Below, piece after piece: positions 1 to 64,000 of a stretch of 64,000 nt of DNA; within the stretch, counting starts at the first letter, position 1; every line of letters starts with the position of its first letter. The notes beneath the pieces were generated by a model that worked only from the letters and a program-made list of their open reading frames with translations, made no database searches and was not told where the DNA came from. The DNA comes from a virus: the IMG/VR virus record IMGVR_UViG_3300043410_001892, positions 183,145 through 247,144 of that record; one strand, given 5' to 3'. A program made the position numbers and the translations under genes.

Positions 1-138
1 ACCTTTAAAGTCAGCCCATGCTTTTTTTACACTACCAAACACAATGTTTAGTGCCATGCCTGTTTGTAAATCAGATTGTGATACTGAGTGTTTTGCTCGT
101 GCAAACATGTTTGCTGTATCAACTATGATAAATGCCAT
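1..138 (-). CDS. Partial CDS (N-terminal ~46 aa, continues past window start) resembling RNaseH/FEN 5'-3' exonuclease
   Basis: Reverse-strand translation from ATG at 136-138 gives MAFIIVDTANMFARAKHSV..., an I-x-VD-x-x-N-x-x-x-R FEN/5'-exo N-terminal motif. GAGAGG RBS upstream. Runs off the window edge. Confidence 0.4.
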   Translation of the reverse strand, partial: MAFIIVDTANMFARAKHSVSQSDLQTGMALNIVFGSVKKAWADFKG

Positions 139-147
139 ATAACCTCT

Positions 148-594
148 CTATTTGTTAACTCTAAGGATTCCAAAGTCTTGATCAGAAATATCAATGCCTT
201 CTGCTGCTGCAGCATTGTAACAGATATCTCTATACCAACGACCAATAATTTCATCTTCTGGATCGCCATCAAAACCATAACCTTCTTGTTTTAATTTTTC
301 AATCCAATGATCATTCCAGTCAATTTCAAAAAAACCGTTTCTAACATTGTCTGGATTAACTCTAAAACCAATTACATCTACCCATGGTTCTTTTTTTAGT
401 GTTGCTTTTTCTTTTTCACTTAATTGCGGTTTTTCAGTTTTTGGTTTAGCTTTTGGTTTAGTTTTAGCTTTTGGTTTTTTAACTTTAGGCACTGGGGGAT
501 TGCTAGTTACTACTGGTAATCCCCGACTATCAATTTGATTATCGTTAGTACCAAATATTTTGTTTATTAGTTTATCAAACATTATGTTGCCCAC
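148..594 (-). CDS. Hypothetical protein with Lys/Pro-rich basic N-terminal segment
   Basis: 148-aa ORF co-directional with and overlapping the queE-like gene. KPKAKTKPKAKPK basic repeat. No recognisable catalytic motif. Confidence 0.5.
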   Translation of the reverse strand: MGNIMFDKLINKIFGTNDNQIDSRGLPVVTSNPPVPKVKKPKAKTKPKAKPKTEKPQLSEKEKATLKKEPWVDVIGFRVNPDNVRNGFFEIDWNDHWIEKLKQEGYGFDGDPEDEIIGRWYRDICYNAAAAEGIDISDQDFGILRVNK

Positions 595-1424
595 TCATTT
601 TTAAATAACGGAACTTGCAATCGATCACTGTATCGCAGTCCGTGTTTCAGTGCTAAATCTGCCACTGCTCTATTGTTTAGATTATACACAGCTTCAACCC
701 CGCCTACTGGCATCAAATATACATGCCCATTGAACCCTGCAGCTTTATATAATTCAATTTTTTCTAATGCTTCGTTTGCATCTTCTTCTGTTGCTATTAC
801 AAATTTTAGATATACGTCACTACCTGCAAACTTATATTGTACAACTGCGTCTGGAACTATAGCTTTTTCAGCAGGTTCACCGCTTACACTTAATTTTGGA
901 CTAACTGAGAACGTTACCCATCTTTTATTATTATAATATAAGTAATCTAAAAACTCTTTAGATAGTCGTTGTGTACCATTTGTTTCAAATGTAATATTTT
1001 GCACAGTTGATAATAACGGATGATCAAGTAATTGCGGATATAGTTTTTGCCATCCAAGTAATAAGGGTTCACCGCCTGTAATGACTAAGTGAATACCTTC
1101 CCAACTATTATTAGGCAGTAATTCAATCATTCTATTTGCAATTTCATCAATAGTCATAGTTGGACTAAGATGTTTAAACTTTGGATGCCAACTTGCATAG
1201 CTATCACAACCTGTAGTAACAAGTGGTAATGAATCATATGTTGGATATTGCTCACTGTTAGCAGCAATAGCATTTGCTTGGATACTTAGTTTACCTTTTT
1301 CCATACCAAATCCTGCACAAGTAAAATTGCAGCCATACGTGCGTAAGAATATTGAAGGTACACCCATAAAGCGACCTTCGCCTTGCATAGAATAAAATAA
1401 TTCTGATACTTTAATTTGTGACAT
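582..1424 (-). CDS. queE: 7-carboxy-7-deazaguanine synthase (QueE-like radical SAM)
   Basis: N-terminal FYSMQGEG...PSIFLRTYGCNFTC and ITGGEPLL motifs typical of QueE. Sits in an operon with folE. Confidence 0.75.
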   Translation of the reverse strand: MSQIKVSELFYSMQGEGRFMGVPSIFLRTYGCNFTCAGFGMEKGKLSIQANAIAANSEQYPTYDSLPLVTTGCDSYASWHPKFKHLSPTMTIDEIANRMIELLPNNSWEGIHLVITGGEPLLLGWQKLYPQLLDHPLLSTVQNITFETNGTQRLSKEFLDYLYYNNKRWVTFSVSPKLSVSGEPAEKAIVPDAVVQYKFAGSDVYLKFVIATEEDANEALEKIELYKAAGFNGHVYLMPVGGVEAVYNLNNRAVADLALKHGLRYSDRLQVPLFKNEWAT

Positions 1425-1432
1425 ATTATTCC

Positions 1433-1699
1433 TTAAACATTGTTTAATCCAATTCTAGCATATCCTAGTGCTGCTTTGAGTTCTCTACGCCCTTCACGGT
1501 TGTCTAACTCGTTCTCTAAGATAGTAAGATCATTTTGTAACTTTTGAAGATATGGCTTACCATTACGTTCCATTCTATCAGCTGGATAGTTTTTAATTCT
1601 GTCCGCATACCGTTGAATCTCATCTTTTTTGAGCTGGATTCTATGCTCAAGATTCTCTTTAGTTTTTTTCATTGTAAGCCTCTTTACGAAATTCTTCAC
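1433..1699 (-). CDS. Hypothetical protein (88 aa, charged/coiled)
   Basis: ORF packed between the queE and folE genes on the same strand. Confidence 0.45.
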   Translation of the reverse strand: MKNFVKRLTMKKTKENLEHRIQLKKDEIQRYADRIKNYPADRMERNGKPYLQKLQNDLTILENELDNREGRRELKAALGYARIGLNNV

Positions 1700-2102
1700 A
1701 ATCTTTAACAGCAGACTTTAATGCTTCTGCATAGTTGAAAGCCTGCTGTCTAGACATTATTGTTGATTGTTGATATTTAAGATAGCCATCAATCCACAAA
1801 TTCCATGTCATTTTAATACGATGATGTAATCCATTTAGAAAACTTAACCAACCATATGCAATACTACTTAAAAATGCATTTTCAATTTTATAAGTTTCTG
1901 ATAAATCAAATGGTCTATCCCAATATGCAGTTTTTTGTGTAGTAAAGGTAGTTACTGTAACGTTAAATTCATCAGCTTCTACCATAAACTCAATATTGTC
2001 ATCATCGTTACCGCACTCGCATTTAATTGCGTACATTTTACTGTTACCCCAGTCATTTGTTTGCATAATGCCTACTGCTGGAATTTGTGGTTCTAGTTTC
2101 AT
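1659..2102 (-). CDS. Hypothetical protein (147 aa)
   Basis: ORF in the deazaguanine operon with no motif recognised. Overlaps neighbours by short out-of-frame overlaps typical of phage coupling. Confidence 0.5.
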   Translation of the reverse strand: MKLEPQIPAVGIMQTNDWGNSKMYAIKCECGNDDDNIEFMVEADEFNVTVTTFTTQKTAYWDRPFDLSETYKIENAFLSSIAYGWLSFLNGLHHRIKMTWNLWIDGYLKYQQSTIMSRQQAFNYAEALKSAVKDCEEFRKEAYNEKN

Positions 2103-2110
2103 AAAGCTCC

Positions 2111-2842
2111 TTACTTGTTAACAATACTCATAAATTCTGAGCGTGTTGTTGGATCGTTTTTAAATGCACCACCAAGTTTACTTGTAACAGTAGTGCTACC
2201 TGTATCTTCAACACCTCTCGCAGCCACACAATAGTGTTTAGCATCAATTACTACTGCAATATTGTCAGTGCCTAAAATATATTCTAAAGCATGAAAAACT
2301 TGTTCTGTTAGTCTTTCTTGTACTTGTGGACGTTTTGCAAAATATTCTACAACTCTGTTTATTTTACTTAGACCAAGTACAACTTTATTTGGAATGTAAC
2401 CAACAGTAGCATAACCATCAATTACTACAAAATGATGTTCGCAATTTGATTGTACGTTGACATTGCGTTCAACAACCATTTCGTTATAACTCATTTTATT
2501 TTCAATAGTTGTACACTTTGGAAATGACGCATAATCAAGACCCCAAAATATTTCATTGACAAACATTTTTGCAACACGTTTTGGTGTGTCATTTAAACTA
2601 TCATCTGTTAAATCTAATTTTAATAGCATCATAATATCTTTGAATTTTAATTCAATCATGCTAATTTGTACATCTCTTGTTAACTCTGATAATAATACTT
2701 CTGTACCGTCAGATAACATTTGAACAGTAGAAATACCATCAACTACTGCATCATTCATAGGCGTCTCTACACCTAATTTTACTAAGTATTCGTGTACTTC
2801 TTTTCCTAATACTGGATCTATTTTTAATTTATTATAACTCAT
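2111..2842 (-). CDS. folE: GTP cyclohydrolase I (FolE)
   Basis: Conserved FolE blocks: NEMVVERNV, SNCEHHFVVIDG, SKINRVVEYFAKRPQVQERLTEQ, KHYCVAARGVEDTGSTTVTS. Confidence 0.85.
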   Translation of the reverse strand: MSYNKLKIDPVLGKEVHEYLVKLGVETPMNDAVVDGISTVQMLSDGTEVLLSELTRDVQISMIELKFKDIMMLLKLDLTDDSLNDTPKRVAKMFVNEIFWGLDYASFPKCTTIENKMSYNEMVVERNVNVQSNCEHHFVVIDGYATVGYIPNKVVLGLSKINRVVEYFAKRPQVQERLTEQVFHALEYILGTDNIAVVIDAKHYCVAARGVEDTGSTTVTSKLGGAFKNDPTTRSEFMSIVNK

Positions 2843-2865
2843 GCTGGTTCCTTATGTAAGCGTAT

Positions 2866-2894
2866 ATTATAAAGTAATGTTTATTTTTTGTCAA
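2866..2894 (-). promoter_or_regulatory. Sigma70-type early promoter (TTGACA-17-TATAAT) driving the folE-queE operon
   Basis: Reverse strand reads TTGACA aaaaataaacattactt TATAAT with an exact 17-nt spacer, 24 nt upstream of the folE ATG. Confidence 0.6.
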
Positions 2895-3032
2895 GTAATT
2901 TTAGCTCATCTTCTAAGTATTCAATGTATTCAGTTAGACCTGATATCATCTTTGAATTACCTGAACTTTGATGTTTAGCTAGATCTGATTTTACTTGATT
3001 GATTTTTTCTTTCAACTCTTCTTTAGTTAAGC

Positions 3033-3350
3033 TCATTTTAATTCCGTCCTTGCTAATTCTAAAAACATTTGATATTTTTCGTAGGCTTGTTTGACAGCTG
3101 GAACTTTTTCTCTAACAAACATATCTTCGTAATATGTTTTATTCCATTCTTCACATTTTTCAGCTTTCACTATTAACTCTTCAAAACTTCGTTGGTTTAT
3201 CTTAACAGTTAGTAGTTGCTCATATCGATAATCATTGGCACTTATATAGTGTTGATCTAAACAAACTTCCCTAATTCCATATTTTCCAAATTTTTCAACT
3301 ATATTAGACATTATTTCTTCCAAAAGTCTTCCCAGGGAAACACAATCCAA
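3033..3350 (-). CDS. Hypothetical protein (105 aa)
   Basis: ORF overlapping the end of the gpt-like gene. No motifs. Confidence 0.45.
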   Translation of the reverse strand: MDCVSLGRLLEEIMSNIVEKFGKYGIREVCLDQHYISANDYRYEQLLTVKINQRSFEELIVKAEKCEEWNKTYYEDMFVREKVPAVKQAYEKYQMFLELARTELK

Positions 3351-3805
3351 GTATCTTCTTCACGTTTGTCAATTTCTTCAACAGCAAAGTCAACTTCTAC
3401 TGTACTACCTAAATTATTAAAGATTGTAGCAAACTTAACATTTTCATGCCAAACATTATCGGCCCATCTTGGATCAGTTGGTATACAATTTGATTGCCAA
3501 TCTTGCATAATCCAGTTAAATGTTTCACCTGAATCGTTTATATCATCAACAATTAAGATATTTTCAGATTCAAATGCATCGTTAGCTAACCAACAGTTAG
3601 ATTCAGTATATACATGGTCACGTAAACTAACGTGTATTACGTACATCTTAATTCCTAAGTATTGACTTAACATATTGGCGGGTGTAACCCCGCCTCTACT
3701 AATACCAATAATATATTCTGGAGTCCAACCGCTGGCATTAATTTGACGAGCAAGTTCTAAAACTGCACCTTCAAGTTGTTGCCAAGAGTAATGTACTTTT
3801 TTCAT
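3311..3805 (-). CDS. Xanthine-guanine phosphoribosyltransferase-like (Gpt-type type I PRTase)
   Basis: Collinear with E. coli Gpt: YSWQQLEGAVLELARQI, IIGISRGGVTPANML, the PRPP-binding LIVDDINDSGETF, and C-terminal DTWIVFPWED. Confidence 0.75.
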   Translation of the reverse strand: MKKVHYSWQQLEGAVLELARQINASGWTPEYIIGISRGGVTPANMLSQYLGIKMYVIHVSLRDHVYTESNCWLANDAFESENILIVDDINDSGETFNWIMQDWQSNCIPTDPRWADNVWHENVKFATIFNNLGSTVEVDFAVEEIDKREEDTWIVFPWEDFWKK

Positions 3806-4272
3806 TCTGGTTCCTTTGGTAATAAGCTATCTGCATAGCAAACTGAGTAAACTAATTTTAGATTTTCGTATGCTTTATCTAAACCTGGGTATTCTTCACA
3901 TAGTTTTCTAAAAGCATTCCATTCTGGAAACTTATCTACAAAATCTGTTCCATAACTTGGACTAACCGGACTCCAACCTCCGCCAGTTCCGGTATACACG
4001 TAATTTGAATTATTAGTAGTATTATAAAACATTGAACCAGTGTACGATCCACTAAAGGTAGAACCAGTGTAAGGACCATTAGTGTTGTTACTAATAGTAA
4101 TAGTATCACCAGCACTCATTGACGATGATATACCATAACTACCAGTTACACTCATACCAGTTAAATAAGATGACAACGTGTCTGTTGTAAATGCTGGAAT
4201 AGAAGTTGTACTGTATAATGATTCTGGAAGTGTAATTGTATCAATTGAATTTGTCATATAATTTCTCTGCAT
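3802..4272 (-). CDS. Hypothetical S/T/G-rich protein (156 aa)
   Basis: Low-complexity Ser/Thr/Gly/Tyr-rich ORF between the glycosyltransferase-like and gpt-like genes. Confidence 0.4.
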   Translation of the reverse strand: MQRNYMTNSIDTITLPESLYSTTSIPAFTTDTLSSYLTGMSVTGSYGISSSMSAGDTITISNNTNGPYTGSTFSGSYTGSMFYNTTNNSNYVYTGTGGGWSPVSPSYGTDFVDKFPEWNAFRKLCEEYPGLDKAYENLKLVYSVCYADSLLPKEPE

Positions 4273-5374
4273 TAAAAAATGCCTTGGTTAAATAATCAGC
4301 TTGTTGCTGAATATATGTTTTCATTGAATCGTAATTTTCAATATAATCGATAATTTTGTTACATAACTCAAAACTATGATCCTCATATGCTTTAAAGTCT
4401 TCTGTCCATTCTGATGGATATTTAAAATGGAACTTATACATTTCTTTATAGCTTAATCTATCTGGTACCATAGGTATAGCATCAAGCATTACTCCTTCAT
4501 AACAGCTAATACCAAGTGTTTCTTGTAAGTTTGCACTAAACACAATCTTTGCTTCGCTTAATAATGTATGATATTCATCTTTAGTTAGTTTTTCATCTTG
4601 GCAAACTACAAAATCGTATTGTGGCATTTGCTTTGCTATTGCTCTAAATATTTCAACTTGTTTCTCTGGAGCAATACGATGTGGAAAAACAATCAAATCA
4701 CGTTTTTCTTTATTTTTAAAAGGAGCTAATGTGTCTGTTAAGTATTCCATTGGCCAGCCAGTACGTACAATACTACCATCGTCATATACTTCATCCCAGT
4801 CTTCGTCGTACCATGGATTTTCACTAGGATATCCACTATTGATAACTTTGTCAAAGAACATTTTAACATGGAATTCTGTAGCAAAGTAATTATGAGTAAA
4901 TGCAGTGTATAATGCTCGTTCGGTATGTTTAACCCAAGCATCTTTGATAGCACCTAAGAAGTCATGTTCATCGTAATTACCAGCATGCCATAGTCCATGA
5001 AATTGCCAATTAAACCCCATTAAGTCATTGATGTATTTTAATTGAAGTATTGAAGTATTCCAAGCATCTGTAAATAAGAAATGATCGTCAGGTGTTGTTT
5101 TGCCTTCAAATTGCTTTAATAAGAATGTACATAATTGTGAACTTTTCCAGTAGTTAGTATCTACAAAGTTTAAGAATGCGCCTTGTGTGACTTCTGTTGA
5201 TTGACGATAACCATCTATTTGGCAAATATTAAATTTATCATTAAGATTGTCTTGTAGTTGCTGAGGTATATGAGTATGCCATTGACCAGTATAACGTGTG
5301 TCTAAAGGTTCTACAGGAAATATCCATATTGTAGGTTTCATAATGTATTCCAAGTAATTGAAAGAAAGCCCCAA
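4241..5374 (-). CDS. Putative GT-B fold glycosyltransferase (T4 alpha-glucosyltransferase-like C-terminal half)
   Basis: C-terminal half has a GT4/GT-B-like pattern: FPHRIAPEKQVEIF...AKIVFSANLQETLGISCYEGVMLDAIPMVPD. This resembles the E...LE.G..G.IPV block of T4 agt. Confidence 0.45.
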   Translation of the reverse strand: MGLSFNYLEYIMKPTIWIFPVEPLDTRYTGQWHTHIPQQLQDNLNDKFNICQIDGYRQSTEVTQGAFLNFVDTNYWKSSQLCTFLLKQFEGKTTPDDHFLFTDAWNTSILQLKYINDLMGFNWQFHGLWHAGNYDEHDFLGAIKDAWVKHTERALYTAFTHNYFATEFHVKMFFDKVINSGYPSENPWYDEDWDEVYDDGSIVRTGWPMEYLTDTLAPFKNKEKRDLIVFPHRIAPEKQVEIFRAIAKQMPQYDFVVCQDEKLTKDEYHTLLSEAKIVFSANLQETLGISCYEGVMLDAIPMVPDRLSYKEMYKFHFKYPSEWTEDFKAYEDHSFELCNKIIDYIENYDSMKTYIQQQADYLTKAFFNAEKLYDKFN

Positions 5375-5401
5375 TTGGAGCTTTCAAGTTAAAGAGGTTG
5401 A

Positions 5402-5650
5402 TTAAGATTTTTTAAAGTTTTTTGGTCTAACGCCGTTAGGCCATGGTTTATTACCTTGATAAGGTTTACGTGGGCGTTTGCTTGCTAAATACGCACCGTA
5501 TGATTTAGTGTCCTTGCGATATAAATCTGCTGGATCAAACTTACGCATTTCAATTCTACAAAAATCATGAAATGCTTCGAGATCTTCAAAGATCTTAACA
5601 ACATCAGGACGTGATTCAAAGTATGAGAATGATTTGTAATTTTTAGCCAT
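5402..5650 (-). CDS. Hypothetical basic protein (82 aa)
   Basis: ORF with no motifs. Possible weak hairpin downstream at 5378-5400. Confidence 0.4.
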   Translation of the reverse strand: MAKNYKSFSYFESRPDVVKIFEDLEAFHDFCRIEMRKFDPADLYRKDTKSYGAYLASKRPRKPYQGNKPWPNGVRPKNFKKS

Positions 5651-5651
5651 T

Positions 5652-5861
5652 TTATTTTTTTCCGTTTCTTAATATAGTTGTATGGGTACGAAGTGAAAGT
5701 AATGTTTTTAATTCGTGCAATTCACATCTTAGTTTTGCTATTTTTGGATCGTTTTTTTTAGTATTATTGATGTAATAATATTTTTGTTCAAACAGTTTTA
5801 TCTCTTGACGCTTTTGCTCAATCTTTTTTTGTAGCATTGTTTTAGATATATAATGTTTCAT
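5652..5861 (-). CDS. Hypothetical protein (69 aa)
   Basis: Small ORF packed between neighbours. Confidence 0.35.
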   Translation of the reverse strand: MKHYISKTMLQKKIEQKRQEIKLFEQKYYYINNTKKNDPKIAKLRCELHELKTLLSLRTHTTILRNGKK

Positions 5862-6220
5862 GAATATTTAATAAATGAACCATTTTCATTATCTTCAGAT
5901 ATTTCAATCCAAATCTCTCTATCTGAATATTTCTGTGAAATAGTTTGATGTAACTCATTACTAATCATTTCACAGCTCTTATTATCTAGTGATAGTATAG
6001 CATCACTATACAATAAAGTCAACCAACGTTTAAATTGGATAAACTCAATATCTCTGTCAGCGTGTGTAACTTCAATCCAAACTTTAAAATGAAATATATG
6101 TCTATGTGGATATCCTAAGAACTCTACATCCTCTAATTTTGGATCAGTTAGAGCAGCAGGATAACAGTGTATTCCTTCTTTTGAAAATGTGACAAAAATA
6201 AATTTGCTAGTTGTTTCCAT
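5858..6220 (-). CDS. Small PTPS/T-fold-like protein (possible second QueD-like)
   Basis: 120 aa, the size of QueD. FSKEGIHCYP...LGYPHRHIFHFKV gives a His-x-His pattern reminiscent of PTPS zinc ligands. Weak. Confidence 0.3.
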   Translation of the reverse strand: METTSKFIFVTFSKEGIHCYPAALTDPKLEDVEFLGYPHRHIFHFKVWIEVTHADRDIEFIQFKRWLTLLYSDAILSLDNKSCEMISNELHQTISQKYSDREIWIEISEDNENGSFIKYS

Positions 6221-6890
6221 GTTTTTTCTTATTTTGATGTGCTAAAAGTCTAGCCTCTGACCAAGGTTTGCCTTTCTCAGGGCCGGTTTTTTTTTGTGAT
6301 TCTGCGGCTAAAATTCGTGCTTCAGACCACGGTTTACCTTTTAATGATTTACTTATTTTTTCTTTATGAATATCAGTTAACATTACACCTGTTTTTGATT
6401 TACTAATTTTTAATTTAGTTTCATTACGATGTAACTTCCCCTCCATACCTGATTTAAGAGTTCCATTTTTAATTTTAGTTTCAATAATTTTCCGTTTAGT
6501 GTCAGCTGGCAATTTTTTACCTAAATGCGATTTTGATAAGTTTTTTCGATGCTCTTCACTCTTAACTCTATTCTTCCACGATGGCGGTTTGTTATCTAAA
6601 CAAATGTTCGTTAATATGCCATTTTCTTCAAATCCAATTCTGCCGTATTTAAGAATTTCTTCAGTTTCTAATTTGTAAGCGTCGTCTTCATTAATGATAT
6701 TATCTATAACTTTTTTGATTATAGGAGGCATATTATGTTGAATTAAAAATTGTATGCGATAAAACTTATGACGATTTAACGTATTTTCTGCTGTTTCGGT
6801 TAAATGATCAAAACATCTGTTGGCTGTTCCTTTACCTATATAAAATGGTAAGTTATCTCTAGGATCTATATAATGATAAATGTAATACAT
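6207..6890 (-). CDS. Free-standing GIY-YIG homing endonuclease with NUMOD3-like repeats
   Basis: N-terminal YIYHYIDPRDNLPFYIGKGTANRCFDH matches the GIY-YIG motif. C-terminal repeated KGKPWSEAR(I/L)LA resembles NUMOD3 DNA-binding repeats, as in I-TevI/Seg enzymes. Confidence 0.85.
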   Translation of the reverse strand: MYYIYHYIDPRDNLPFYIGKGTANRCFDHLTETAENTLNRHKFYRIQFLIQHNMPPIIKKVIDNIINEDDAYKLETEEILKYGRIGFEENGILTNICLDNKPPSWKNRVKSEEHRKNLSKSHLGKKLPADTKRKIIETKIKNGTLKSGMEGKLHRNETKLKISKSKTGVMLTDIHKEKISKSLKGKPWSEARILAAESQKKTGPEKGKPWSEARLLAHQNKKKHGNN

Positions 6891-6908
6891 GGTATTCTCC
6901 TTGTAGTT

Positions 6909-6916
6909 TATTTATC
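6909..6916 (-). promoter_or_regulatory. T4-late-like promoter motif GATAAATA upstream of the homing endonuclease gene
   Basis: Reverse strand reads GATAAATAaactacAAGGAGaataccATG: motif, RBS and start in phase, 26 nt from motif to ATG. Confidence 0.45.
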
Positions 6917-6948
6917 AAACGTTACCCATATCATTTGCTGTTTCATAT

Positions 6949-7476
6949 TTAACTCTTTAATGTATCGTTGTTGTAAGCATCCCAACCTGTAAACATATTA
7001 GGATTTTGTAATGTCTGTAAACTATGTGTCCAAATACCTGGATTAGTTGCATTAAATGTAACATCATCGAGTTTAATCATAGTATTAGTATTCCATTTGT
7101 GTATATTTGCAATTGGCATTCTAATTTGTGGAATAAACTTTTCATATGAGCATAGCTCAGTTTTTACATTAAAGTCATTTAATACAGTATATGGAATATC
7201 TAATGAACAAGTTTTACCTGTTTTTAAAAAATACTCAATAGTATGAGCCCAAGACATCCATGATCCGGCATTTTGTGGATTAAAGCTATGGTTTGCACCA
7301 AAGAATATATGATCTACATCGTCTTCAAGATATATCTCAATTGCTTCTATGGTTTGAATACCTACTACAAACAGTGTTTTCATACCGTATGCAGGTGTAT
7401 GTTCTACTTCATTGCCTGTAAAAAACTTTACAGGCGTTGTAATTTCGTTTTTATATGGTCTTATCATTTTTAACAC
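6949..7476 (-). CDS. Hypothetical protein (175 aa)
   Basis: ORF between the homing-endonuclease gene and dpdA. No motifs. Confidence 0.5.
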   Translation of the reverse strand: MLKMIRPYKNEITTPVKFFTGNEVEHTPAYGMKTLFVVGIQTIEAIEIYLEDDVDHIFFGANHSFNPQNAGSWMSWAHTIEYFLKTGKTCSLDIPYTVLNDFNVKTELCSYEKFIPQIRMPIANIHKWNTNTMIKLDDVTFNATNPGIWTHSLQTLQNPNMFTGWDAYNNDTLKS

Positions 7477-9109
7477 TTTCTTCTAAGTTAGTTAATACTT
7501 CTATTTGTTTTTCGGTAAACTCTTCAGAATCAACATCATCTTCGTTATCACCGAAGTCAAAATATTTATTCAATATTGTTTGATGGTTATAAATTTTAAG
7601 TCCGGTATTTCCTCTAGTACCAGGAATTGTCATCCATAGTCTATCGTATTTTTCAATTATATCTAAAGATTCTTGTTTGTTCTTAGTTGCAAATATTGAA
7701 TCAATTAGATCACGTACAATAATTGTATCATGAACTTCTTTTATTAGCATATTTGGAAATACATTATTGTCGTATGCTTGATTTGCCTCTTGTACAGCAT
7801 TCACATGGCTCCAAACATTGTGACCCATTAAAATTGCATAACTAAAACTATCCCAACTTGTTCTACCAACTTTGTTAACTTTATTAACATCGCCAAGTGT
7901 AATCCAATACTTAGGATCATTTAAGTATTTAGGGTCTTTAAATAACGCTACATGGTCAATATTATCAGCATTGACTTCTGTCCAATTAGGAACACCTTGT
8001 TTATAAATGCAAATATCTTTAATTTCTACTTGATCAATAATTGGACTAGATTTAAATACATTAAAGATTTTATCTTGAATAACTGCATCTTTAAATAATC
8101 TAGTATCCGTTGAATATTTTTTATCATCAACGCTTGGAACCATTCGATAAACCCATTTAGATCTATCTGTTAGTTCAGTATTGATGTATACTTGTCCATT
8201 TGCTGTAGCTAAAAACGGACTAGCACAATCATAACTAATTGTAAAGTTAGGATTATGATATTTTCGTACTGCTCGTTGAATATCAGTTAGCAAACAAGCC
8301 CATTCGAGCTTGCTTGTTCCTAAAAAGTGCATCCAGTCTTGTTTTCCTTGTTCTAATAAACCGTCATGTATAATAGTAATAAGTCTTCTAAGAACTAAGG
8401 ATAAATCGCACATATTCTGACCACCCATTGCCCATCCATTAAATGCTTTATCGCCATAGATGTTAGGATCACAATATTTTTTCATACGATCATACCAATC
8501 ATTTGCATCATCGTGTGTTTCGCCTTGCAGTACATTAAGGAATTTACATTTACCAGTTCTATTTTGGATAAAGTATTCATTATTGATATCTGTACCTGCT
8601 ACTGCATCAGCATATGAGTTAACACCTGTTGCCTTACGCCCAGCCGGGCTACGTGCTACCCAAGCCGGAATATCAAGACACATGCCATAATCCATTAGCT
8701 CATCCATCCAACGCAATACTTGTTCACGTTTCTTTTGTGCTTTAGGACAATTAGGATTTTTCCAATCAGCTGGCCAGACACCTTTACCAATTTGGAATCC
8801 TCCTGAGTCGCCTAATACAAAACTTGTAGTTCTATCTCTGTTACGAAACATGTCTTCACTATCGTCAAACTTGTCTAAATCTAAGTTTGCATGTCCAGCT
8901 GAATACAAGCACCATTTATAATAAAATTGCCCTTTCTCTGGTTCCAAGTAGTTAAGACTTTCTACACCTGCAGAAAAAGATGCAGGAATTCTTGCTGGAT
9001 CTACATACTGATTATATCTCTGTTTTCCAATAAACGTAGCATAAAAGCCCGACGTTGCTGGTAGAAACACAGCGTAATCATTCTGTGTTGCTGTTAGGTT
9101 CCTGTTCAT
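7451..9109 (-). CDS. dpdA: DpdA-like DNA-guanine transglycosylase (TGT superfamily)
   Basis: VLGDSGGFQIGKG matches the TGT catalytic DSGGFQ block. 552-aa TGT-sized protein co-located with folE/queE. Confidence 0.65.
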   Translation of the reverse strand: MNRNLTATQNDYAVFLPATSGFYATFIGKQRYNQYVDPARIPASFSAGVESLNYLEPEKGQFYYKWCLYSAGHANLDLDKFDDSEDMFRNRDRTTSFVLGDSGGFQIGKGVWPADWKNPNCPKAQKKREQVLRWMDELMDYGMCLDIPAWVARSPAGRKATGVNSYADAVAGTDINNEYFIQNRTGKCKFLNVLQGETHDDANDWYDRMKKYCDPNIYGDKAFNGWAMGGQNMCDLSLVLRRLITIIHDGLLEQGKQDWMHFLGTSKLEWACLLTDIQRAVRKYHNPNFTISYDCASPFLATANGQVYINTELTDRSKWVYRMVPSVDDKKYSTDTRLFKDAVIQDKIFNVFKSSPIIDQVEIKDICIYKQGVPNWTEVNADNIDHVALFKDPKYLNDPKYWITLGDVNKVNKVGRTSWDSFSYAILMGHNVWSHVNAVQEANQAYDNNVFPNMLIKEVHDTIIVRDLIDSIFATKNKQESLDIIEKYDRLWMTIPGTRGNTGLKIYNHQTILNKYFDFGDNEDDVDSEEFTEKQIEVLTNLEESVKNDKTI

Positions 9110-9488
9110 CTTTTTCCTGTGTTAGTTTTTTAATTTCGTTTTCTAAAACTGTGATTTTGTTTTGTAATTCTTTTACAAGATAATGCTCTGTAACATTATT
9201 AGTACTTCTAGCATCAATTTGATTATTTAACCAAGTATTATAGATGTAATTTGTCGCCGGATTGCGCTGAAATTGTTCTAAGGTATAGATTTTTGACCTT
9301 ACTTCATCTATTTGCCATTTTATATTTTGAAAGTCGTTATAAAAACTCTCAAATGGTCCAAATGCGCCAGTTGTTTGATCTAAACTGGCTAATACTGCTA
9401 TTTTATTGTATGATTCTCTAATAGAATCATTATCAGAAGTATAAATTACATCTAATAGTTTTAATGCTTTTCTAAAATCAGTAATCAT
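9078..9488 (-). CDS. Hypothetical coiled-coil protein (136 aa)
   Basis: ORF overlapping the dpdA start by 32 nt. Charged C-terminus. Confidence 0.45.
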   Translation of the reverse strand: MITDFRKALKLLDVIYTSDNDSIRESYNKIAVLASLDQTTGAFGPFESFYNDFQNIKWQIDEVRSKIYTLEQFQRNPATNYIYNTWLNNQIDARSTNNVTEHYLVKELQNKITVLENEIKKLTQEKDEQEPNSNTE

Positions 9489-10225
9489 TTTGTTTGTGCA
9501 GGTAATGTATAAGTGTAAACTGAAACGCCACTTTCAACTACAATTTGAAGCATTCCCATATCTGATATTTTCATAGTAATATTGCCATCAAGATTTAAAA
9601 TACTTAATACTTGAGGAATTGACCATGCAAACGTATTTTTTAATCCAACTGGAACATTTGGTTGAAATACTAAAGAACCTGCATGTGAGTTTGCATCACC
9701 AAACTTAAATATAAGGTTGTTATTTTCTGTTGTTACTTGAAAGAACGTTTCTTCAGTATGTGCAGCAGCTTGAAACTTTAATTTTGTTATACTTGCTGAC
9801 GACGGAGTAAATTCAATGTCATATGATATCTGTACTTTATTTTTTGGTGTTTTTACTTTTTCTTCAATAATAGATCGATTCATAAATCGATAATGATTTT
9901 GAAAATCGCCTGATGCATTATTAAAGTGTAACCCAGTTGGAGTAGGTTCACCATCTCTTGCTTCTAATGTCAATGTAATAACTGCATCTTTTTTGTATTC
10001 TGGACATTTAAGATGTAGATCTAGTTTGTTTAAGTTTGGAAAACCAAATACAAACCCTTCATGTAGTCCGTATACTAGACCGTTTGTTTTACCACTCATA
10101 AGTACTGATCTATCTTCAGACTGTGATTCGACTTCAATATAGTCTGCATGGGTTGTAATTTTAGCTAAAGGTAAAAAACCTAATGAATTTGTATGTGCTA
10201 CAACGTCTTGTAAAAATGATTTCAT
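9485..10225 (-). CDS. Hypothetical protein (246 aa), possibly sliding-clamp-like
   Basis: Size and position next to the DNA polymerase are compatible with a gp45-like clamp. Similarity to T4 gp45 is not convincing by eye. Confidence 0.35.
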   Translation of the reverse strand: MKSFLQDVVAHTNSLGFLPLAKITTHADYIEVESQSEDRSVLMSGKTNGLVYGLHEGFVFGFPNLNKLDLHLKCPEYKKDAVITLTLEARDGEPTPTGLHFNNASGDFQNHYRFMNRSIIEEKVKTPKNKVQISYDIEFTPSSASITKLKFQAAAHTEETFFQVTTENNNLIFKFGDANSHAGSLVFQPNVPVGLKNTFAWSIPQVLSILNLDGNITMKISDMGMLQIVVESGVSVYTYTLPAQTK

Positions 10226-10244
10226 GTTATTCTCCTAGTGTTTT

Positions 10245-10273
10245 ATTATAATATAGTTTGTTCAGTAAGTCAA
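10245..10273 (-). promoter_or_regulatory. Sigma70-type early promoter (TTGACT-17-TATAAT)
   Basis: Reverse strand reads TTGACT tactgaacaaactatat TATAAT, followed by AGGAG and the ATG of the 9485-10225 gene. Confidence 0.55.
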
Positions 10274-10280
10274 GTTTATT

Positions 10281-12941
10281 TTAATCAAAGTCAAAAAATA
10301 AGTTAGATAAGTTTGTTTCAGAAGTTTCAATTAGTTTCCAGTTTAGTATACCAATTAAGTTGTCTAATTTATTATCAATGATAGTTTTTTCCATTTCTCT
10401 ATGATCAAATGGTAGATCTTTAAACCATTGTGGTAATCTTAGTTCATCTACCGGGTATGCAACACTTACATAACCTAATGGATTGGGTTTAAGTTTACAT
10501 ACAATTACTTTTGCACCATCAGTAATGCTCATAGAATACTTGTCACCGTTCATACGTTTTAAAGAATTCCAGTTTGCACTTGCTCTAACATGCCCAGGCA
10601 TATTAACTTTACCAATTTTTGCCTCTTTTTCAGTATATGAAGTAATGCTGTTAGCTCGTTTAGGTGATCCTTTTTCCCATCCTGGTCTTGATTTAAATAA
10701 GGTTCTAAACTCACTAATAAAGTTTAGCACAGATTGTTCTGATTCACCGTCTAGCACCTTAGTTAGTATATCAGATAAGAAGTCTTGGATAAATTCTGGA
10801 GTATCACTACGCTTTAAATCTAAACCCATAGCTTTAATTTCACCAGTTTTACCATGTGTATCCTTACGTTTACCTTCTTTGTCGTATACTAATACTGCAT
10901 ATCGCTTTTTAGTAATAAACAATGATTTACTTCCTACGATCTCACGACCAGCTTTAATTACTTCACCGCGTGTTTTAGGACAATGAAATGCATCTAACAT
11001 AAATTGTTGGAATGTATTATTCACTTGATCACTGATTTGATCATACAACTGTACAATAGTTTCTTTAGTCCATGGAATAGTTCCAGCATCAATATCTTTT
11101 TTCAATGTATTATATGCTGAAAAGTAACAAGAGTCAGTATCACCATATATAATAGCTTTGCCTAAATGATTATATTCACCTGTAATAATTTCATTTACCT
11201 TTGCAGCCATATGTTTAGCTACTTGTCTACCAGTTAGTGTAGTAGATTGACCAATACGCTTATCAAAGAATCTACAACCTGGATTAAGAATTGCACCGTA
11301 TAAACTATTTAGGTTAATCTTCTTAACTAGTTGTCGTTTATCCCAGTATTCTTCTTCAATTTTATTACCAGAAGCAATGGCTTCTTTCAGTTTCTTCTGC
11401 ATATCTTTACGTTCTGAATACCAACGTTTAAGTAGACCTGAAATAACACCTTCTTTTTCGTATGTAAATATAGTTCCATTGGCTGACATGACCCATGGTT
11501 GATTACTTTCAAACACTAGTCTATATACTTCTGCAGCACTCAATACATTACTATCGCCGTTTTCCCAGTCAACTACGATATCAGTACCTATTTCTTCATT
11601 CATTACTGAAGTATATTCAAGTGTACCAAATAATCCTTCCCATGCAGCAGCAAATGATTTACCTTTAGCTATTTGTAAGCTAATATATTCGTCAGTTGCT
11701 ATTGGTCTTAATTGTCCTACAATAGTTTCCGGACCCATATTTAATGCTCTAATAACACTAGGATATAGTGAATTGATATCAAGTGATCCAACCCAATCGT
11801 GAATACCTTCTTTTGGATATGCAACATACGCACCGGCAGCTTGAACTGCATCTTCTCTGCGTCTATTTGGAACAACAAAACCTCTATTATGTGCTTCGTT
11901 GATAATAGCTTGCTCTGTTACTGCAACTGCGCCCATGGTTGTTTGTAATAATACAGTATTTTCATGTGCAACAGTATTAGCCAAATCGATAAACTTTAGT
12001 TTTTTATCAAGACGATCTAATAGCATAGTATCTTGTCTGTTATATTCAATGAATGTTTTAAAATCATTGTTGTATAACTGATCAAGTGTACCTTCGTATT
12101 GTGTTTTTCTATCACCTAACTCGTATTCTGCAATAGCATCGAGTCTAAAACTATGTCGTTCTTCATATGTGTACTTTTGATATAGTTGTAAACTATCTAA
12201 ATGGATACGTCCAATAAGATCATATGTTACTGCAGTTTTGCCATAGCGTTCATATTCACGTCTTTTTGGAAATTGATCAAATAAACAGAATCTGCGGGTA
12301 TCATCTTTTGATAATACTTTAGTAACACGATTTACTGTATATGGAATATCAAACCCTTCGCTATTCCAACCACTTAAAATGTCAGCATCATCGATTAGTG
12401 TAAGAAACGTATCTAATAATTCTGCTTCAGTTTTAAATAAAAAAGTATTTGGGAACTCTTTTACTTGTTCAGTGGCTTCCTCCATGGTTAATGTCTTAGG
12501 AGGAATAGCTAAACAGATAAGAGTTTCCAACCATTGTAAGTGTACAGCAATTGAAGTGATTGGCATAAATGCATCATCAGGTGTTGCATAGCCACGTTCT
12601 GGGTCAAAATCAACCTCGATATCAAAAAACGCAACATTTAACTTAGGTGCGTCATGATTGAGGTAATTTTCAGATAAATGTGTGAAAATTGGATTGATAT
12701 CAGCTTCAAACGTTTTTGAATTTGCGTGTATAGAAAGTTCTTTTCTATACTCTTTTGTATTTTTACAGACAATACGTGATACTGGATCACCGTAAATTGA
12801 TTGATATCTACCTTTTGGGTCTTTATAATATAATGTGTGTTTAACAGGTGAATCTTTAAACTCTCTTTCACCTTTTTCATTTCTTTCTACAATTTTAATG
12901 ACATCGTTACTTCTATCAAAGTATGCATCTACATAACTCAT
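10281..12941 (-). CDS. Family B DNA polymerase (T4 gp43-like)
   Basis: Exo I FDIEVD, motif A DINSLYPS, KINLNSLYGA, motif C YGDTDS. N-terminus is collinear with T4 gp43 (IVERNEKGERE). Confidence 0.95.
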   Translation of the reverse strand: MSYVDAYFDRSNDVIKIVERNEKGEREFKDSPVKHTLYYKDPKGRYQSIYGDPVSRIVCKNTKEYRKELSIHANSKTFEADINPIFTHLSENYLNHDAPKLNVAFFDIEVDFDPERGYATPDDAFMPITSIAVHLQWLETLICLAIPPKTLTMEEATEQVKEFPNTFLFKTEAELLDTFLTLIDDADILSGWNSEGFDIPYTVNRVTKVLSKDDTRRFCLFDQFPKRREYERYGKTAVTYDLIGRIHLDSLQLYQKYTYEERHSFRLDAIAEYELGDRKTQYEGTLDQLYNNDFKTFIEYNRQDTMLLDRLDKKLKFIDLANTVAHENTVLLQTTMGAVAVTEQAIINEAHNRGFVVPNRRREDAVQAAGAYVAYPKEGIHDWVGSLDINSLYPSVIRALNMGPETIVGQLRPIATDEYISLQIAKGKSFAAAWEGLFGTLEYTSVMNEEIGTDIVVDWENGDSNVLSAAEVYRLVFESNQPWVMSANGTIFTYEKEGVISGLLKRWYSERKDMQKKLKEAIASGNKIEEEYWDKRQLVKKINLNSLYGAILNPGCRFFDKRIGQSTTLTGRQVAKHMAAKVNEIITGEYNHLGKAIIYGDTDSCYFSAYNTLKKDIDAGTIPWTKETIVQLYDQISDQVNNTFQQFMLDAFHCPKTRGEVIKAGREIVGSKSLFITKKRYAVLVYDKEGKRKDTHGKTGEIKAMGLDLKRSDTPEFIQDFLSDILTKVLDGESEQSVLNFISEFRTLFKSRPGWEKGSPKRANSITSYTEKEAKIGKVNMPGHVRASANWNSLKRMNGDKYSMSITDGAKVIVCKLKPNPLGYVSVAYPVDELRLPQWFKDLPFDHREMEKTIIDNKLDNLIGILNWKLIETSETNLSNLFFDFD

Positions 12942-13129
12942 GCTGCACCTCCGTTACGATTAATATCGCGGTTTGTTGCATGATTGTTAATCCATGTCAT
13001 AAATGATTCTTCGTCACGTATTTTAGCAACTTCTTCATGTGCGTGTACAACGATGCTGCATTCACATCTTGATGAGCATATTTCTGGACGGATACAATCC
13101 GCACAGGTACTAAATTTAAAGTCTTCCAT
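12938..13129 (-). CDS. Small Cys-rich protein (63 aa) translationally coupled to the DNA polymerase
   Basis: ATGA stop/start overlap with the polymerase gene. CxxC...C...C pattern. Confidence 0.4.
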   Translation of the reverse strand: MEDFKFSTCADCIRPEICSSRCECSIVVHAHEEVAKIRDEESFMTWINNHATNRDINRNGGAA

Positions 13130-13215
13130 ATTGTAAATCTCTGTGTATGTGATTTGTGGCTCACAAATACCCTTTTGCAGCTTATGGCCTGCCTACCATG
13201 TTCTATAATTTTTAT

Positions 13216-13470
13216 TTAGATTTTTTTAGTAACGTCTAAGATTGCTTCAATTTCTTCCCAATCTTCGTTATGATCTGCCCAGTTACCTTTATGTGCAATT
13301 TTAATAGCTTTATTGATAACTGCTGGTTTGATTTGTAACTCTTCTGCTACTGCTTTTACAGTATCTTTTAAGCCAGTTTGTAAATCTTCAACTTCTCTTA
13401 ATACTAATGAACCTTCATTGATTAGTTTTTCAAGTTTAGATTTTTCTTCTGGACCGTATGCTCTACTCAT
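13216..13470 (-). CDS. Hypothetical protein (84 aa)
   Basis: Preceded by a perfect sigma70 promoter and a hairpin terminator. Confidence 0.5.
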   Translation of the reverse strand: MSRAYGPEEKSKLEKLINEGSLVLREVEDLQTGLKDTVKAVAEELQIKPAVINKAIKIAHKGNWADHNEDWEEIEAILDVTKKI

Positions 13471-13500
13471 TGTTTTCTCCTTTGTTTAAATTATGTATAT

Positions 13501-13529
13501 ATTATAGTATCAGTTGTTCGTATTGTCAA
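13501..13529 (-). promoter_or_regulatory. Sigma70-type early promoter (TTGACA-17-TATAAT)
   Basis: Reverse strand reads TTGACA atacgaacaactgatac TATAAT, about 30 nt upstream of the ATG at 13470. Confidence 0.6.
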
Positions 13530-13540
13530 CTACTAATTAT

Positions 13541-13570
13541 AAAAAAAGGCAGTTTAACCTGCCTTTTTAT
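13541..13570. terminator. Bidirectional intrinsic terminator hairpin
   Basis: aaaaaaAGGCAGtttaacCTGCCTtttttatt: a 6-bp GC-rich stem flanked by an A-run and a T-run. Confidence 0.6.
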
Positions 13571-14518
13571 TTAATAGTTTCTTAATTCATTTGCCGTTTC
13601 TGGATCTTTTTCCATTTCTTGTTTAAGTGAATTTAATTGCTGTAATAAATTACGAATTTCTTCAACATCTGTTTGAGCCGGCGGAGGCGTAACTGGTGCA
13701 GCTGGCGGAGGTGTTCCCTGTGAAGCTGGCGGTGTTACTTGGTCTGCAGGTTTAGCACCTTGCCCTTTAGGCGGTTGATTATTTAACCCCCCTTGAATCT
13801 GATCAGTTCTGAGCGCATTACTGTCTGGTTGATCTTTTTCTTTTTTAGGATCTGGTTCAACTTTTGGAGTTACTGGTTCAACTTTTGGAGTTACTGGTTT
13901 AACTTTTGGAGTTACTGGTTCAACTTTAGCAGCAGTTAATTCGTCAAACTTAGATTGAAATGCTGGAGTCCAAATACCATCTTCAGGTATTCCTGCATTA
14001 TATTTAAGATTCAAAAGATGTTGTAACGCTTGAATACTACCGTCTGGTTTTGGTTTTGTCTTTTCATCTTTGTTTGGTTTTTCATTATTAGTTGGCTTTT
14101 CATTATTGTCTGTCTTAACTTTTCCTGTAAGTGCATCAAAATAATCTTTAGCCAGCCATCCGCTGCCAACTAATCCAGCAGCACCTATTCCTTTGCCAAG
14201 TGTTTGTCCAGTTTTGTTTACTGCAACATCTTCAGGTGATGGAACATCCCATGTTTTATGAGCAGCAGTTACTTTACCACTTGGATCTTTAACTTTTGGA
14301 ACTTTGATAGTTTTTCCAAGTGCTGATTGTTGTCCAAGACCTCTAATTAAGTTCCAAAATGGTCGATCAGCACCTTCAGACAAATATTCATTCTCAACTG
14401 TATTCATATGTTCTTGCAACAAAGATACAGGTGATTGAATTGGTTGTTCTTGATGATCAATTGCATCTAATTTTTGTCGTAAATTAGACATTGATTCCGC
14501 TATAGTAACTTGTTTCAT
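13571..14518 (-). CDS. Hypothetical Pro/Lys-rich protein with KVEPVTP tandem repeats
   Basis: 315-aa ORF containing repeated PKV(E/K)PVTP units and a proline-rich C-terminus. Confidence 0.55.
   Translation of the reverse strand: MKQVTIAESMSNLRQKLDAIDHQEQPIQSPVSLLQEHMNTVENEYLSEGADRPFWNLIRGLGQQSALGKTIKVPKVKDPSGKVTAAHKTWDVPSPEDVAVNKTGQTLGKGIGAAGLVGSGWLAKDYFDALTGKVKTDNNEKPTNNEKPNKDEKTKPKPDGSIQALQHLLNLKYNAGIPEDGIWTPAFQSKFDELTAAKVEPVTPKVKPVTPKVEPVTPKVEPDPKKEKDQPDSNALRTDQIQGGLNNQPPKGQGAKPADQVTPPASQGTPPPAAPVTPPPAQTDVEEIRNLLQQLNSLKQEMEKDPETANELRNY
13855..13930. repeat. 21-bp tandem repeat (~3.6 copies) inside CDS
   Basis: ggttcaacttttggagttact repeated head-to-tail. Confidence 0.8.
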
Positions 14519-15720
14519 TATTTTTGTGCTCCGTATTTTTGTAAGATATGTTGTCTAATTGCTTGTACTGTCTGCTCATTAAACTCACCATCTTCCGGAA
14601 TTTGATCACCGTACTGTTGATTTATCGCAGATTGGAACATTTGAACTTCTTGAGATGCTTGTTCAAGGTTTGAAGGTTGTGCATCTGCGCCAATTTCTGG
14701 GGTTTCAACACCGTATCCGCCACGCAATGCTGCTTGTCCGCCGTATGCTGCTGCACCGGCTGCTATTCCTTTTCCTAATCCTAAAAACTTACCAGGTCCT
14801 ACGATTGAACCAGCTACATTTCCGCCTGTGTATGCTCTGGGATAATTTTTATCAGCATTTTGAAAACGAGCTATTTCTGCAGGAACTTCATCTTTATACG
14901 ATGTTCCTTTTACAAGTGATTTTACACCTGCGTTAATATCTGGACCTAATCCAAACGTTGCACCATTATACGCACCAAGTCCGGCTGCCTTAGCAGCTTC
15001 CCAATCAAAGTCTTCATTCATACTAAGTACAATTGATTCTGCTAATGACGGTACATTTGGAGTAATTTTATTTTTTGCTATATTGTTCATTGAATCTGAT
15101 CCTAAACTTGGTGGCGGAGCCGGAGGAGCCGGAGGAGTTGAATAATTGTTAGGTGTATCTTGTCGACCATATACTGGTGCTTTATGAGCATCATAGTCTT
15201 GAAGAAAACTTAACGCCTCAGGCGGTAATTGAACTCCACGTTGTTGTAGATTAAGGATCTTATCTCTAATAGCTCTTTTTAATCTTACATATTCAGCTAG
15301 TCGATGCGTTCTTAAGTTTTGTTTCTCAGCTGCGGCTTGGCTTTGTGTAGTTAAATGAGCACCTGCAGCTTTATATACTCTATCATCATCAAACCAACCA
15401 GCTTGTGGTAGTTTAGCGTTTGGAGGAAGTAATCCGGCAGCTGAGAGTTTCTCAGCTGCTTCAAATGGTACTTCATCTTCATCATCGACATCAGTACTTC
15501 CATCGGCTTCGATGTAATTTCCTGTAACAGGATCCACTAGTCCTTCAAACCCATTTTGTTTAGCTAATTTTGCTATTATTGGATATCGTATACTATTGTC
15601 TTGTTCGTAGCCTGAGATATAGGCAACTAATGATGAAAGTGTTAAACCTTCAGATAACACGTCTAACTTGTTTAATAAATTTCTAAAATCCATTATCTTT
15701 TCCTTGACGTGGGGCACCAA
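14518..15720 (-). CDS. Hypothetical protein (400 aa) with Pro-rich and Gly-rich segments
   Basis: Long ORF with a PPAPPAPPP segment and a Gly/Ala-rich C-terminal half. Confidence 0.55.
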   Translation of the reverse strand: MVPHVKEKIMDFRNLLNKLDVLSEGLTLSSLVAYISGYEQDNSIRYPIIAKLAKQNGFEGLVDPVTGNYIEADGSTDVDDEDEVPFEAAEKLSAAGLLPPNAKLPQAGWFDDDRVYKAAGAHLTTQSQAAAEKQNLRTHRLAEYVRLKRAIRDKILNLQQRGVQLPPEALSFLQDYDAHKAPVYGRQDTPNNYSTPPAPPAPPPSLGSDSMNNIAKNKITPNVPSLAESIVLSMNEDFDWEAAKAAGLGAYNGATFGLGPDINAGVKSLVKGTSYKDEVPAEIARFQNADKNYPRAYTGGNVAGSIVGPGKFLGLGKGIAAGAAAYGGQAALRGGYGVETPEIGADAQPSNLEQASQEVQMFQSAINQQYGDQIPEDGEFNEQTVQAIRQHILQKYGAQK

Positions 15721-16234
15721 CTATTCTGTCATATTGGTGCATACTTAAAACTTTTCCAGTTGAACTTAACTTAATCAATCTTTCAGTAACATCGTGTAAG
15801 TCCATATCTGTTTGAGCATCTTCTCTTGCATACTCTAATAATCGAATTAGTAATGGTATATCCATTTTAACAATATCTGTTGGATTTTCTGTAGATTCAG
15901 TCGGTACAGCACTGTAACCAGGTATAGCATCTTCCATTACTTTAGCTGCAATCATTTGAGCATAACTTTTGAGTTCTGCTTTTTGAGCAAAAACTTGTTC
16001 TTCTTGTTCAGCAGATGCCTCAGCCATGTATTTTTTAAATAATGATGGCTTTGATGGTTTCTTTTCAATTGGTTCAGCATAGTGCTGCATTGCCATTTGT
16101 ACAGGCAATGCAACTTTATGCGGATTTGAACCTTCTGTAATGATAGACATGAATTTCTTCATATCGTTAGTATTTTCTACAGGAACAGACTCTTTAACTG
16201 AGTCCATTGCTTGTAGAATCTTTTTCATATCCAT
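15683..16234 (-). CDS. Hypothetical acidic protein (183 aa)
   Basis: ORF in the same co-directional block. No motifs. Confidence 0.5.
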   Translation of the reverse strand: MDMKKILQAMDSVKESVPVENTNDMKKFMSIITEGSNPHKVALPVQMAMQHYAEPIEKKPSKPSLFKKYMAEASAEQEEQVFAQKAELKSYAQMIAAKVMEDAIPGYSAVPTESTENPTDIVKMDIPLLIRLLEYAREDAQTDMDLHDVTERLIKLSSTGKVLSMHQYDRIVGAPRQGKDNGF

Positions 16235-18045
16235 TATTTAATAACTCGTTCAGTGATCATTTTTAAACGATCTAATTCAGTTGATTCTTTATATGCACCG
16301 TAACCCATTCCTTGATTTAAGCCTTGAGTATATTTTTGTAATTCTTCTGGATGTTGTGAATAGTACAATCTACGTGCTGCATAATCTTGTTCTTTAGCAG
16401 CATTATCTGCATCTTTTTGTGCCATTCTAGCATCAAATTGAGCTGAATGTTTATTGGCCATTTGATCAAAATTATCACTTTTGTTATCAAACCATTGTTG
16501 GGCACGTTCGTGATCTCGATCCATTTGTGCCCATTGTCTTTCATCAGCACCTGGTCCAAATAATCCTGGCATTCTTTGTTGCGCACGTTTCCAATCTGCA
16601 TCTGAAATTGGTTTTCCACCTTGTGACATTGGCTCTTGTGACATTGGCTCAAATTGTGCGTTTTGTTTTTCTTGAGCGGCATATTCTTCAGGTGAAATAT
16701 CATAACCCATGTCATCTTTGAATTCATTCAATCCGCTATTTCTCATAATTGCATTAATTTCTGCTGACTCAGTTTTAGATTTTTTAATAGCGTTATCTAC
16801 TGCACCTCTATGTTCTTCTGGACCAGTTTCAAGTTTACCATCCTCGTCATAATCTTTGTCAGCTGTTTTTGCAGCTTTCTTTTCTTCTAAATAAGAAACA
16901 GATTCTTTAATATTTTTCCACATTGCAGCAGCGGCGATTTTTTTACCTTTTTCGCCGCCACCTGCTTTGGCTGCAACTTTATCAAAGTTTTTGCCTGGTT
17001 TACCGATGTCTTTGCCTGCTTTTGCGTCTTTAGCTACTTTTGATCTTTCTTTAGAGGTAAGATGACCGCCAGGTTTTTTTTTACCTTCGTAAAATGACTC
17101 ATCAGTTTTTGTTTCTTTTTTAGCGTAAGGATTGCCAGTATCTTGACTGTTTACACTTGATTTAGGTTTTTCTTTTTTTTCACCTGAATCTTTTTTAGGT
17201 TCTGATTTAGAACTAGAATCTTTTTTTGGTTGTGTTTTTTTAGCAGGTTGTTTTGGTGCAGATGATTCTGCAGATTTACTTCCTGGACGTTTAGGCTGTT
17301 CTTTTTTGGTGATAATTTCATCATCCATTGCGTTGCCTTTTAAGTTTTCTTCATCATCTGGAATGCCGTTGTGGTTAGCATCAACTTTTGATTGAACAAA
17401 GTTACGTAAGATTCTATGTTTGTTTACTAATTTTTTAGTACTAGCTGGAAGTTGTTTCTCTACCATACCGGATCCACCACATTCTCCGCATGTATGCATA
17501 ACACCTTCTTTAACTGCTTTTGGTTTTTCAAGTTTATCGGCTTGATCAATTTTAAGGGCTGCAAGTGTTTTTCTTGCTTCCATTAAAGCTTTTTTCATTT
17601 GTCTTTTTTCACTTTCTGAGTACATATCGCTTTTCTCTATCTTATCGCCGTATTCGCTGAACTTCATTTCGTATTCTAAATAATGATAAACTGAAGAAAT
17701 ATAATCTGCAGCTTTGGTAATTTTAGCTTGAACCCAAGATTCAAACTGATCATTATCTTCAATTTTCTTAAATAATTTAACACTGTATTTTGCCAACTTA
17801 AACAAGTCAGCTTTAACCATTGCACCTTCATCATCACTTTCGATGTTATGATCTTTATGATCAATTTCTTTATGTGAAATATCAACACTTGGTGCAGGTA
17901 AATCGAATTTAGGCAAATCTAGTTCAAGACCTGCAAATTCTGAAAGTTTTTTTCTATGTTTCATGATAAACTCCGTTATAGTATATTTAGCTTCTTTTAA
18001 TGGTTCCACCGGTAAATAAGTCTCCGCCTTCCATTTGTGCGCCAA
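16234..18045 (-). CDS. Hypothetical highly charged/disordered protein (603 aa)
   Basis: Lys/Glu/Asp-rich low-complexity protein (KKTQPKKDSSSKSEPKKD). CGECGG motif. Confidence 0.55.
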   Translation of the reverse strand: MAHKWKAETYLPVEPLKEAKYTITEFIMKHRKKLSEFAGLELDLPKFDLPAPSVDISHKEIDHKDHNIESDDEGAMVKADLFKLAKYSVKLFKKIEDNDQFESWVQAKITKAADYISSVYHYLEYEMKFSEYGDKIEKSDMYSESEKRQMKKALMEARKTLAALKIDQADKLEKPKAVKEGVMHTCGECGGSGMVEKQLPASTKKLVNKHRILRNFVQSKVDANHNGIPDDEENLKGNAMDDEIITKKEQPKRPGSKSAESSAPKQPAKKTQPKKDSSSKSEPKKDSGEKKEKPKSSVNSQDTGNPYAKKETKTDESFYEGKKKPGGHLTSKERSKVAKDAKAGKDIGKPGKNFDKVAAKAGGGEKGKKIAAAAMWKNIKESVSYLEEKKAAKTADKDYDEDGKLETGPEEHRGAVDNAIKKSKTESAEINAIMRNSGLNEFKDDMGYDISPEEYAAQEKQNAQFEPMSQEPMSQGGKPISDADWKRAQQRMPGLFGPGADERQWAQMDRDHERAQQWFDNKSDNFDQMANKHSAQFDARMAQKDADNAAKEQDYAARRLYYSQHPEELQKYTQGLNQGMGYGAYKESTELDRLKMITERVIK

Positions 18046-19354
18046 ATAAATTACCTTTTTTTCCTTTTATATCTAAAGCATTAACTGCAGTACCGTCTTT
18101 CTTTTTTGGTTGTAGAGTTTTAGTTTGAATTACCTTTGTACCGCTCTTACCAGGTGATCCGCTGTATGCTTTCATTTTTCTATTTTTTCCAAGACTACCT
18201 ACTGGATTTTCAACTGAACCAATATTTGCTGCAGTTGTATCACTTGCTGATTCAGCAAGTGGTAGTTTTGCATTGCATTGATCAAGATGAGTCTTTAATT
18301 CAGTATATAATATTTTAATATATCTTTTGTACACTTTTTGATACTGTGGTTTAGGGTTTTGTCTAAAGAACTGATAATAATGTTCTGTATTGTCGTCCTT
18401 AGACATACCAAGATGTCCAGTCTTTGATAATTCATTAAGAATGGCTTGCATATTTGCAGCATGACTTTTTAAATCACGATATTGACTTTTAGATTTTCTA
18501 ATAATAGACACTGCAGAGTTATGTGCAAATGCTGGTATTTCTCTTTGATCAGCAAGATACAATTCAACTGTTCTTTTATCCATCGGACCGCTTGATACAT
18601 TAGATTGTGTACCTTGTGCAGTTTCTCCACGCTTTGCTACATAAGATTTAGTTTCATGATTTTCAGGATCTTTTTTTATTTGAATTACATGAGTTAGCTC
18701 GTGTATTAAAACTGGAGTTAGTGAAGAAGCAATTGTTTCAGCTATGCTGTGACTGAAATTAGTTGGATCAAATGAATGAATAAATTCATTAAATTGCTCA
18801 ATATCAGTAACCTGTACTTGTGGCATTTTAACATTTACAAATGGTAGCCCTTTAGTTAGCAACTTATTTGCAATTGATGTTACAAAATTCAATAACGGAG
18901 TTCTAATCAATTTGTAATTAAGAACAACCATTGGTATATTACCAAATAGTTCACCTGTGTTTTTCTCAGTTGCATACGCAGTTGCTTTCATTTCATCAAA
19001 CTCTAATATTACCATTAGTTGCATTATATCACTGGTGTGTCTCCCAAATTCTGCAGATAGGTTTTCAGCAATGCGCCCAACAGCAGCTTCACATAACAAA
19101 TAAGCAAACTCTTTATTAGTAATTACTGAATTATTTGATACGGTAATGCCTGCTGGTATTTTTTTAGTATTGGGATTGTTTGATTGAACTTGAGATCGGG
19201 TTGAAGTAATAGTAGTTCCATCAAATTGTATGTTATTTGATAAATCAACTTCGTTACCTGCATTATTATTGATTATAGATATAATTGCTGATTTTAATTG
19301 ATCTGCATGTTGTGATAATGATATAGCTTCTGCTATAATTTCAGAGATTATCAT
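17987..19354 (-). CDS. Hypothetical protein with HExxH zinc-metallopeptidase-like motif
   Basis: LTPVLIHELTHVIQ contains HExxH preceded by hydrophobic residues. 455 aa. Confidence 0.45.
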   Translation of the reverse strand: MIISEIIAEAISLSQHADQLKSAIISIINNNAGNEVDLSNNIQFDGTTITSTRSQVQSNNPNTKKIPAGITVSNNSVITNKEFAYLLCEAAVGRIAENLSAEFGRHTSDIMQLMVILEFDEMKATAYATEKNTGELFGNIPMVVLNYKLIRTPLLNFVTSIANKLLTKGLPFVNVKMPQVQVTDIEQFNEFIHSFDPTNFSHSIAETIASSLTPVLIHELTHVIQIKKDPENHETKSYVAKRGETAQGTQSNVSSGPMDKRTVELYLADQREIPAFAHNSAVSIIRKSKSQYRDLKSHAANMQAILNELSKTGHLGMSKDDNTEHYYQFFRQNPKPQYQKVYKRYIKILYTELKTHLDQCNAKLPLAESASDTTAANIGSVENPVGSLGKNRKMKAYSGSPGKSGTKVIQTKTLQPKKKDGTAVNALDIKGKKGNLFGAQMEGGDLFTGGTIKRS

Positions 19355-19611
19355 AACTTATTACCCCACAATTCAAACCATGCAGGAGTACCAGGTTTGA
19401 TGTTATTTTCACGCTGATACTTTCCACGCTCGTCGTTTATAAATGATTCTTGTTTTAGGTTAGCGCGGTATTCGTGTAGTCTTGCTTCAGCACCTAAACC
19501 ACCTAGATAGCTTGCAATTTTTAATTCTTGTATTGGATCATCGGGCGCGAGAAAACAGTCATCAGGACTGTCTTGTATTATGTTTTCTGTTGTTATTCTA
19601 TACTGTTTCAC
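19351..19611 (-). CDS. Hypothetical protein (86 aa)
   Basis: Small ORF with a 4-nt overlap to the downstream gene. Confidence 0.4.
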   Translation of the reverse strand: MKQYRITTENIIQDSPDDCFLAPDDPIQELKIASYLGGLGAEARLHEYRANLKQESFINDERGKYQRENNIKPGTPAWFELWGNKL

Positions 19612-19614
19612 ATT

Positions 19615-20028
19615 TTAAACCCCATATCTGTTTCGTTTTGCAGCAGCAACTGGGCTAATTTTATGAGTATCGGGCGATTCTGTTGATCTTTTAGATGATC
19701 CTACTGACTTTCTGCTAATGCCCATTTGTTTTGCTGCAGCATCGAGCATTTTATCATCTTCGTCTGAGAATGAGATTGTAACAAAATCACCACCTAATGA
19801 TCCTTTATGAGTTACTGCTGCTTTGTTAGGAGCACTTGAGAGCATCACACCGTACTTGTAAGCACGATATGGGTCGTTATTGTTATTTAATGCAGGATAT
19901 GCAGTTAAACCAGGAACTGCATCTCTTGCAGATTTATGTAGTTTATTCTCACGAATGATAACTTGCATCTCAGCAATGTCACGTTCTAGTTGTTCTATAT
20001 CTTCTTTTGTAATTTTTTTCATATTCAT
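19615..20028 (-). CDS. Hypothetical protein (137 aa)
   Basis: ORF overlapping the end of the 569-aa gene. Confidence 0.45.
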   Translation of the reverse strand: MNMKKITKEDIEQLERDIAEMQVIIRENKLHKSARDAVPGLTAYPALNNNNDPYRAYKYGVMLSSAPNKAAVTHKGSLGGDFVTISFSDEDDKMLDAAAKQMGISRKSVGSSKRSTESPDTHKISPVAAAKRNRYGV

Positions 20029-21734
20029 TCCAATGTACAGTTTAATCCCTCCCGTGTGGCTTGAAATAAAGTTTTACCGTCTACAGTAATTTCTTCATCT
20101 ACACCCGTTATTAGTTGGAAATTAATTTTGTCACCTAATTTAGCGTACTCTCTTGCTTGTGTGCTACTAACGTTTGTATCATTAGATCTGTCACCGCTAC
20201 TGACAAACTTTAATACTACGTGTTCTCTACCATTTGGTCCTCGTACATAATCGGTTGTACGAGTTGGACCACTGTTCCAGTTATTTAATGCAGTTTCTAA
20301 ACTATTATTACCTGGGCCTAACCTATCACTTCCTGCAATAAATGTCATGTGTCTATAGCCTTTATCGTATAGCCAACATGCAGCTTTCCATGGATCTGTT
20401 ACAAAATCTGACACTATAAATTCAGCATATTCCGGATGAATTTTCTTAATAAACTCAGTCTTAATATCGTAATTTAATGGATCATGTTTTGGATCACATT
20501 TGTTACTAGCAAAAATATACGCATGATTCTTACCAAGATCTACAGTTTGTTGCATTACTTTTGTATGTCCAATAGTCGGCGGATTCATTCTACCAAAGCA
20601 AAAAACTGCCATTGGCATATTGCTTTTTGTTTCAATTTCTTCCGCTGGTATTTTGTATTTTGAAAAGTTAGCACGACTAAATTCTAACCGATTAATGATC
20701 TTTAATTTATCATTACCGGCTCCTATTACATAGCCTTCGTGACTTATAATACTATTTATAATAGGTTGAACGGCACTGTGCAGTTGTTGCTCGTCAATCT
20801 GTCGTTTAATATCTAATTTAAGATTAGATATAGCACTCCATATTGCCCATAATCCTATTATACCTCTTTGAATATCTGCATTAAAACTGCCATCTTTTCT
20901 ACACAGTTTTTCTCGTACACTATGGGTAAATCGAGGCTGTGCAAATTCTAAAAACCGTTCAACAATATTAGTTTCCATATCACCAGAGTTTATCATTTTA
21001 GTAATAAATGGACTCATTGCTGCAATTATACATTTGCATTTAGCCGTAGTAATTTTAGCAATACAAGCGTCTACGTTGCTGGAATGCGTTGTTATTGCAT
21101 CTTGTGCGCGTAAAAGTAATGTGTTGTTTACTGTTATATTTGGTTTATTAGGCATTTGAGTTGCAATAAATGTGATATCTTTGCAATTTGAAAATACATC
21201 AAACCCTGTAATAGGTTCGTCGGCTGCGTTTAGCCCTGGAAAGAATGTGTGTACAGCAATACCGCCTACACTATTAGAAATTGATTGTCCTAAGTCACTA
21301 TTACAATCGACATGATATTCAACAGTGTTAGGTTTAAAGATAAATTGATTGTTAATACAAGTAGGAGTTCCTGTCCATAACAAATCACCCATATAATACG
21401 TGTCTGTTACTTTTGGAATAATATTTTCTAATGCAGGACGTAGAATATCTTCTTTAGCCCATAAGTCGCTACGTAATGAATTTCGAGAATTGTCATAATC
21501 TCGAATAGTTGTAAAGTCAAGTTTGCCAGCAGCGATTTGTTTAAACATGTGTTTATCAACAAATACTAAATTACCATTTGGATCTCGACCAAAAACTATT
21601 GCAGGAAAGCCATCCCATTTAATAGTTAATGTATCAGTGTTAAAAGAAAGACTACTTAGTTCATTAACTGCTCTCTGAGCTCCTTTAGATCCTTCTAAAA
21701 TAATTAGATCTTCAGGGTGTGCAATTCCTGCCAT
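20025..21734 (-). CDS. Two-domain nucleotidyltransferase: N-terminal ligase/capping-like KxDG domain fused to C-terminal NMNAT/cytidylyltransferase-like domain
   Basis: N-terminus has TIKWDGFPAIVFGRD (KxDG motif I). C-terminus has FGRMNPPTIGH ((H/T)xGH) and VSSTQAREY (ISSTxxR-like), both diagnostic of the NMNAT/cytidylyltransferase fold. Confidence 0.55.
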   Translation of the reverse strand: MAGIAHPEDLIILEGSKGAQRAVNELSSLSFNTDTLTIKWDGFPAIVFGRDPNGNLVFVDKHMFKQIAAGKLDFTTIRDYDNSRNSLRSDLWAKEDILRPALENIIPKVTDTYYMGDLLWTGTPTCINNQFIFKPNTVEYHVDCNSDLGQSISNSVGGIAVHTFFPGLNAADEPITGFDVFSNCKDITFIATQMPNKPNITVNNTLLLRAQDAITTHSSNVDACIAKITTAKCKCIIAAMSPFITKMINSGDMETNIVERFLEFAQPRFTHSVREKLCRKDGSFNADIQRGIIGLWAIWSAISNLKLDIKRQIDEQQLHSAVQPIINSIISHEGYVIGAGNDKLKIINRLEFSRANFSKYKIPAEEIETKSNMPMAVFCFGRMNPPTIGHTKVMQQTVDLGKNHAYIFASNKCDPKHDPLNYDIKTEFIKKIHPEYAEFIVSDFVTDPWKAACWLYDKGYRHMTFIAGSDRLGPGNNSLETALNNWNSGPTRTTDYVRGPNGREHVVLKFVSSGDRSNDTNVSSTQAREYAKLGDKINFQLITGVDEEITVDGKTLFQATREGLNCTLE

Positions 21735-21755
21735 AATATACCTCTTATAAAAAAA

Positions 21756-22124
21756 TTAATCGTAAGTGCCGTCTTTTATATTATCAGACACGTCCTTAAA
21801 CAACTGCTTACATACTTTCTTACAAATCTTAATATCTATATCATCTGGTAATTCACGTATTGGATAATCCGTTAGATAACATTTATATGCTTTTTCTATT
21901 GTAGGTTTAAACATTTTAAAACTAACATCTTTACCATCTTTTATTTTATCTTTGCATTTAAGAATAGTAGGATGCAAGTGTCGACGATAAACTTCGTCAT
22001 TATTATGTAAATAGTGGAGAAGATCATCGACTAAGTCAAAATCTATTTCACTACCTTTTTCAGTTTGTTTTGTAAATTGCTCACTTTTAAAGTGTGCATT
22101 TTCAAGTAATTCGTTAATACGCAT
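21756..22124 (-). CDS. Hypothetical protein (122 aa)
   Basis: ORF immediately downstream of an exact TATAAATA motif. Confidence 0.45.
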   Translation of the reverse strand: MRINELLENAHFKSEQFTKQTEKGSEIDFDLVDDLLHYLHNNDEVYRRHLHPTILKCKDKIKDGKDVSFKMFKPTIEKAYKCYLTDYPIRELPDDIDIKICKKVCKQLFKDVSDNIKDGTYD

Positions 22125-22146
22125 GATAAATCCCGTGTTATTAGTA

Positions 22147-22154
22147 TATTTATA
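22147..22154 (-). promoter_or_regulatory. T4-type late promoter TATAAATA (exact)
   Basis: Reverse strand reads GTATAAATATACTAATAACACGGGATTTATC ATG, 22 nt upstream of the ATG at 22124. Confidence 0.5.
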
Positions 22155-22760
22155 CTAATTAAGAATCCTATCGATTGATAACTTAATATTGCCTAAATGT
22201 AATTTAACAAATAAAAGAGTGTGTTCTCCTTTAACATATAATTGTGAGCCAGCATCATATCTATTTGGTTTTACAGATAACAACCGTTCAGTTTTTGGTT
22301 GAAGTTTAATTTTGTCATTGTTGTTAGACCATTCTATAAACTCAGGATTAAGATTAGCTACTCCACCGAGCGTAACTCTAAAATCATATGGAGTATTTGG
22401 CATGTATACCATTCCTCGTTCTAATCCATCTGGTGGAATACCAATTGAATCAACAAACCTTGGTATTAAATCTCGAATAGCAGTAATATCATTGTAATTG
22501 TTAGTATAGATAATTAACGTTGGTAAATTAACTCTTGTTGCAAAGTTTTCCATATTCATTATATGTTCATATAGAAGAGTAGTTGCGTTATAATGATCTG
22601 GATAACGAATACTATCTATTTTAGAAACCATCTTAAGTCGTTTAGCATATTTAGACTTGTCATGTCCTTTAAAGATATCGCCATTGGCGAGAGTCAATAC
22701 GATATTGTATTGAAACTCGCCTTTGTACAATTTCTTAACAGTGGTAAACTTAATTGTCAT
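22155..22760 (-). CDS. Hypothetical protein (201 aa)
   Basis: ATGA-coupled to the upstream clpA-like gene. Confidence 0.5.
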   Translation of the reverse strand: MTIKFTTVKKLYKGEFQYNIVLTLANGDIFKGHDKSKYAKRLKMVSKIDSIRYPDHYNATTLLYEHIMNMENFATRVNLPTLIIYTNNYNDITAIRDLIPRFVDSIGIPPDGLERGMVYMPNTPYDFRVTLGGVANLNPEFIEWSNNNDKIKLQPKTERLLSVKPNRYDAGSQLYVKGEHTLLFVKLHLGNIKLSIDRILN

Positions 22761-25036
22761 ACTGCTTGATTAACTGCCCGTACATGATCAAGTGTTAGTA
22801 CTGGCCCTTTAGTAATTACTTTAGGTTTTGCTGTTAATGAAATCTTGTCATCAACAACACTAATTGTTAACCAACCGCCGTTTTTAAGATCACCAAACAA
22901 CATCATTTTAGCAAGATCGCGCTTGATCTCTTTATCAATTACACGATGTAGCGGTCTAGCACCCATCTTAGGATCAAAGCCTTTTTCTAACAACCAATTA
23001 GTTGCAGTTTTGTCAACTTTAATACGTACACCTTTGTCTTTAACTTGTTCACGAACTTCATCCATAAACTTGTTAATAACTTTAACCATTGAATCTTTAC
23101 CTAATTTGCTAAAGGTAATAATACCGTCAAGTCTGTTACGGAACTCAGGAGTTAAAAACTTCTTAAGTTCTGCATCTGAATAGTCTTTTTCTTGAGTACC
23201 AAAGCCAATTTGATTCTTTTCTGCAGCTTGAGCACCAGCATTAGTGGTTAGAATTAGTACAATATGTCGACAATCTGCTTGTCTGCCGTTTGAACCTGTA
23301 ATAAAACCATTGTCCATCATTTGCAATAGTACAGTTGATACATCCGGATGTGACTTTTCAATCTCATCAAACAGCAATACTGCGTTAGGATTTTCTTGAA
23401 TTTGTGTGATCAATAACCCTGCACTGTCTTCAAAGCCAACATAACCCGGAGGACTACCAATTAATTTACTAATACTATGCTTTTCTTGATACTCAGACAT
23501 ATCAAAACGTAACAATTTAGTACTCAAGTGTTTAGCAAGTGCCTTAGCAGTTTCAGTTTTACCGCAACCTGTAGGCCCCATAAACACAAAACTACCAATT
23601 GGTTTATTTTCAGGTTTTAAACCTGCTTGTGCAACCATGATCTTATCAACAATTTCAGTAATTGCAGTGTCTTGGCCAAATACTTCTGTTTCAAGGGATT
23701 CTTGTAATGTGGCAATAGCACCGGTTTCAGTTTGCATAATTTGTTCAATAGGCATATTGATCATTTTTGCTAATTCAAACTGAATTTCAGGCTCAGATAC
23801 GATTCTGTGTTCAGCAAGTTTTAAGTTAAATCGCGAACATGCACAGTCAATTAAGTCAATAGCTTTGTCAGGTAGCTTTTTATCCGCTTGATATTTAACA
23901 GATAATTTAATTGCAGCCTGTAATGCATCGTCTTTGATTTTAAGTTTATGATGTCCTTCGTAGTATTTCTTAATACCTTTAAGAATCTGCAAAGTCATTT
24001 CTTGTGTAGGTTCATCAACAGTAATACGTTGGAATCTACGCATCAATGCACGATCTTTCTCAAAATGCTTACGATATTCATCCCATGTAGTTGACGCAAT
24101 AACTTTGATGTTACCTTTACTAAGTGCAGGTTTCATCATATTAGCCAAGTCATTAGATGAATTACCTGAAGCACCTGCACCACTAATCATGTGTGCTTCG
24201 TCGATAAACAATACGCATTTGCCTAATTTTTGTAGTGCTTTGATTACTTGTTTAAAGCGTTCTTCAAAGTCGCCTCTGTACTTAGATCCTGCTAACATTG
24301 CAGCAATATCAAGATTGTACACTGTATAATCTAATAAGAAATCTGGCACTGCTTCGTTGACAATATTATAAGCAAGCCCTTCAGCAATTGCAGTTTTACC
24401 TACACCTGGATCACCTACCATAATAATATTATTTTTACTACGACGACCTAATGCTAGTGCAATATGCTCTAACTCGTCTTCTCTACCAATAACAGGATCA
24501 ATCTTTTTATTCTTAACTTCTTCATTTAAGTTAGTAGTATAAGATTGCAACGCCTTGTTAGTTGATTGATTTTTATTATCACCTACGTCATCGCCCATGT
24601 CAGTTGAATTCTGCATGTATTCGTTGAACTTTTCTTTAGTGATATTTACTTGTGATATATAGTAAAATGCCCATGTGCGCTTTTCACCTAACATTGCTAA
24701 GAAAAAGTTAGATGGTTCTATTTTTTGCCCACCATTAAACAATACCTGTGTAAATGATCTATTCAACACACGTTCAACTGCTTGTGTTTTTTTAGGTTTA
24801 ACAACAACGTCAACTGTAGTAATTTCTTGACATTTAGTTTGTAAATGATTAAGTAATAAATTTTTCAAATAGTTTACGTCTGCCCCAACTCCTTGTAAAG
24901 CATTAGTAAATGAACTATCTTCCATAAGCATCGAGCATAGAACATGTTCTAATGTTACATACTCATGGTGCATATTTTTTGCAGAGATAATAGCTTTGTC
25001 AAAAATCTCTTGTAATTTTTCGCTTGGTTCAACCAT
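22757..25036 (-). CDS. ClpA/ClpB-family double AAA+ chaperone ATPase
   Basis: Two Walker A sites (IMVGDPGVGKTAIAEGLA and FMGPTGCGKTETAKALA), a Clp N-domain-like N-terminus, and ClpA-like length (759 aa). Confidence 0.9.
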   Translation of the reverse strand: MVEPSEKLQEIFDKAIISAKNMHHEYVTLEHVLCSMLMEDSSFTNALQGVGADVNYLKNLLLNHLQTKCQEITTVDVVVKPKKTQAVERVLNRSFTQVLFNGGQKIEPSNFFLAMLGEKRTWAFYYISQVNITKEKFNEYMQNSTDMGDDVGDNKNQSTNKALQSYTTNLNEEVKNKKIDPVIGREDELEHIALALGRRSKNNIIMVGDPGVGKTAIAEGLAYNIVNEAVPDFLLDYTVYNLDIAAMLAGSKYRGDFEERFKQVIKALQKLGKCVLFIDEAHMISGAGASGNSSNDLANMMKPALSKGNIKVIASTTWDEYRKHFEKDRALMRRFQRITVDEPTQEMTLQILKGIKKYYEGHHKLKIKDDALQAAIKLSVKYQADKKLPDKAIDLIDCACSRFNLKLAEHRIVSEPEIQFELAKMINMPIEQIMQTETGAIATLQESLETEVFGQDTAITEIVDKIMVAQAGLKPENKPIGSFVFMGPTGCGKTETAKALAKHLSTKLLRFDMSEYQEKHSISKLIGSPPGYVGFEDSAGLLITQIQENPNAVLLFDEIEKSHPDVSTVLLQMMDNGFITGSNGRQADCRHIVLILTTNAGAQAAEKNQIGFGTQEKDYSDAELKKFLTPEFRNRLDGIITFSKLGKDSMVKVINKFMDEVREQVKDKGVRIKVDKTATNWLLEKGFDPKMGARPLHRVIDKEIKRDLAKMMLFGDLKNGGWLTISVVDDKISLTAKPKVITKGPVLTLDHVRAVNQAV

Positions 25037-25070
25037 TATTAGATCCTTGTGTAGTAGTTAATAAAGCAAT

Positions 25071-25099
25071 ATTATAAAGTATTTTAATTATAAAGTCAA
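25071..25099 (-). promoter_or_regulatory. Sigma70-type early promoter (TTGACT-17-TATAAT) upstream of the clpA-like gene
   Basis: Reverse strand reads TTGACT ttataattaaaatactt TATAAT, 34 nt upstream of the ATG. Confidence 0.55.
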
Positions 25100-25947
25100 A
25101 TAATTTGACTGTTTATTTGTTGCAATTGTGCCACCAATTCTGGTTTGGTAACTGCAGGGGTTTTTATTTTTACAACAGTAACAAATCTTCCAATCTGTCT
25201 ATTGTGTAAATTAGTAAACCCGCCGTGCGCTTTTGCATATTCTGTACCAGGTTGTACTCCTGGTTTAATAGTAATGTTATGTTTTTCACCTATTAAGTTG
25301 GTAACTTCTTTAACACAACCAATCATTGCTTCAATTGGTGAAATTTCAATTGAAGTAAATATGTCATTACCTTCGCGTCTAAAATTAGGATCAGGTATTA
25401 CATTTATAGTTACATTTAAATTACCACGTGGAACACCCGGCTGTGAGTTATCTCCTAAGCCGTCATATCTAATAGTATCTCCGTTATCAATACCTGCAGG
25501 TACGTTAATTACAACATGCTGTGGTTCTCCGCTAGGCAAGTTAATATTAGCATCTATTTGTTTTCCTTTAAATGTATCTGCTAATGTGACTTGAATTTGT
25601 AAATTTAAATCTCGGTTACGGCGACCTTGTTGGAATCCATGTGCAAAGTGTTGTCCAAAAATATCATGCATATTAAACTGGAAGCCTCCACCGAAACTGT
25701 TACTAAATGGTCCTCCTCCACCAAATCCACCAAATCCACCAAATGGATTTCCATTTTGTTGCATATCATATTCTTGGCGTTTTTGTGGATCACTTAATGT
25801 ATCATATGCTACTGAAATATCTTTAAATGTAGCTTGGTCTCCACCTTTGTCGGGATGATGTTTATTTGCTAATGAACGATATGCTTTTTTAATATCGTCT
25901 TGTGATGCATCTTTTGATACACCTAATTTTGAATAAAAGTCTGTCAT
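25096..25947 (-). CDS. DnaJ-like J-domain co-chaperone
   Basis: N-terminal J-domain YSKLGVSKDASQDDIKKAYRSLANKHHPDK with the HPD motif, followed by a Gly/Phe-rich linker (GGFGGFGGGGPF). No CxxCxGxG zinc finger seen. Confidence 0.8.
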   Translation of the reverse strand: MTDFYSKLGVSKDASQDDIKKAYRSLANKHHPDKGGDQATFKDISVAYDTLSDPQKRQEYDMQQNGNPFGGFGGFGGGGPFSNSFGGGFQFNMHDIFGQHFAHGFQQGRRNRDLNLQIQVTLADTFKGKQIDANINLPSGEPQHVVINVPAGIDNGDTIRYDGLGDNSQPGVPRGNLNVTINVIPDPNFRREGNDIFTSIEISPIEAMIGCVKEVTNLIGEKHNITIKPGVQPGTEYAKAHGGFTNLHNRQIGRFVTVVKIKTPAVTKPELVAQLQQINSQII

Positions 25948-25985
25948 GATTAATCTCTCATAATAAAAGGTCAGTTAGTATAGTA

Positions 25986-26014
25986 ATTATACTATACTAG
26001 AACTGACCTGTCAA
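25986..26014 (-). promoter_or_regulatory. Sigma70-type early promoter (TTGACA-17-TATAAT) upstream of the dnaJ-like gene
   Basis: Reverse strand reads TTGACA ggtcagttctagtatag TATAAT with exact 17-nt spacing. Confidence 0.55.
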
Positions 26015-26022
26015 GATTTTGA

Positions 26023-26268
26023 TTACTTACGTTTTTTAACTACTTTTTTTGGTGCAGGTTTAGCTGCTGGTTTTACAACTGGTTTTTTAGGTGGAACTTT
26101 TTTACCTTCAAACTTCTTGTGAACTTTGATAGTTTTACATTGTTTCTTACCTTTTACAGTTTTGCAAACTTCTTTAGTAGTTGGACCAACGTGTCCTTCT
26201 TCATGATTAGCATACGCAACTGGAGCTGCTAACATGCCAATAATAATTAATGATAATAGTTTTTTCAT
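26023..26268 (-). CDS. Small secreted Lys-rich protein (81 aa)
   Basis: N-terminal signal-like MKKLLSLIIIGMLAAPVAYA followed by a KKP/KPA-rich basic tail. Confidence 0.45.
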   Translation of the reverse strand: MKKLLSLIIIGMLAAPVAYANHEEGHVGPTTKEVCKTVKGKKQCKTIKVHKKFEGKKVPPKKPVVKPAAKPAPKKVVKKRK

Positions 26269-26279
26269 ATTATTTCCTT

Positions 26280-26744
26280 TTATGATTTTGGAATTGGTTT
26301 AGCTGCAGGGCGTTTTCTTGCCACTTTAGGAGCTTCTTGTACAACAGGTTCTGGAGCTGGCTCTGGAATAACAACTGGTTCTGGTGCTATCACAGGAGCT
26401 GGTGCAGGCGCTGCTGGTGGAACATATACCGGTGCAGGAGCTGGTGCTGCTGGCGGTGGTGTAAAGCTGCTAAAGTCAGGTAAACTCGGACCTGCAATTT
26501 TTTCTTGTGTACGACCGTGTGCTGAGATACCTAATACAACACCCATTGCAATGTGATAAAGACCGCCACCTTGTAATGTTAGTGGTTGCCACATATCTAA
26601 GTTTTGGCCTGGGTTATAGTATTGTAATATATTGTATAAGATTGGTCCTAAAACGAAGTCAAACAAACATGTAACCATGTATGTCATTGCCATCATTGGG
26701 CGCCAGTATCTTGTCATAAAATCCTCTTTATTTTGTTCTTCCAT
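26280..26744 (-). CDS. Membrane protein with two predicted TMDs and Pro/Ala-rich tail (holin candidate)
   Basis: Hydrophobic segments MAMTYMVTCLFDFVLGPILYNIL and LYHIAMGVVLGISA, followed by PPAAPAPAP repeats. Lies downstream of the lysis genes. Confidence 0.4.
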   Translation of the reverse strand: MEEQNKEDFMTRYWRPMMAMTYMVTCLFDFVLGPILYNILQYYNPGQNLDMWQPLTLQGGGLYHIAMGVVLGISAHGRTQEKIAGPSLPDFSSFTPPPAAPAPAPVYVPPAAPAPAPVIAPEPVVIPEPAPEPVVQEAPKVARKRPAAKPIPKS

Positions 26745-26759
26745 GTACGTTCCTTGTAT

Positions 26760-27029
26760 TTAAATCGCTTTTGCTGCGGTTGATGCAATTGTGATTGCAA
26801 TTTCTATAATTTTATTCAATTCTGCTTGTGCGTTAAGTGCTGCAGCATCTTCTATGATAATCCCTGTCGTAGAAATGTCTGATAATAATTCTTCATATTC
26901 TGAAGCACTAAGTTTTCCATTTTGATAATTGTTAGTTAGATCTTTAAGTTCTGTAGCTGCAGCCTCTAATGCATGACTTTTAACTGCATCAAATCCACTT
27001 AAACTATTTAAAATGTCTTGTGTATTCAT
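26760..27029 (-). CDS. Hypothetical small protein (89 aa)
   Basis: ORF in the lysis-region operon. Hydrophobic C-terminus. Confidence 0.4.
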   Translation of the reverse strand: MNTQDILNSLSGFDAVKSHALEAAATELKDLTNNYQNGKLSASEYEELLSDISTTGIIIEDAAALNAQAELNKIIEIAITIASTAAKAI

Positions 27030-27430
27030 CTTGGTTTACCTCCTATAGTTTGGGCAATTGTAGTTGCCGCTGTTGTTAAAATATCCATTTTTTGTTTACA
27101 ATAAGCTTCACTTATCTTTTCTGTTTTATGATATCGAACATGTAACGGTTGTGTTAAGTCCATTAGTGATTCTGATAATTTTATAGTAGCTTTATTTTCT
27201 GGTATGAATTCAGCATAGTTTTTAAATTCAATACTTTTTAAATATATACGATCTACAATAGGAACCATTTGTTGTTGGTTGCTGCAGAACTCGGAGCTTA
27301 TTTGAGATAAGCTACGGATATCGTTAATTAGTTGATATTCATTTTGATCAAACTTAGCCATAAAATATGCATCCATTGCAGCGCAACCAGATAGCATACT
27401 AAGTATAATAATTGCTAATACTTTTTTCAT
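27026..27430 (-). CDS. Putative lipoprotein (134 aa)
   Basis: Signal peptide with lipobox LSGC (MKKVLAIIILSMLSGCAAMD). Confidence 0.5.
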   Translation of the reverse strand: MKKVLAIIILSMLSGCAAMDAYFMAKFDQNEYQLINDIRSLSQISSEFCSNQQQMVPIVDRIYLKSIEFKNYAEFIPENKATIKLSESLMDLTQPLHVRYHKTEKISEAYCKQKMDILTTAATTIAQTIGGKPR

Positions 27431-27726
27431 TTTACGTCCTCATATATTTTCTTTTGTTGCGTGTACCAATCTTGCCAAGCAAGATATCGTTCTCGTAGTT
27501 CATAGTAAGAACCGTAATTCTCACTAGCATTTTCTAATATATCACTTAGTTCCGGGTTAGTTTGAGATAATGTCTTTAACGTCGGTGCCGACTCCATCAA
27601 GGATGGAGGTACCTTTGGGAAGCTCATTGTTAACGGCACTGTTGTAGAGCACCCTTGCAACATCAGGAACAGTACACTCGGCATTGATAATTTCTTTGTG
27701 TTCTTGAATAATCTTTTTTGTTGCAT
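27427..27726 (-). CDS. Outer-membrane spanin (o-spanin, Rz1-like lipoprotein), overlapped with i-spanin gene
   Basis: Signal plus lipobox LMLQGCSTT. Pro-rich. Encoded in an alternate frame over the 3' 170 nt of the i-spanin-like gene. Confidence 0.55.
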   Translation of the reverse strand: MQQKRLFKNTKKLSMPSVLFLMLQGCSTTVPLTMSFPKVPPSLMESAPTLKTLSQTNPELSDILENASENYGSYYELRERYLAWQDWYTQQKKIYEDVK

Positions 27727-28057
27727 ATACTTTTTCCTTGATAACTTTTACTTTTTCTACTACACGAGTTTCAATTTGAACATTAACTTCTTTAGATTGT
27801 TGTTCAGCTATTTCTATTTTTTGTTCAAGTTCTGCTACACGATTACGCCATTCCATTTCAACACCGTAACCACCTTTAAAGTAAACACCGGCAACTAATA
27901 AGATTGTTGACAGTATATTTAACAATAACTGATATTGGTTAAGGAATGGTATGTACTTAATAAAAAATCCTGCTATAGTACCAATAGCACCTAATAGCAG
28001 GACTGTATTAACTACCCAAAGTAAATATGCATCAGGGAGGAAATGTAAGAAAAACAT
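27557..28057 (-). CDS. Inner-membrane spanin-like protein (N-terminal TMD(s) plus coiled-coil). Alternatively a holin-like protein
   Basis: N-terminal hydrophobic helices followed by a charged coiled-coil (RNRVAELEQKIEIAEQQSKEVNVQ). Immediately downstream of the endolysin, with an embedded lipoprotein gene. Confidence 0.5.
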   Translation of the reverse strand: MFFLHFLPDAYLLWVVNTVLLLGAIGTIAGFFIKYIPFLNQYQLLLNILSTILLVAGVYFKGGYGVEMEWRNRVAELEQKIEIAEQQSKEVNVQIETRVVEKVKVIKEKVYATKKIIQEHKEIINAECTVPDVARVLYNSAVNNELPKGTSILDGVGTDVKDIISN

Positions 28058-28677
28058 TATGCACTCAATACTTTGATTGCGTTAGCATAGTGGTGTTTTC
28101 TGTCTTCTAACCCAATAGTTCCGCCATTAATTCTTTTTGTTAAAGTAACAATGTCACCTTTGTCTGCCCATTGATTTAAATTATTAGTTTCCCAGAACCA
28201 GCAAGCACTTTGTACTGCACCTTCAAATGTTTCTAAATATTCAATTGTTTCATCGATATCCATTTCTAAGCTTTCTGCAAAACGAGTATAGTTGTCTTTA
28301 CCGGTTAATTGGATAAGCCCACGCCCACAGAATTTAAATCCGTCACCAGTTGATTCATCGCCATTCCCCATACGACCGCCATACACTTTGCTTGCAATTT
28401 TTTGTGGATTTCCAGCATATGATTCTGCTAATGCATCGGTTGGGAAATATTTAGGGAATACTTTTCTCAATGTTGCTGCACGATAGTTTAAGTTTTCTTT
28501 CAATGCAGTGTAGTTTCCACTTTCGTGAGCAGTTTGAGCTAAAAATGCAGCAACTCGTTCTTTGCTCCAGATATCGTATTCTGGTAAGATTGAGCTTAAT
28601 GCATCATACCATTCTGCGATGTAAGGGTTGCCTGGTATAATTTTTGCTAAGTGTTCTTGTGTAAATGTAAATGCCAT
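28057..28677 (-). CDS. Endolysin, glycoside hydrolase family 19 (chitinase-like)
   Basis: FLAQTAHESGNYTAL...GRGLIQLTGKDNY are GH19 catalytic blocks. Start chosen at ATG 28675-28677 (MAFTF) because it follows GGAG. The ORF track's alternative start is 28704. Confidence 0.8.
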   Translation of the reverse strand: MAFTFTQEHLAKIIPGNPYIAEWYDALSSILPEYDIWSKERVAAFLAQTAHESGNYTALKENLNYRAATLRKVFPKYFPTDALAESYAGNPQKIASKVYGGRMGNGDESTGDGFKFCGRGLIQLTGKDNYTRFAESLEMDIDETIEYLETFEGAVQSACWFWETNNLNQWADKGDIVTLTKRINGGTIGLEDRKHHYANAIKVLSA

Positions 28678-29405
28678 TATTTTTTCTCCAATGCTACAGC
28701 CCATCCGCTGTTTTCAAATATAAATGTATTACCAACTTTGGTAATATTGTAGTTTCCAATTCTTTTTGTAAAGTACATTACTTCTGCAATAGCACTTCCT
28801 TCTATTATAATTGGACCTTGTATAGAATTATATACTTCAGATTTAGGTCCACTTGTAATAATATCAAAAGTTATAGTATCACTGTACGGTGTTTTAAATC
28901 TAAGTGACTCGTTAACAATATCAACTTCTGAAAAACTTTCTTTAAAGAAGGTACTAAAATTATCTAAACCGTGTTGTTTAGTTTTTTCTTCGTATGCTGC
29001 AGTGTCAGTAGGTATTGCTGATTTTAAATTTCTTAAAGTTGCGTCTTTGCTCTTAAAATTTTTAAAATATCGAAATCTCATATCAGACATTCCAGTTAAT
29101 AATTCTATACCGTTTAGTAATTCAAGAATGTTTGCCGGAGCTCTACTATTTCTTTCTAATTCAACAAAAACTTTATAAGTTCCATCTTCTGTTTCGCCAG
29201 GACTAACATCTGCATCAAGTACAAAGTCATATCCCATTTCAACAAAGTTTTCTAAATCGTTTGCAGGATCTTCATGATCAACTGTAAATGAGAGTACAAT
29301 TACATCTTTGTCATTTCCGATTTTACTTTGGTAACAATCAATTTCAAAAACTTTTTTTACTAATTCTCGAAGATCTTTTGCGTGTAAACTTTCATTGATA
29401 CTCAT
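28677..29405 (-). CDS. Hypothetical protein (242 aa)
   Basis: ORF in the late operon upstream of the endolysin. Confidence 0.5.
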   Translation of the reverse strand: MSINESLHAKDLRELVKKVFEIDCYQSKIGNDKDVIVLSFTVDHEDPANDLENFVEMGYDFVLDADVSPGETEDGTYKVFVELERNSRAPANILELLNGIELLTGMSDMRFRYFKNFKSKDATLRNLKSAIPTDTAAYEEKTKQHGLDNFSTFFKESFSEVDIVNESLRFKTPYSDTITFDIITSGPKSEVYNSIQGPIIIEGSAIAEVMYFTKRIGNYNITKVGNTFIFENSGWAVALEKK

Positions 29406-29408
29406 AAT

Positions 29409-30020
29409 TTACATCGGCATAGAAGCCGACCCTCCTGGCATTCCACCGCCCATTGGTGGCATTCCGCCACCTGGAGGAGGCATTCCACCACCTAACCCTG
29501 GCATAGGAGGTGTTGCTGCACCTGGTGCACCAGGTGCACCAGGAACTGGTGTTCCTTGACCTGGTATTGAATTTGGATCTATGTTTTCATTTTTTAATTT
29601 AGCCATGTAACCATGGTACATATCAAATGCTAATTTTTTTGGCATTTGAATTTCTACAATCCAAATTGGATGTCTATCTAATTTACCTTTTTTAGTGTTA
29701 GGTCTGATATCTTCTTGTGTTTTAATTGGACGTGGTTCGATGAGATGCGATTTTTGATATTTAACTTTGCATTTTAAATCTACTAATCGTTTTCCACCGT
29801 CAGGATTTGGCATGCTTTCTCTCGGCCACATAAAACCAGCTGTAATATAATGGCGATCAACTTTTGGACCATAGGCCAATTCACCATTTTCCCAGTTTTC
29901 ATATACATATAGATCTAATTCATCGAGAACTCGTTCAAAGTCTTTTAGTATTGCTAAATTTGAATTATTTTCATATAGATCTTGTATGTTTTTAATAATG
30001 TCTAATACATCATGATGCAT
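29409..30020 (-). CDS. Hypothetical protein with C-terminal Gly/Met/Pro (GGMP-like) repeat tail
   Basis: C-terminus PGAPGAPGAATPPMPGLGGGMPPPGGGMPPMGGGMPGGSASMPM. Confidence 0.5.
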   Translation of the reverse strand: MHHDVLDIIKNIQDLYENNSNLAILKDFERVLDELDLYVYENWENGELAYGPKVDRHYITAGFMWPRESMPNPDGGKRLVDLKCKVKYQKSHLIEPRPIKTQEDIRPNTKKGKLDRHPIWIVEIQMPKKLAFDMYHGYMAKLKNENIDPNSIPGQGTPVPGAPGAPGAATPPMPGLGGGMPPPGGGMPPMGGGMPGGSASMPM

Positions 30021-30045
30021 AATAATATCCTAAAATGTTTATACT

Positions 30046-30053
30046 TATTTATC
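30046..30053 (-). promoter_or_regulatory. T4-late-like promoter motif GATAAATA driving the lysis-cassette operon
   Basis: Reverse strand reads GATAAATAagtataaacattttAGGAtattatt ATG, 25 nt upstream of the ATG at 30020. Confidence 0.45.
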
Positions 30054-30167
30054 TTGGTTCGAAATCATACAGTATTTCTTTGTATTTGGCGAAATGCCAG
30101 TAAATATATGTGTAGCGACCATGTCGCTGTGGTTGTTACTATTCTAACATAACTAGGAGTTACCTAT

Positions 30168-30899
30168 ATGGGACACAAACGAGTACAAAAACGTTTTACA
30201 TCACACGTCAACATAGTAGAATTTCAACAACCAAAACAAATTAAACCTAAACGCTACAGTGTATCTTTAAATCCTCGCAACCAAAGTCAAAAAGAGTATG
30301 TTGCGATGTTACAAGATGAATCTACTAGTATTGTTTTTGCAATTGGTCCGGCTGGAACAGGGAAAACGATGTTAGCTGTGCAACAAGGTATTAAATTGTT
30401 TCAAGAGGGAGTTATAGATAAAATTATTGTGACGAGACCGGCAGTGTCGGTAGATGAAGAATTGGGATTCTTACCAGGAACTTTAAATGAAAAGATGGCT
30501 CCTTGGACAAGACCTATTTTTGATGTATTCGGAGAGTATTACCATCAGACAGATATTGCAAAGTTTTTGGCTGAAGGTGAGATTGAGATTAGCCCACTAA
30601 GCTATATGAGAGGTAGGACATTTAAGAATGCTTATATCATTTTTGATGAGGCGCAGAATACAACGCCAAATCAAATGAAAATGGCTCTTACCCGCTTAGG
30701 AGAAAATTCGAGAATGGTTGTAACAGGGGATTTAGCACAAGCTGATCGCTTGCATGACAATGGATTATTAGAATTTATTGATAGATTAGACAATAATAAG
30801 ACAGCGTTAAGCCATATTGATGTTGCGTATTTTACGCATAAAGATATTGAACGTCATAGTGCAGTTAAGGAGGTATTAGCACTCTACGGGGAAAGTTAG
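30168..30899 (+). CDS. phoH: PhoH-like ATPase
   Basis: Walker A IGPAGTGKTMLAV, PhoH blocks IVTRPAVSVDEELGFLPG and IIFDEAQN. AGGAG RBS. Confidence 0.9.
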   Translation: MGHKRVQKRFTSHVNIVEFQQPKQIKPKRYSVSLNPRNQSQKEYVAMLQDESTSIVFAIGPAGTGKTMLAVQQGIKLFQEGVIDKIIVTRPAVSVDEELGFLPGTLNEKMAPWTRPIFDVFGEYYHQTDIAKFLAEGEIEISPLSYMRGRTFKNAYIIFDEAQNTTPNQMKMALTRLGENSRMVVTGDLAQADRLHDNGLLEFIDRLDNNKTALSHIDVAYFTHKDIERHSAVKEVLALYGES

Positions 30900-30917
30900 A
30901 AGTTTAAAAATAGAACT

Positions 30918-30941
30918 AGCAGCTGACTAATCAGCTGCTAT
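30918..30941. terminator. Hairpin between convergent phoH and minus-strand genes
   Basis: aGCAGCTGActaaTCAGCTGCtatgtttt: 8-bp perfect stem with a weak T-run. Confidence 0.45.
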
Positions 30942-31140
30942 GTTTTAGCATAAAAAGAAAAAACTTTTGTTCATCAAATACCTTGTAACTTTCAATTTTA
31001 CGATTGTTAAAATCAAAGTACACTTCGACACCATAGGTTTCTTTAAGCCAATTCCAAAAGATGTTTGGAAATCCTAGCTCTTTCCATTCTATAGTTGCTT
31101 TATTATGAGCATCCTGTAATATATCAAGATCAATTGTCAT
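30931..31140 (-). CDS. Hypothetical protein (69 aa)
   Basis: Small ORF ATGA-coupled to the dCMP deaminase gene. Confidence 0.4.
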   Translation of the reverse strand: MTIDLDILQDAHNKATIEWKELGFPNIFWNWLKETYGVEVYFDFNNRKIESYKVFDEQKFFLFMLKHSS

Positions 31141-31568
31141 AGTTTTTCAACAGTTATACCACATTTTTCTAAAAACTCAAGTCCAGCAGTACTACGATAA
31201 GTTTCTGTATAGAACACTTTAATAATGCCGGACTGATATATCCCTTTAGCACACTCTATACACGGAGCATGTGTAATAAACATAAAAGCACCTTTACCTG
31301 ATTCAGTCGAACTAGCTAATTTCATTAGCGCATTCATTTCTGCATGGATGACTTCTGGTTTGGTTTTAAGATATGAACCACCATCTTGGATAATATCCAT
31401 TTCTACTTCGCAAACATTATTCCAACCGGTAGGTGTACCGTTGTAGCCAAGACTAATAATACGATCATCTTTAACTACAACCGCACCAACTTTAAGCTTA
31501 ACTGCGGAACTAAGTTCCGCAAATGTATAAGCCGTTTTCATAAAAGCTTGTTTAAACTTAGCTTTCAT
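31137..31568 (-). CDS. dCMP deaminase (cytidine/deoxycytidylate deaminase family)
   Basis: Zinc-binding HAEMNAL and PCIECAKGI motifs. Size fits T4 cd-like enzymes. Confidence 0.8.
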   Translation of the reverse strand: MKAKFKQAFMKTAYTFAELSSAVKLKVGAVVVKDDRIISLGYNGTPTGWNNVCEVEMDIIQDGGSYLKTKPEVIHAEMNALMKLASSTESGKGAFMFITHAPCIECAKGIYQSGIIKVFYTETYRSTAGLEFLEKCGITVEKL

Positions 31569-32419
31569 TACTTAATGCCAATCATCGGTAATGAGCTGTT
31601 AGGAACCATAGTAGTAGGCAATTCACCGTTCCATTTTTCAATAGCATTAAGTTCTGCTACGCCTGGGTTGTTTTTAACAGCTTCACCTTTTAAGTGAATG
31701 GCTTTAGCTTCAGCTTCTGCTACTAATAACCTTGCATTAGCTTCACCTTCTGCCTGTGCAACCGCAATAGCAGCCTGTGCTTTAGCAGTTTCAACTTGGT
31801 TTTGTCTTGTAATTGCCTGTTGCGATGCATTAATCTTTTCATTTATTGCAGTAGTAACAGTGTCTGGTAATCTAATATCGCCGACCCAAGAAAGATGATC
31901 TAAAATAATACCGTATTGTTCAATCTCACCACGAACACGCTTTTCAGCAGCTTTGATTAAATCACTTTTGCCTTCGCCGTAGACTGTTTCAATTGACTTA
32001 GTCGATGATTCAGTATTGATTGCATCGCGCACTAGGTTTCTTAAGTAAACATCTGTAATTTCAGTAATACCTTTACGATACTTTTGGAATAAAACTGGAA
32101 TTTTATCCTCTTGTAGCGTATATGTGATACCAATATCAGCATTTACACTTAAACCTTCTTTAGTTTGGAAGGTAATTGATTCGTCTTCTGCACGTCCTTC
32201 GGTATGTGATTTAGTCCAAGTGTAGTTCTGCATAAAGGTTGGAAACGTGTATAACTCTTCGTTTACACCAATCCAGTATCGTCCTGGTCCTAATTGTTCA
32301 GTATCAACACCTTTGTCGCCACCAAGTAAATGAACTTTAACACCAACTGTACCTACTTCAACTTTTGAACAACCTACGAGTGCAGTGGCAATTGCAGCAA
32401 CTAAAAGTAATTTTTTCAT
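31568..32419 (-). CDS. SPFH/band-7 domain lipoprotein
   Basis: Lipobox LVGCSK signal, a band-7 core, and a long Ala/Glu-rich coiled coil (AKAQAAIAVAQAEGEANARLLVAEAEAKA). Confidence 0.7.
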   Translation of the reverse strand: MKKLLLVAAIATALVGCSKVEVGTVGVKVHLLGGDKGVDTEQLGPGRYWIGVNEELYTFPTFMQNYTWTKSHTEGRAEDESITFQTKEGLSVNADIGITYTLQEDKIPVLFQKYRKGITEITDVYLRNLVRDAINTESSTKSIETVYGEGKSDLIKAAEKRVRGEIEQYGIILDHLSWVGDIRLPDTVTTAINEKINASQQAITRQNQVETAKAQAAIAVAQAEGEANARLLVAEAEAKAIHLKGEAVKNNPGVAELNAIEKWNGELPTTMVPNSSLPMIGIK

Positions 32420-32625
32420 TATTTTTTCTCCTCAAAAAGTTTTTCAATTTTGACATTTGCATCTTTAAGTAATGCGTAAAGTACAATTGGATCAATGACT
32501 AGTGCAATAAACCAACCTAGTGTAAAAATATACCAGTCGTTTGATGACATACAGTATGGTAACACAAATATAAATTGGAGTGTAAAAAACACTAACACTC
32601 CAAGTAGTTTAAAATATGACAGCAT
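32419..32625 (-). CDS. Small membrane protein (68 aa, 2 TMD)
   Basis: Two hydrophobic helices. 1-nt overlap with the SPFH gene start. Confidence 0.4.
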   Translation of the reverse strand: MLSYFKLLGVLVFFTLQFIFVLPYCMSSNDWYIFTLGWFIALVIDPIVLYALLKDANVKIEKLFEEKK

Positions 32626-32684
32626 AAATGCTCCTGTTTATAAAAATAAAAGTATATTATACACTATATTATAATAAATGCAAA

Positions 32685-33608
32685 TTATAAATTACCTAAC
32701 CGTATTAAAGTGGCTGCAAGGTTTATTTCAACATCACTAACTAGTGTATGGTCTACTAACCCTTGTTTAATAATAAGGATTGCTTTATCTTGTTTTGACT
32801 CGTCGTCACCAAATAATTGAATATTATCATATAACCATCTGTAGATGTCTTCCATTTCTTCTGGTCTTGCTTGCGAGCACACTAGTTTACGTGCATCAGA
32901 TATCTTTCCTGCTTTAAAAAGTTCAACCATTTGAAGTTTATAATCAGTATCAGATGCACTGCCTTGTGTTGCAGCAACTAATTTACCATCTATACAGCTC
33001 ATTTGTAATGTGTTGATACATTTTCTTAAATCAGGATAAGTTGCTGTTACAAAAGTATCAAGAGTATCTAAATCAAATTCAATATTTTCTTCTACTAAAA
33101 TAGTTGCTACCCTTGCTGTAAATTCTACAATATCAATTTTTTCAATATGGAAACCTTGACAACGTGAGTGAATTGCAGGAATAATTTTATTTGGGTAGTT
33201 ACAAGTAAGAATAAATCTTGCAGTTTCGTGATATTCTTCCATAACTCCACGTAAACTTGCTTGTGCTGGAGGAGTTAAGTAATCTGCTTCGTCTAATAAT
33301 ACAATTTTAAATTGTCCAAATGGAATCATTTGCACGAACGACGTAATTCGATCACGCATTGTATCAATACCGCGTTCTCTTGATGCGTTTATTTCTAAAA
33401 TGTCCAATGGATCGATGTCTAATTCGTTGAATAGTATTTTTGCAAGAGTAGTTTTACCAATACCTGCAGCGCCACTGAATAAAAGATGTGGAATAGTTTT
33501 TTGGGCAACCCATGATTCAATTTTATTCTTTTGATCTTCGTCTTTAAAAACATAGCCATTAAGAGTTTTTGGTCGATATGATTCAACCCATAGAGCTTTT
33601 GTTGCCAT
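32685..33608 (-). CDS. Clamp loader subunit (RFC/gp44-like AAA+)
   Basis: LWVESYRPKTL, Walker A SGAAGIGKTT, DEAD-box-like LLDEADYL, SRC motif IHSRCQ. Confidence 0.85.
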   Translation of the reverse strand: MATKALWVESYRPKTLNGYVFKDEDQKNKIESWVAQKTIPHLLFSGAAGIGKTTLAKILFNELDIDPLDILEINASRERGIDTMRDRITSFVQMIPFGQFKIVLLDEADYLTPPAQASLRGVMEEYHETARFILTCNYPNKIIPAIHSRCQGFHIEKIDIVEFTARVATILVEENIEFDLDTLDTFVTATYPDLRKCINTLQMSCIDGKLVAATQGSASDTDYKLQMVELFKAGKISDARKLVCSQARPEEMEDIYRWLYDNIQLFGDDESKQDKAILIIKQGLVDHTLVSDVEINLAATLIRLGNL

Positions 33609-33637
33609 TGTGTTACCTTTATTAGTTAAAAAAATAT

Positions 33638-33666
33638 ATTATACAGTGAACGACACAACTTGTCAA
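33638..33666 (-). promoter_or_regulatory. Sigma70-type early promoter (TTGACA-17-TATAAT) for the clamp loader
   Basis: Reverse strand reads TTGACA agttgtgtcgttcactg TATAAT. Confidence 0.6.
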
Positions 33667-33687
33667 GTGTCGTGTCGTTCAGTATTA

Positions 33688-34071
33688 TTAGTACATTGGT
33701 TGACTAAAGTCAAACGTTTGTTCTGTGGAAGGATTTGATAGTCCAATATTAACATCGGACGGCAAATGATTAGAAACTGCTAAAATTGCCTTATTGTCAA
33801 CTCGTCTAACGGTGACAATATCACCGTTTTCTTTTTTAACTTTAACGCCGCGTGTCCAACGACCGTGTTCAATTAAAATCCAGTCACCAACGCTTACATC
33901 TTGTTGTTCTGGACCAATTTTATATACTTGACCCCATCTTGGTCTAATACCTTCGGATGTTCCGTCGTCACTTTTAATAATAATACCACCTGCTGATACT
34001 TGTTCTTCAAAGTTCATATCAGTAATTAATACATTATCGTGTATAGTTTCTAATGTTTCTGTTATTATCAT
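33688..34071 (-). CDS. GroES-like co-chaperonin (T4 gp31-like)
   Basis: 127 aa. SAGGIIIKS...GQVYKIGP...VGDWILI pattern resembles the GroES mobile loop and core. Confidence 0.55.
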   Translation of the reverse strand: MIITETLETIHDNVLITDMNFEEQVSAGGIIIKSDDGTSEGIRPRWGQVYKIGPEQQDVSVGDWILIEHGRWTRGVKVKKENGDIVTVRRVDNKAILAVSNHLPSDVNIGLSNPSTEQTFDFSQPMY

Positions 34072-34430
34072 GCTTTACCTTTGTGTTTCTCTTTTAAACC
34101 ATTTTGCAAATCTTCTGTTTTTACAAGTTCAGTTGATGTTGATACAAATGGAACAGGAGTAGATTGTGTTACCGGAGTAGTAATTGGGGCTAACACATGT
34201 GGTTTAGGTTTAACCATTGGTTCTGGAATTCTGTGTGATTGTACAGGAGTCCCAGATGACGGAATATCATCTGTATGAGTAGCTCGAATGATCTGTCCAT
34301 TTGGACCAATTTCGTCGCCTCTTGCATTAATTTTAACATTGCTAACAGCAGGTGTTAATTCATGTTGAGCTGCTAATTTAGCCATGTCGACATATTTGCC
34401 TCTTGCTGATCGATATAAATTTTGTGTCAT
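34068..34430 (-). CDS. Hypothetical protein (120 aa)
   Basis: Preceded by GATAAATA and AAGGAG. Confidence 0.45.
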   Translation of the reverse strand: MTQNLYRSARGKYVDMAKLAAQHELTPAVSNVKINARGDEIGPNGQIIRATHTDDIPSSGTPVQSHRIPEPMVKPKPHVLAPITTPVTQSTPVPFVSTSTELVKTEDLQNGLKEKHKGKA

Positions 34431-34451
34431 ATATAATCTCCTTTAGTTTTA

Positions 34452-34459
34452 TATTTATC
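34452..34459 (-). promoter_or_regulatory. T4-late-like promoter motif GATAAATA
   Basis: Reverse strand reads aGATAAATAtaaaactAAAGGAGattatat ATG, 22 nt upstream of the ATG at 34430. Overlaps the stop of the upstream gene. Confidence 0.45.
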
Positions 34460-34964
34460 TTAAAAAATCATGCCAATCTAAATTATATTTGATGCTATCA
34501 ATTTTATGCACACCTAGCAAATATAAAACAAAACTTGAAACGCTTGAGCCTCTCCCAACTCCCCAGACAACATTATTTTCTAAACAAGTATCTATAAAGA
34601 ATTTAAGCCATTGAAGAAGGTGCATCATATTTCTATTCTTAAATTCAGTTAGTTCTTCGTGTACACGGGTAGTTTCAATAGTTGAGTTACATTTAGCTAT
34701 GCAATAAGATTCTACATCAAAATTATAGTAATAATCAGGCATAAACCATTCATTTTGATTTAACATGTCATATTCTTCAATTGACAATGAGTTTACAGAT
34801 TCATCAAATTGATGAATTTCAATTTCTGATACGGTTGATAATTGTGAAATTTCGTAACATTTTTCGGTTACAATAGTAGTTAATGGGATTTGATGCCCTG
34901 CGTACAAGGCATCAAATATGTCTTTTTTATTAAAAATTGGATTTGAAAATTTGTCTGTTCTCAT
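34455..34964 (-). CDS. Hypothetical protein with C-terminal DnaE-like GxGRGS...Y.LG motif
   Basis: C-terminus GVGRGSSVSSFVLYLLGVHKIDSIKYNLDWHDFL parallels Pol III alpha [31 protein letters not shown]. Confidence 0.4.
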   Translation of the reverse strand: MRTDKFSNPIFNKKDIFDALYAGHQIPLTTIVTEKCYEISQLSTVSEIEIHQFDESVNSLSIEEYDMLNQNEWFMPDYYYNFDVESYCIAKCNSTIETTRVHEELTEFKNRNMMHLLQWLKFFIDTCLENNVVWGVGRGSSVSSFVLYLLGVHKIDSIKYNLDWHDFLR

Positions 34965-34972
34965 AATGTATT

Positions 34973-35203
34973 TTAACTTACATTAATGAGTTTGTCAAGT
35001 CCTTTATTGCGAGATTCAACGGCTAAATCCCATTCTGCTTTTCTTCTTTGTCTTAATTCTTCAGTGTACACATCTAATATGTTTATTATCTGTGATTGTA
35101 CACTTGGGTTAGAAGTTAAGAAATACTTTTTATTTAAATCATTTATTTTTGATTCAATTTCATTTGTTTTGAGTTCAGCCAAGTTTGTTACTAATGGATG
35201 CAT
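34973..35203 (-). CDS. Hypothetical coiled-coil protein (76 aa)
   Basis: Small ORF in the late operon. Confidence 0.4.
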   Translation of the reverse strand: MHPLVTNLAELKTNEIESKINDLNKKYFLTSNPSVQSQIINILDVYTEELRQRRKAEWDLAVESRNKGLDKLINVS

Positions 35204-35211
35204 AAATTACC

Positions 35212-35811
35212 TTATGGTTTTACATATTTTCCAAGATATCGCATAAACACTGTAACCCCGTGATCATTTGACCAGGCTTCTAATACAACGTAAGATTCTT
35301 TACTTACATGCAATGTAGTTGGGAAACTAATGTCTTTAATTACGTACCCGTTATTTTGTGTTGTGAACACAGTAACATCAACACCTGCTGCAATAGTAGG
35401 AACAGTAGTTAAATGAACACGCACTGATGCATATTGTCCTGTAGCAGGCCAATTAACAAATGCTAATGTAGTATCAGAGTTAATAGTTAATGTTAATTGT
35501 TGTGATATTCCTGAATCTAAGTTTACAGTTGCAACGTTTGATGCAATTGATCCAGTGTAGCTTGTACCGTATAATTTGTTAAAATTTCCATTTACAATTG
35601 AACTACCATTGATATCATTTTCAACTGGGTCTTCGTTGCTATCTAATGTACTTTTTAATACTGCTCGATTTTCAAATAATTGAAGTTCGATTTTTGCTTG
35701 ATCTAAAGCTGTTTTGATTCTTAAGAAATTATCACGAAACCCTTGGCTATCGTTATCAACACCTGCGATTGGATAATTAGTAAGAATTGTGTTAGTTATA
35801 ATACTGCTCAT
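35212..35811 (-). CDS. Hypothetical protein, probably structural (199 aa)
   Basis: Co-transcribed with and overlapping the 790-aa structural gene. S/T/N/G-rich. Confidence 0.45.
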   Translation of the reverse strand: MSSIITNTILTNYPIAGVDNDSQGFRDNFLRIKTALDQAKIELQLFENRAVLKSTLDSNEDPVENDINGSSIVNGNFNKLYGTSYTGSIASNVATVNLDSGISQQLTLTINSDTTLAFVNWPATGQYASVRVHLTTVPTIAAGVDVTVFTTQNNGYVIKDISFPTTLHVSKESYVVLEAWSNDHGVTVFMRYLGKYVKP

Positions 35812-38180
35812 ATGTTGTTCCTGTTATTAGTGAATATAATGTATTTATCAGCATATTTGTTTGAAGATCGAATAATAATTCTATCTATCAAATAATCTAA
35901 TAAATTAAATTTAAAATTACTGTGTTTGATATTAAGTAAAACTTGATCTGCAGATCCAACTTTACAATAACACAATGGAACTGCTAAAGTATATCCAAGT
36001 TCTGTCCGTGTGTTTGGTTGAATTGATCTCATCCACAGGGGTAATAATTCATTGTCTGTCGTACTAATTAGACTTAAACTCTGTTGCCATCTTGTTACAC
36101 TACTTGGATAATACGTGTTGTTATTGACAATAGTATTTCGTGATAAATGATTTACTAATGAATCAATTGGATCGATCATGTGAATATAAATTACCTCATA
36201 TACTGCTGTATGTGTACCAGGTATCAATGCTACAGCTTTCTTTACTTCACCAAATCGAAATCTTTTATTTTTATAATTAGTCTGCATTTGATTAATATAA
36301 TCTGATACATCGGCTTCTTGTATACCTGCATAAATTAACATTGATAAATCTGTTTGCACACCAAATGCACGATCGTATGGACGATATATTAAATTTGGTT
36401 CAAAAATCGATTGGTTTGTAATAAAGCCATCCCACAATATTCTATCATTAAGATCCATAAATGGTTTAACTACTACATTATCAAAGTTTGAGTGTGTAGG
36501 TGTTTTTATAGTTATTGAGAAGGTACGTTCAGTTGCGCTGTAATAAAACTGATCACGTGCTTCAACTGTAAATTTAAATTGCCGATCAATTGTAGTTTCA
36601 CCGCCATCATATATTGTATCAGTGTCTAATCGATAATCAAATGTAGTCAATCCCTTACGACTAAATTGTTTATCAAATGTAGTAGTAGGTGATTGATCAA
36701 ATGTAGTAAGCCCGTCATCCATCGCCGGAATTGAAATTACTGTTGTGAATTTAGTAATACCGTTAATGTTAAAGGTAGTTTCTCCATTATCAAAACTAAT
36801 TAAAGTCGTCTTTACATCAAAATAGGTATCATCACTATCAAATCTTAAATTACTTGATAATAATGGAACTACTCCCATTATTTCACCGTCATATGACATA
36901 GTTAGCCCTGGCGGTAATGAACCAGCAACTACTGAATGAATTACTACAGCATCTTCAATTGTACTTGTTGCCTGTACACTAAACATCGATGGATAATCAG
37001 TTCGTATTTGTCCTAAATCGTTAGATCCAGCCCAAGTAATAACACTGTCTATTTCACCGATAAGTTTAACAGTAAAGGTTCTCGAAGAACTATTAGTTTC
37101 AGTTTTATTCTCATCTCCGTGGGTTGATGCTGTTACTGTAAATGAGTAGGTAGTTGTAATAGCAGGCTGGTATGGAACATAACCATATATTTCACCAGTG
37201 ATAACATCAAATGACAATCCAGTAGGTAATTTTGTAATATCATCAATTGAATAGTAAACTATACCAACGCTATAAACATCTAAAACTATAGTAACATAAT
37301 TATTAGCTCGATATGTTCCTAAGTCACTTGGAGTAATCCATACTGGAGCTTGTAGATATGTTACATCAGCTGTAAACAACCCAACATTTGAAATTAATTC
37401 GTCAGCATCTGCTCTAAAATAATCTTCGTTAACTACATATATTTCAAATTTACGTTTTGGAGTTAATATTCCATCTGTAACAGAAACAATAAATTCAAAT
37501 TTACGATTAATAGATTTAACTTTTCGTACAGCAAGATAATCGTACACTGCATAATCAAATGGAATAGTATCATAACCGTTTTGTTTTGGAGGAATAGCAA
37601 AGTCAAATGGGCCTACATCGTAATAACCGTTGTCATATGATCCAGATCCGCTTGCTGGTGTGATTGCAGTTACTTCGTTAACAACACCAACAATTCTACC
37701 ATCAGGTGTTAGTGTAAGACCTGATGGTAATTCTCCATCACCTCGATTAATGAAAAAAGATATTTCTTGTCCTGCAGATAAATCGTAATCAATTGCATTG
37801 AGTTGATAATTTACAACCGAATTATCAATTACAAATAATTGTTTTGCAGGACCAATATCAAGTAATCCAGCATTAGTTAGAATAATTGGAGCATCTGGCC
37901 CAACAACTGTTACTTCAAATGTTCTGTCAGCAATTAAATTATTGTATTTTGCACGAATACAAAAGTTATAGATTGTATCATCTGTTACTTCAACTGGTGC
38001 TCCGATTAGTCGATTTCCTTGTAATTTTAGGCCGCGAGGCAACGACCCAGTTATAATTGAATACGATACATTCAAATCGTCAGTTACTGGTAATTTTATA
38101 TCAACATCAATTCCCTCGGCGAGGGTTTCAAGGTTAATTTTATTTAAGGTGGAATTTTGTGTCCAAACATTAAGTGCCAT
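35808..38180 (-). CDS. Large structural protein with repeated putative Ig-like (LPxGL) domains (baseplate/fibre-associated)
   Basis: Repeated GSLPRGLKLQGNRLIG, GELPSGLTLTPDGRIVG and GSLPPGLTMSYDGEIMG segments of the LPxGL...G.i.G type seen in phage Ig-like domains. 790 aa. Late-promoter motif upstream. Confidence 0.55.
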   Translation of the reverse strand: MALNVWTQNSTLNKINLETLAEGIDVDIKLPVTDDLNVSYSIITGSLPRGLKLQGNRLIGAPVEVTDDTIYNFCIRAKYNNLIADRTFEVTVVGPDAPIILTNAGLLDIGPAKQLFVIDNSVVNYQLNAIDYDLSAGQEISFFINRGDGELPSGLTLTPDGRIVGVVNEVTAITPASGSGSYDNGYYDVGPFDFAIPPKQNGYDTIPFDYAVYDYLAVRKVKSINRKFEFIVSVTDGILTPKRKFEIYVVNEDYFRADADELISNVGLFTADVTYLQAPVWITPSDLGTYRANNYVTIVLDVYSVGIVYYSIDDITKLPTGLSFDVITGEIYGYVPYQPAITTTYSFTVTASTHGDENKTETNSSSRTFTVKLIGEIDSVITWAGSNDLGQIRTDYPSMFSVQATSTIEDAVVIHSVVAGSLPPGLTMSYDGEIMGVVPLLSSNLRFDSDDTYFDVKTTLISFDNGETTFNINGITKFTTVISIPAMDDGLTTFDQSPTTTFDKQFSRKGLTTFDYRLDTDTIYDGGETTIDRQFKFTVEARDQFYYSATERTFSITIKTPTHSNFDNVVVKPFMDLNDRILWDGFITNQSIFEPNLIYRPYDRAFGVQTDLSMLIYAGIQEADVSDYINQMQTNYKNKRFRFGEVKKAVALIPGTHTAVYEVIYIHMIDPIDSLVNHLSRNTIVNNNTYYPSSVTRWQQSLSLISTTDNELLPLWMRSIQPNTRTELGYTLAVPLCYCKVGSADQVLLNIKHSNFKFNLLDYLIDRIIIRSSNKYADKYIIFTNNRNNI

Positions 38181-38198
38181 ATTTGTTCTCGTTTTTAG

Positions 38199-38206
38199 TA
38201 TTTATC
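38199..38206 (-). promoter_or_regulatory. T4-late-like promoter motif GATAAATA
   Basis: Reverse strand reads GGATAAATActaaaaacgagaacaaat ATG, 18 nt upstream of the ATG at 38180. Confidence 0.45.
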
Positions 38207-38269
38207 CTTTAATTTACTTAATGCAGACTCCCATAATAACCGTACTAAATACAGTATCATATAGGAATA

Positions 38270-38596
38270 TTGATGACAAATAATAAAAATACACAACTTT
38301 CGGAGAAGATTTTACAATTAGAAAAAGTTTACGTACAAAGAAAGTGGTGGTTGTATGCTAGCTCTCTTGTCTACACTATACTAATAGTTGTAATTTTTAG
38401 TTGGGATTATTTAGTAAATAATGTGAGTAACAGATTATGGTGGGTTGGGATATCACTAGCGTTATTAGTTAGTATAAATTGGTGGTATTGGACTATGAGA
38501 TCATTAGCTTCATTAATTCAAAGCATCTATGTTGAATATGGAATTTTAGATGAATTGCGTGTTGAAATTGACGAAATAAAAAGAATAATAAAATGA
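38270..38596 (+). CDS. Small membrane protein (108 aa, 2-3 TMD)
   Basis: Hydrophobic helices LYASSLVYTILIVVIFSW and LWWVGISLALLVSINWWYW. Confidence 0.45.
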   Translation: MMTNNKNTQLSEKILQLEKVYVQRKWWLYASSLVYTILIVVIFSWDYLVNNVSNRLWWVGISLALLVSINWWYWTMRSLASLIQSIYVEYGILDELRVEIDEIKRIIK

Positions 38597-38814
38597 AAGT
38601 AAAAGAAATCACACAATTAGATGAAAAAGCAGTAAGTAAAGCCCAACAAAGATTTATGGGTATGGTTCATGCTGCTCATAAAAGTGGAAAAGCTGCCAGT
38701 CCTGAAGTTGCAAAAGTAGCCAAAGGAATGAGTAAAAAAGCTGCTAAAGATTTTGCCAGTACAAAACATAAAGGTTTGCCTAATAAAAAGACAAAAAAGA
38801 AAAAGAAAGATTGA
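38593..38814 (+). CDS. Small basic protein (73 aa)
   Basis: ATGA-coupled to the upstream gene. Lys-rich C-terminus (KKTKKKKKD). Confidence 0.45.
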   Translation: MKVKEITQLDEKAVSKAQQRFMGMVHAAHKSGKAASPEVAKVAKGMSKKAAKDFASTKHKGLPNKKTKKKKKD

Positions 38815-38839
38815 CTTATTGATTAAATGATCGTATAAT
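38811..38839 (+). promoter_or_regulatory. Sigma70-type promoter (TTGACT-17-TATAAT) for queD
   Basis: TTGACT tattgattaaatgatcg TATAAT, 27 nt upstream of the queD ATG, with an AAGAGA RBS. Confidence 0.6.
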
Positions 38840-38866
38840 ATGTTTTTTTAAATAAAGAGATATTAT

Positions 38867-39409
38867 ATGAAATGGCAAATAGATAAAGAGTTCCATTTTG
38901 AAATGGGGCATAGAGTATGGGCACAAAAATTAGAACATGCTGAGTTAAGTATTACAACTGATTGTGCGTGTAAACATTTACACGGGCATAGTTATGCAAT
39001 TAAAGTGTTTTTAGGATCTGATAGTTTAGATCAATCAGAAATGGTTACTGACTTTAAAAATTTAAACTTTATGAAACAATTTGTAGATGATGTATTAGAT
39101 CATAAGTTTATGATCGATGTTAATGATCCAAACTTCAAATTAATTACAGGTCAAGATTGGGAAAATAATCCAACAACAGATCATCCATTTGCAAACTTTA
39201 TAAACCTTGGTAGTTATAACTGGGTTGGTTTATCAGATGATGAAAAATTACATCTTAATAGTTTTGTATTAGTAGATTTTGTACCAACTAGTGAAAATAT
39301 TTGTAGATATTTGTTTGAATATGCACAATCACGTATTGGTGATTTAGCAAAAGTTACTGCAGTTGAGCTGTGGGAAACAAAGAAAAGTCATTGTAGATAT
39401 ACAGGATAA
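38867..39409 (+). CDS. queD: 6-carboxy-5,6,7,8-tetrahydropterin synthase (QueD/PTPS family)
   Basis: FHFEMGHRV...CACKHLHGHSY (the CxxxHGH zinc site) and DHKFMIDVND are QueD hallmarks. Confidence 0.8.
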   Translation: MKWQIDKEFHFEMGHRVWAQKLEHAELSITTDCACKHLHGHSYAIKVFLGSDSLDQSEMVTDFKNLNFMKQFVDDVLDHKFMIDVNDPNFKLITGQDWENNPTTDHPFANFINLGSYNWVGLSDDEKLHLNSFVLVDFVPTSENICRYLFEYAQSRIGDLAKVTAVELWETKKSHCRYTG

Positions 39410-39414
39410 AACAA

Positions 39415-39438
39415 AGGCAGCGTAAGCTGCCTTTTTTA
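39415..39438. terminator. Bidirectional intrinsic terminator between convergent queD and minus-strand gene
   Basis: aaaGGCAGCgtaaGCTGCCtttttt: 6-bp GC stem, tetraloop and T-run. Confidence 0.7.
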
Positions 39439-39442
39439 TTGA

Positions 39443-39808
39443 CTAAACAGTCTTATCTTTTTTAGGACGACCTTTTTTCTTTTCAACAGGTGGTACTAAT
39501 TTAACAATATTTGTTAATGCGTCAGCTTTTGTAGGTTCTTTAACTTCTACAACTTTAGCTACTTTTGGCTTAGCTGGTTTTTTAACAGGTTTAACTTCTG
39601 CAACAACAGGTGTTACTACATCAATTGGTTTAGTTGCAGATGGTTTAGCTTTAGTTTTTGGTTTAGTTGCTTTTGGTTTTGCAGCTGGAGTTAATTTAAC
39701 TTCTTTCACTACAATAGTTTCACCGATGTCAGCATGCACTAATATAGGTGCTGATGTATCTTCTTTTACTTCTGATTTTTTGAATAATTGTTTAATAAAT
39801 TCAAACAT
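39443..39808 (-). CDS. Lys/Pro/Ala-rich histone-H1-like protein with C-terminal AT-hook (KKGRPKK)
   Basis: KPKATKPKTKAKPSATKP repeats and a terminal GRP AT-hook motif. Confidence 0.5.
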   Translation of the reverse strand: MFEFIKQLFKKSEVKEDTSAPILVHADIGETIVVKEVKLTPAAKPKATKPKTKAKPSATKPIDVVTPVVAEVKPVKKPAKPKVAKVVEVKEPTKADALTNIVKLVPPVEKKKGRPKKDKTV

Positions 39809-39827
39809 AAACTCTCCTTTTAATTAT

Positions 39828-40115
39828 TTATAAATGCCCTAGTGTCTTAAGACTACTTACTGGCATATCCCATATCTTTCTTCGTTCTACTCCTTTTTCT
39901 TGAGCAAATCGTTTAGTGTCACAATTCTCACAAACATGATAAACTTCATTTGTTAGTCGTTGAGGTGACATTGACCCTTTTTCTCTTTTAAAAATTGTAC
40001 TGCATTTATCGCACCTTAAGACTACCATAGATTTTTTTCGAGAATAAACATGGTGTTTACCTAATTTGCTAGTACGATAATACTGTGTAAGTTCGTATTC
40101 AATAGATATAATCAT
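39828..40115 (-). CDS. Small zinc-finger protein (CxxC...CxxC)
   Basis: LRCDKCST ... CENCDT arrangement. 95 aa. Divergent from the giant structural gene. Confidence 0.45.
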   Translation of the reverse strand: MIISIEYELTQYYRTSKLGKHHVYSRKKSMVVLRCDKCSTIFKREKGSMSPQRLTNEVYHVCENCDTKRFAQEKGVERRKIWDMPVSSLKTLGHL

Positions 40116-40149
40116 ACTTATATTTACATTAAGATTATAAAAATCTTTT

Positions 40150-40157
40150 GATAAATA
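40150..40157 (+). promoter_or_regulatory. T4-late-like promoter motif GATAAATA upstream of the 12-kb structural gene
   Basis: tGATAAATAttgtaaaacaagcgttcacaaaggggtgtgacataat ATG, 37 nt upstream of the ATG. Confidence 0.4.
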
Positions 40158-40194
40158 TTGTAAAACAAGCGTTCACAAAGGGGTGTGACATAAT

Positions 40195-43100
40195 ATGGCA
40201 AAAAAAATAATTGAAATTGGTGTTCAAGGGAATGACGGTACTGGCGACAGTATACGTGAAGCGTTTAGTAAAGTTAATGATAACTTTAGTGAAATTTATG
40301 CAGTATTTAAGAGTGAGGGTAAAATTAATTTTAGTGATCTATCTGATGGATGTACTTACATCAGTGATCAGCTTATCACCGCAAGTCACGATGGAACTAC
40401 GTTAATTGCAAGAGATTTAGTACCAGGGAATGGTATATTCATATCTGCAACATCGTCGGCTATTACAATTGAAGCACAAGCAGCTTCATTATCAAATGAT
40501 TTAAAACCAGAGATATCAGCACCATTTAATGCTAATAAATTTGCAATTGGTCGTTTGTCGGATCCAAGCGAAGACCTTGTAGATCTTTTTAACTTAGTAT
40601 ACGATATACCAACTACATTAGATGAGTTACCAGTAACTGTGGGATATGCAAATAGACGATATGCACAGTTAACTGAATCAGGTGTTATTGGTGTTTTAGA
40701 AAATGGGGTTATAGTTCCAAGTCCTATACAAACAAGAGCAGAACCTACAACTCCTGATATTACAAACCCATTGTACGATCCAACATTAACTGGTAATTAC
40801 TTGTCAACTGAAGTATTACCACGTAAGGACGTAGTATACCGTGGTGGTGATAAGATGACCGGTGCGTTAATCTTAAATGATCACCCAGGAGCAATGGCTG
40901 GAACAGTTGGTGCAATGTTTGATTCTGATCTACAGGCAGCAACTGCATTTTATGTAGATAACAAAACATTCACAAGTAATGTTAATTTATATGTTTCTGC
41001 GGCATCAGGTGACGATTTGCAACTTAGAACACCTGCAGGGAAAGAAGGTAGATATTGGAATTATGCGTTTAAATCTATCGGTGCTGCATTGTTACATGCT
41101 GAGTCATTGATTAATTTAGCAAGTCAAGAACCTGGTCCTTACAAACAACGTATTTCTTATACACTTGGAGCAGATCAAACATTTTCAACAGTTCAACGTG
41201 TAAGATTAACCGGTGGTGAATCTACAACACCTGGCTATGTTGCTGCATTTAACTTATTACAAGCTAATCGGTCATTTATTCAATCAGAAACAATTTCATA
41301 TATTAATAAAAAGTATGTGAATAAATTTTCTTATAATAAAACACTATTTTCAAACAGAATAGAGTTTTTAATTAAAGCAGTATGTGATGATTTATTGTTA
41401 GGTGCTACTGATCCAGATACATCAGTACCTGGAACAAATTATAGATCAATTCGGTCTGCTGTAAAATATTTACATGATGATCCATATTTAGAGCAATCGA
41501 TTCAATGGTTATCTGCTATTGAGTTTATTAGAAATCAAATTATTGAGTTTACATACGATGGACCTGCATTGCAAGATTATACTACTCAGTTAGTTACTGC
41601 ATTATGCTATGATTTGATTTTTTCTTCAAACTATCAAAGTATTCAAGCTGGTATTGCATTTAAAAATGCCGGAACTAAAGTAAGTGCAGAACAATTAGGT
41701 TCAATGCTTACTATTAAACCTATTAACATTTTATCTGTAACAGTTAACGGTGGTGTTGTAACACTTAATTTCTTAACTCAATCATCGGCATTCTTATTAA
41801 ACAGTGAAATATTAATTGATGCAGTGTTTACAAACGTTGACGATGAAACAAATGAAATCATAATTAAACCGAGTGAAACTGTTAACAATGTTACTACTAT
41901 TACTTCTGTTACTATTGATTCTGCATCAACTGTTTCATCTGTTAGTTTTAGAAAAGGTGGATATCCATTTATTAACGATGGCACATACACTGTAACAGGG
42001 TCGTTTGATCGTAAGAACTTAATTAATCTGTTGTTATTAACACCAGGTATTACAACTTATCCAAGTTCTGCAGTTGATATTACTGCTAATGCTACAATAG
42101 TGCGTGATATAGTGTTAACTGGGACTATCCCAGAACCGGTTATGCCTACACCAAACAATCCACCAGCAGGGTATAATGTTCTTGGTCATGTTCATGCAAA
42201 ATCGTTGTTATTAGATAACATTTCATTTATTCAAGCTGAAGTAGTTGCTTATCTTAGTTCAGAATTCCCAGATGTATCATATAATCGAGAATTATGTTTG
42301 CGAGATGTGAAATATATCATTTGGAGTTTAGCATATGATTTAACATATGGCGGTAATAGTCAAAGTGTATATGCTGGTAAAAAATATTGGAATAATTCAA
42401 CCAACTTTATCATTGCATCTGAAAAAACCGCATGTGTAAGCGTAATTAACTATATCAATACATTGGCTCAAGCAGTCATTATAAACAGTGCGACTACTAC
42501 GACCTATCAACAATCAGTTAGACAGTACAGAAATGATACATTAACTAATGGTAATGTAGCATCAGCATCAATTGCAAGCAATGTTGCTACGATTGCAGCA
42601 ATTGTGACCAGTTTAAGTAATGTTCCTGCTATTATAAATCCAAGTGTTACAACTGGTTTAGCAGAAATGCAAACTATTTTTGATAGAATTACTGCAGATA
42701 TTGGAAATTACACAGATGACACAAAATCTACATCGACAATATGGTATTTAGATAGTTATTTCCCAGTAATTAAGACATTAACTGATAAAGATAAGATTAA
42801 TAACTTGTTTGATCAGATAATATCTATTGTATCCGGTGGTGTTTATCCGTCAGTAGTACCAGTTTATCCAATTGTAACTATTCCAACACCAGTTAACGTA
42901 AATGTTACTGATGCATGGATTGTTCAAGCTACCGGATTGCTTGATCAAACAGCAATTAATACCATTGCACAATCTACAAATTCTTATATTGCGTCAGTTT
43001 ATACAACAATTACCTATAATTCAACTACTTTACAAAATGATATTAAAGATTTGTTGTTTGCAGCAATTTACGATTTAAAATATGGTGGTACATTGGCTAG

Positions 43101-46100
43101 TTTTGATGTTGCAACTACATTTACATTGTTAGGATCTAATGTTAATACTCAAAAAACAATAGTTCAAGCTGCAATTGATCATGCATGGTCTCTTACAAAT
43201 ACTTTATTAGTTGGAAATATAACTGGAGATACTTCAAATCATACAGTTAACAAATTGCGTGAAAAATTCACATTTGCTTCTTCATATTTTAGCAATAATC
43301 CGCCAATACAAGGCGACGATATTACAGTATCATTATTCTCAACTACTACATATGACAATGCTACTAAATTAAGAACCTTAATTTTAAATAGTTTATCTAC
43401 TATTTCAAACGATACCTTAACTTACATTGATTCAGTGTTTAAAGGTGGGTTTACTTATGATGAATCTTTATGTTATAGAGATTTAGGTTTGATTATTGAT
43501 GCAATGTCAATTGATTTAATCACTGGTGGTACATATCAATCTATAAATGCAGGTAAAAGTTTTTATAAAAACTCAAGTGCAAGAGCAGTTTCAATTGGTA
43601 CACAATATACACAGTCATTTGATGGTATAATGTTTGCTCAATCAGTAGCATTGCAAGTATTAAATAAACAACTTAAGAATAGATACCAATTATTACCGCA
43701 AATTACACAATTTGCAACAACAAATCCATCTAATTTAACATATATTAGCACAGGCGAATTACCAACTGATAGTATCGGTGTTACAGGCGATCGTTCATTG
43801 CCAGTTTCTCAAAATGCAATTGACACATTTGTTGCAAACATGTTAAGATTAACTGATATTATACAGTACGGTATAAGCGTTGCAGCAACACCGTCGTTTG
43901 GTTCAGGTATTTGGAATTTATTAATTGACAATGGCGGGAGAGGCTATGTAGATCAAGGTTCTCCGTCAAATAACGACTTATTCCCAGCTAAAGTAATTGT
44001 AGGTGTTGGTACTTCATCTATTGCTGCATCCAATGCGTATGGAAGTATTGTTACATATACATACGGCAGTGATATTTCCGGTGCACCTTTAGTGTTAGGC
44101 GATGTTGATACACTTCAAGTACGGTTAACAAAGCCTGGATTCTTTAAATCTGCTTACACTTTAGTAGATCTTAACTGGTCTTTTGTTGGAACTACTGTTA
44201 CAGTTACTAAAGCTAACCATACAATTACACAAGGTACTCGTATAATTGTAAACTTTGCCCAATTCTTTGGGTCTGGATCTAATGCCCCAATTGGAACTTG
44301 GATTGTATCGGCAGTAACAACTAACACATTTTCATTTGTAACAAGTTTAGCACCAATTGGAACTAGTACATTAATGACTGTAACGGTTCAAGTAGGTGAA
44401 CAAATTGAATTTGGTGAAACTGTTCGTGATTTGCAACTAACAATGTTCATTGAAAGTGGCATTTATTACGAAGATTATCCATTGAGAGTGTCATCAAACA
44501 TATCTATTAAGGGTGACGAGTTCCGTAGAACTATAATTAGACCAAAAGATCGTATTAGTCAAAGCCCATGGCGTAAGATTTTCTTCTATCGTGATGCAAT
44601 TGTTGATGCTTTAGAGGTAGGTTTAATTGATTATACCGGAACTAACTATGCTCCGAGCGGAATTACAGCGTCTTTAGACGGTGTAACTAATAAAATTGTG
44701 GTAACATTGAGCGGTAATTTCCAAGCACCATTGAGTTGGGTTGGTAAAGTGTTTGCTGATACTAATACTACAAACGGAAATGCAAAACGCGGTAAAGCTG
44801 TAGTTGACTCTGTTAGTGGTAATACTATAAATTGTACAGTAATTTACCCATTTAGCGTAAGTGGATTATATGCTGCCGGTAGTTGGAAGCTATTTGGTAC
44901 TATAAATTACGGTCGTCACTACTTAACTAACCCATTAGATGTAACAAGTACGGCTAAAAACAACAAAGATATCGACGTTTTATTATGTAATGAAGGTACA
45001 CGTATTGTTGGTGTAACATTCCAAGGTCATGGCGGGTTTGCTATGGTACTTGATCCAGAAGGAAACATCAAAACTAAGTCACCGTATATTCAAGAATGCG
45101 CAAGTTTCACACAAAGTAACAATTATAAGAGATTTGCAGGTGGACAATACATTGACGGATTTGCAGGAAGACTATACGGTAACATCATAGGTGTTTCTAA
45201 TGACGGTATTACTGTAACTGTACAAGGTGAAACTAATAGTGGTTTAGATATTAGACCTCCACAACCACCATGTTCGTTCTATGTACGTGGAAAACGTTAT
45301 CAAATTGATGATATTGTAAGTTTTGATGCAACTACTGCAACTGTAGTATTAACATTGGATAAAACTACACCGTATTTACATACAACATCTGGTGTTTTAA
45401 CATACGACGATGTTAAAGCAAAACGTGATATCGGTTATGTTTTGGATGCAATTGCAAGCGATGCTGCATTAGGTACAACATATCGTTCAGTACATGCTGG
45501 TCGTTCTTTCTTAAAAATATATTCTAGTCGTTTAGTGGGAGATTTACAAGATCTTACTATTGCAGGTATTAATAAAGCATTAGAATTGTCAAATACAACA
45601 CTTAGCGGTAGTACATATTCAAGTATTAGAACTCAATATGCCACTAATATTGCTATTATTACTTCTATGATTTCAAATGGAGTTAATGCAACACCAACTA
45701 TTGTATGGTCTACTAGTTCAACAGCTGATGATAACTTAGCTCGTAATATTATTCAAAACAATAAAGCATTTATTAAGTCAGAAATTAGTGCATATATCGC
45801 ACAATACTTTACTTTAGGTGATTACCCAAGATACAATGTATTAACAAGTGAACGAGATGTTGGTTATGTACTTGACGCTATGACATATGACATGTTCTAT
45901 GGTGGTGATAGTCAAACAAAAGATAGTGCAGAAGCATTCTTTTACAATAATACATCGTATATACCTGATGAAAATGTAATTTGTTCAGCTGCGTATACCA
46001 GATTAAAAGCTGTATTAGCTGCTGTAGTTGCGGGATCACCAGTTGTTGTAAGTTCAGGTAACAGTGTTTCACAAATACTAACAAATCCGCCAGCATCATC

Positions 46101-49100
46101 AGCCGGTTATGTTACTAAATTAAACACACTGAGCGACATTGTTATTGATTATATTGCAGACGGTAGTTATAGTTCACCAAGAACAAGTGCTCGTACATAT
46201 CCATTGTTACCAGTAGGTACAACTGGAACTACAGCTTATAACTTATTCTTTGATACCGGAACAAATCCAGCTACTAAAACAACTGCTGAAACTACTATTG
46301 AAACTTCTGTATCAACTTTCTTAAAAAATGGTGCAAACTTAAGAATTAATATTGAAGCTGGCGGTAACCGTTCAATGTTAGGTAACGATTTTGCTATGTT
46401 TAATGATTTAGCATATGGTATTTTAGCTACTAATGGTGCATTTACTGAACAAGTATGTACATTCACATATTATGCGCATACCGGGCTTTGGGCAAACAAT
46501 GGTAGTAACTTACGTGGTGTAGGATGTTCAAATACATTTGGTAACTACGGTATGAGAGCATCCGGTTATGACGTTACTGAATTACCAGATAGTACAAATC
46601 TTGCTAATCATATGATTCAAACTGCTCGAGTATATAAGCAAGGCATAGTTGCAAACGAAATGATTCCAACCGCAACTGTTCCGGCTATTGCAGTGTGGAT
46701 CATTGGGTATGATTATATTCCAACTAATGGTTCAATTATGGAAATTAATCATTCTGTTAATAGTGGAACTATCAATAGTTACACTGTAACATCGGCAGAA
46801 TATACTACTATACAATTTGCAAATCAAACTGTTCTTAAATTAAATTTAAACACAACTGACACAGGTTCTGGATCAGGTTTATCAAAAGAATTGTACGATG
46901 GACAAATGGTTTCTATTAGATCACTTAAAAATGTTAAGTTTAATAATGTTGATAATGTTAAACCAACAAGACCGTCAACTGCGTTACAATATGTTGATAA
47001 TTTAAATGATGTATATCGTATCATTGCTTACAATTTAACAGAATCAACTGGTGATATGTTAGGTGATAACATTGCAATATTACAAAGTGATAACTCATTT
47101 GCATATTACAATTTTACAACTGATCCTAAATCAATAATAATAGGTGATCCTGATTCAAGTATCTATACTACTGTAGCATTAAACGGAGGCGCAACTACTA
47201 GTACATCATTAACTGTTACAAGTGCAACAGGTATTTTACAAGGTCACATAATTAGTGGTGTTGGCTTTACTGGACAGATAATTACTAACATTAACGGTAA
47301 TGTTCTTACATTAAGTTCAGCACCAAATGCCACACCATATGGCACTGTGTATTTTTCATTCAAAACACAAGGTTCTAAAGTAGGTGATACTAAAATTGCA
47401 GTTGATCAAGTTTCTCAATTAAGAATAATAGATCAAATTAACAAAGGCACTTATATTACAGCATGGAATGGTAGATTACATCGTGTATTGAGATATGTAA
47501 CTCCAACATTTGCAGTGTCTAAAACTTATGCATCTTACAACAGTGGTACTTCTACAATGGTAGTAACTGGTTCAGCAGGATCGATTACTGCTGGTATGTT
47601 AGTTATTAAACGAAATGCAACAACCGAAGCACTTGAATTTACCGGTACTGTAGTGTCGGCAACTGTAGTAGGTCTTACAACAGAAGTTGTGATATCAACT
47701 CCAAATCAAGTAGTAACTCCGTTAACTCAAGGCCCTGTAACATTTGGTGTAACTGCAAACGGTTATATTGAACTATCACCAAATGCATTTATAAACAATG
47801 CTGCTAATGGTGTTTCTGTTAATGCAATGACTTATCTAAGTTCAGACTTCCAAGTTGATAGTATTACTGCTAAAGTAGTAACTTTTGATATACCATTTAG
47901 TAAAGATAATTTATTACCAAAAGTTGATAGTTATCTAACATTTGCAGGCAACTCAAATGCAAGTTATAATGGCGAATATCAAATAACCAGGGTAATAAAT
48001 CAAACATTAGTAACATTGTCAACTATTACTGATTTTGTAGTAGGTATGGTTGTAACTTCACAAGTAACTACACAATTTATTACAAACTCAGGCGGTGTTT
48101 CAACATTTACATCAACTGCAAATCATAACATGGTATTAAATGATCCAGTAACAGTAAATGTTTCAAGTAATATGAATGGTCTTGTTCAAAGCACTACGTA
48201 TTATGTTAAAACAATTCCAACTTCAACATCGTTTACATTAAGTGCGACATCAGGCGGTACTGCATTAGGTAATTTTGGTATTGTTGTATCAGCTGGGGTT
48301 GTGATTATTTCGATAGCAACTAATTTAGGTGTATCAACGTTTACAACAAACACATCACATGGTTTAGTTTCTGGTAATACATTTGCACCAAATATCAGTA
48401 CAAACAGTTTTGTTGCTGGAACTACCTATTATGTTAAAGATGTAACATCAAATACGTTTACATTAAGTGCAACATCAGGTGGTTTAGCGTTAGGAAACTT
48501 TGGAACTACTAATGTAATTTCATCGTCAGTATCATTTAAAACTCCACAGACTGCTATTATACCCGGCGGTAGTGCAATTATTCAATCTGTTTCATCTGAT
48601 CCATTAGTTAAAACAATTGTAATCAGTCCTGCAGCATGGGTTCCTGCAAACTCGCCAATTAGAGCATCGTTAGCTGCAAGTGTAATGAGTATTTCAATTA
48701 CATCAGGTGGTTCAGGATATACATCTGCACCATCTTTAACAATTGAAGGTGGTTCTCCAACTCAACGAGCAACTGCAACTTGTACAATTGTTAACGGTGA
48801 GATTAATGAAGTTCGTGTAATTATTAAAGGTAGTGGATATGTTTCTATACCGTCAGTTACAGTTACACCTGCGGTTGGTAATATTCCAACTTCAACTGCT
48901 GTATTATCTGTAAACTTATCAACTGCTGTATTGCGTGATGCTACTTCAACAACTGGTGTGTCTACAATACAGATGTCTGCATTGTATCCAACAGATCCAG
49001 GTACATTTGGAACTGTTACATCGATTACAGTATCTGCTGAAACTACAACTACTACTACATATAATTCAGTTAGTGGTTATTCAATGGCTTATACAGTATC

Positions 49101-52100
49101 ATCAGGATCTACAAAACCTGCAAATGATACTTGGTGCAAGGTTGAAGGTAATAGTAATGCGTTGTATAATGGATTTTTCCAAGTTATTTCAACTGCAAGC
49201 ACTACAATTACATTATTTTCTCCATTAAATCCAGGAATTTATGGAACTGGTACTACAACTATTACTTCTACTCCTACAAACGGAACAAGTACAAGTTTAG
49301 GTATTAGTAAACCATTTAGTACTAAAGATGGATACACATTTAACATTGGTTATGCCGCAAATACATTTGCTCAAGTAACAACACGCATTAGTACATGTCG
49401 TGCTACTGGACATGACTTCTGTGATATTGGGACAGGTGGATATAGTACAACAAATATTCCATATTCAATCTATGGTGAGCCTGCATTAAGTCGTCAAGTT
49501 TCACATGAAACATTAGATGAAAGTGTAGGACGTTGTTTCTATGTATCAACTAACCAAGATGGTATATTTAGAGTAGGTAAATTCTTCTCAGTAGACCAAG
49601 GTACAGGTGTTGTAACACTTAGTTCAAAGACTGCATTGTCAAATATTGAAGCATTTGGATTTAGTGGCGGCGGTGCTGTTGTAAATGAATTTTCAACAGA
49701 CTCAACATTAACTGATAACTCCTCTAATAAAGTACCAGTTGAAAGTGCAGTACGTGGATATATTGATAAACGGTTAGGCATTGATCATGGTGGTTCTCCA
49801 TTACCGTTCTTGTCAATTATTGGACCAGGATTTGTTCCATTAAATGGTTCAGCAAAAATGACAGGAGATTTGGTATTAGGTGGAAATGGTATTACAGGTG
49901 TTAGATCTCCAATTTCATCGTCTGATGTAGTAACTAAAGGTTATTTAGAGCAATCATTATTAGCACACAATTCATTAAATGAACTCGATGATGTAACATT
50001 AACTACTCCAAGTAACGGACAATCAATATTTTATGATTCAGTATCAGCTAAATGGAGAAATGCTGTATTCTCAGGAGATGTTTCAGTTTTAGTTCGCCCA
50101 TCGACTACACTTGACAATGTTATTGTTAGTAGAGGAACAGCATCTGGTATTGATAGTGAGTTTACATGTGATGCAAATGTTGGATTGTTTGTTGGACAAC
50201 AAGTTACATTCTCTGGGACATATTCTGGTTCTGGGTTAATAAATGGTTATACTAATCCATCTACATATTTTATTATTGCAACTAATGGAACTACAACTTT
50301 CCAACTTTCAACTGTAAAAGGTGGTGTTGCTGTTACTGCTACTGCAGGTACATTAGGTTTAACTGTAACGGTTCCGTTGATGTCAATTGCAATAGGTAGT
50401 GGAAGAATTGTTAATAGTATGATTAGTTCTGCTGCTAAAATTGATCAAAGTAAATTATCTTTGAATTTAGCAGGTACATCAACTACTACAGGCGGAACAT
50501 TAGGTGTAGCAAGTTTCAGTAGTTATCAATTTAGTGTTGATGCTAACGGTTGGGTAACATTAGCTAATTCATCATCAGAAACAACCGGAACAACATTAAC
50601 TAAATTGCAGCATGTTCCAGCTAAAACTGTATTGAGTAACTTAACCGATGGTTCTACAAATGTTGTTGCAAATTCTGCATCTGAGGTAGTTAGAGTTGGT
50701 GAAGGTATACAACTTGGGTCGTTTACATCAGTTGGTGTTATGACAGTTACTTCAGTTTTAAATTCAAAACCAACTGGATTTGCTGTCGTTGGTATTACAA
50801 CAACAGGTGAAGGGTCAAAAATTGTTAAAACTGGTACATCAGGTGGTATTGATGTTGCTGAATTATTAATTGATGGTTATTCTGTTCTTGATGTTGATGC
50901 AACACCTGTAGGTGGAGCTGCTTCAGCAATTGTACAGTTTAAGACACCAGGTAACTACACATTCTTAACTGCAACAGGTAACAACACAGTTAATAACCCA
51001 AGTGTTATTAGTGTTGCCGGAACATTAGATGTTACTGGTACTAATAGTTCAATAAAATGTTCATCTTTATCAACCGGTAGCACAGGTACAGAAGGTACAT
51101 TAACTGGAGCTTGGAAATTAGCATCAGGTAGTTCGTTAGACTTTTCAGCAGGTTTTGTAACATCTTCGTCTGCAGGGTTAACATCGAGTGATTTAAATAC
51201 AATAACAAGACCAGCATTGATATTAGATTTTGCAAATAGTAAAACACTTGATCCTCGTATTTCGTTTACTCGTAATTCAATTGGAACATATACTAATGCA
51301 CAAGGTTTATTAGTAACTGCAAGCGTTCATCAAGCAAGATTTGATTTTAATCCAACAACTGGTGTATCAAAAGGTTTGTTAATTGAAGAACAAAGAACTA
51401 ATGTGTTATGTGGATCTGCATCATTTGCAATATCAGGCGGAACTAACCAATGGGTTGATAGCAGTATTTCAAGAGGGGTAGGATCAACTTCACCTGCAGG
51501 AACAGCTACTATTACATTTACTGCATCGGCAGGAAATGCAACAATTATAAGTAACGCAGTTGCATCGGGTACTTCATACAGAACTTTTTCAATATGGTTA
51601 AAAAGAGAAGCAGGTACAGGTGATATTCAATATACATTAAATAACGGTGCTACTTGGACTACACAGGCGATTACAAGTACATTAACACGTTATAGTTGGT
51701 CTGCTTCAGTTACTAATGCAAGTGTTGGTATTAGAATTGTAACATCAGGTAATTCAATTACAATGTGGGGAGCTCAGTTAGAAGATGGAGCATTTGCAAC
51801 ATCTTACATTCCGACTACAACTGCTGCAGTTATAAGAAGAGCAGATGTTGCAATCGTAAATGGAACTAATTTTTCAAGATGGTATAGACAAGCCGAAGGA
51901 ACATTTGTATTAACACATGCTGCATTAGGCATTGATGCTGTTGCAAATTCATATAATGGTGTTAAAGTTCAATCTACTGATTTAACTGCGTCTATGGAAA
52001 TACGATGCGGGTCAACTGGTACAGGTTTATTGTATGATGTAAAAGGTTTAACTAATACTGGTACTACTCAGTTTGATTTTATTGGATATTCAACATTAAC

Positions 52101-52320
52101 AGTAAATACTCCAGTTATGCAAGCATTTGGTTATAAGGCAAATGATTGTGCATATAGTGTAAATGGTGATGTTGCAGAAGAAGATACTGTAGCAACTATT
52201 CCAACTACAATTGCTGAAATGGTAATCGGAGGCGCAGGCGCACAATATATCGAAAGAATTGCGTATTATCCACGTAGGTTAACTAACTTGGAAATTCGTT
52301 CACTCACATCAACTCTATAA
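40195..52320 (+). CDS. Giant (4041 aa) fibre-like virion structural protein
   Basis: Single uninterrupted 12,126-nt ORF. N-terminus GNDGTGDSIREAFSKVNDNFSEIY resembles conserved tail-fibre N-terminal anchor segments. S/T/N/G/V-rich beta-type composition throughout. Confidence 0.85.
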   Translation: MAKKIIEIGVQGNDGTGDSIREAFSKVNDNFSEIYAVFKSEGKINFSDLSDGCTYISDQLITASHDGTTLIARDLVPGNGIFISATSSAITIEAQAASLSNDLKPEISAPFNANKFAIGRLSDPSEDLVDLFNLVYDIPTTLDELPVTVGYANRRYAQLTESGVIGVLENGVIVPSPIQTRAEPTTPDITNPLYDPTLTGNYLSTEVLPRKDVVYRGGDKMTGALILNDHPGAMAGTVGAMFDSDLQAATAFYVDNKTFTSNVNLYVSAASGDDLQLRTPAGKEGRYWNYAFKSIGAALLHAESLINLASQEPGPYKQRISYTLGADQTFSTVQRVRLTGGESTTPGYVAAFNLLQANRSFIQSETISYINKKYVNKFSYNKTLFSNRIEFLIKAVCDDLLLGATDPDTSVPGTNYRSIRSAVKYLHDDPYLEQSIQWLSAIEFIRNQIIEFTYDGPALQDYTTQLVTALCYDLIFSSNYQSIQAGIAFKNAGTKVSAEQLGSMLTIKPINILSVTVNGGVVTLNFLTQSSAFLLNSEILIDAVFTNVDDETNEIIIKPSETVNNVTTITSVTIDSASTVSSVSFRKGGYPFINDGTYTVTGSFDRKNLINLLLLTPGITTYPSSAVDITANATIVRDIVLTGTIPEPVMPTPNNPPAGYNVLGHVHAKSLLLDNISFIQAEVVAYLSSEFPDVSYNRELCLRDVKYIIWSLAYDLTYGGNSQSVYAGKKYWNNSTNFIIASEKTACVSVINYINTLAQAVIINSATTTTYQQSVRQYRNDTLTNGNVASASIASNVATIAAIVTSLSNVPAIINPSVTTGLAEMQTIFDRITADIGNYTDDTKSTSTIWYLDSYFPVIKTLTDKDKINNLFDQIISIVSGGVYPSVVPVYPIVTIPTPVNVNVTDAWIVQATGLLDQTAINTIAQSTNSYIASVYTTITYNSTTLQNDIKDLLFAAIYDLKYGGTLASFDVATTFTLLGSNVNTQKTIVQAAIDHAWSLTNTLLVGNITGDTSNHTVNKLREKFTFASSYFSNNPPIQGDDITVSLFSTTTYDNATKLRTLILNSLSTISNDTLTYIDSVFKGGFTYDESLCYRDLGLIIDAMSIDLITGGTYQSINAGKSFYKNSSARAVSIGTQYTQSFDGIMFAQSVALQVLNKQLKNRYQLLPQITQFATTNPSNLTYISTGELPTDSIGVTGDRSLPVSQNAIDTFVANMLRLTDIIQYGISVAATPSFGSGIWNLLIDNGGRGYVDQGSPSNNDLFPAKVIVGVGTSSIAASNAYGSIVTYTYGSDISGAPLVLGDVDTLQVRLTKPGFFKSAYTLVDLNWSFVGTTVTVTKANHTITQGTRIIVNFAQFFGSGSNAPIGTWIVSAVTTNTFSFVTSLAPIGTSTLMTVTVQVGEQIEFGETVRDLQLTMFIESGIYYEDYPLRVSSNISIKGDEFRRTIIRPKDRISQSPWRKIFFYRDAIVDALEVGLIDYTGTNYAPSGITASLDGVTNKIVVTLSGNFQAPLSWVGKVFADTNTTNGNAKRGKAVVDSVSGNTINCTVIYPFSVSGLYAAGSWKLFGTINYGRHYLTNPLDVTSTAKNNKDIDVLLCNEGTRIVGVTFQGHGGFAMVLDPEGNIKTKSPYIQECASFTQSNNYKRFAGGQYIDGFAGRLYGNIIGVSNDGITVTVQGETNSGLDIRPPQPPCSFYVRGKRYQIDDIVSFDATTATVVLTLDKTTPYLHTTSGVLTYDDVKAKRDIGYVLDAIASDAALGTTYRSVHAGRSFLKIYSSRLVGDLQDLTIAGINKALELSNTTLSGSTYSSIRTQYATNIAIITSMISNGVNATPTIVWSTSSTADDNLARNIIQNNKAFIKSEISAYIAQYFTLGDYPRYNVLTSERDVGYVLDAMTYDMFYGGDSQTKDSAEAFFYNNTSYIPDENVICSAAYTRLKAVLAAVVAGSPVVVSSGNSVSQILTNPPASSAGYVTKLNTLSDIVIDYIADGSYSSPRTSARTYPLLPVGTTGTTAYNLFFDTGTNPATKTTAETTIETSVSTFLKNGANLRINIEAGGNRSMLGNDFAMFNDLAYGILATNGAFTEQVCTFTYYAHTGLWANNGSNLRGVGCSNTFGNYGMRASGYDVTELPDSTNLANHMIQTARVYKQGIVANEMIPTATVPAIAVWIIGYDYIPTNGSIMEINHSVNSGTINSYTVTSAEYTTIQFANQTVLKLNLNTTDTGSGSGLSKELYDGQMVSIRSLKNVKFNNVDNVKPTRPSTALQYVDNLNDVYRIIAYNLTESTGDMLGDNIAILQSDNSFAYYNFTTDPKSIIIGDPDSSIYTTVALNGGATTSTSLTVTSATGILQGHIISGVGFTGQIITNINGNVLTLSSAPNATPYGTVYFSFKTQGSKVGDTKIAVDQVSQLRIIDQINKGTYITAWNGRLHRVLRYVTPTFAVSKTYASYNSGTSTMVVTGSAGSITAGMLVIKRNATTEALEFTGTVVSATVVGLTTEVVISTPNQVVTPLTQGPVTFGVTANGYIELSPNAFINNAANGVSVNAMTYLSSDFQVDSITAKVVTFDIPFSKDNLLPKVDSYLTFAGNSNASYNGEYQITRVINQTLVTLSTITDFVVGMVVTSQVTTQFITNSGGVSTFTSTANHNMVLNDPVTVNVSSNMNGLVQSTTYYVKTIPTSTSFTLSATSGGTALGNFGIVVSAGVVIISIATNLGVSTFTTNTSHGLVSGNTFAPNISTNSFVAGTTYYVKDVTSNTFTLSATSGGLALGNFGTTNVISSSVSFKTPQTAIIPGGSAIIQSVSSDPLVKTIVISPAAWVPANSPIRASLAASVMSISITSGGSGYTSAPSLTIEGGSPTQRATATCTIVNGEINEVRVIIKGSGYVSIPSVTVTPAVGNIPTSTAVLSVNLSTAVLRDATSTTGVSTIQMSALYPTDPGTFGTVTSITVSAETTTTTTYNSVSGYSMAYTVSSGSTKPANDTWCKVEGNSNALYNGFFQVISTASTTITLFSPLNPGIYGTGTTTITSTPTNGTSTSLGISKPFSTKDGYTFNIGYAANTFAQVTTRISTCRATGHDFCDIGTGGYSTTNIPYSIYGEPALSRQVSHETLDESVGRCFYVSTNQDGIFRVGKFFSVDQGTGVVTLSSKTALSNIEAFGFSGGGAVVNEFSTDSTLTDNSSNKVPVESAVRGYIDKRLGIDHGGSPLPFLSIIGPGFVPLNGSAKMTGDLVLGGNGITGVRSPISSSDVVTKGYLEQSLLAHNSLNELDDVTLTTPSNGQSIFYDSVSAKWRNAVFSGDVSVLVRPSTTLDNVIVSRGTASGIDSEFTCDANVGLFVGQQVTFSGTYSGSGLINGYTNPSTYFIIATNGTTTFQLSTVKGGVAVTATAGTLGLTVTVPLMSIAIGSGRIVNSMISSAAKIDQSKLSLNLAGTSTTTGGTLGVASFSSYQFSVDANGWVTLANSSSETTGTTLTKLQHVPAKTVLSNLTDGSTNVVANSASEVVRVGEGIQLGSFTSVGVMTVTSVLNSKPTGFAVVGITTTGEGSKIVKTGTSGGIDVAELLIDGYSVLDVDATPVGGAASAIVQFKTPGNYTFLTATGNNTVNNPSVISVAGTLDVTGTNSSIKCSSLSTGSTGTEGTLTGAWKLASGSSLDFSAGFVTSSSAGLTSSDLNTITRPALILDFANSKTLDPRISFTRNSIGTYTNAQGLLVTASVHQARFDFNPTTGVSKGLLIEEQRTNVLCGSASFAISGGTNQWVDSSISRGVGSTSPAGTATITFTASAGNATIISNAVASGTSYRTFSIWLKREAGTGDIQYTLNNGATWTTQAITSTLTRYSWSASVTNASVGIRIVTSGNSITMWGAQLEDGAFATSYIPTTTAAVIRRADVAIVNGTNFSRWYRQAEGTFVLTHAALGIDAVANSYNGVKVQSTDLTASMEIRCGSTGTGLLYDVKGLTNTGTTQFDFIGYSTLTVNTPVMQAFGYKANDCAYSVNGDVAEEDTVATIPTTIAEMVIGGAGAQYIERIAYYPRRLTNLEIRSLTSTL

Positions 52321-52330
52321 GGAATAAACA

Positions 52331-54382
52331 ATGAGTAGTTTTATAGGTAATAAACCAAATCAAGTACCAACAAATGGTGATCTGGGAAGATTAGCATTTA
52401 TGGATTTTATAGGCATGGAGGACATTGGGTCCTCCATCCCAACTATTGTATCTGCATCTAACATTTATCCACAAGTAAAGATATCTTATGTTAGTGGAAC
52501 TGTTACAATTGATACAATAACTCCTCCTCAGGATTTAATAAATGGTGGACAAATAACGTTAATACCAACTGGAGTATTTGCATTAAGCACTTCTGGAAAT
52601 ATTGCACTTGCAATCAACTCTGAAATTTCAAAAGCAATTATTTTGACATATGATTCAGTTGTTGCAAAATGGTATCCAAGTTATACTAATACAGTTAATA
52701 ATTTAACACTAAATGGTACTGCAAATTCTACTATTACACTTGGAACAGGTGGTACCGTTGCATACACAAAAGATAAATTATCAGTATTTGCGCAAACAAC
52801 TGCATCAGAATTTGCCAGTGTTATTTCAGATGGATCAACCGGTTCCGGTAAAATAGTATTGGCAACAAGTCCAACATTAGTAACACCTGTATTAGGTGCT
52901 GCAACTGCAACTTCGATTAATAAAATTGCACTTACTGCAGTGGCTACTGGATCTACAATTACACTTGCAGATCAAAAAACATTAACCGTAAATAACACCG
53001 TAACACTTACTGGTACTGATGCATCAACCATTACATTTGGGACAGGCGGTACCGTTACTTATACATCTAATAAATTATCAGTATTTGCTGCAACAACTTC
53101 ATCTGAATTAGCTGGTGTTATTTCAGATGAAACTGGATCTGGTTTATTAGTGTTTAATACAAGTCCAACATTAGTAACACCTGCATTAGGTGCTGCAACT
53201 GCAACTTCAATTAATAAAATTGCACTTACTGCGGTAGCTACTGGGTCTACAATTACACTTGCAGATCAAAAAACATTAACTGTAAATAATACAGTAACAC
53301 TTACTGGTACTGATGCATCAACCATTACATTTGGGACAGGCGGTACAGTTGCATATACATCTAATAAATTATCAGTATTTGCTGCAACAAGCTCATCTGA
53401 ATTAGCCGGTGTTATTTCAGATGAAACTGGATTTAGTACAACTGGTTTACTGATGTTTAATAACAATCCAACAGTAGTTACTGGAATAGTTGCTGATGCA
53501 GCATCAACTACATTTAATTTAATCAATACTGTTTCAACAACGGTAAATGCATTTGGTGCAGCAACAACATTAAATGTTGGATATACTGGTACAGGTGTAG
53601 CATCAACTACAAATATTTCAACAGGAGCATTAGCTGGATCATTTATTAAAACAGTTAACTTAGGAACCGGCGCTGCTTCTGGATCAACTACTAATATTAA
53701 TATTGGTTCAAATATTGCCGGAACTACAGCAATTAATAGTCCAACTATTTCTACATTAAGTGCTACTCTTGATTTATTTACAACAACTGTTGGAACTGTT
53801 AATTTTGGTAGTGTAGCCACTACTATGGGTATAGGATATACTGGTACTGCAGCATCTACACTTAATATTTCAACAGGCGCAGTTACAACTGGTACAACAA
53901 AAACAATCAATATAGGAACAGGTGGAGCTGCAAGTTCTACTACAACTATGAATATTGGAACAAGTGCAGGCGCATCTAATGTAACAATTGGGTCAACTGT
54001 ATCTGGTACAACTACTGTTAATTACAATTTAGATGTATTGCAGAACATTACAGCTCGTCAAAATGTTACAGCATATTTTAGTTCTGATAGAAGATTAAAA
54101 GAAAACATCACACCTATTGAAAACCCATTAGATAAGTTGTTAACATTATCAGGAAATACATTTAAGTGGTCTGATGAATACTATGCAACACAAAATCAAG
54201 AAATGGTTAAACAATATGATGTTGGGGTTATTGCTCAAGAAGTATTAGAAGTATTGCCAGAAGCAGTACATGAGCGTGATTCTGGAATGTTAGCAGTTGA
54301 TTATACAAAATTAATACCATTATTAATTGAATGTATTAAGGCTCAACAAAAACAGATTGATAATTTATTAGCAAAGGAGTAA
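52331..54382 (+). CDS. Tail fibre protein with C-terminal peptidase-S74 intramolecular chaperone domain
   Basis: C-terminus SSDRRLKENITPIENPLDKLLTLSGNTFKWSDE...VGVIAQEVLEVLPEAV...MLAVDYTKLIPLL matches the autoproteolytic chaperone domain of endosialidase/tail-fibre proteins. Internal ~98-aa tandem repeats. Confidence 0.85.
   Translation: MSSFIGNKPNQVPTNGDLGRLAFMDFIGMEDIGSSIPTIVSASNIYPQVKISYVSGTVTIDTITPPQDLINGGQITLIPTGVFALSTSGNIALAINSEISKAIILTYDSVVAKWYPSYTNTVNNLTLNGTANSTITLGTGGTVAYTKDKLSVFAQTTASEFASVISDGSTGSGKIVLATSPTLVTPVLGAATATSINKIALTAVATGSTITLADQKTLTVNNTVTLTGTDASTITFGTGGTVTYTSNKLSVFAATTSSELAGVISDETGSGLLVFNTSPTLVTPALGAATATSINKIALTAVATGSTITLADQKTLTVNNTVTLTGTDASTITFGTGGTVAYTSNKLSVFAATSSSELAGVISDETGFSTTGLLMFNNNPTVVTGIVADAASTTFNLINTVSTTVNAFGAATTLNVGYTGTGVASTTNISTGALAGSFIKTVNLGTGAASGSTTNINIGSNIAGTTAINSPTISTLSATLDLFTTTVGTVNFGSVATTMGIGYTGTAASTLNISTGAVTTGTTKTINIGTGGAASSTTTMNIGTSAGASNVTIGSTVSGTTTVNYNLDVLQNITARQNVTAYFSSDRRLKENITPIENPLDKLLTLSGNTFKWSDEYYATQNQEMVKQYDVGVIAQEVLEVLPEAVHERDSGMLAVDYTKLIPLLIECIKAQQKQIDNLLAKE
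52730..53470. repeat. ~294-bp tandem duplication (about 2.5 copies, >90% identity between the two full copies) inside the tail-fibre gene
   Basis: Copies start at 52877 and 53171 (ttagtaacacctg[t/c]attaggtgctgcaactgcaacttc...). A partial earlier copy ends near 52876. Confidence 0.8.
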
Positions 54383-54385
54383 TAC

Positions 54386-57300
54386 ATGACACTACCATTA
54401 AGCAATAATGCTATATCAATGGGACAAGTTAACACTGAATTAAACTTAGCAGCCAATGCACAAATATCATTAAATGATCCTGCAGTTCGTACATTACTTG
54501 CAAAAACAGGTGATAAGACAACCATTTCGTTAGCAGACGGTTGGGGTAAATCTAACATTGGAGCTGTAACAAATCTTGCAGTTACAAATGGATCAGTTAC
54601 TGTTATGTCAGCTACTGTTACATGGACTACACCTGCAACAGGAACTATAACAAAATATGAAATTTATGCAAAAGATGCAAATAATGTAGTTAAAGGTTTA
54701 ATAACAATTAATGCACCATTTTCTCCAATACCAACATCTGCAACAGTAACTGGTATGGCGTCAAATACTGCATATACCATTTATGTTACTACGTCAAACA
54801 CATCGTCAAGTGCAACTGCAAGTGCAACTGTTCCGGTAACAACATTAGCATACAACTTCCCATTTACTACAGTTTCCAATGTAAATCCAAATACAGTTAC
54901 ATCATCAACTGTGGTTTCAGTTGGTGGATTACCAGTAAATCAAATTGTTACAGTTTCGGTCTCAGGTAGTGCTGGCGCACAATTTGCTGCAGCAAGCACA
55001 CAAGCTGGTGCAACTTCATTTACGTCAACTTCTGGATTATACACAGCATCATCAAGTGGTATATTATATGTTGCTGCTCGAGTCACTTCAGGAACATTTT
55101 TAGCTGATGCAACTGCAACTGTTACAGTTGGTGATGGCAGTAGTACATTCACTGCAACTACACGAGCAGCTGATATATCTCCATCAAACACAGTGCCAAT
55201 TATAATTCCAGCAAAAATAGATGTTCCTATCAATTCAGCAGTAACGTCAGAACAGTTTACAATTACTGGATTAGAACCAAATTATACTGGATTAGTAATT
55301 AGTGCATCGGCTGGCGCAACATTTGTTGCAGGTCCAACTAGTGGATCGTTACCGTCAGTTTATGTAAATTCTGGGACATTTACAGTTGGCGCAGACACTA
55401 ACATTTATATTAAAGCAAGAGTAACATCGAGCTCATTATTTGGAGCTGATGTAACTGGAACTTATACTATTGGATCAGGTACAGCCACATTTAAAGCTAC
55501 AACAACTTCAAATGCATTTACTATTCCTGCAAAAACTGGACAGGCAATTAATACATTAATTACTTCAGATTCAATACTTGTTACTGGTCTTGAATATTCT
55601 ACAAGTTATCAAGTATCAGTTGCAAATGGGTCTGGTTCTACAGGTGCAGCTTATGAAGCAGTTACTGGTACAGGTACGTTAACAGGAACATTTACATCAT
55701 CTACTACATCAGTAACATCATCTGCTGTAGGTGAAATAAGAGTACAAGTAAGAGTTCAATCAAGTACACAAGGTTCTACAACAACTAGTGCTACATTATC
55801 AATTGGATCTTATAAGTCAGGTACATTTAGTGTAACAACACCAGTTCCTGATACAAGTCCAACATTTGGATCAACTTTTGCAGCTATTACAAACGTTCCG
55901 TTAGGTTCGTTAATTTTAGCAGCAGAATCTCCAATAACAGTAACCAGTTTAGAACCAAATTATAATATTCCAGTTAGTGTTACTGGTGGGTATTATTATA
56001 TATCATCATCAACATTTACACCAGGTAATGTAACATTTATTAATACCGACTCAACAGTTACAACACCGACCGGTACATTGTATCTTGGTCTTAAAGCATC
56101 TGCTAACTCGTCTTCGTTTTTAACTGATTCGACTGCAACTGTAACTATAGGTTCGGGATCAACTTCGTTTAAAGTTACAACTACAACAGGAACATTTTCA
56201 TTTACAACAGCTTCAAATCTTAATATAAGCACATCTTCAACTTCAAATGTTATAGCAGTAAATGGTTTACCATATCCGGGTACTGTTACAGTTAGTATAC
56301 CAAACGCTGATGCTAAAGTTGATGCAGGTACAACAACATCAATGAGCGGAACATATGAGTTTATTAAGAGTAATGTTTCTACTGTACAAGACGGAACTGG
56401 CGGTAAGGTTTATTTAGCAATCCGAGGAACATCGAGTGATTTATTCTCAACTACCGTTACATATACTGCCAGCATAGCATACACGCAAGGAACAAAATCT
56501 GGTACTTATAGTATTGGAACAAGAGCAGCAGTTACACAACCATCGACTCAATTTACATTTACAGATTTAACTGGACAGGCAAGATCTTCAACAATTACAT
56601 CTAGTCAGATTTCAATTACTGTAGAACCTAATTATACTCACACTATCACTGCTACTACAAATACTGGTACAACTGTAGGAGTTGATGCAGGTACAACTAC
56701 ATCAATGAGTGGTTCTTATGGTACATCAAAATCAGTAACAACTGATGGAACTGGTGTAATTTATATAACGGCATCGGTACAAACAGGTACTGCATATTCG
56801 ACTGCATATAATTGTACAATAACCGTTGGCACAATGTCTGATACTTTTACAGCAACAACTCTTGTACAGATTATTATTCCAGGATCAATCACATTGGGAT
56901 TTAGTGGCACTACATCAAGTTCAACTACAATGACTATTTCAGCTGGAAGCGGAAGTGCACCTGATTCATATTATTATGAAAGATACACAGATGCTGCATA
57001 TACTGCTAATAAGTTTACTGGAACAAGTCAAAGTTCAAATAGTTTTTCAGTTAGCTTACCAAGTTCAAACACTACTTATTATATTAAAGGTTTTGCAACT
57101 AATACTGCAGGAACAGGTTCAGGAACAGGTTCAGTTACATCAGCTGCAGCAGCACCAACAAGTGCTTCGATAGCATTTTCGTCAATTGCTGAAACATCTG
57201 CAACATTAACTGTTACATCGACTGGTGCAACAACATGGGGTTATCAGCAATATACTGATGCAAATTATAATGTAGCAGTCGGAAGTACTGTATCAAGTAA

Positions 57301-59752
57301 TGCTACAAATAGTTTTGGGTTGTCAAGTTTAACAGGTGCAACTTATTATTATTTTAAAGGGTATGGTTCAAATACTGGTGGATCATCACCGTATTCAGCA
57401 GGACAATCAGTTTTAACAGTTCCTGGGTCAGTATCGGTGACTGCATCAACTCCAGTTTGGAATGCAGCTAGTTCAGTTTACACTTATACTATTAGTCTTT
57501 CGTATACCGGAACGGTTTCATCGTGGATAGCATATAGAGGACAAAATCCAAATTTAACTGCACCAACCGCACTTGGTACTGGAATTTTACCAAGTTCGTC
57601 ATTTTCTGCAACATCAGCTGTAAGTACAACTACATATTATTCAGGAAAGGCAACTAATGCATCTGGAACATCTGCGTCATATGGGCCAACTATATCAGTA
57701 ACAGTTGGAGCTGCTCCAATTACTGCACCATCTAGTGCATCAATTGCATCTTCGTCAATTACTGAAACTACGTTAACATTGACTATTACATCTACTAATG
57801 CTACAACTTGGGGTTATCAAGAATATACTAACTCAAATTATAACGTAGCAGTTGGAAATGCTGTATCAAGTACGTCTACAAATAGCTTTGGTGTAACAGG
57901 TCGTACTGGTGGTTCTACATATTATTATGCAGGTTTTGGTTCAAATGCATCGGGAACATCGCCGTATTCTACAGGAATATCAGTATTAATGAAACCAAGT
58001 ACACCAACATTAACAGTTAGTAGTACACCATCCTGGAATGCAACTACATCAAAATATGATTATAGTACAACTTATTCTGGAGGTGGAACAACAGTTTCTA
58101 GTTATAAATTGTATCAAGGAACTTCAACAAGTGATTCTAATCCTACATTGTTAGGATCTAGTATTGTTGCGGTAGGTGTGACAGCTTCTACTAGCATGTA
58201 CCTTAGGGCAACTGCAGTTAACACTTCAGGTGAGTCTAGTGCAACTGGGTATGCTACTATAACTGCACCAGCAGCACCAATAACACCAGCAGCTCCAACA
58301 ATAACGTTTACAGCAGGAACTGGTACAGGAGTTACAGTAACTATTTCAAGTACAAATGCAACCGCATACAAATATAGTTACGCAACAACTACACCGTCAT
58401 CTGCATCAACTGATAGCAATGGCACTGTTACAATAGCTAATGGTACACTGTCAACTAACACAACGTATTATTTCGTTGCAATTGCAATAAGAACTGCAGG
58501 TGGTGTAACTACACAATCAGCACTATCAAGTGCATATTCATATGCAACACCAGCACCGGCAGTTGGTACTGCATCTATTACTATATCTGATGTAGGTATA
58601 AGAAGTATTAAAGGAACAGTTTCTGCAACCAATGCAACTTACTACTATACACAAAATTACGATCCATATGCAGTCGGTGTTTGGCCAACTCCAAGATATA
58701 GACCATCAAGTTCATCACAATGGACCACTAGTACTGCATTTTCTCAAAACATACCTAGCGGACAAGCTATGTATGTATTAGCAATTAATTATAAATCTGG
58801 GTTTAATCCATATTCATCGACTGACGGATGGACAGGTGTAAATTCATTTTCAGAAGGATATTCGTCTGGAACTGTTACACTAGTAGCATCTACTGGAACA
58901 TACAATTCTCCTTCAACATCTACTGCGTCATTAGCAATACCATGGGATGTTGTTAAAATTAGAATCAGTGCAACCGGCGGCGGCGGTGGAGGCGGTGGTG
59001 CTAACTCAGTTAATAATGACGGTACTGGAGGTGCAGGTGGTGGATCACCGACATTGGCTGCAACATTTAATAAACCATCAGGCCAAACACACTTACTGAT
59101 TTCAGTAGGCGGTGGCGGATACAGTGGTAACGGCGGTGGTTATACAAGTGGAAGTGGCACTGGCGGTAATGGTGGTATTGGTATATCTGGATATGCAGGT
59201 GGTGCAGGTGGCACTAAAGGCGGCACTGGAGTTTCAGGTGGTGGCGGTGGCGGTGGCGGCGCTTCTGTAGTTTCTACATACCCTAATAGCTATACATTAA
59301 TAGTAGTAGGCGGTGGCGGTGGCGGACTCGGTGGTACATATCAATATAAAAGCAACATACCAATCGGTGGTGTAGTAACATCGTATTCGGGTAAAACTGA
59401 CTATTCGGGAATGGTTAATGGTACTGCCGGTGCAACACCAATTGCAACCGTTAACGGTGGTGGCGGTGGCGGTGGCGCCGGACCAGGCGGAGCAGGTGGG
59501 GTTGCTGGTAAAGACAGTGTAAATCTACCCGGAATAGGCGGTGCAAGTGCAGTATATTATAACAGTACTTATTATGTCGGGTCTGGTGCAACTTGGACTG
59601 CAGCACCTACTGCACTTGTAACATCAACGTCTACTGATGCACCAGGTACCGGTGGTAAAGGTGGAACTTCATTTAGTAATACTAATTATATTGCAGCTGA
59701 TTCATGGGCTGGATCTGCCGGACAGGTAACTTATACATTCTATGATGTATAA
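54386..59752 (+). CDS. Large (1788 aa) fibre/adhesin-like structural protein with FN3/Ig-like tandem domains and Gly-rich C-terminal region
   Basis: AAGGAG RBS. Repeated ~180-aa modules (SASIA(F/S)SSI(A/T)ET...TTWGYQ(Q/E)YT..NYNVAVG...YYY..G.GSN..G.SPYS). C-terminal poly-Gly blocks (GGGGGGGG, GGGGYSGNGGG). Confidence 0.8.
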   Translation: MTLPLSNNAISMGQVNTELNLAANAQISLNDPAVRTLLAKTGDKTTISLADGWGKSNIGAVTNLAVTNGSVTVMSATVTWTTPATGTITKYEIYAKDANNVVKGLITINAPFSPIPTSATVTGMASNTAYTIYVTTSNTSSSATASATVPVTTLAYNFPFTTVSNVNPNTVTSSTVVSVGGLPVNQIVTVSVSGSAGAQFAAASTQAGATSFTSTSGLYTASSSGILYVAARVTSGTFLADATATVTVGDGSSTFTATTRAADISPSNTVPIIIPAKIDVPINSAVTSEQFTITGLEPNYTGLVISASAGATFVAGPTSGSLPSVYVNSGTFTVGADTNIYIKARVTSSSLFGADVTGTYTIGSGTATFKATTTSNAFTIPAKTGQAINTLITSDSILVTGLEYSTSYQVSVANGSGSTGAAYEAVTGTGTLTGTFTSSTTSVTSSAVGEIRVQVRVQSSTQGSTTTSATLSIGSYKSGTFSVTTPVPDTSPTFGSTFAAITNVPLGSLILAAESPITVTSLEPNYNIPVSVTGGYYYISSSTFTPGNVTFINTDSTVTTPTGTLYLGLKASANSSSFLTDSTATVTIGSGSTSFKVTTTTGTFSFTTASNLNISTSSTSNVIAVNGLPYPGTVTVSIPNADAKVDAGTTTSMSGTYEFIKSNVSTVQDGTGGKVYLAIRGTSSDLFSTTVTYTASIAYTQGTKSGTYSIGTRAAVTQPSTQFTFTDLTGQARSSTITSSQISITVEPNYTHTITATTNTGTTVGVDAGTTTSMSGSYGTSKSVTTDGTGVIYITASVQTGTAYSTAYNCTITVGTMSDTFTATTLVQIIIPGSITLGFSGTTSSSTTMTISAGSGSAPDSYYYERYTDAAYTANKFTGTSQSSNSFSVSLPSSNTTYYIKGFATNTAGTGSGTGSVTSAAAAPTSASIAFSSIAETSATLTVTSTGATTWGYQQYTDANYNVAVGSTVSSNATNSFGLSSLTGATYYYFKGYGSNTGGSSPYSAGQSVLTVPGSVSVTASTPVWNAASSVYTYTISLSYTGTVSSWIAYRGQNPNLTAPTALGTGILPSSSFSATSAVSTTTYYSGKATNASGTSASYGPTISVTVGAAPITAPSSASIASSSITETTLTLTITSTNATTWGYQEYTNSNYNVAVGNAVSSTSTNSFGVTGRTGGSTYYYAGFGSNASGTSPYSTGISVLMKPSTPTLTVSSTPSWNATTSKYDYSTTYSGGGTTVSSYKLYQGTSTSDSNPTLLGSSIVAVGVTASTSMYLRATAVNTSGESSATGYATITAPAAPITPAAPTITFTAGTGTGVTVTISSTNATAYKYSYATTTPSSASTDSNGTVTIANGTLSTNTTYYFVAIAIRTAGGVTTQSALSSAYSYATPAPAVGTASITISDVGIRSIKGTVSATNATYYYTQNYDPYAVGVWPTPRYRPSSSSQWTTSTAFSQNIPSGQAMYVLAINYKSGFNPYSSTDGWTGVNSFSEGYSSGTVTLVASTGTYNSPSTSTASLAIPWDVVKIRISATGGGGGGGGANSVNNDGTGGAGGGSPTLAATFNKPSGQTHLLISVGGGGYSGNGGGYTSGSGTGGNGGIGISGYAGGAGGTKGGTGVSGGGGGGGGASVVSTYPNSYTLIVVGGGGGGLGGTYQYKSNIPIGGVVTSYSGKTDYSGMVNGTAGATPIATVNGGGGGGGAGPGGAGGVAGKDSVNLPGIGGASAVYYNSTYYVGSGATWTAAPTALVTSTSTDAPGTGGKGGTSFSNTNYIAADSWAGSAGQVTYTFYDV
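58975..59510. repeat. GGN-codon low-complexity (poly-glycine) region, a local GC-rich island in an AT-rich genome
   Basis: Runs of ggcggtggcggtgg... encoding Gly8/Gly7 tracts. Confidence 0.7.
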
Positions 59753-59753
59753 G

Positions 59754-60962
59754 TTATGAAATCTTCAATAATATAGTATCTTCATTAATGCGACCGTTTA
59801 ATTTAGTATCGGTCGCATTAATATCTTCTAAAAACTTACGCAACATGATTTTATTCGCATCTTTAAACTCTTTAATCTTTTCTTCTGGCTTTCTTATAGA
59901 TTTTTGAACACTTTTATGCTCATCAAAACCTAAAATAACAGTACCTTTAACAGTTAAAGGCCCTGTAAACTCATCTGCAACGTATTTTCCAATTTTTCTG
60001 TTCTTAGTATTGTAAACCCATAGCTCAGATGCACCAATTATGTTCACTGGATTAGCAGAAACAAGCTTCAATGGTTCAAATGTCTTCAAATATTTCAATT
60101 TTTCAACTAATTTGTCCTTAGAAACTGACTTTTTAACTCTTGGGGCTTTATTAACCTTGCTTTCTTCAATCAACATGTTGCATGCTGATTCAATTTCTTT
60201 ATAAAATGCCAATAAATTTCGTATTTCTTTCTTAGATTTAGTATTATATGCTTCTTGAAGTTGTTCGTAGCTGTCTAATTTTGTTTCATCAGTGGGTTTT
60301 CCGGCATTTAGCTCTTCTAAATCCTTTAAATTACGCGAGTAAATGTCTTTAATTATACGTGCATGCGCTGCTTTAGTTTCCTTAGCTTTAAACACGTTTA
60401 TTAGCTTAAATGCTTTGGGATCAAACGTAGCTGCGTTAGTAACCCAGCTGTCTATAGCATCTTCTATAACTTCGCACATGCTAATAGACGCTTCTTTTAC
60501 ACGAGCTTGTATAGTAATAGTTTGAGTTGGCTTTTTAATATCGCTATCTTCATCTTCTACTTCAATATCAGCAGTACCTGCTTCAATAGTATCAGCAATT
60601 GCTTGTCTTAGCCATTCAGCCGCATCTCTGCCGTTATTAAAAGTTTCATGAACAGCTGGCATACCTCTGACAAGACAAGAAGCAATAGAACCCATAGTAG
60701 TACTTGACCGCCAATCTTTAGTAGCTTTATAATCTGTAATTTCTTTGTCTGTAAAGTCATTTGTATTCATCCATTTAAGTACTGCTGGTTTAATATCTTT
60801 ACTGCTCAATTGTAAATTATAATAATGCATGGCATTATGCCATCTTTTTCTATATTCACTTGGAGACCAATATTCCCAGTCAGCCCAACTTGGGCTTAAA
60901 TCTTTCTTAGCATTTTCACGTATTGTTACTGATGTAACTTTTGTTTTCTTTTTTGTTGCCAT
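59754..60962 (-). CDS. Hypothetical protein (402 aa)
   Basis: Long ORF convergent with the 1788-aa gene. A 13-bp perfect inverted repeat lies in its 3' end. Confidence 0.55.
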   Translation of the reverse strand: MATKKKTKVTSVTIRENAKKDLSPSWADWEYWSPSEYRKRWHNAMHYYNLQLSSKDIKPAVLKWMNTNDFTDKEITDYKATKDWRSSTTMGSIASCLVRGMPAVHETFNNGRDAAEWLRQAIADTIEAGTADIEVEDEDSDIKKPTQTITIQARVKEASISMCEVIEDAIDSWVTNAATFDPKAFKLINVFKAKETKAAHARIIKDIYSRNLKDLEELNAGKPTDETKLDSYEQLQEAYNTKSKKEIRNLLAFYKEIESACNMLIEESKVNKAPRVKKSVSKDKLVEKLKYLKTFEPLKLVSANPVNIIGASELWVYNTKNRKIGKYVADEFTGPLTVKGTVILGFDEHKSVQKSIRKPEEKIKEFKDANKIMLRKFLEDINATDTKLNGRINEDTILLKIS

Positions 60963-60963
60963 G

Positions 60964-61761
60964 TTATGTCCAAAGTCCGTCTCTTATTTTAATAAGTCTA
61001 ATCATCATTTCAGTATCTTCGATTTGATATTTTTGTTCAATCTCATGTTCAATTTCTCGCATAGATTTAAGTTTAGCATCTTCTTCTGGAGGACGATCTC
61101 TAAATATATCACCTGTGTCGTTATCGTAAAACTCATTAATACCCGATGTATCACTTGGATCAACTCGGTTAGGACGCTCTTCAGTCCACCAAGTATATAA
61201 TCTTGCAAGTTCTATTGCTACTACTGCTTGGTGTGATAACCTTGGAAAGTTAGATTCTGAATCAGGATAAGTTATTGAAGAAGCCCATTGTAAATAGTCT
61301 AAACCAGCTTGTTTACAACGCCAACCTCTAACATGTCCAAACCAACGATCTGGGTAATTATATTTTTCTTTTGCATGTTCATCGTCCCATCTAATATAAC
61401 TCCATGCTAATTCAATTTCAACAAAATTAACTAATTCGTTAAACATACATGGTAAAAATCTACCACCAAGATCTTGCCATGTTCCGGGTTTAATATCTTG
61501 TGGGTGAGCAGTCAATGCATGTGTTTTTGTAATCCATCTATTATCAATATAATATTTAATATTGTAATAAGTGTCTTGAGGAAACATAACCACATCTTGA
61601 ATTTTATCAAGTAGTGTTTCTGCAATCCAATATCGAACTGGGTGGGTGGCCTTAGCAATCGTAGAAATAGAAGTCCACCCTTCACTAGATGCGTATTCAG
61701 GGTACTCAGTTCCACGAATCCAAGTACCAAACTTGCTTAAAGACCAATAGTTAGCTCTCAT
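60964..61761 (-). CDS. Hypothetical Trp-rich protein (265 aa)
   Basis: ORF 1 nt upstream of the next gene. No motifs. Confidence 0.55.
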   Translation of the reverse strand: MRANYWSLSKFGTWIRGTEYPEYASSEGWTSISTIAKATHPVRYWIAETLLDKIQDVVMFPQDTYYNIKYYIDNRWITKTHALTAHPQDIKPGTWQDLGGRFLPCMFNELVNFVEIELAWSYIRWDDEHAKEKYNYPDRWFGHVRGWRCKQAGLDYLQWASSITYPDSESNFPRLSHQAVVAIELARLYTWWTEERPNRVDPSDTSGINEFYDNDTGDIFRDRPPEEDAKLKSMREIEHEIEQKYQIEDTEMMIRLIKIRDGLWT

Positions 61762-61773
61762 TGTTTTTATCCT

Positions 61774-62274
61774 TTAGTTATTTACGAATTGTTGTAAACT
61801 TGGTGGAGAATAAGATTCTGGTTTTAAGATCTTACCATCCTCTCTTTTGATAACTTTACCTGTAGTTGGATCTACTTTAGACATATTTGATCGAATTACT
61901 TCATTCCATGCACCTTCTGCATCTACACCTAATGAATGTAATGCACCAACTGTAACAACTAAAATATCAATTAGTGCATCAAGTTGTTCAACACGATCAT
62001 TATCATCAACTGCAGCATGTAATTCACCGACTTCTTCTTTAATTAAATCTAAGTACATATTATATTGTGATTCACTGTAAGTGTCAACTGATTGATCACC
62101 AGCTATCATAAATGTTTTTTGATCTGTAAATACGTTTGTCATATAATTCCTTTTTTTAGTTGTTTCTATTAAATCTTTAATTATTTCTTTGTCGACTTCT
62201 TTCATTATTTCTTCGCCTAATATACGAGTTAGTTCTCTTTCTTGCAGTGACCGGTAATGTGGTTTAAGTTTCAT
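61774..62274 (-). CDS. MazG-like all-alpha nucleoside triphosphate pyrophosphohydrolase
   Basis: EEVGELHAAVDDNDRVEQLDALIDILVVTVGALHSLGVD...AWNEVIRSNMSK matches the EExxE...D metal-binding helix pattern of MazG/HisE-type NTP-PPases. Confidence 0.65.
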   Translation of the reverse strand: MKLKPHYRSLQERELTRILGEEIMKEVDKEIIKDLIETTKKRNYMTNVFTDQKTFMIAGDQSVDTYSESQYNMYLDLIKEEVGELHAAVDDNDRVEQLDALIDILVVTVGALHSLGVDAEGAWNEVIRSNMSKVDPTTGKVIKREDGKILKPESYSPPSLQQFVNN

Positions 62275-62318
62275 CTTCTGGTTCCATTGCTAAGTAAATT
62301 AAAGCACATTCTTCTAAC

Positions 62319-62347
62319 ATTTTAAATTCTAATTGCATTGCTGTCAA
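62319..62347 (-). promoter_or_regulatory. Sigma70-type promoter (TTGACA-17-TAAAAT) for the MazG-like gene
   Basis: Reverse strand reads TTGACA gcaatgcaattagaatt TAAAAT. Confidence 0.45.
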
Positions 62348-62354
62348 CTCTGAT

Positions 62355-62549
62355 TCATTCATTTTTAATGTCTTTGGTTAGGGTTGGTGTAACACATCCG
62401 ACCGGTTTAGGTCGGATGTATGGTTCTTTTATAAACTCTACGTGGCAATCCACGCATATAAACATATCCCTAGATGTTATAATTAACATCCCAGCGCCGC
62501 AACGCGGACACTGGTTTCCTGTTACTTCTTCATATGACTGTGTAGTCAT
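62355..62549 (-). CDS. Small zinc-ribbon protein (64 aa)
   Basis: CPRCGAG...CVDCH four-Cys arrangement. Overlaps the ligase gene end by 4 nt. Confidence 0.4.
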   Translation of the reverse strand: MTTQSYEEVTGNQCPRCGAGMLIITSRDMFICVDCHVEFIKEPYIRPKPVGCVTPTLTKDIKNE

Positions 62550-63904
62550 TTAGTCTTTCCCATTGCGCTATCAAACTGATCCTGTATTCGTTGCAACGAA
62601 TCAGCTTCTGATTTATCTTTGCGGAACTCTACAAATCTTGGCAAAAATAAACTGTAATATTGGTTGCTTGATGTAGGTGGCATAATGTTATTAGATTTAA
62701 TTGTTACAATAGTTCCATATAACTCGTCTTTACGAGTAAAGATATCTTTACGTAAATCATCTGAGAAACCAGAAGCATTTACTTCTAACAATTCATCTGA
62801 AGAGCGACAAGTAATTGAACCAAACAGTTTTTCGTTTTTACCTTTGCCTTCTGTAAATCCTACAATTTCTAAATCAACATCTACTTCAAGTTTAAGTTTA
62901 ACTTGGTCTTTGCTTGTACCATCACGCCATTTAGCATCTGGACGTTTAATAATAGTACCTTCAAGACCTTGTTCTACTAACTCAAGGTAATGTTTAAATG
63001 CTTCTTCCCATGAAAACACTAACTTAGTTTCAATCATTTTAACATATTGATAATCAGTTACTGCTTGTGATGCTACTCGATTTTTTAATTTATGGTATCG
63101 ATCCCTATACTCTTCAGAGCCTTTACCTTTTGGTACAGCTTCAGATAACGGAATTTGATCCCATACTAAAAATAATGGCCATTCATTTTCAGCAAACGAT
63201 CCGCCGTCTGAAACACTGTTTAAAATACCATTGCCAATTTCACGTGGTAACACAACTCCGTCACGACATACAACAAGTTCGCCATGTGTTTGTGTATTAC
63301 ATTCCATTTTACGTTGCATGTAATCAACAATGCCTTTAAATTGGTCTAACGGCATTGGATTACCACTTCTGCTTAATAATTCAATAGACAAGTCTTCATA
63401 GAAGTTAGCATTGATATACATGCCGTCTGCTTTTAACTGTGAATACACACCTTTAGACCATGGCCAAGTATCAAGTTTAACATGTTTAGGTAATGAGCAA
63501 CGTTGATATGGAAACTCTGGAATTAAACCCTTCCACACTTTATTTACTGTGGCTGCTTGAACACCACAGCGCAAGTCTTTATTTACAATTTTGATAACAA
63601 CCTGTGCATCTTGTGCTGATACTGATTCTAAAATATTTTTAAGATGATCAATGCCTGCGTGACCTGTATAAGTACGGTCAGCTAGTGCATGTAAGTGGAC
63701 AATAGCTTCGTCAAGCTGCATTTTTGCAAGTCCTGTGTTAGGAGTAAACTCAGGAATTTTTTTGATATTAAACGGTAGTAATTTATTATTAGCACAGTAG
63801 CAAATGTCTTTCAACAACTTGTTAGTGCTGTTCTGTTTGAGGATAGCTAATTTAGCGTTAGTTTTAGGTTCATTAGCTAACTGCTCTAAAATTGTAGAGA
63901 TCAT
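62546..63904 (-). CDS. ATP-dependent DNA ligase (T4 gp30-like)
   Basis: Adenylation motif I SQLKADGMY, VNKVWKGLIPEFP (compare T4 ANKVWPGLIPEQP), motif V EGTIIKR. Start placed at ATG 63902-63904, preceded by AGGAG. The ORF track begins 6 nt earlier at a GTG. Confidence 0.85.
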   Translation of the reverse strand: MISTILEQLANEPKTNAKLAILKQNSTNKLLKDICYCANNKLLPFNIKKIPEFTPNTGLAKMQLDEAIVHLHALADRTYTGHAGIDHLKNILESVSAQDAQVVIKIVNKDLRCGVQAATVNKVWKGLIPEFPYQRCSLPKHVKLDTWPWSKGVYSQLKADGMYINANFYEDLSIELLSRSGNPMPLDQFKGIVDYMQRKMECNTQTHGELVVCRDGVVLPREIGNGILNSVSDGGSFAENEWPLFLVWDQIPLSEAVPKGKGSEEYRDRYHKLKNRVASQAVTDYQYVKMIETKLVFSWEEAFKHYLELVEQGLEGTIIKRPDAKWRDGTSKDQVKLKLEVDVDLEIVGFTEGKGKNEKLFGSITCRSSDELLEVNASGFSDDLRKDIFTRKDELYGTIVTIKSNNIMPPTSSNQYYSLFLPRFVEFRKDKSEADSLQRIQDQFDSAMGKTK

Positions 63905-63933
63905 ATACACTCCTGTTTAATTAAAAAAAATAT

Positions 63934-63962
63934 ATTATACAGCAATTAGCTAATGTTGTCAA
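63934..63962 (-). promoter_or_regulatory. Sigma70-type early promoter (TTGACA-17-TATAAT) for the DNA ligase
   Basis: Reverse strand reads TTGACA acattagctaattgctg TATAAT, about 30 nt upstream of the ATG. Confidence 0.6.
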
Positions 63963-64000
63963 GAGTTAATCATCTAATAAAAACATTAGTATTGCCAGTG

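Follow-up and report, generated by a model that had tools for sequence, protein, structure and literature searches.

The locus studied here, in which a gene for a full-length Clp ATPase lies beside a gene for a J-domain protein, raises the question of what a phage would gain from an unfoldase of its own and with which partners that unfoldase would work. Both genes lie in a 64,000-nucleotide (64-kb) stretch of viral DNA, the window, whose source, a jumbo phage of about 370 kb that has not been cultured, belongs to the RaK2/Atu_ph07/Phosso/PA5oct supergroup; its DNA polymerase is closest to those of Phosso, Atu_ph07 and the RaK2-like phages, and no close DNA match to the window was found among the GenBank phages. 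A first, sequence-only reading described such an ATPase as very unusual in a phage, a view that did not survive comparison. The gene belongs to a phage ClpA family, PHROG 4871, with full-length homologues in 95 GenBank phage records and, in the window's clade alone, in at least 476 IMG/VR contigs, and ClpA and DnaJ have previously been described in RaK2-like jumbo phages (PMC6102473; PMC7824862). The clpA-dnaJ pair, far from being a rarity, was already known to be conserved in jumbo phages of the RaK2/Atu_ph07/PA5oct group. Expression, proteomic or genetic data on a phage ClpA or DnaJ were not found in the literature searched. Some database matches filed as phage are bacterial DNA, as with H1, a bacterial contig carrying clpS-clpA.

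The clpA-type gene (22757..25036, minus strand) is, exactly as first placed, an open reading frame for a double-ring AAA+ protein of 759 amino acids, assigned from the ORF list together with profile and structure matches. The product comprises an N-domain (residues ~1-143), a variable linker (144-165), the D1 (166-430) and D2 (431-640) AAA+ domains, a D2-small domain (641-725) and a variable C-terminal tail, and Pfam finds in it Clp_N, AAA, AAA_lid_9, AAA_2 and ClpB_D2-small. The Clp_N match covers residues 19-65 (33.0 bits) and the alignment with E. coli ClpA, from residue 8, spans the whole N-domain, the second Clp_N repeat being detected via this alignment only. The NCBIfam ClpA model TIGR02639 aligns in a single stretch (848.8 bits; residues 5-726 against positions 2-733 of 734), and the E. 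coli ClpA structure 1ksf matches residues 8-735 with E=1.6e-191. Of the earlier designation 'ClpA/ClpB-type', the first half stands on this single-stretch match and the second falls for want of the middle (M) coiled-coil domain, which sets ClpB and ClpC apart from ClpA and is absent from the phage protein as judged by the profile matches and by its length (759 residues against 758 in E. coli ClpA); the models for ClpB, ClpV, ClpK and ClpG, moreover, align in two stretches. Neither NCBIfam equivalog cut-off is reached (848.8 against 993.15 bits for TIGR02639 and 716.1 against 1350 for NF008263), and by sequence the phage protein is a divergent member of the ClpA family of class I Hsp100/Clp unfoldases, not an equivalog by the NCBI criterion. 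The N-domain is ~27% identical to a bacterial one, compared with ~51% for D1 and D2, and its conservation within the clade averages 67%; with this divergence, the choice of substrates and adaptors may differ from that of cellular ClpA.

The claim that both Walker A sites are intact was borne out (GDPGVGKT, 208-215, in D1; GPTGCGKT, 487-494, in D2). Also present are Walker B (VLFIDEAH, 275-282; VLLFDEIEK, 553-561), sensor-1 (ASTT, 314-317; TTN, 597-599), the Arg fingers (RRF, 333-335; FRNRLD, 632-637), sensor-2 of D2 (GARP, 692-695) and the pore-1 loops (KYRG, 252-255, in D1; GYVG, 531-534, in D2), and none of these motifs varies among the 81 clade sequences compared, of which 56 are distinct. 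Identity within the clade is 74-95% for ClpA and 22-90% for neighbouring genes, and dN/dS is 0.066 for clpA at a dS of 0.36 and ~0.08 for dnaJ against the relative L001. An inactive relic had been expected to lack its pore loops or its Walker B residues, and here both are in place; judged by its intact motifs, the invariant IGF loop described below and a dN/dS of ~0.07, clpA is not a relic, and both clpA and dnaJ clearly have the signature of real, functional genes.

The adjoining gene (25096..25947, minus strand; 283 amino acids), correctly recognised from the outset as that of a J-protein, encodes a class-B (CbpA/Sis1-like) J-domain protein according to the ORF list, Pfam and NCBIfam. The J-domain occupies residues 3-61 (Pfam DnaJ, 78.3 bits), with the HPD at residue 31 kept in all 68 clade orthologues; it is followed by a G/F-rich linker (49% G+F over residues 62-112; clade mean 33%) and by DnaJ_C (residues 115-264, 106.2 bits). 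No zinc finger is found, the protein having no CxxCxGxG and a single Cys, and there is none in the 68 orthologues. The NCBIfam model for CbpA (curved-DNA-binding protein) aligns over its whole length with 113 bits. The class-A DnaJ model TIGR02349 scores 187.9 bits where 377.2 are required, and matches in two pieces that leave out the part for the zinc finger; the protein thus stays under every NCBIfam cut-off for DnaJ and CbpA. A bacterial DnaJ proper (class A) was rejected on the absent zinc finger and the low score, and the gene, on these sequence features, should not be named DnaJ sensu stricto. Neither dnaK nor grpE was found in the window, and host DnaK is assumed to be the partner.

The claim of a separate consensus promoter for clpA and for dnaJ was confirmed. 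The sigma-70-type promoter of dnaJ (25986..26014, minus strand) reads TTGACA-17-TATAAT, a 12/12 match placed 39 nt before the ATG, and that of clpA (25071..25099, minus strand) reads TTGACT-17-TATAAT, an 11/12 match 35 nt before the ATG, with its -35 element overlapping the dnaJ stop codon. The window holds six perfect 12/12 sites, every one with a spacer of 17 nt, which exceeds chance, some 0.06 being expected from base composition by a rough estimate. Among relatives, 46 of 62 have a 12/12 site no more than 100 nt ahead of dnaJ, and 35 of 76 have a site of 11/12 or better over the same distance ahead of clpA; of random 100-nt windows, only 1.2% reach 11/12. PA5oct has TTGAC/TATAATA promoters and relies on the host RNA polymerase (PMC7318152).

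The -10 box of the dnaJ promoter is enclosed by an imperfect palindrome (25961..26008, minus strand; GGTCAGTT-CT-AGTATAGTA / TACTATACT-AACTGACC, then TTTTATTA) with a predicted fold of -29.4 kcal/mol for the region, in which the sole match of an Rfam scan was at chance level. From the predicted fold we take it for a hairpin resembling an intrinsic terminator, which would serve the gene upstream (26023..26268) and overlaps the dnaJ promoter; a shared operator was rejected because the hairpins at the window's other promoters are unrelated. On the other side, the ATG of a 201-amino-acid ORF (22155..22760, minus strand) overlaps the clpA stop codon (ATGA). This ORF follows clpA in 76 of 80 clade loci at 26-74% identity, evolves fast and has no match in Pfam or PHROG; its AF2 model (pLDDT 72) matches only uncharacterised phage proteins, one of them from Atu_ph07, and generic alpha/beta folds. 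The neighbourhood of the module otherwise consists of a lysis cassette and ORFs without assigned function, with a deformylase in relatives. Also near the module lie giant structural-type ORFs, such as those of 4041 and 1788 amino acids, and a gene for a fibre protein that bears an S74 intramolecular chaperone domain.

The order dnaJ then clpA is found in all 74 clade loci with enough upstream sequence, and the module recurs in PA5oct, Atu_ph07 and Phosso, where the J-protein of each phage joins a J-domain to DnaJ_C and lacks a zinc finger. A peptide deformylase gene separates dnaJ from clpA in Phosso and in 34 clade loci (dnaJ-def-clpA); no deformylase was found in this window. The GroES-like gene noted some 8 kb away was also upheld: a Cpn10/GroES- or T4 gp31-like co-chaperonin gene (33688..34071, minus strand; 127 amino acids) has a product that scores 29.9 bits with Pfam Cpn10, for which the cut-off is 21.1, and matches PHROG 931 'head morphogenesis' at 5.7e-16 and PHROG 3188 GroES at 4.5e-8. 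A GroES-like gene stands ~8 kb upstream of clpA in 23 clade loci, those with long enough flanks, and PA5oct has a small 'chaperonin' gene at the matching relative position; no groEL was found in the window.

Whether the phage ClpA would serve a protease turns on ClpP. The IGF/IGL docking loop, proposed earlier as a check, is there: IGF at residues 610-612 of D2 aligns with I617-G618-L619 of E. coli ClpA and is invariant in 81 of 81 clade sequences, while the flanking loop residues vary, a pattern hard to account for without a ClpP partner. Such a loop is needed for ClpP docking and is not proof of it. The statement that the window holds no ClpP is accurate, as neither clpP nor clpS was found within the 64 kb; neither was found in the 10-kb flanks on either side of 80 clade loci, nor in the 1,470 nt past the window's right edge in its own genome (L171). 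As an account of these phages the statement is incomplete, since relatives with the same module and one clade contig encode ClpP: homologues are present in PA5oct, Atu_ph07, Phosso and the RaK2-like phages, and IMGVR_UViG_3300047560_000724 carries on one contig a clade ClpA, 76% identical to that of the window, and a ClpP ~30 kb upstream. In relatives ClpP adjoins a DNA ligase gene, and the window's own DNA ligase homologue begins 90 nt from the right edge. One abundant freshwater phage ClpP type, compared with the clade's contigs of 350-375 kb (matched by length), gave no match. By analogy, the ClpP partner is most probably encoded by the phage outside the window, or else by the host; the former is favoured because all cultured relatives and one clade contig carry ClpP.

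The explanation that best fits these observations, to which we give a probability of about 0.6, is that the phage ClpA is a ClpAP unfoldase standing beside a DnaK-recruiting class-B J-protein, the two serving protein quality control run by the phage. Host sigma-70 RNA polymerase would transcribe clpA and dnaJ, each from its own strong consensus promoter. ClpA would form an ATP-driven hexameric double-ring unfoldase and translocase whose invariant IGF loops would dock on a ClpP tetradecamer, giving a ClpAP protease, while the J-protein, through its HPD, would activate ATP hydrolysis by host DnaK and deliver non-native clients to it. With the GroES-like protein, and with the deformylase in many relatives, ClpA and the J-protein would make up a phage-borne set for protein maturation and quality control, which would keep a very large, aggregation-prone phage proteome productive and could clear unwanted proteins.

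A recent capture of a host gene, or a relic in decay, with no phage-specific role, might be suspected from the bacterial DNA (H1) among the 'phage' matches, and genes of cellular type carried by phages are often transient morons. The conservation data in effect refute this reading: no bacterial ClpA seen is more than ~43% identical, a search with clade-specific peptides through 185,579 species genomes of bacteria and archaea found no relative, the motifs are all intact, dN/dS (~0.07) shows purifying selection, and the synteny and the promoters persist across hundreds of contigs. An unlikely but more substantial alternative is that ClpA acts without ClpP, unfolding and remodelling alone, and with the J-protein and host DnaK helps to fold, disaggregate or assemble virion parts such as the 4041- and 1788-residue proteins. 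E. coli ClpA acts alone when activating P1 RepA; the linkage of clpA is tight and ancient to the J-protein and not to clpP or clpS, the former being missing from the window and the clade flanks; and giant structural-type ORFs and the S74-bearing fibre protein lie nearby. Against this stand the invariance of the IGF despite its drifting flanks, the ClpP of the relatives and the absence of the M-domain, through which ClpB and Hsp104 are coupled to DnaK, and we know of no mechanism that links ClpA directly to the J-protein/DnaK system.

It is rather improbable, in our estimate, that the module instead serves host takeover or counter-defence, with the divergent N-domain retargeting ClpAP to host defence proteins, regulators or antitoxins and the J-protein perhaps titrating or redirecting DnaK/DnaJ processes, including DnaJ-dependent phage sensing. 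The N-domain is the least bacterial-like ordered part of the protein, though conserved within the clade, and promoters of the sigma-70 consensus would allow expression as soon as infection begins. Precedents include an adaptor-like protein of SPO1 for ClpCP, by which a phage reprogrammes a host Clp protease (PMC6873191), and the requirement of bNACHT25 for host DnaJ in phage sensing (PMC12169576); a counter-defence role of phage J-proteins has been speculated upon (PMC12619734). However, the module has no linked gene for a substrate, an adaptor or a defence function; its neighbours are the lysis cassette, the ORFs without assigned function and the deformylase given above. Counter-defence genes are usually variable with fast turnover, whereas few genes of the clade are as well conserved as this clpA, which is kept across hosts as diverse as Pseudomonas, Agrobacterium and Sinorhizobium. 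The proposals made from sequence alone, that the unfoldase remodels host proteins, dismantles defence complexes or folds giant fibres, are neither supported nor excluded here.

Set beside known systems, the phage ClpA is collinear with E. coli ClpA (PDB 1ksf, 6w1z), with the same N-domain/D1/D2/D2-small layout, Walker A and B motifs, KYR and GYVG pore loops, Arg fingers and sensor-2, and with the docking loop [LIV]-G-[FL] at the same position, as IGF instead of IGL; it departs from it in its N-domain and in its score below the equivalog cut-off. Bacterial clpA sits in a clpS-clpA operon, as seen in L083, whereas the phage gene has dnaJ upstream and no clpS. The disaggregase formed by ClpB/Hsp104 with DnaK-DnaJ resembles the phage module, whose double-ring Hsp100 is linked genetically to a J-protein, but ClpB has the M-domain and no ClpP-docking loop, the reverse of the phage protein, which by these sequence features fails the definition of ClpB; aggregate removal was invoked for ClpB and DnaJ by the authors of the Atu_ph07 study (PMC6102473).

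The phage J-protein shares with E. coli CbpA and yeast Sis1 a J-domain with HPD, a G/F linker and DnaJ_C, without a zinc finger. This architecture is a complete class-B one, unlike that of the J-protein of the T4-like phage RB43, a J-domain protein not known to have the full DnaJ_C client-binding region. The RB43 protein, cited in PMC12619734 as working with host DnaK, is a precedent for such a phage J-protein. The GroES-like product, a predicted co-chaperonin, matches Cpn10 and the gp31-type PHROG with weak scores and, like T4 gp31, would need host GroEL; its gene, 8 kb off, lies outside the dnaJ-clpA unit.

The nearest counterparts are the RaK2-like ClpAs (Phosso gp195, Atu_ph07 gp292, PA5oct EST35_0298, RaK2 ORF069 and 121Q gp581), which have the same full-length architecture at 38-44% identity, although the window's clade, unlike these relatives, is uncultured. 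RaK2, 121Q and Vibrio phage 2.275 have no adjoining dnaJ and show IGV or IGM where the window has IGF. Phosso has the dnaJ-def-clpA trio common to the 34 clade loci, from which the window differs in lacking the deformylase, and Phosso, Atu_ph07 and PA5oct all have, as the window does, a class-B dnaJ immediately upstream of clpA and an IGFG docking loop.

The two open reading frames (ORFs) assigned by the sequence-only reading to a ClpA-like protein and a J-domain protein both lie on the minus strand, at 22757..25036 (759 amino acids) and 25096..25947 (283 amino acids), respectively. The larger product contains the Pfam domains Clp_N, AAA, AAA_lid_9, AAA_2 and ClpB_D2-small, which together characterise a class I Hsp100/Clp ATPase. 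In NCBIfam, the ClpA model covers it in a single stretch (848.8 bits; residues 5-726 of the protein, 2-733 of the 734 model positions), with a score below the NCBI equivalog score for ClpA; the ClpB, ClpV, ClpK and ClpG models of NCBIfam align in two pieces only, and the solved structure of E. coli ClpA aligns to residues 8-735 (E = 1.6e-191). The protein is therefore ClpA-type and has no middle domain. The original description, 'ClpA/ClpB-type', stands for its first half alone: a ClpB-type disaggregase is ruled out by the missing M-domain together with the presence of the ClpP loop.

Every functional motif of D1 and D2 is found, in agreement with the earlier claim of a full double-ring protein with both Walker A sites intact. 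D1 carries Walker A (GDPGVGKT, 208-215), the pore loop (KYRG, 252-255), Walker B (VLFIDEAH, 275-282), sensor-1 (ASTT) and the arginine finger (RRF, 333-335), and D2 carries Walker A (GPTGCGKT, 487-494), the pore loop (GYVG, 531-534), Walker B (VLLFDEIEK, 553-561), sensor-1 (TTN), FRNRLD at 632-637 and sensor-2 (GARP, 692-695). Loss of pore loops or Walker B residues had been proposed as the mark of an inactive relic, and both are intact in both rings; the ClpP-docking loop, which it had been suggested to look for in D2, is present as IGF at 610-612, in register with the IGL of E. coli ClpA. Across 81 clade sequences (56 distinct, ClpA identity 74-95%) all of these motifs are invariant and IGF is kept in 81/81, though the adjoining loop residues vary. 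Selection on clpA is evident from a dN/dS of 0.066 between the window and clade locus L001, an unsaturated pair (dS 0.36). By every structural feature tested, the window protein is predicted to work like ClpA.

The adjacent J-protein consists of a J-domain (residues 3-61, with HPD at 31), a G/F-rich linker (62-112, G+F = 49%) and DnaJ_C client-binding domains (115-264). It has a single cysteine and no CxxCxGxG zinc finger, a layout that is class-B (CbpA/Sis1-like) rather than that of DnaJ proper; its score is under NCBIfam's cut-off for DnaJ, whose model aligns in two pieces flanking the missing zinc finger. HPD is retained in 68/68 clade J-proteins; DnaJ identity across the clade is 45-88%, and dN/dS for dnaJ, for the same pair of loci, is 0.077.

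Each gene was also said to have its own consensus early promoter, and as far as the promoters themselves are concerned this is correct. A perfect TTGACA-17-TATAAT lies 39 nt ahead of the dnaJ start (26014..25986, minus strand), and TTGACT-17-TATAAT, which matches at 11/12 positions, lies 35 nt ahead of the clpA start (25099..25071, minus strand), its -35 element overlapping the dnaJ stop. The window contains 15 sites of at least 11/12, and 9 of the 11 on the minus strand are located 30-70 nt upstream of an ORF. The perfect sequence occurs six times, always on the minus strand and with a 17-nt spacer (first base of the -35 element at 63962, 62087, 33666, 26014, 13529 and 2894), where we estimate from base composition an expectation of ~0.06 such sites per window; over the whole window, the weak promoter-like sites of our promoter scan are in no excess over shuffles, whereas the strong sites are. 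Conservation points the same way: the perfect dnaJ promoter is found within 100 nt upstream in 46/62 relatives and a clpA promoter of at least 11/12, within the same distance, in 35/76, against a background of only 1.2% of random 100-nt windows reaching 11/12. Perfect sites are frequent in such DNA, with 66 in 0.99 Mb of clade loci and 42 in 0.49 Mb of freshwater phage ClpP loci. The cultured relative PA5oct has TTGAC/TATAATA promoters and relies on the RNA polymerase of its host (PMC7318152). The dnaJ and clpA promoters would be early in their timing.

An imperfect palindrome of 40 nt followed by a T-run (25961-26008, minus strand) holds the -10 box of the dnaJ promoter in its loop; we read it as the terminator of the gene upstream of dnaJ, overlapping the dnaJ promoter. 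Hairpins also occur at the clamp-loader promoter (33666) and at promoter 13529, overlapping or just upstream of them. Their sequences are unrelated, and the palindrome was therefore rejected as a shared operator; it was likewise rejected as a CIRCE-like heat-shock element, the Rfam match being only at chance level.

Directly upstream of dnaJ, and also on the minus strand, is a lysis cassette (26280-28704). Its endolysin is of GH19 type (28057-28704) and is accompanied by a signal-peptide or membrane protein (27557-28057), by lipoprotein-like ORFs (27026-27726) and by a holin-like protein (26280-26744) whose tail is rich in proline and alanine. Downstream of clpA come orf201, a 122-aa ORF and then a 569-aa protein in which DUF6267 (134.7 bits) is fused to a cytidylyltransferase-like nucleotidyltransferase domain (20025-21734, minus strand), which is syntenic in 61 loci and highly variable (22-93% identity). 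The ATG of orf201 (201 aa, 22155-22760, minus strand) overlaps the clpA stop codon (ATGA). This gene is syntenic in 76/80 clade loci and fast-evolving (dN/dS 0.2-0.6, identity 25-74%); a family search gave no match, and its AF2 model (pLDDT 72) is similar only to uncharacterised phage proteins, one of them from Atu_ph07. The GroES-like gene that had been noted at 33688 (33688..34071) is genuine, with a Cpn10 score of 29.9 bits against a cut-off of 21.1 and a match to a gp31-type PHROG. The window also has a plus-strand block of giant genes (40195-59752), comprising a 4041-aa ORF that has no Pfam match (40195-52320), a fibre- or spike-type protein of 683 aa with a C-terminal Peptidase_S74 intramolecular chaperone domain (52331-54382) and an fn3-domain protein of 1788 aa (54386-59752).

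The source phage belongs to an abundant, uncultured clade within the RaK2-like jumbo-phage supergroup. Besides giant ORFs and fibre genes, the window encodes a clamp loader and a DNA polymerase of T4 type, and the nearest relatives of the polymerase are those of Sinorhizobium phage Phosso (49.5%), Agrobacterium phage Atu_ph07 (45%) and the RaK2/121Q group (~43%). An identical copy of orf201 (P0241) lies on a contig of 372,173 bp, and ClpA relatives 74-95% identical to that of the window are found on metagenomic contigs as long as 375 kb and on no fewer than 476 viral contigs of IMG/VR. At the DNA level no GenBank phage is close to the window, and a look-up of the exact ClpA protein returned no record; for three further proteins of the window, look-ups yielded nothing beyond short Logan contigs. 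Peptides specific to the clade ClpA found no relative in 185,579 species genomes; ClpA of the clade type thus occurs in no bacterial genome among these, and the search gives no clue to the host.

The suggestion that such a chaperone is very unusual in a phage genome does not hold. PHROG 4871 ('ATP-dependent protease') is the same family, matching the window ClpA end to end with 818.6 bits, and by tblastn there are full-length homologues in 95 phage records of GenBank, among them the PA5oct-likes, RaK2, 121Q, PBECO4, Atu_ph07, Phosso and Vibrio phages. We rejected as the closest phage ClpA that of 'Acinetobacter phage MD-2021a' (H1; locus L083, CAKLQF020000008.1), which is bacterial chromosomal DNA (ilvA, rpiA, argC, clpS-clpA, aroF), so that its ClpA, ClpP, DnaJ and CbpA matches are not to be counted as phage genes. 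The phage lineages are ~40% identical to one another and to the one bacterial sequence compared, a level at which monophyly of the phage ClpAs is not resolvable. Phage ClpP, ClpS, ClpX and ClpB with an adjacent DnaJ have been listed previously (PMC6102473), and Iyer et al. catalogued ClpA/ClpX, ClpP, ClpS and DnaJ in jumbo phages (PMC7824862); our literature search found such listings in genome papers and no functional study of phage ClpA/Clp unfoldases or J-proteins. The pair is, then, the ClpA/DnaJ module of RaK2-like jumbo phages: real, but ordinary for the group.

The absence of ClpP noted by the sequence-only reading is accurate for the window itself, but incomplete as a wider impression. 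With ClpP queries from E. coli, PA5oct and environmental phages and two ClpS queries, tblastn detects no clpP or clpS in the 64 kb, nor are they present in ~1 Mb of clade flanks. PA5oct, however, encodes a full-length ClpP, 46% identical to that of E. coli, 13 kb from its dnaJ-clpA pair, and ClpP is encoded also by Atu_ph07, Phosso, RaK2, K64-1, the 121Q-likes, GAP32, CBB and others. Within the clade, contig IMGVR_UViG_3300047560_000724 has a ClpA that shares 76% identity with that of the window and a ClpP ~30 kb upstream, in the order ClpP, 242-aa ORF, DNA ligase, MazG-like gene and homologues of the 265-aa and 402-aa genes of the window; from the ligase to the 402-aa gene this order matches window 63910->59754. 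In a nearer relative (L253), ClpP stands immediately before the ligase; in the window, the ligase gene begins 90 nt short of the right edge. The impression that ClpP is missing is probably due to where the window ends. A Logan contig (L171), 100% identical to window 59800-64000, reaches 1,470 nt further; this extension holds genes for two membrane proteins, one Bax1-I-like and one of 94 aa, and the end of a further gene, with no ClpP. For the clade, and for every cultured relative, a phage ClpP is shown to exist; the window's own genome is likely to encode one elsewhere.

The first gene of that extension, upstream of the ligase, encodes a Bax1-I/YccA-family membrane protein of 222 aa (L171:685-1353, ~150-820 nt beyond 64000). 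Homologues ~40-57% identical lie near ClpP in related contigs; used as an anchor for finding close relatives, the gene gave a best hit of only 57% identity, in a search that nonetheless revealed the ClpP beside the ligase in L253. E. coli YccA modulates the FtsH protease, and so this gene may be another protease-related neighbour. A link between one abundant freshwater phage ClpP type (L136) and the clade contigs was sought and gave no match; promoter style and co-occurrence in samples are too unspecific to tie this type to the clade. Compared with the E. coli and Atu_ph07 enzymes, the ClpPs of PA5oct and freshwater jumbo phages (L087:3001-3669, L136:2992-3612, L248:9992-10612) share insertions of ~10 residues in total after the catalytic His region. 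The GenBank entry for PA5oct ClpP is annotated 'ESI-MS/MS'.

We favour, with a probability of about 0.6, a role for the unfoldase as the ATPase of a ClpAP protease, docking on a ClpP of the phage or else of the host, in protein maturation and quality control run by the phage. In such a scheme clpA would be expressed by the host RNA polymerase, its product would dock on ClpP, the class-B J-protein alongside it would recruit host DnaK, and the GroES-like co-chaperonin, with a deformylase in many relatives, would join a set that serves a very large proteome. Intact genes, selection, synteny, promoters and co-occurrence with ClpP are the demonstrated parts of this scheme; the docking, the recruitment of DnaK, the timing and the substrates are inferences. 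That the protein might instead act as an assembly chaperone independent of ClpP seems unlikely given an invariant IGF and a missing M-domain. A protease for host takeover or counter-defence, with which the divergent yet conserved N-domain is compatible, is marginally more doubtful again: specific support is lacking and clpA is conserved to an extreme degree across unrelated hosts. The idea of a relic is effectively excluded by the conservation data.

The dnaJ-clpA pair is a strongly conserved module and not the oddity of a single genome, often associated with def, the peptide deformylase gene (Pfam 148.8 bits), and with a ClpP that the phage encodes at another place in its genome. Wherever the upstream sequence suffices, in 74 of 74 clade loci, dnaJ is ahead of clpA; def lies between them, as a dnaJ-def-clpA trio, in 34/80 clade loci (for example L031:9520-10008 and L062:9514-10017) and in Phosso (L281:3451-3969). 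The window's subclade is without it, with no def between 25036 and 25096 or anywhere in the window. IGFG is present in all four dnaJ-linked lineages, namely this clade and PA5oct, Atu_ph07 and Phosso (L081, L085 and L281). In RaK2, 121Q and Vibrio phage 2.275 (L082, L084 and L086) no J-protein gene adjoins that of ClpA and the docking tripeptide is IGV or IGM, although a divergent ClpP is still encoded by the RaK2-likes; J-protein adjacency and IGF retention are thus correlated, over seven lineages only. In the set of cultured phages compared, retention of the canonical IGF coincides exactly with retention of the adjacent J-protein, a supporting hint for a more speculative and rather improbable extension, that dnaJ-(def)-clpA and phage ClpP form one self-contained triage pathway. 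Here the J-protein, via host DnaK, would select clients and hand them to the phage ClpAP, and deformylase would expose the N-termini that decide between keeping and degrading. The chloroplast J20-Hsp70-ClpC route would be a parallel for such a transfer.

What is new here is modest: how widely and how strongly the dnaJ-(def)-clpA unit is conserved, the link of this unit with IGF retention and the finding that it occurs together with ClpP in a clade that is abundant and uncultured. Because the module spans not only that clade but also three culturable relatives, PA5oct, Atu_ph07 and Phosso, the question of why giant phages carry proteolysis and chaperone machinery becomes testable in existing laboratory systems. 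PA5oct and Atu_ph07 share with the window both the dnaJ->clpA order and the class-B architecture of the J-protein, and Phosso shares the same gene order.

Follow-up and report, generated by a model that had tools for sequence, protein, structure and literature searches.

Predicted phycobiliprotein-like modules in a 4041-residue fibre-like protein of an aquatic jumbo myovirus-type phage

Introduction

Giant fibre genes as such are already known from cyanomyoviruses, in which they encode proteins of up to 6076 amino acids. Those of the T4-like cyanomyoviruses, described as 'virion structural protein / putative fiber', are found in PHROGs 701, 4527, 5342 and 18802; in Syn9 the gene for gp101 (YP_717768.1, span 60762-78992, 6076 aa, annotated 'virion structural protein, putative fiber') adjoins gp10-like and gp8-like baseplate genes. 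Large first proteins with an N-terminal baseplate anchor, a β-helix body and adjoining fibre genes serve as anchors of branched complexes in CBA120 (TSP4) and RaK2 (gp528). In T4, gp10 and gp9 contain an N-terminal segment (PF07880) which fastens the trimer to the baseplate wedge. A C-terminal lectin-like domain occurs in the cyanophage 'tail protein' of phrog_5939 and in the RcGTA fibre Rcc01080 (6tb9), which binds capsular polysaccharide (PMC10218006). The phycobiliproteins of cyanobacteria (C-phycocyanin α, phycoerythrin β and the bilin-binding domain of ApcE; PF00502) have a globin-like fold of ~150 residues, with a helix-E signature C-x-R-D-[IV]-G-Y-x-L...Y-x-L-x-x-G-G in register with Cys84.

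The 4041-aa protein described here is encoded in a 64,000-nucleotide stretch of DNA (the window) from a ~370-kb aquatic phage of the jumbo myovirus type, and has elements in common with each of these systems. With Syn9 gp101 it shares a phycobiliprotein-like module, but the similarity is local and at the level of modules only (~30%), without collinearity, and Syn9 has two degenerate modules, another N-terminus and another phage backbone. With T4 gp10 and gp9 the likeness is confined to 40-95 residues at the N-terminus; XD-type domains were not recognised, and the giant protein is 7-14 times longer, with a receptor-binding end of its own. The architecture resembles that of CBA120 TSP4 and RaK2 gp528, whereas no sequence similarity to these proteins was found, and a branched complex, as considered in the preliminary description of the window, is possible by analogy. 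The lectin-like domain is shared with Rcc01080 and phrog_5939 (identity ~25-34%), but is placed here on a 3650-aa fibre and not on a short head spike. The modules share the predicted fold and the helix-E signature of the phycobiliproteins, but are repeats within a virion fibre, at 10-20% identity and, for those in the window, below the Pfam thresholds.

Results

An intact and conserved giant gene

The single 12.1-kb open reading frame (ORF) reported in the preliminary description is confirmed as one unbroken frame at 40195..52320 on the + strand, with an ATG start and 4041 codons, a stop-free length with a chance probability of ~1e-123 given the base composition of the window. The identical protein (P0192) is present in the clustered collection on two JGI contigs, the longer of 372,173 bp; a look-up of contigs by exact sequence gave no match. 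Among 20 related loci, eight contain an intact ORF of 3243-4190 aa; a ninth homologue, open-ended and of at least 4366 aa, is kept outside this count. The eight intact homologues are each located on an independent metagenomic contig and are collinear with the 4041-aa protein, and dN/dS values of 0.097 and 0.101 were obtained for the closer homologue pairs. The probability that the long frame is an artefact of assembly or annotation, or a pseudogene in decay, is negligible: such readings are refuted by the dN/dS of ~0.1, by the independent assemblies and by the presence of one and the same protein on two contigs, and a split of the frame by stops or frameshifts is very unlikely. Judged from these comparisons, the giant ORF is a real gene under purifying selection. 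At the nucleotide level the gene has no match among 50,697 phage records, and protein matches in known phages are short and local, covering 3-36% of the query.

N-terminal anchor and collar

The N-terminal part of the protein contains two conserved segments:

40195..40476, + strand: baseplate-anchor segment of the T4 gp9/gp10 type, aa 1-94 (Pfam, PHROG and PDB profile matches)
40807..41214, + strand: 'collar' motif of fibres (RGGDKMTGALIL...DLQAATAFYVDN) and, after it, the N-terminal β-helix cap (NLYVSAASGDD...GRYWNYAFKSIGAALLHAE), aa 205-340 (sequence reading)

The motif GNDGTGDSIREAFSKVNDNFSEIY, earlier described as a conserved fibre-type N-terminus, is nearly invariant among the homologues and belongs to a recognised anchor of the T4 gp9/gp10 type. 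PF07880 matches aa 3-42 with 29.0 bits (gathering cutoff 25) when aa 1-150 are used as query and with 27.3 bits for aa 1-400; the Pfam scan of the entire 4041 aa yields no match, as only sub-sequences score. The gp9-like connector phrog_677 matches aa 1-94 (E 4.6e-12), with additional matches to the gp10-like phrog_958 and to phrog_967, and the family profile A1 aligns with residues 2-53 of T4 gp10 (5hx2_G, E 3.6e-4) and with T4 gp9 (1pdp_A, E 0.77). In the AF2 model the N-terminus consists of a helix (residues 15-37) and a small β-domain (59-94). The 50 best Foldseek matches to the model of aa 1-520 (pLDDT 66.9) are phycobiliproteins and globins only, without gp9 or gp10. The collar/cap block is among the most conserved in the homologues, with an identity of 0.59-0.64 and many invariant columns. 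A 199-aa ORF at 35212-35811 resembles the gp9/gp10 N-terminus by eye; BLAST gave no support, and it was rejected.

Split β-helix core

The body of the protein comprises two β-helix segments:

44434..45357, + strand: right-handed parallel β-helix body, aa 1414-1721 (most conserved block)
46342..47094, + strand: C-terminal part of the β-helix (NRSMLGNDFAMFNDLAYG...SNTFGNYGMRASG), aa 2050-2300 (conserved 0.48-0.57)

According to the structure models, which are of moderate confidence (pLDDT 70.8 and 66.9), the conserved core is a right-handed parallel β-helix of the pectate-lyase/tailspike kind, interrupted by two large insertions which together contain six homologous domains of phycobiliprotein fold. 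Its C-terminal part is matched by tail-fibre genes of pelagiphages and cyanophages. The composition of the protein (Thr 12.6, Ser 10.6, Gly 8.5 and Val 8.2%) and its β-regions agree with the 'monotonous β-rich' character noted before, but the six modules, ~900-1000 aa in total, are all-α. Prediction in segments, with two models, gave the β-helix but not a uniformly β protein. The split β-helix, with its possible depolymerase function, and the six phycobiliprotein-like domains were absent from the preliminary description.

Among solved structures, the β-helix comes closest to GH110 galactosidases, to pectate and alginate lyases and to depolymerases of phages. It is possible, though doubtful, that the giant protein is mainly an enzyme, a virion-borne tailspike-like polysaccharide depolymerase instead of a passive long fibre. 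Such a function would fit the fact that the best-conserved part has these enzymes as its nearest structural neighbours, but non-catalytic adhesins also use the β-helix fold, no catalytic residues were identified, and the identity with the enzyme sequences is 6-14%. An enzymatic role is, moreover, compatible with a fibre and does not exclude it.

Distal half

The distal half contains four regions:

47095..49284, + strand: β-rich region of repeated small domains, aa 2301-3030 (motif scan; partly variable)
49297..49794, + strand: 'RATGHDF..GTGGY...GRxFYVSTDQDGxFRVG' domain, aa 3035-3200 (deepest homologue coverage)
49807..51156, + strand: second collar motif (LNGSAKMTGDLVL...VVTKGYLEQ) and distal shaft, aa 3205-3654 (variable region)
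51157..52317, + strand: predicted C-terminal lectin-like receptor-binding domain, aa 3655-4041 (phmmer, PHROG)

The sub-blocks of aa 2301-3030 match one another in hhalign at 78-96% and include two tandem 'TTYYVK...FTLSATSGG' units at ~2667-2800; an indel-rich zone is observed among the homologues at aa 2600-2800. The 'ATGHDF...DQDG.FRVG' domain, which is also matched by phrog_9851 and has no sequence relative in the PDB, lies C-terminally in tail-fibre proteins of cyanophages, among them P-SSM2 PSSM2_301 and S-CAM3 gp161, and at the end of all array proteins. In phmmer the C-terminal domain matches Rcc01080 (6tb9_F3, E 4.6e-6), the head spike fibre of RcGTA; phrog_5939 'tail protein' matches with E 2e-60, and the 'tail protein' of cyanophages S-CAM4 and ACG-2014j is 34% identical. 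The C-terminal 800 aa are variable among the homologues, most of which carry another C-terminus instead. A variable, lectin-like end related to a capsule-binding fibre fits the host-range determinant proposed earlier, as a candidate role.

Phycobiliprotein-like modules

Six mutually homologous helical modules of ~150 aa each (hhalign E 1e-10 to 3e-27) are located as follows:

41227..41694, + strand: module 1, aa 345-500, degenerate C-x-R-D (hhalign 98% to other modules)
42157..42624, + strand: module 2, aa 655-810, motif C701-L-R-D
42892..43329, + strand: module 3, aa 900-1045, degenerate motif LQND
43342..43809, + strand: module 4, aa 1050-1205, motif C1093-Y-R-D
45397..46329, + strand: modules 5 (aa 1735-1840, AKRD) and 6 (aa 1845-2045, SERD), inserted in the β-helix

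Self-BLAST of the giant protein shows no repeats, and the modules emerged only by profile-profile comparison. The phycobiliprotein fold is obtained in two independent models; for module 1, Foldseek with the AF2 model of aa 1-520 places phycobiliproteins at the top, with probability 1.00 and TM(target) values of 0.53-0.67. The matches of the module profile in the PDB are all to phycocyanin α (19/19), with the module cysteine on Cys84, and the C-x-R-D motif aligns with phycocyanin-α residues 84-87 (Cys84-x-Arg86-Asp87) in helix E. An intact C-x-R-D is present in modules 2 and 4, two of the six in the window, whereas modules 5 and 6 keep the RD only. The Cys, Arg and Asp of module 4 are invariant in 9/9 homologues.

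Scores against PF00502 are near the limits of detection for single modules. Modules 2, 4 and 6 of the window, scanned singly, give no match at E<=1; among 54 modules, eight match at E<=10, the best with 2.3e-5 (which modules matched is not given in the output). Module 3 of the L008 protein falls just below the cutoff (21.3 against 22.2), whereas the multi-module relative P0259 passes it with 45.9 bits. Fold, profile matches and motif register together indicate that the modules are homologous to the cyanobacterial phycobiliproteins, with their globin-like fold. The six domains make up about a quarter of the protein and are the giant gene's most unusual part.

The module is present in 1296 protein clusters (50% identity), and a single protein can contain as many as 36 copies. 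P0225, a Cys-rich array protein of 969 aa, has eight C-x-R-D motifs. In 28 family proteins the Cys is retained in 378 of 426 motif matches (89%) and the RD in 368 of 426 (86%), and the motif Cys accounts for 31-100% of all cysteines; the modules are otherwise ~20% identical to one another. A profile search for homologues with the 54 modules gave three matches only. Among cultured phages (50,697 records) the module occurs in cyanophages only, with Syn9, S-SKS1, DSL-LC03 and S-ShM2 as carriers, and the 184 phage records matched by module 2 in tblastn are cyanophages without exception. In two scans, covering 185,579 species genomes of bacteria and archaea, neither module 4 nor the β-helix core had a relative, consistent with a strictly viral, non-prophage distribution. 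All family members for which the source name was checked are named 'hypothetical protein'. No description of phycobiliprotein-like domains in phage proteins was found in the literature covered, outside which most subscription journals fell, so that a prior description is possible. On the evidence of profiles and models, the modules would define a new, large and unannotated family of phage proteins with a repeated phycobiliprotein-homologous domain.

Upstream region and genomic setting

One feature stands out in the 79-nt divergent intergenic region upstream of the giant gene:

40120..40157, + strand: conserved non-coding element TATTTACATTAAGATTATAAAAATCTTTTGATAAATA, 38 nt

The element occurs once in the window and is nearly identical upstream of the giant-gene homologues in L002, L003, L004 and L008, despite an identity of only 40-54% between their giant proteins. 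It differs from the canonical T4-type late motif TATAAATA and is a candidate for a promoter, or a regulatory site, specific to the giant gene. The late promoter earlier thought to drive the giant ORF is rejected: TATAAATA is found three times in the window (12.5 expected by chance), always on the - strand and never upstream of the ORF. A sigma-70 scan of the window gave sites rarer than in shuffles.

The giant gene is followed by two genes on the same strand:

52331..54382, + strand: gene 2, 683 aa, 10 nt past the giant ORF; tail fibre with C-terminal intramolecular chaperone domain
54386..59752, + strand: gene 3, 1788 aa, 3 nt past gene 2; Ser/Thr-rich FN3/Ig-like repeats and glycine-rich C-terminal domain

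Gene 2 contains PF13884 Peptidase_S74 at aa 585-647 (E 7e-16) and matches many tail-fibre PHROGs and the long tail fibre distal subunit 6f45_A (E 4e-6). Gene 3 contains PF00041 fn3 at aa 60-149 and has no PHROG or PDB match. The block 40195-59752 had been described as the giant gene with two further fibre genes; its gene order, its length of 19.56 kb and the tail-fibre identity of gene 2 hold, but for gene 3 we infer a fibre role only from position and composition.

The surroundings of the giant gene consist of replication and nucleotide-metabolism genes, not of a baseplate cluster, and homologues of gp6, gp7 and gp25 are absent from the 64-kb window. The phage DNA polymerase is nearest to a jumbo-phage group that includes RaK2. 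Related phages have, at the same genomic position, short collinear relatives of ~1600 aa that share both the ends and the conserved blocks, which indicates that the giant form arose by insertion and duplication of modules inside an ordinary fibre. P0029 is located between QueD-like and MazG-like genes, as is the giant gene in the window.

Discussion

The gp9/gp10-type anchor, the β-helix and the lectin-like end related to a capsule-binding fibre bear out the earlier description of a fibre-like protein. A structural role in the virion of a jumbo myovirus-type phage is probable (roughly 0.7) for the ORF product, which most likely forms a homotrimeric fibre fastened at the baseplate periphery. 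The trimer would be docked through its N-terminus on a wedge protein of the gp7 type, the β-helix would bind and perhaps cleave host surface polysaccharide, and the distal domain would contact a specific receptor and in this way set the host range. Genes 2 and 3 may be co-transcribed with the giant gene, and their products would be either partners bound to the giant protein or fibres in their own right. A decoration fibre of the head or neck is improbable. The gene is located outside any baseplate cluster and the C-terminal domain has its sole relative of solved structure in a head-spike fibre, as expected for such a location, but by its N-terminus the protein belongs to the gp9/gp10 family of the baseplate, the likeness to RcGTA is limited to the receptor-binding domain, and the Syn9 relatives adjoin baseplate genes.

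The role of the modules within a baseplate fibre can be read in two ways. They may be chromophorylated, with a Cys-bilin thioether formed autocatalytically as in ApcE or by a lyase, which would make the fibre pigmented and possibly light-responsive. The register of the motif with Cys84-Arg86-Asp87, the retention of Cys and RD across the 426 motif matches and the invariance of the module 4 triad point in this direction, as does the restriction among cultured phages to cyanophages, whose hosts make bilins. Cyanophages often carry ho1, pebS, pcyA and cpeT, which also counts in favour of bilin loading. So does the light-dependent adsorption of cyanomyoviruses, which has been reported and is unexplained (PMC2984593). 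Against these points, the Cys is present in only two of the six modules of the giant protein; in the modules of Syn9 gp101 the motif lacks Arg (CKTD and CKDD); a scan of 30 window ORFs against PHROGs or Pfam revealed no gene for bilin synthesis or for a lyase; modules 2, 4 and 6 lack a PF00502 match; and the phage backbone is like that of PA5oct, RaK2 and Atu_ph07-type phages of Proteobacteria. Bilin loading is a tentative proposal. Equally speculative is its extension to the family, in which giant fibres of aquatic phages would carry 2-36 bilin-loaded true phycobiliprotein homologues as a light-responsive adsorption apparatus, the window protein being partly decayed, with modules 2 and 4 competent.

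The modules may also be pigment-free spacers, in which a host-derived globin-like fold supplies rigid knobs to make the fibre longer or stiffer and Cys, Arg and Asp contribute to the stability of the fold; we place this at slightly below even odds. Virion proteins usually assemble without cofactors. The module number varies as that of spacer repeats would, the 1600-aa relatives having 0-2 and other proteins up to 36, and the motif has decayed in four of the six modules here and also in Syn9. However, fold stability alone hardly explains an 89% retention of Cys together with two bilin-contacting residues in modules of ~20% identity elsewhere.

If the modules are not bilin-binding, phages would clearly have acquired a light-harvesting fold of their hosts and multiplied it into a component of virion fibres. 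If they are bilin-binding, phage particles would possess a photoreceptor or pigment of their own, and two old puzzles would become testable, i.e., the need for light in the adsorption of some cyanophages and the presence of bilin-synthesis and lyase-like genes in cyanophages: bilin-loaded modules would provide a molecular basis for the former and a phage-side substrate for the bilin-synthesis and CpeT-like genes of the latter. The module would also be a practical metagenome marker for cyanophage-type receptor-binding proteins.

The giant gene and its neighbourhood

The giant gene opens with ATG and encodes an uninterrupted protein of 4041 residues. Stop codons should occur about every 15 codons at the base composition of the window (A 0.30, C 0.18, G 0.17, T 0.35), and the computed chance of 4041 successive sense codons is ~1e-123, which bears out the uninterrupted 12-kb ORF of the preliminary description. 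The N-terminal motif quoted there is present, T, S, G and V are abundant in the protein, and two further large ORFs do follow on the same strand, with intervals of 10 and 3 nt and each behind a Shine-Dalgarno-like AGGA/AAGGAG. The block, which ends directly against a convergent gene, stands as an island of + strand genes amid genes that otherwise run on the - strand.

Just upstream of the block, + strand: QueD
40195-52320, + strand: giant fibre ORF, 4041 aa
52331-54382, + strand: gene 2, 683 aa
54386-59752, + strand: gene 3, 1788 aa
Surrounding replication and nucleotide-metabolism genes: DNA polymerase B, clamp loader, ligase, MazG, QueE, Lon-like protease

An identical protein, from JGI/IMG, is found in the public protein collection on two contigs, the longer of 372,173 bp. 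With the first 1000 residues as query, IMG/VR yields relatives at 20 loci (37-54% identity); eight of these carry intact, complete ORFs of 3243-4190 aa, and one more carries an open-ended ORF of at least 4366 aa. For the closer homologue pairs (3700-4000 codons) dN/dS is 0.097 and 0.101. The giant gene is thus genuine and conserved, and purifying selection acts over its whole length; the same observations (one protein on two contigs, eight intact homologues, dN/dS ~0.1) rule out an assembly artefact.

The late promoter of the preliminary description is not supported, as the window contains 3 copies of the T4-type octamer TATAAATA, fewer than the 12.5 expected, and none of them lies upstream of the giant gene. 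A 38-nt non-coding element at 40120-40157, unique in the window, lies in the divergent intergenic region and recurs almost unchanged before the homologous giant genes of four related metagenomic loci (L002, L003, L004 and L008), with proteins 40-54% identical; this element may be a promoter.

Just upstream of the block, on the opposite strand, lies a gene whose 790-aa product has a He_PIG Ig-like domain (35808-38180, -; E 3.8e-18), followed by a 199-aa ORF (35212-35811, -), possibly further adhesin or structural genes. A likeness by eye of the N-terminus of the 199-aa ORF to the gp9/gp10 motif received no support from BLAST. Over the glycine-rich C-terminal domain of gene 3, which contains runs of 7-8 Gly and is without database match, the GC content rises to 0.418 (58000-59752; window mean ~0.34).

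Domain organization of the giant protein

aa 1-94: baseplate-anchor-type segment, PF07880
aa 205-340: 'collar' motif, then beta-helix start
aa 345-500, 655-810, 900-1045, 1050-1205, 1735-1840 and 1845-2045: helical modules 1-6
aa 1414-1721 and 2050-2300: predicted right-handed parallel beta-helix parts (AlphaFold2 and Foldseek)
aa 2301-3030: beta-rich repeats, partly variable
aa 3035-3200: strongly conserved domain, RATGHDF...GRxFYVSTDQDGxFRVG
aa 3205-3654: second collar and variable shaft
aa 3655-4041: C-terminal domain

Scanned alone, the N-terminal segment matches PF07880 (T4 gp9/gp10 N-terminal; 29.0 versus a gathering score of 25). Among PHROG profiles, the segment matches the gp10-like wedge subunit as well as, at E 4.6e-12, the gp9-like 'baseplate wedge tail fiber connector'. 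When nine full-length homologues are combined into a profile, it matches residues 2-53 of the solved T4 gp10 (E 3.6e-4) and, weakly, gp9. T4 gp9 and gp10 are trimers, fastened to the wedge by their N-terminal parts.

The AlphaFold2 model (37-sequence alignment, pLDDT 70.8) is beta-rich at residues 1414-1721 and 2050-2300, which match right-handed parallel beta-helices; Foldseek with this model finds GH110 alpha-galactosidases (E 8e-7). These parts are the best conserved of the family (60-71% identity). The RATGHDF-type domain, without sequence relative of solved structure, also stands at the end of P-SSM2 PSSM2_301 and similar cyanophage tail-fibre proteins. The C-terminal domain matches the cyanophage 'tail protein' phrog_5939 (E 2e-60) and is kin of the RcGTA head-spike fibre Rcc01080 (E 4.6e-6), which binds capsular polysaccharide (PMC10218006). 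The last ~800 residues are the least conserved among homologues, most of which carry another end domain ('YADLAExY...GVVTTxPA...'), the pattern that would be expected of exchangeable receptor-binding ends. With its variable, swapped C-terminus and capsule-binding kin, the protein remains a candidate host-range determinant, as first proposed.

Phycobiliprotein-like modules

The six helical modules are mutually homologous in profile-profile comparison (probability 97-99.7%, E 1e-10 to 3e-27), a repetition not detected by plain BLAST. Foldseek assigns their models to the phycobiliprotein fold (probability 1.00, TM(target) 0.62-0.69), as does an independent model of residues 1-520 for module 1, and the modules are thus predicted to have this fold. 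A profile of 54 modules, with consensus '..FIqaEtiaYi...y.....Yn...C.RDvgyIldA..YDl.yGGN', gives 19 matches at E<=10 among all PDB sequences (best 0.033), every one a phycocyanin alpha subunit. In the alignment, module 'tCkRDvgyildAvayDlvyGGn' lies over phycocyanin alpha residues 81-104, and therefore the module Cys falls on Cys84, the bilin attachment site, and Arg-Asp on Arg86-Asp87, which contact the bilin.

PF00502 (Phycobilisome protein) matches 8 of the 54 modules (best E 2.3e-5), and no other Pfam family matches more than a single one. P0259, a multi-module relative, passes the gathering score of PF00502 (45.9 bits versus 22.2). Because modules 2, 4 and 6 of the window have no Pfam match when scanned alone, they lie outside PF00502 in the Pfam sense; the homology to phycobiliproteins rests on the fold together with the in-register motif. 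The pigment-attachment motif C-x-R-D is intact in modules 2 (C701) and 4 (C1093), reduced to R-D in modules 5 and 6, and degenerate in modules 1 and 3. The Cys, Arg and Asp of module 4 are invariant in all nine homologues.

An exhaustive profile search over 1.84 billion representative proteins finds the module in 1296 proteins at E<=1e-3, of which 485 reach E<=1e-30. The top-scoring ones are giant tandem arrays (6382, 5984 and 4799 aa, with 36, 35 and 31 matched stretches); those read share a beta-helix start and a terminal 'ASGHTFEWVGAG...TSTDQNGDFKIG' domain. Ten members with clusters looked up are named 'hypothetical protein' or not at all. The metagenomic proteins P0160-P0180 (2700-6382 aa) consist almost wholly of 14-36 tandem modules, flanked by a small beta-helix and a 'ASGHTFEWVGAG...TDQNGDFKIG' end domain, and show at least three different N-terminal types. 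Helix E, located in 28 family proteins by a pattern independent of Cys and Arg-Asp, retains the Cys in 378 of 426 matches (89%) and R-D in 368 (86%); these helix-E cysteines account for 31-100% of the Cys content of the proteins.

In a tblastn search of 50,697 phage records with module 2, all 184 records matched at E<=0.01 are cyanophages (Synechococcus 148, Cyanophage 27, Prochlorococcus 8, 'Marine' 1), the matches falling in genes whose annotation reads 'tail fiber protein' or 'virion structural protein'. Syn9 gp101 ('virion structural protein, putative fiber'; 60762-78992, 6076 aa), adjoining gp10-like and gp8-like genes, carries two modules, reading CKTD and CKDD.

Origin of the gene and of the phage

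A search with residues 1380-2400 retrieves 58 proteins, mostly of 1500-1780 aa and many with PF07880 at the N-terminus. The relative P0005 (1676 aa) is collinear with residues 1-2152 of the giant protein, with fewer helical modules. A second, P0029 (1635 aa, on a 291-kb contig), has a QueD-like (PTPS) gene upstream, is followed by three large ORFs and has a MazG-like (PRA-PH) gene further downstream, a neighbourhood equal to that of the giant gene. The collinear short relatives and shared neighbourhood thus argue that the giant gene is an expanded ordinary fibre gene of the same phage lineage, grown by module insertion and duplication.

At 15 of 19 related loci with readable start (L005-L007, L009-L020) the gene immediately before the giant gene ends in ...CGCGSSFGV*, which by eye is the C-terminus of an IscA/HesB-like Fe-S protein. 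In locus L021 (8373-9900) SufC-like and SufBD-like genes precede a short homologue, and SOD and UvdE lie close by. The fibre gene is thus linked to Fe-S assembly genes.

The window has no nucleotide match among the 50,697 phage records. Its DNA polymerase shares 43-49% identity with the enzymes of Agrobacterium phage Atu_ph07, Sinorhizobium phage Phosso and the E. coli jumbo phages of RaK2/121Q-like type, while PhoH and one more gene have their nearest relatives in PA5oct-like Pseudomonas jumbo phages. These relationships and the 372-kb contig place the source phage in the Phosso/Atu_ph07/RaK2/121Q/PA5oct-type jumbo-myovirus assemblage. All related contigs come from metagenomes, suggesting an aquatic origin; no relative of the giant gene was found among 185,579 species genomes of bacteria and archaea.

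The window contains no tRNA genes. A 7-deazaguanine (queuosine-precursor) gene set (582-1424, 2111-2842 and 7451-9109, all -; 38867-39409, +) comprises PHROG-supported QueE-like and QueD-like members and, by eye only, GTP cyclohydrolase I-like and TGT/DpdA-like (motif GDSGGFQ) ORFs; it suggests a 7-deazaguanine modification of the phage DNA. A proteostasis set (22757-25036, 25096-25947 and 33688-34071, all -) includes a Lon-like ATP-dependent protease (phrog_4871, E 1e-245) and, by eye only, a J-domain protein and a GroES-like ORF.

Role of the giant protein

Giant fibre genes are already known, and the giant ORF as such is a further member. The literature covered, from which most subscription journals are absent, yielded no description of a phycobiliprotein-like repeat with conserved pigment site in phage fibres. 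The Cys-x-Arg-Asp site is strongly retained and, among cultured phages, the module is restricted to cyanophages; both points speak for bilin binding by the modules. However, the site has decayed in four of the six modules of the giant protein, no bilin genes are present among the 30 window ORFs scanned, and the phage backbone is related to phages of Proteobacteria, all of which calls for caution. We judge chromophorylation less likely than not. That the modules are pigment-free spacers is a possibility to which we give somewhat less than even odds. Light-dependent adsorption of cyanomyoviruses is documented without explanation (PMC2984593).

A fibre-type virion protein, as the preliminary description read it, is best supported for the whole molecule, by the gp9/gp10-type N-terminus, the beta-helix core and the lectin-like tip. 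Branching, as in CBA120 TSP4 and RaK2 gp528, could be proposed for it by analogy only. In the best-supported scheme, the giant protein would be co-expressed with two further fibre proteins and, as a trimeric virion fibre, dock on the baseplate via its N-terminus; the beta-helix core would bind or cleave polysaccharide, and the exchangeable lectin-like tip would set host range.
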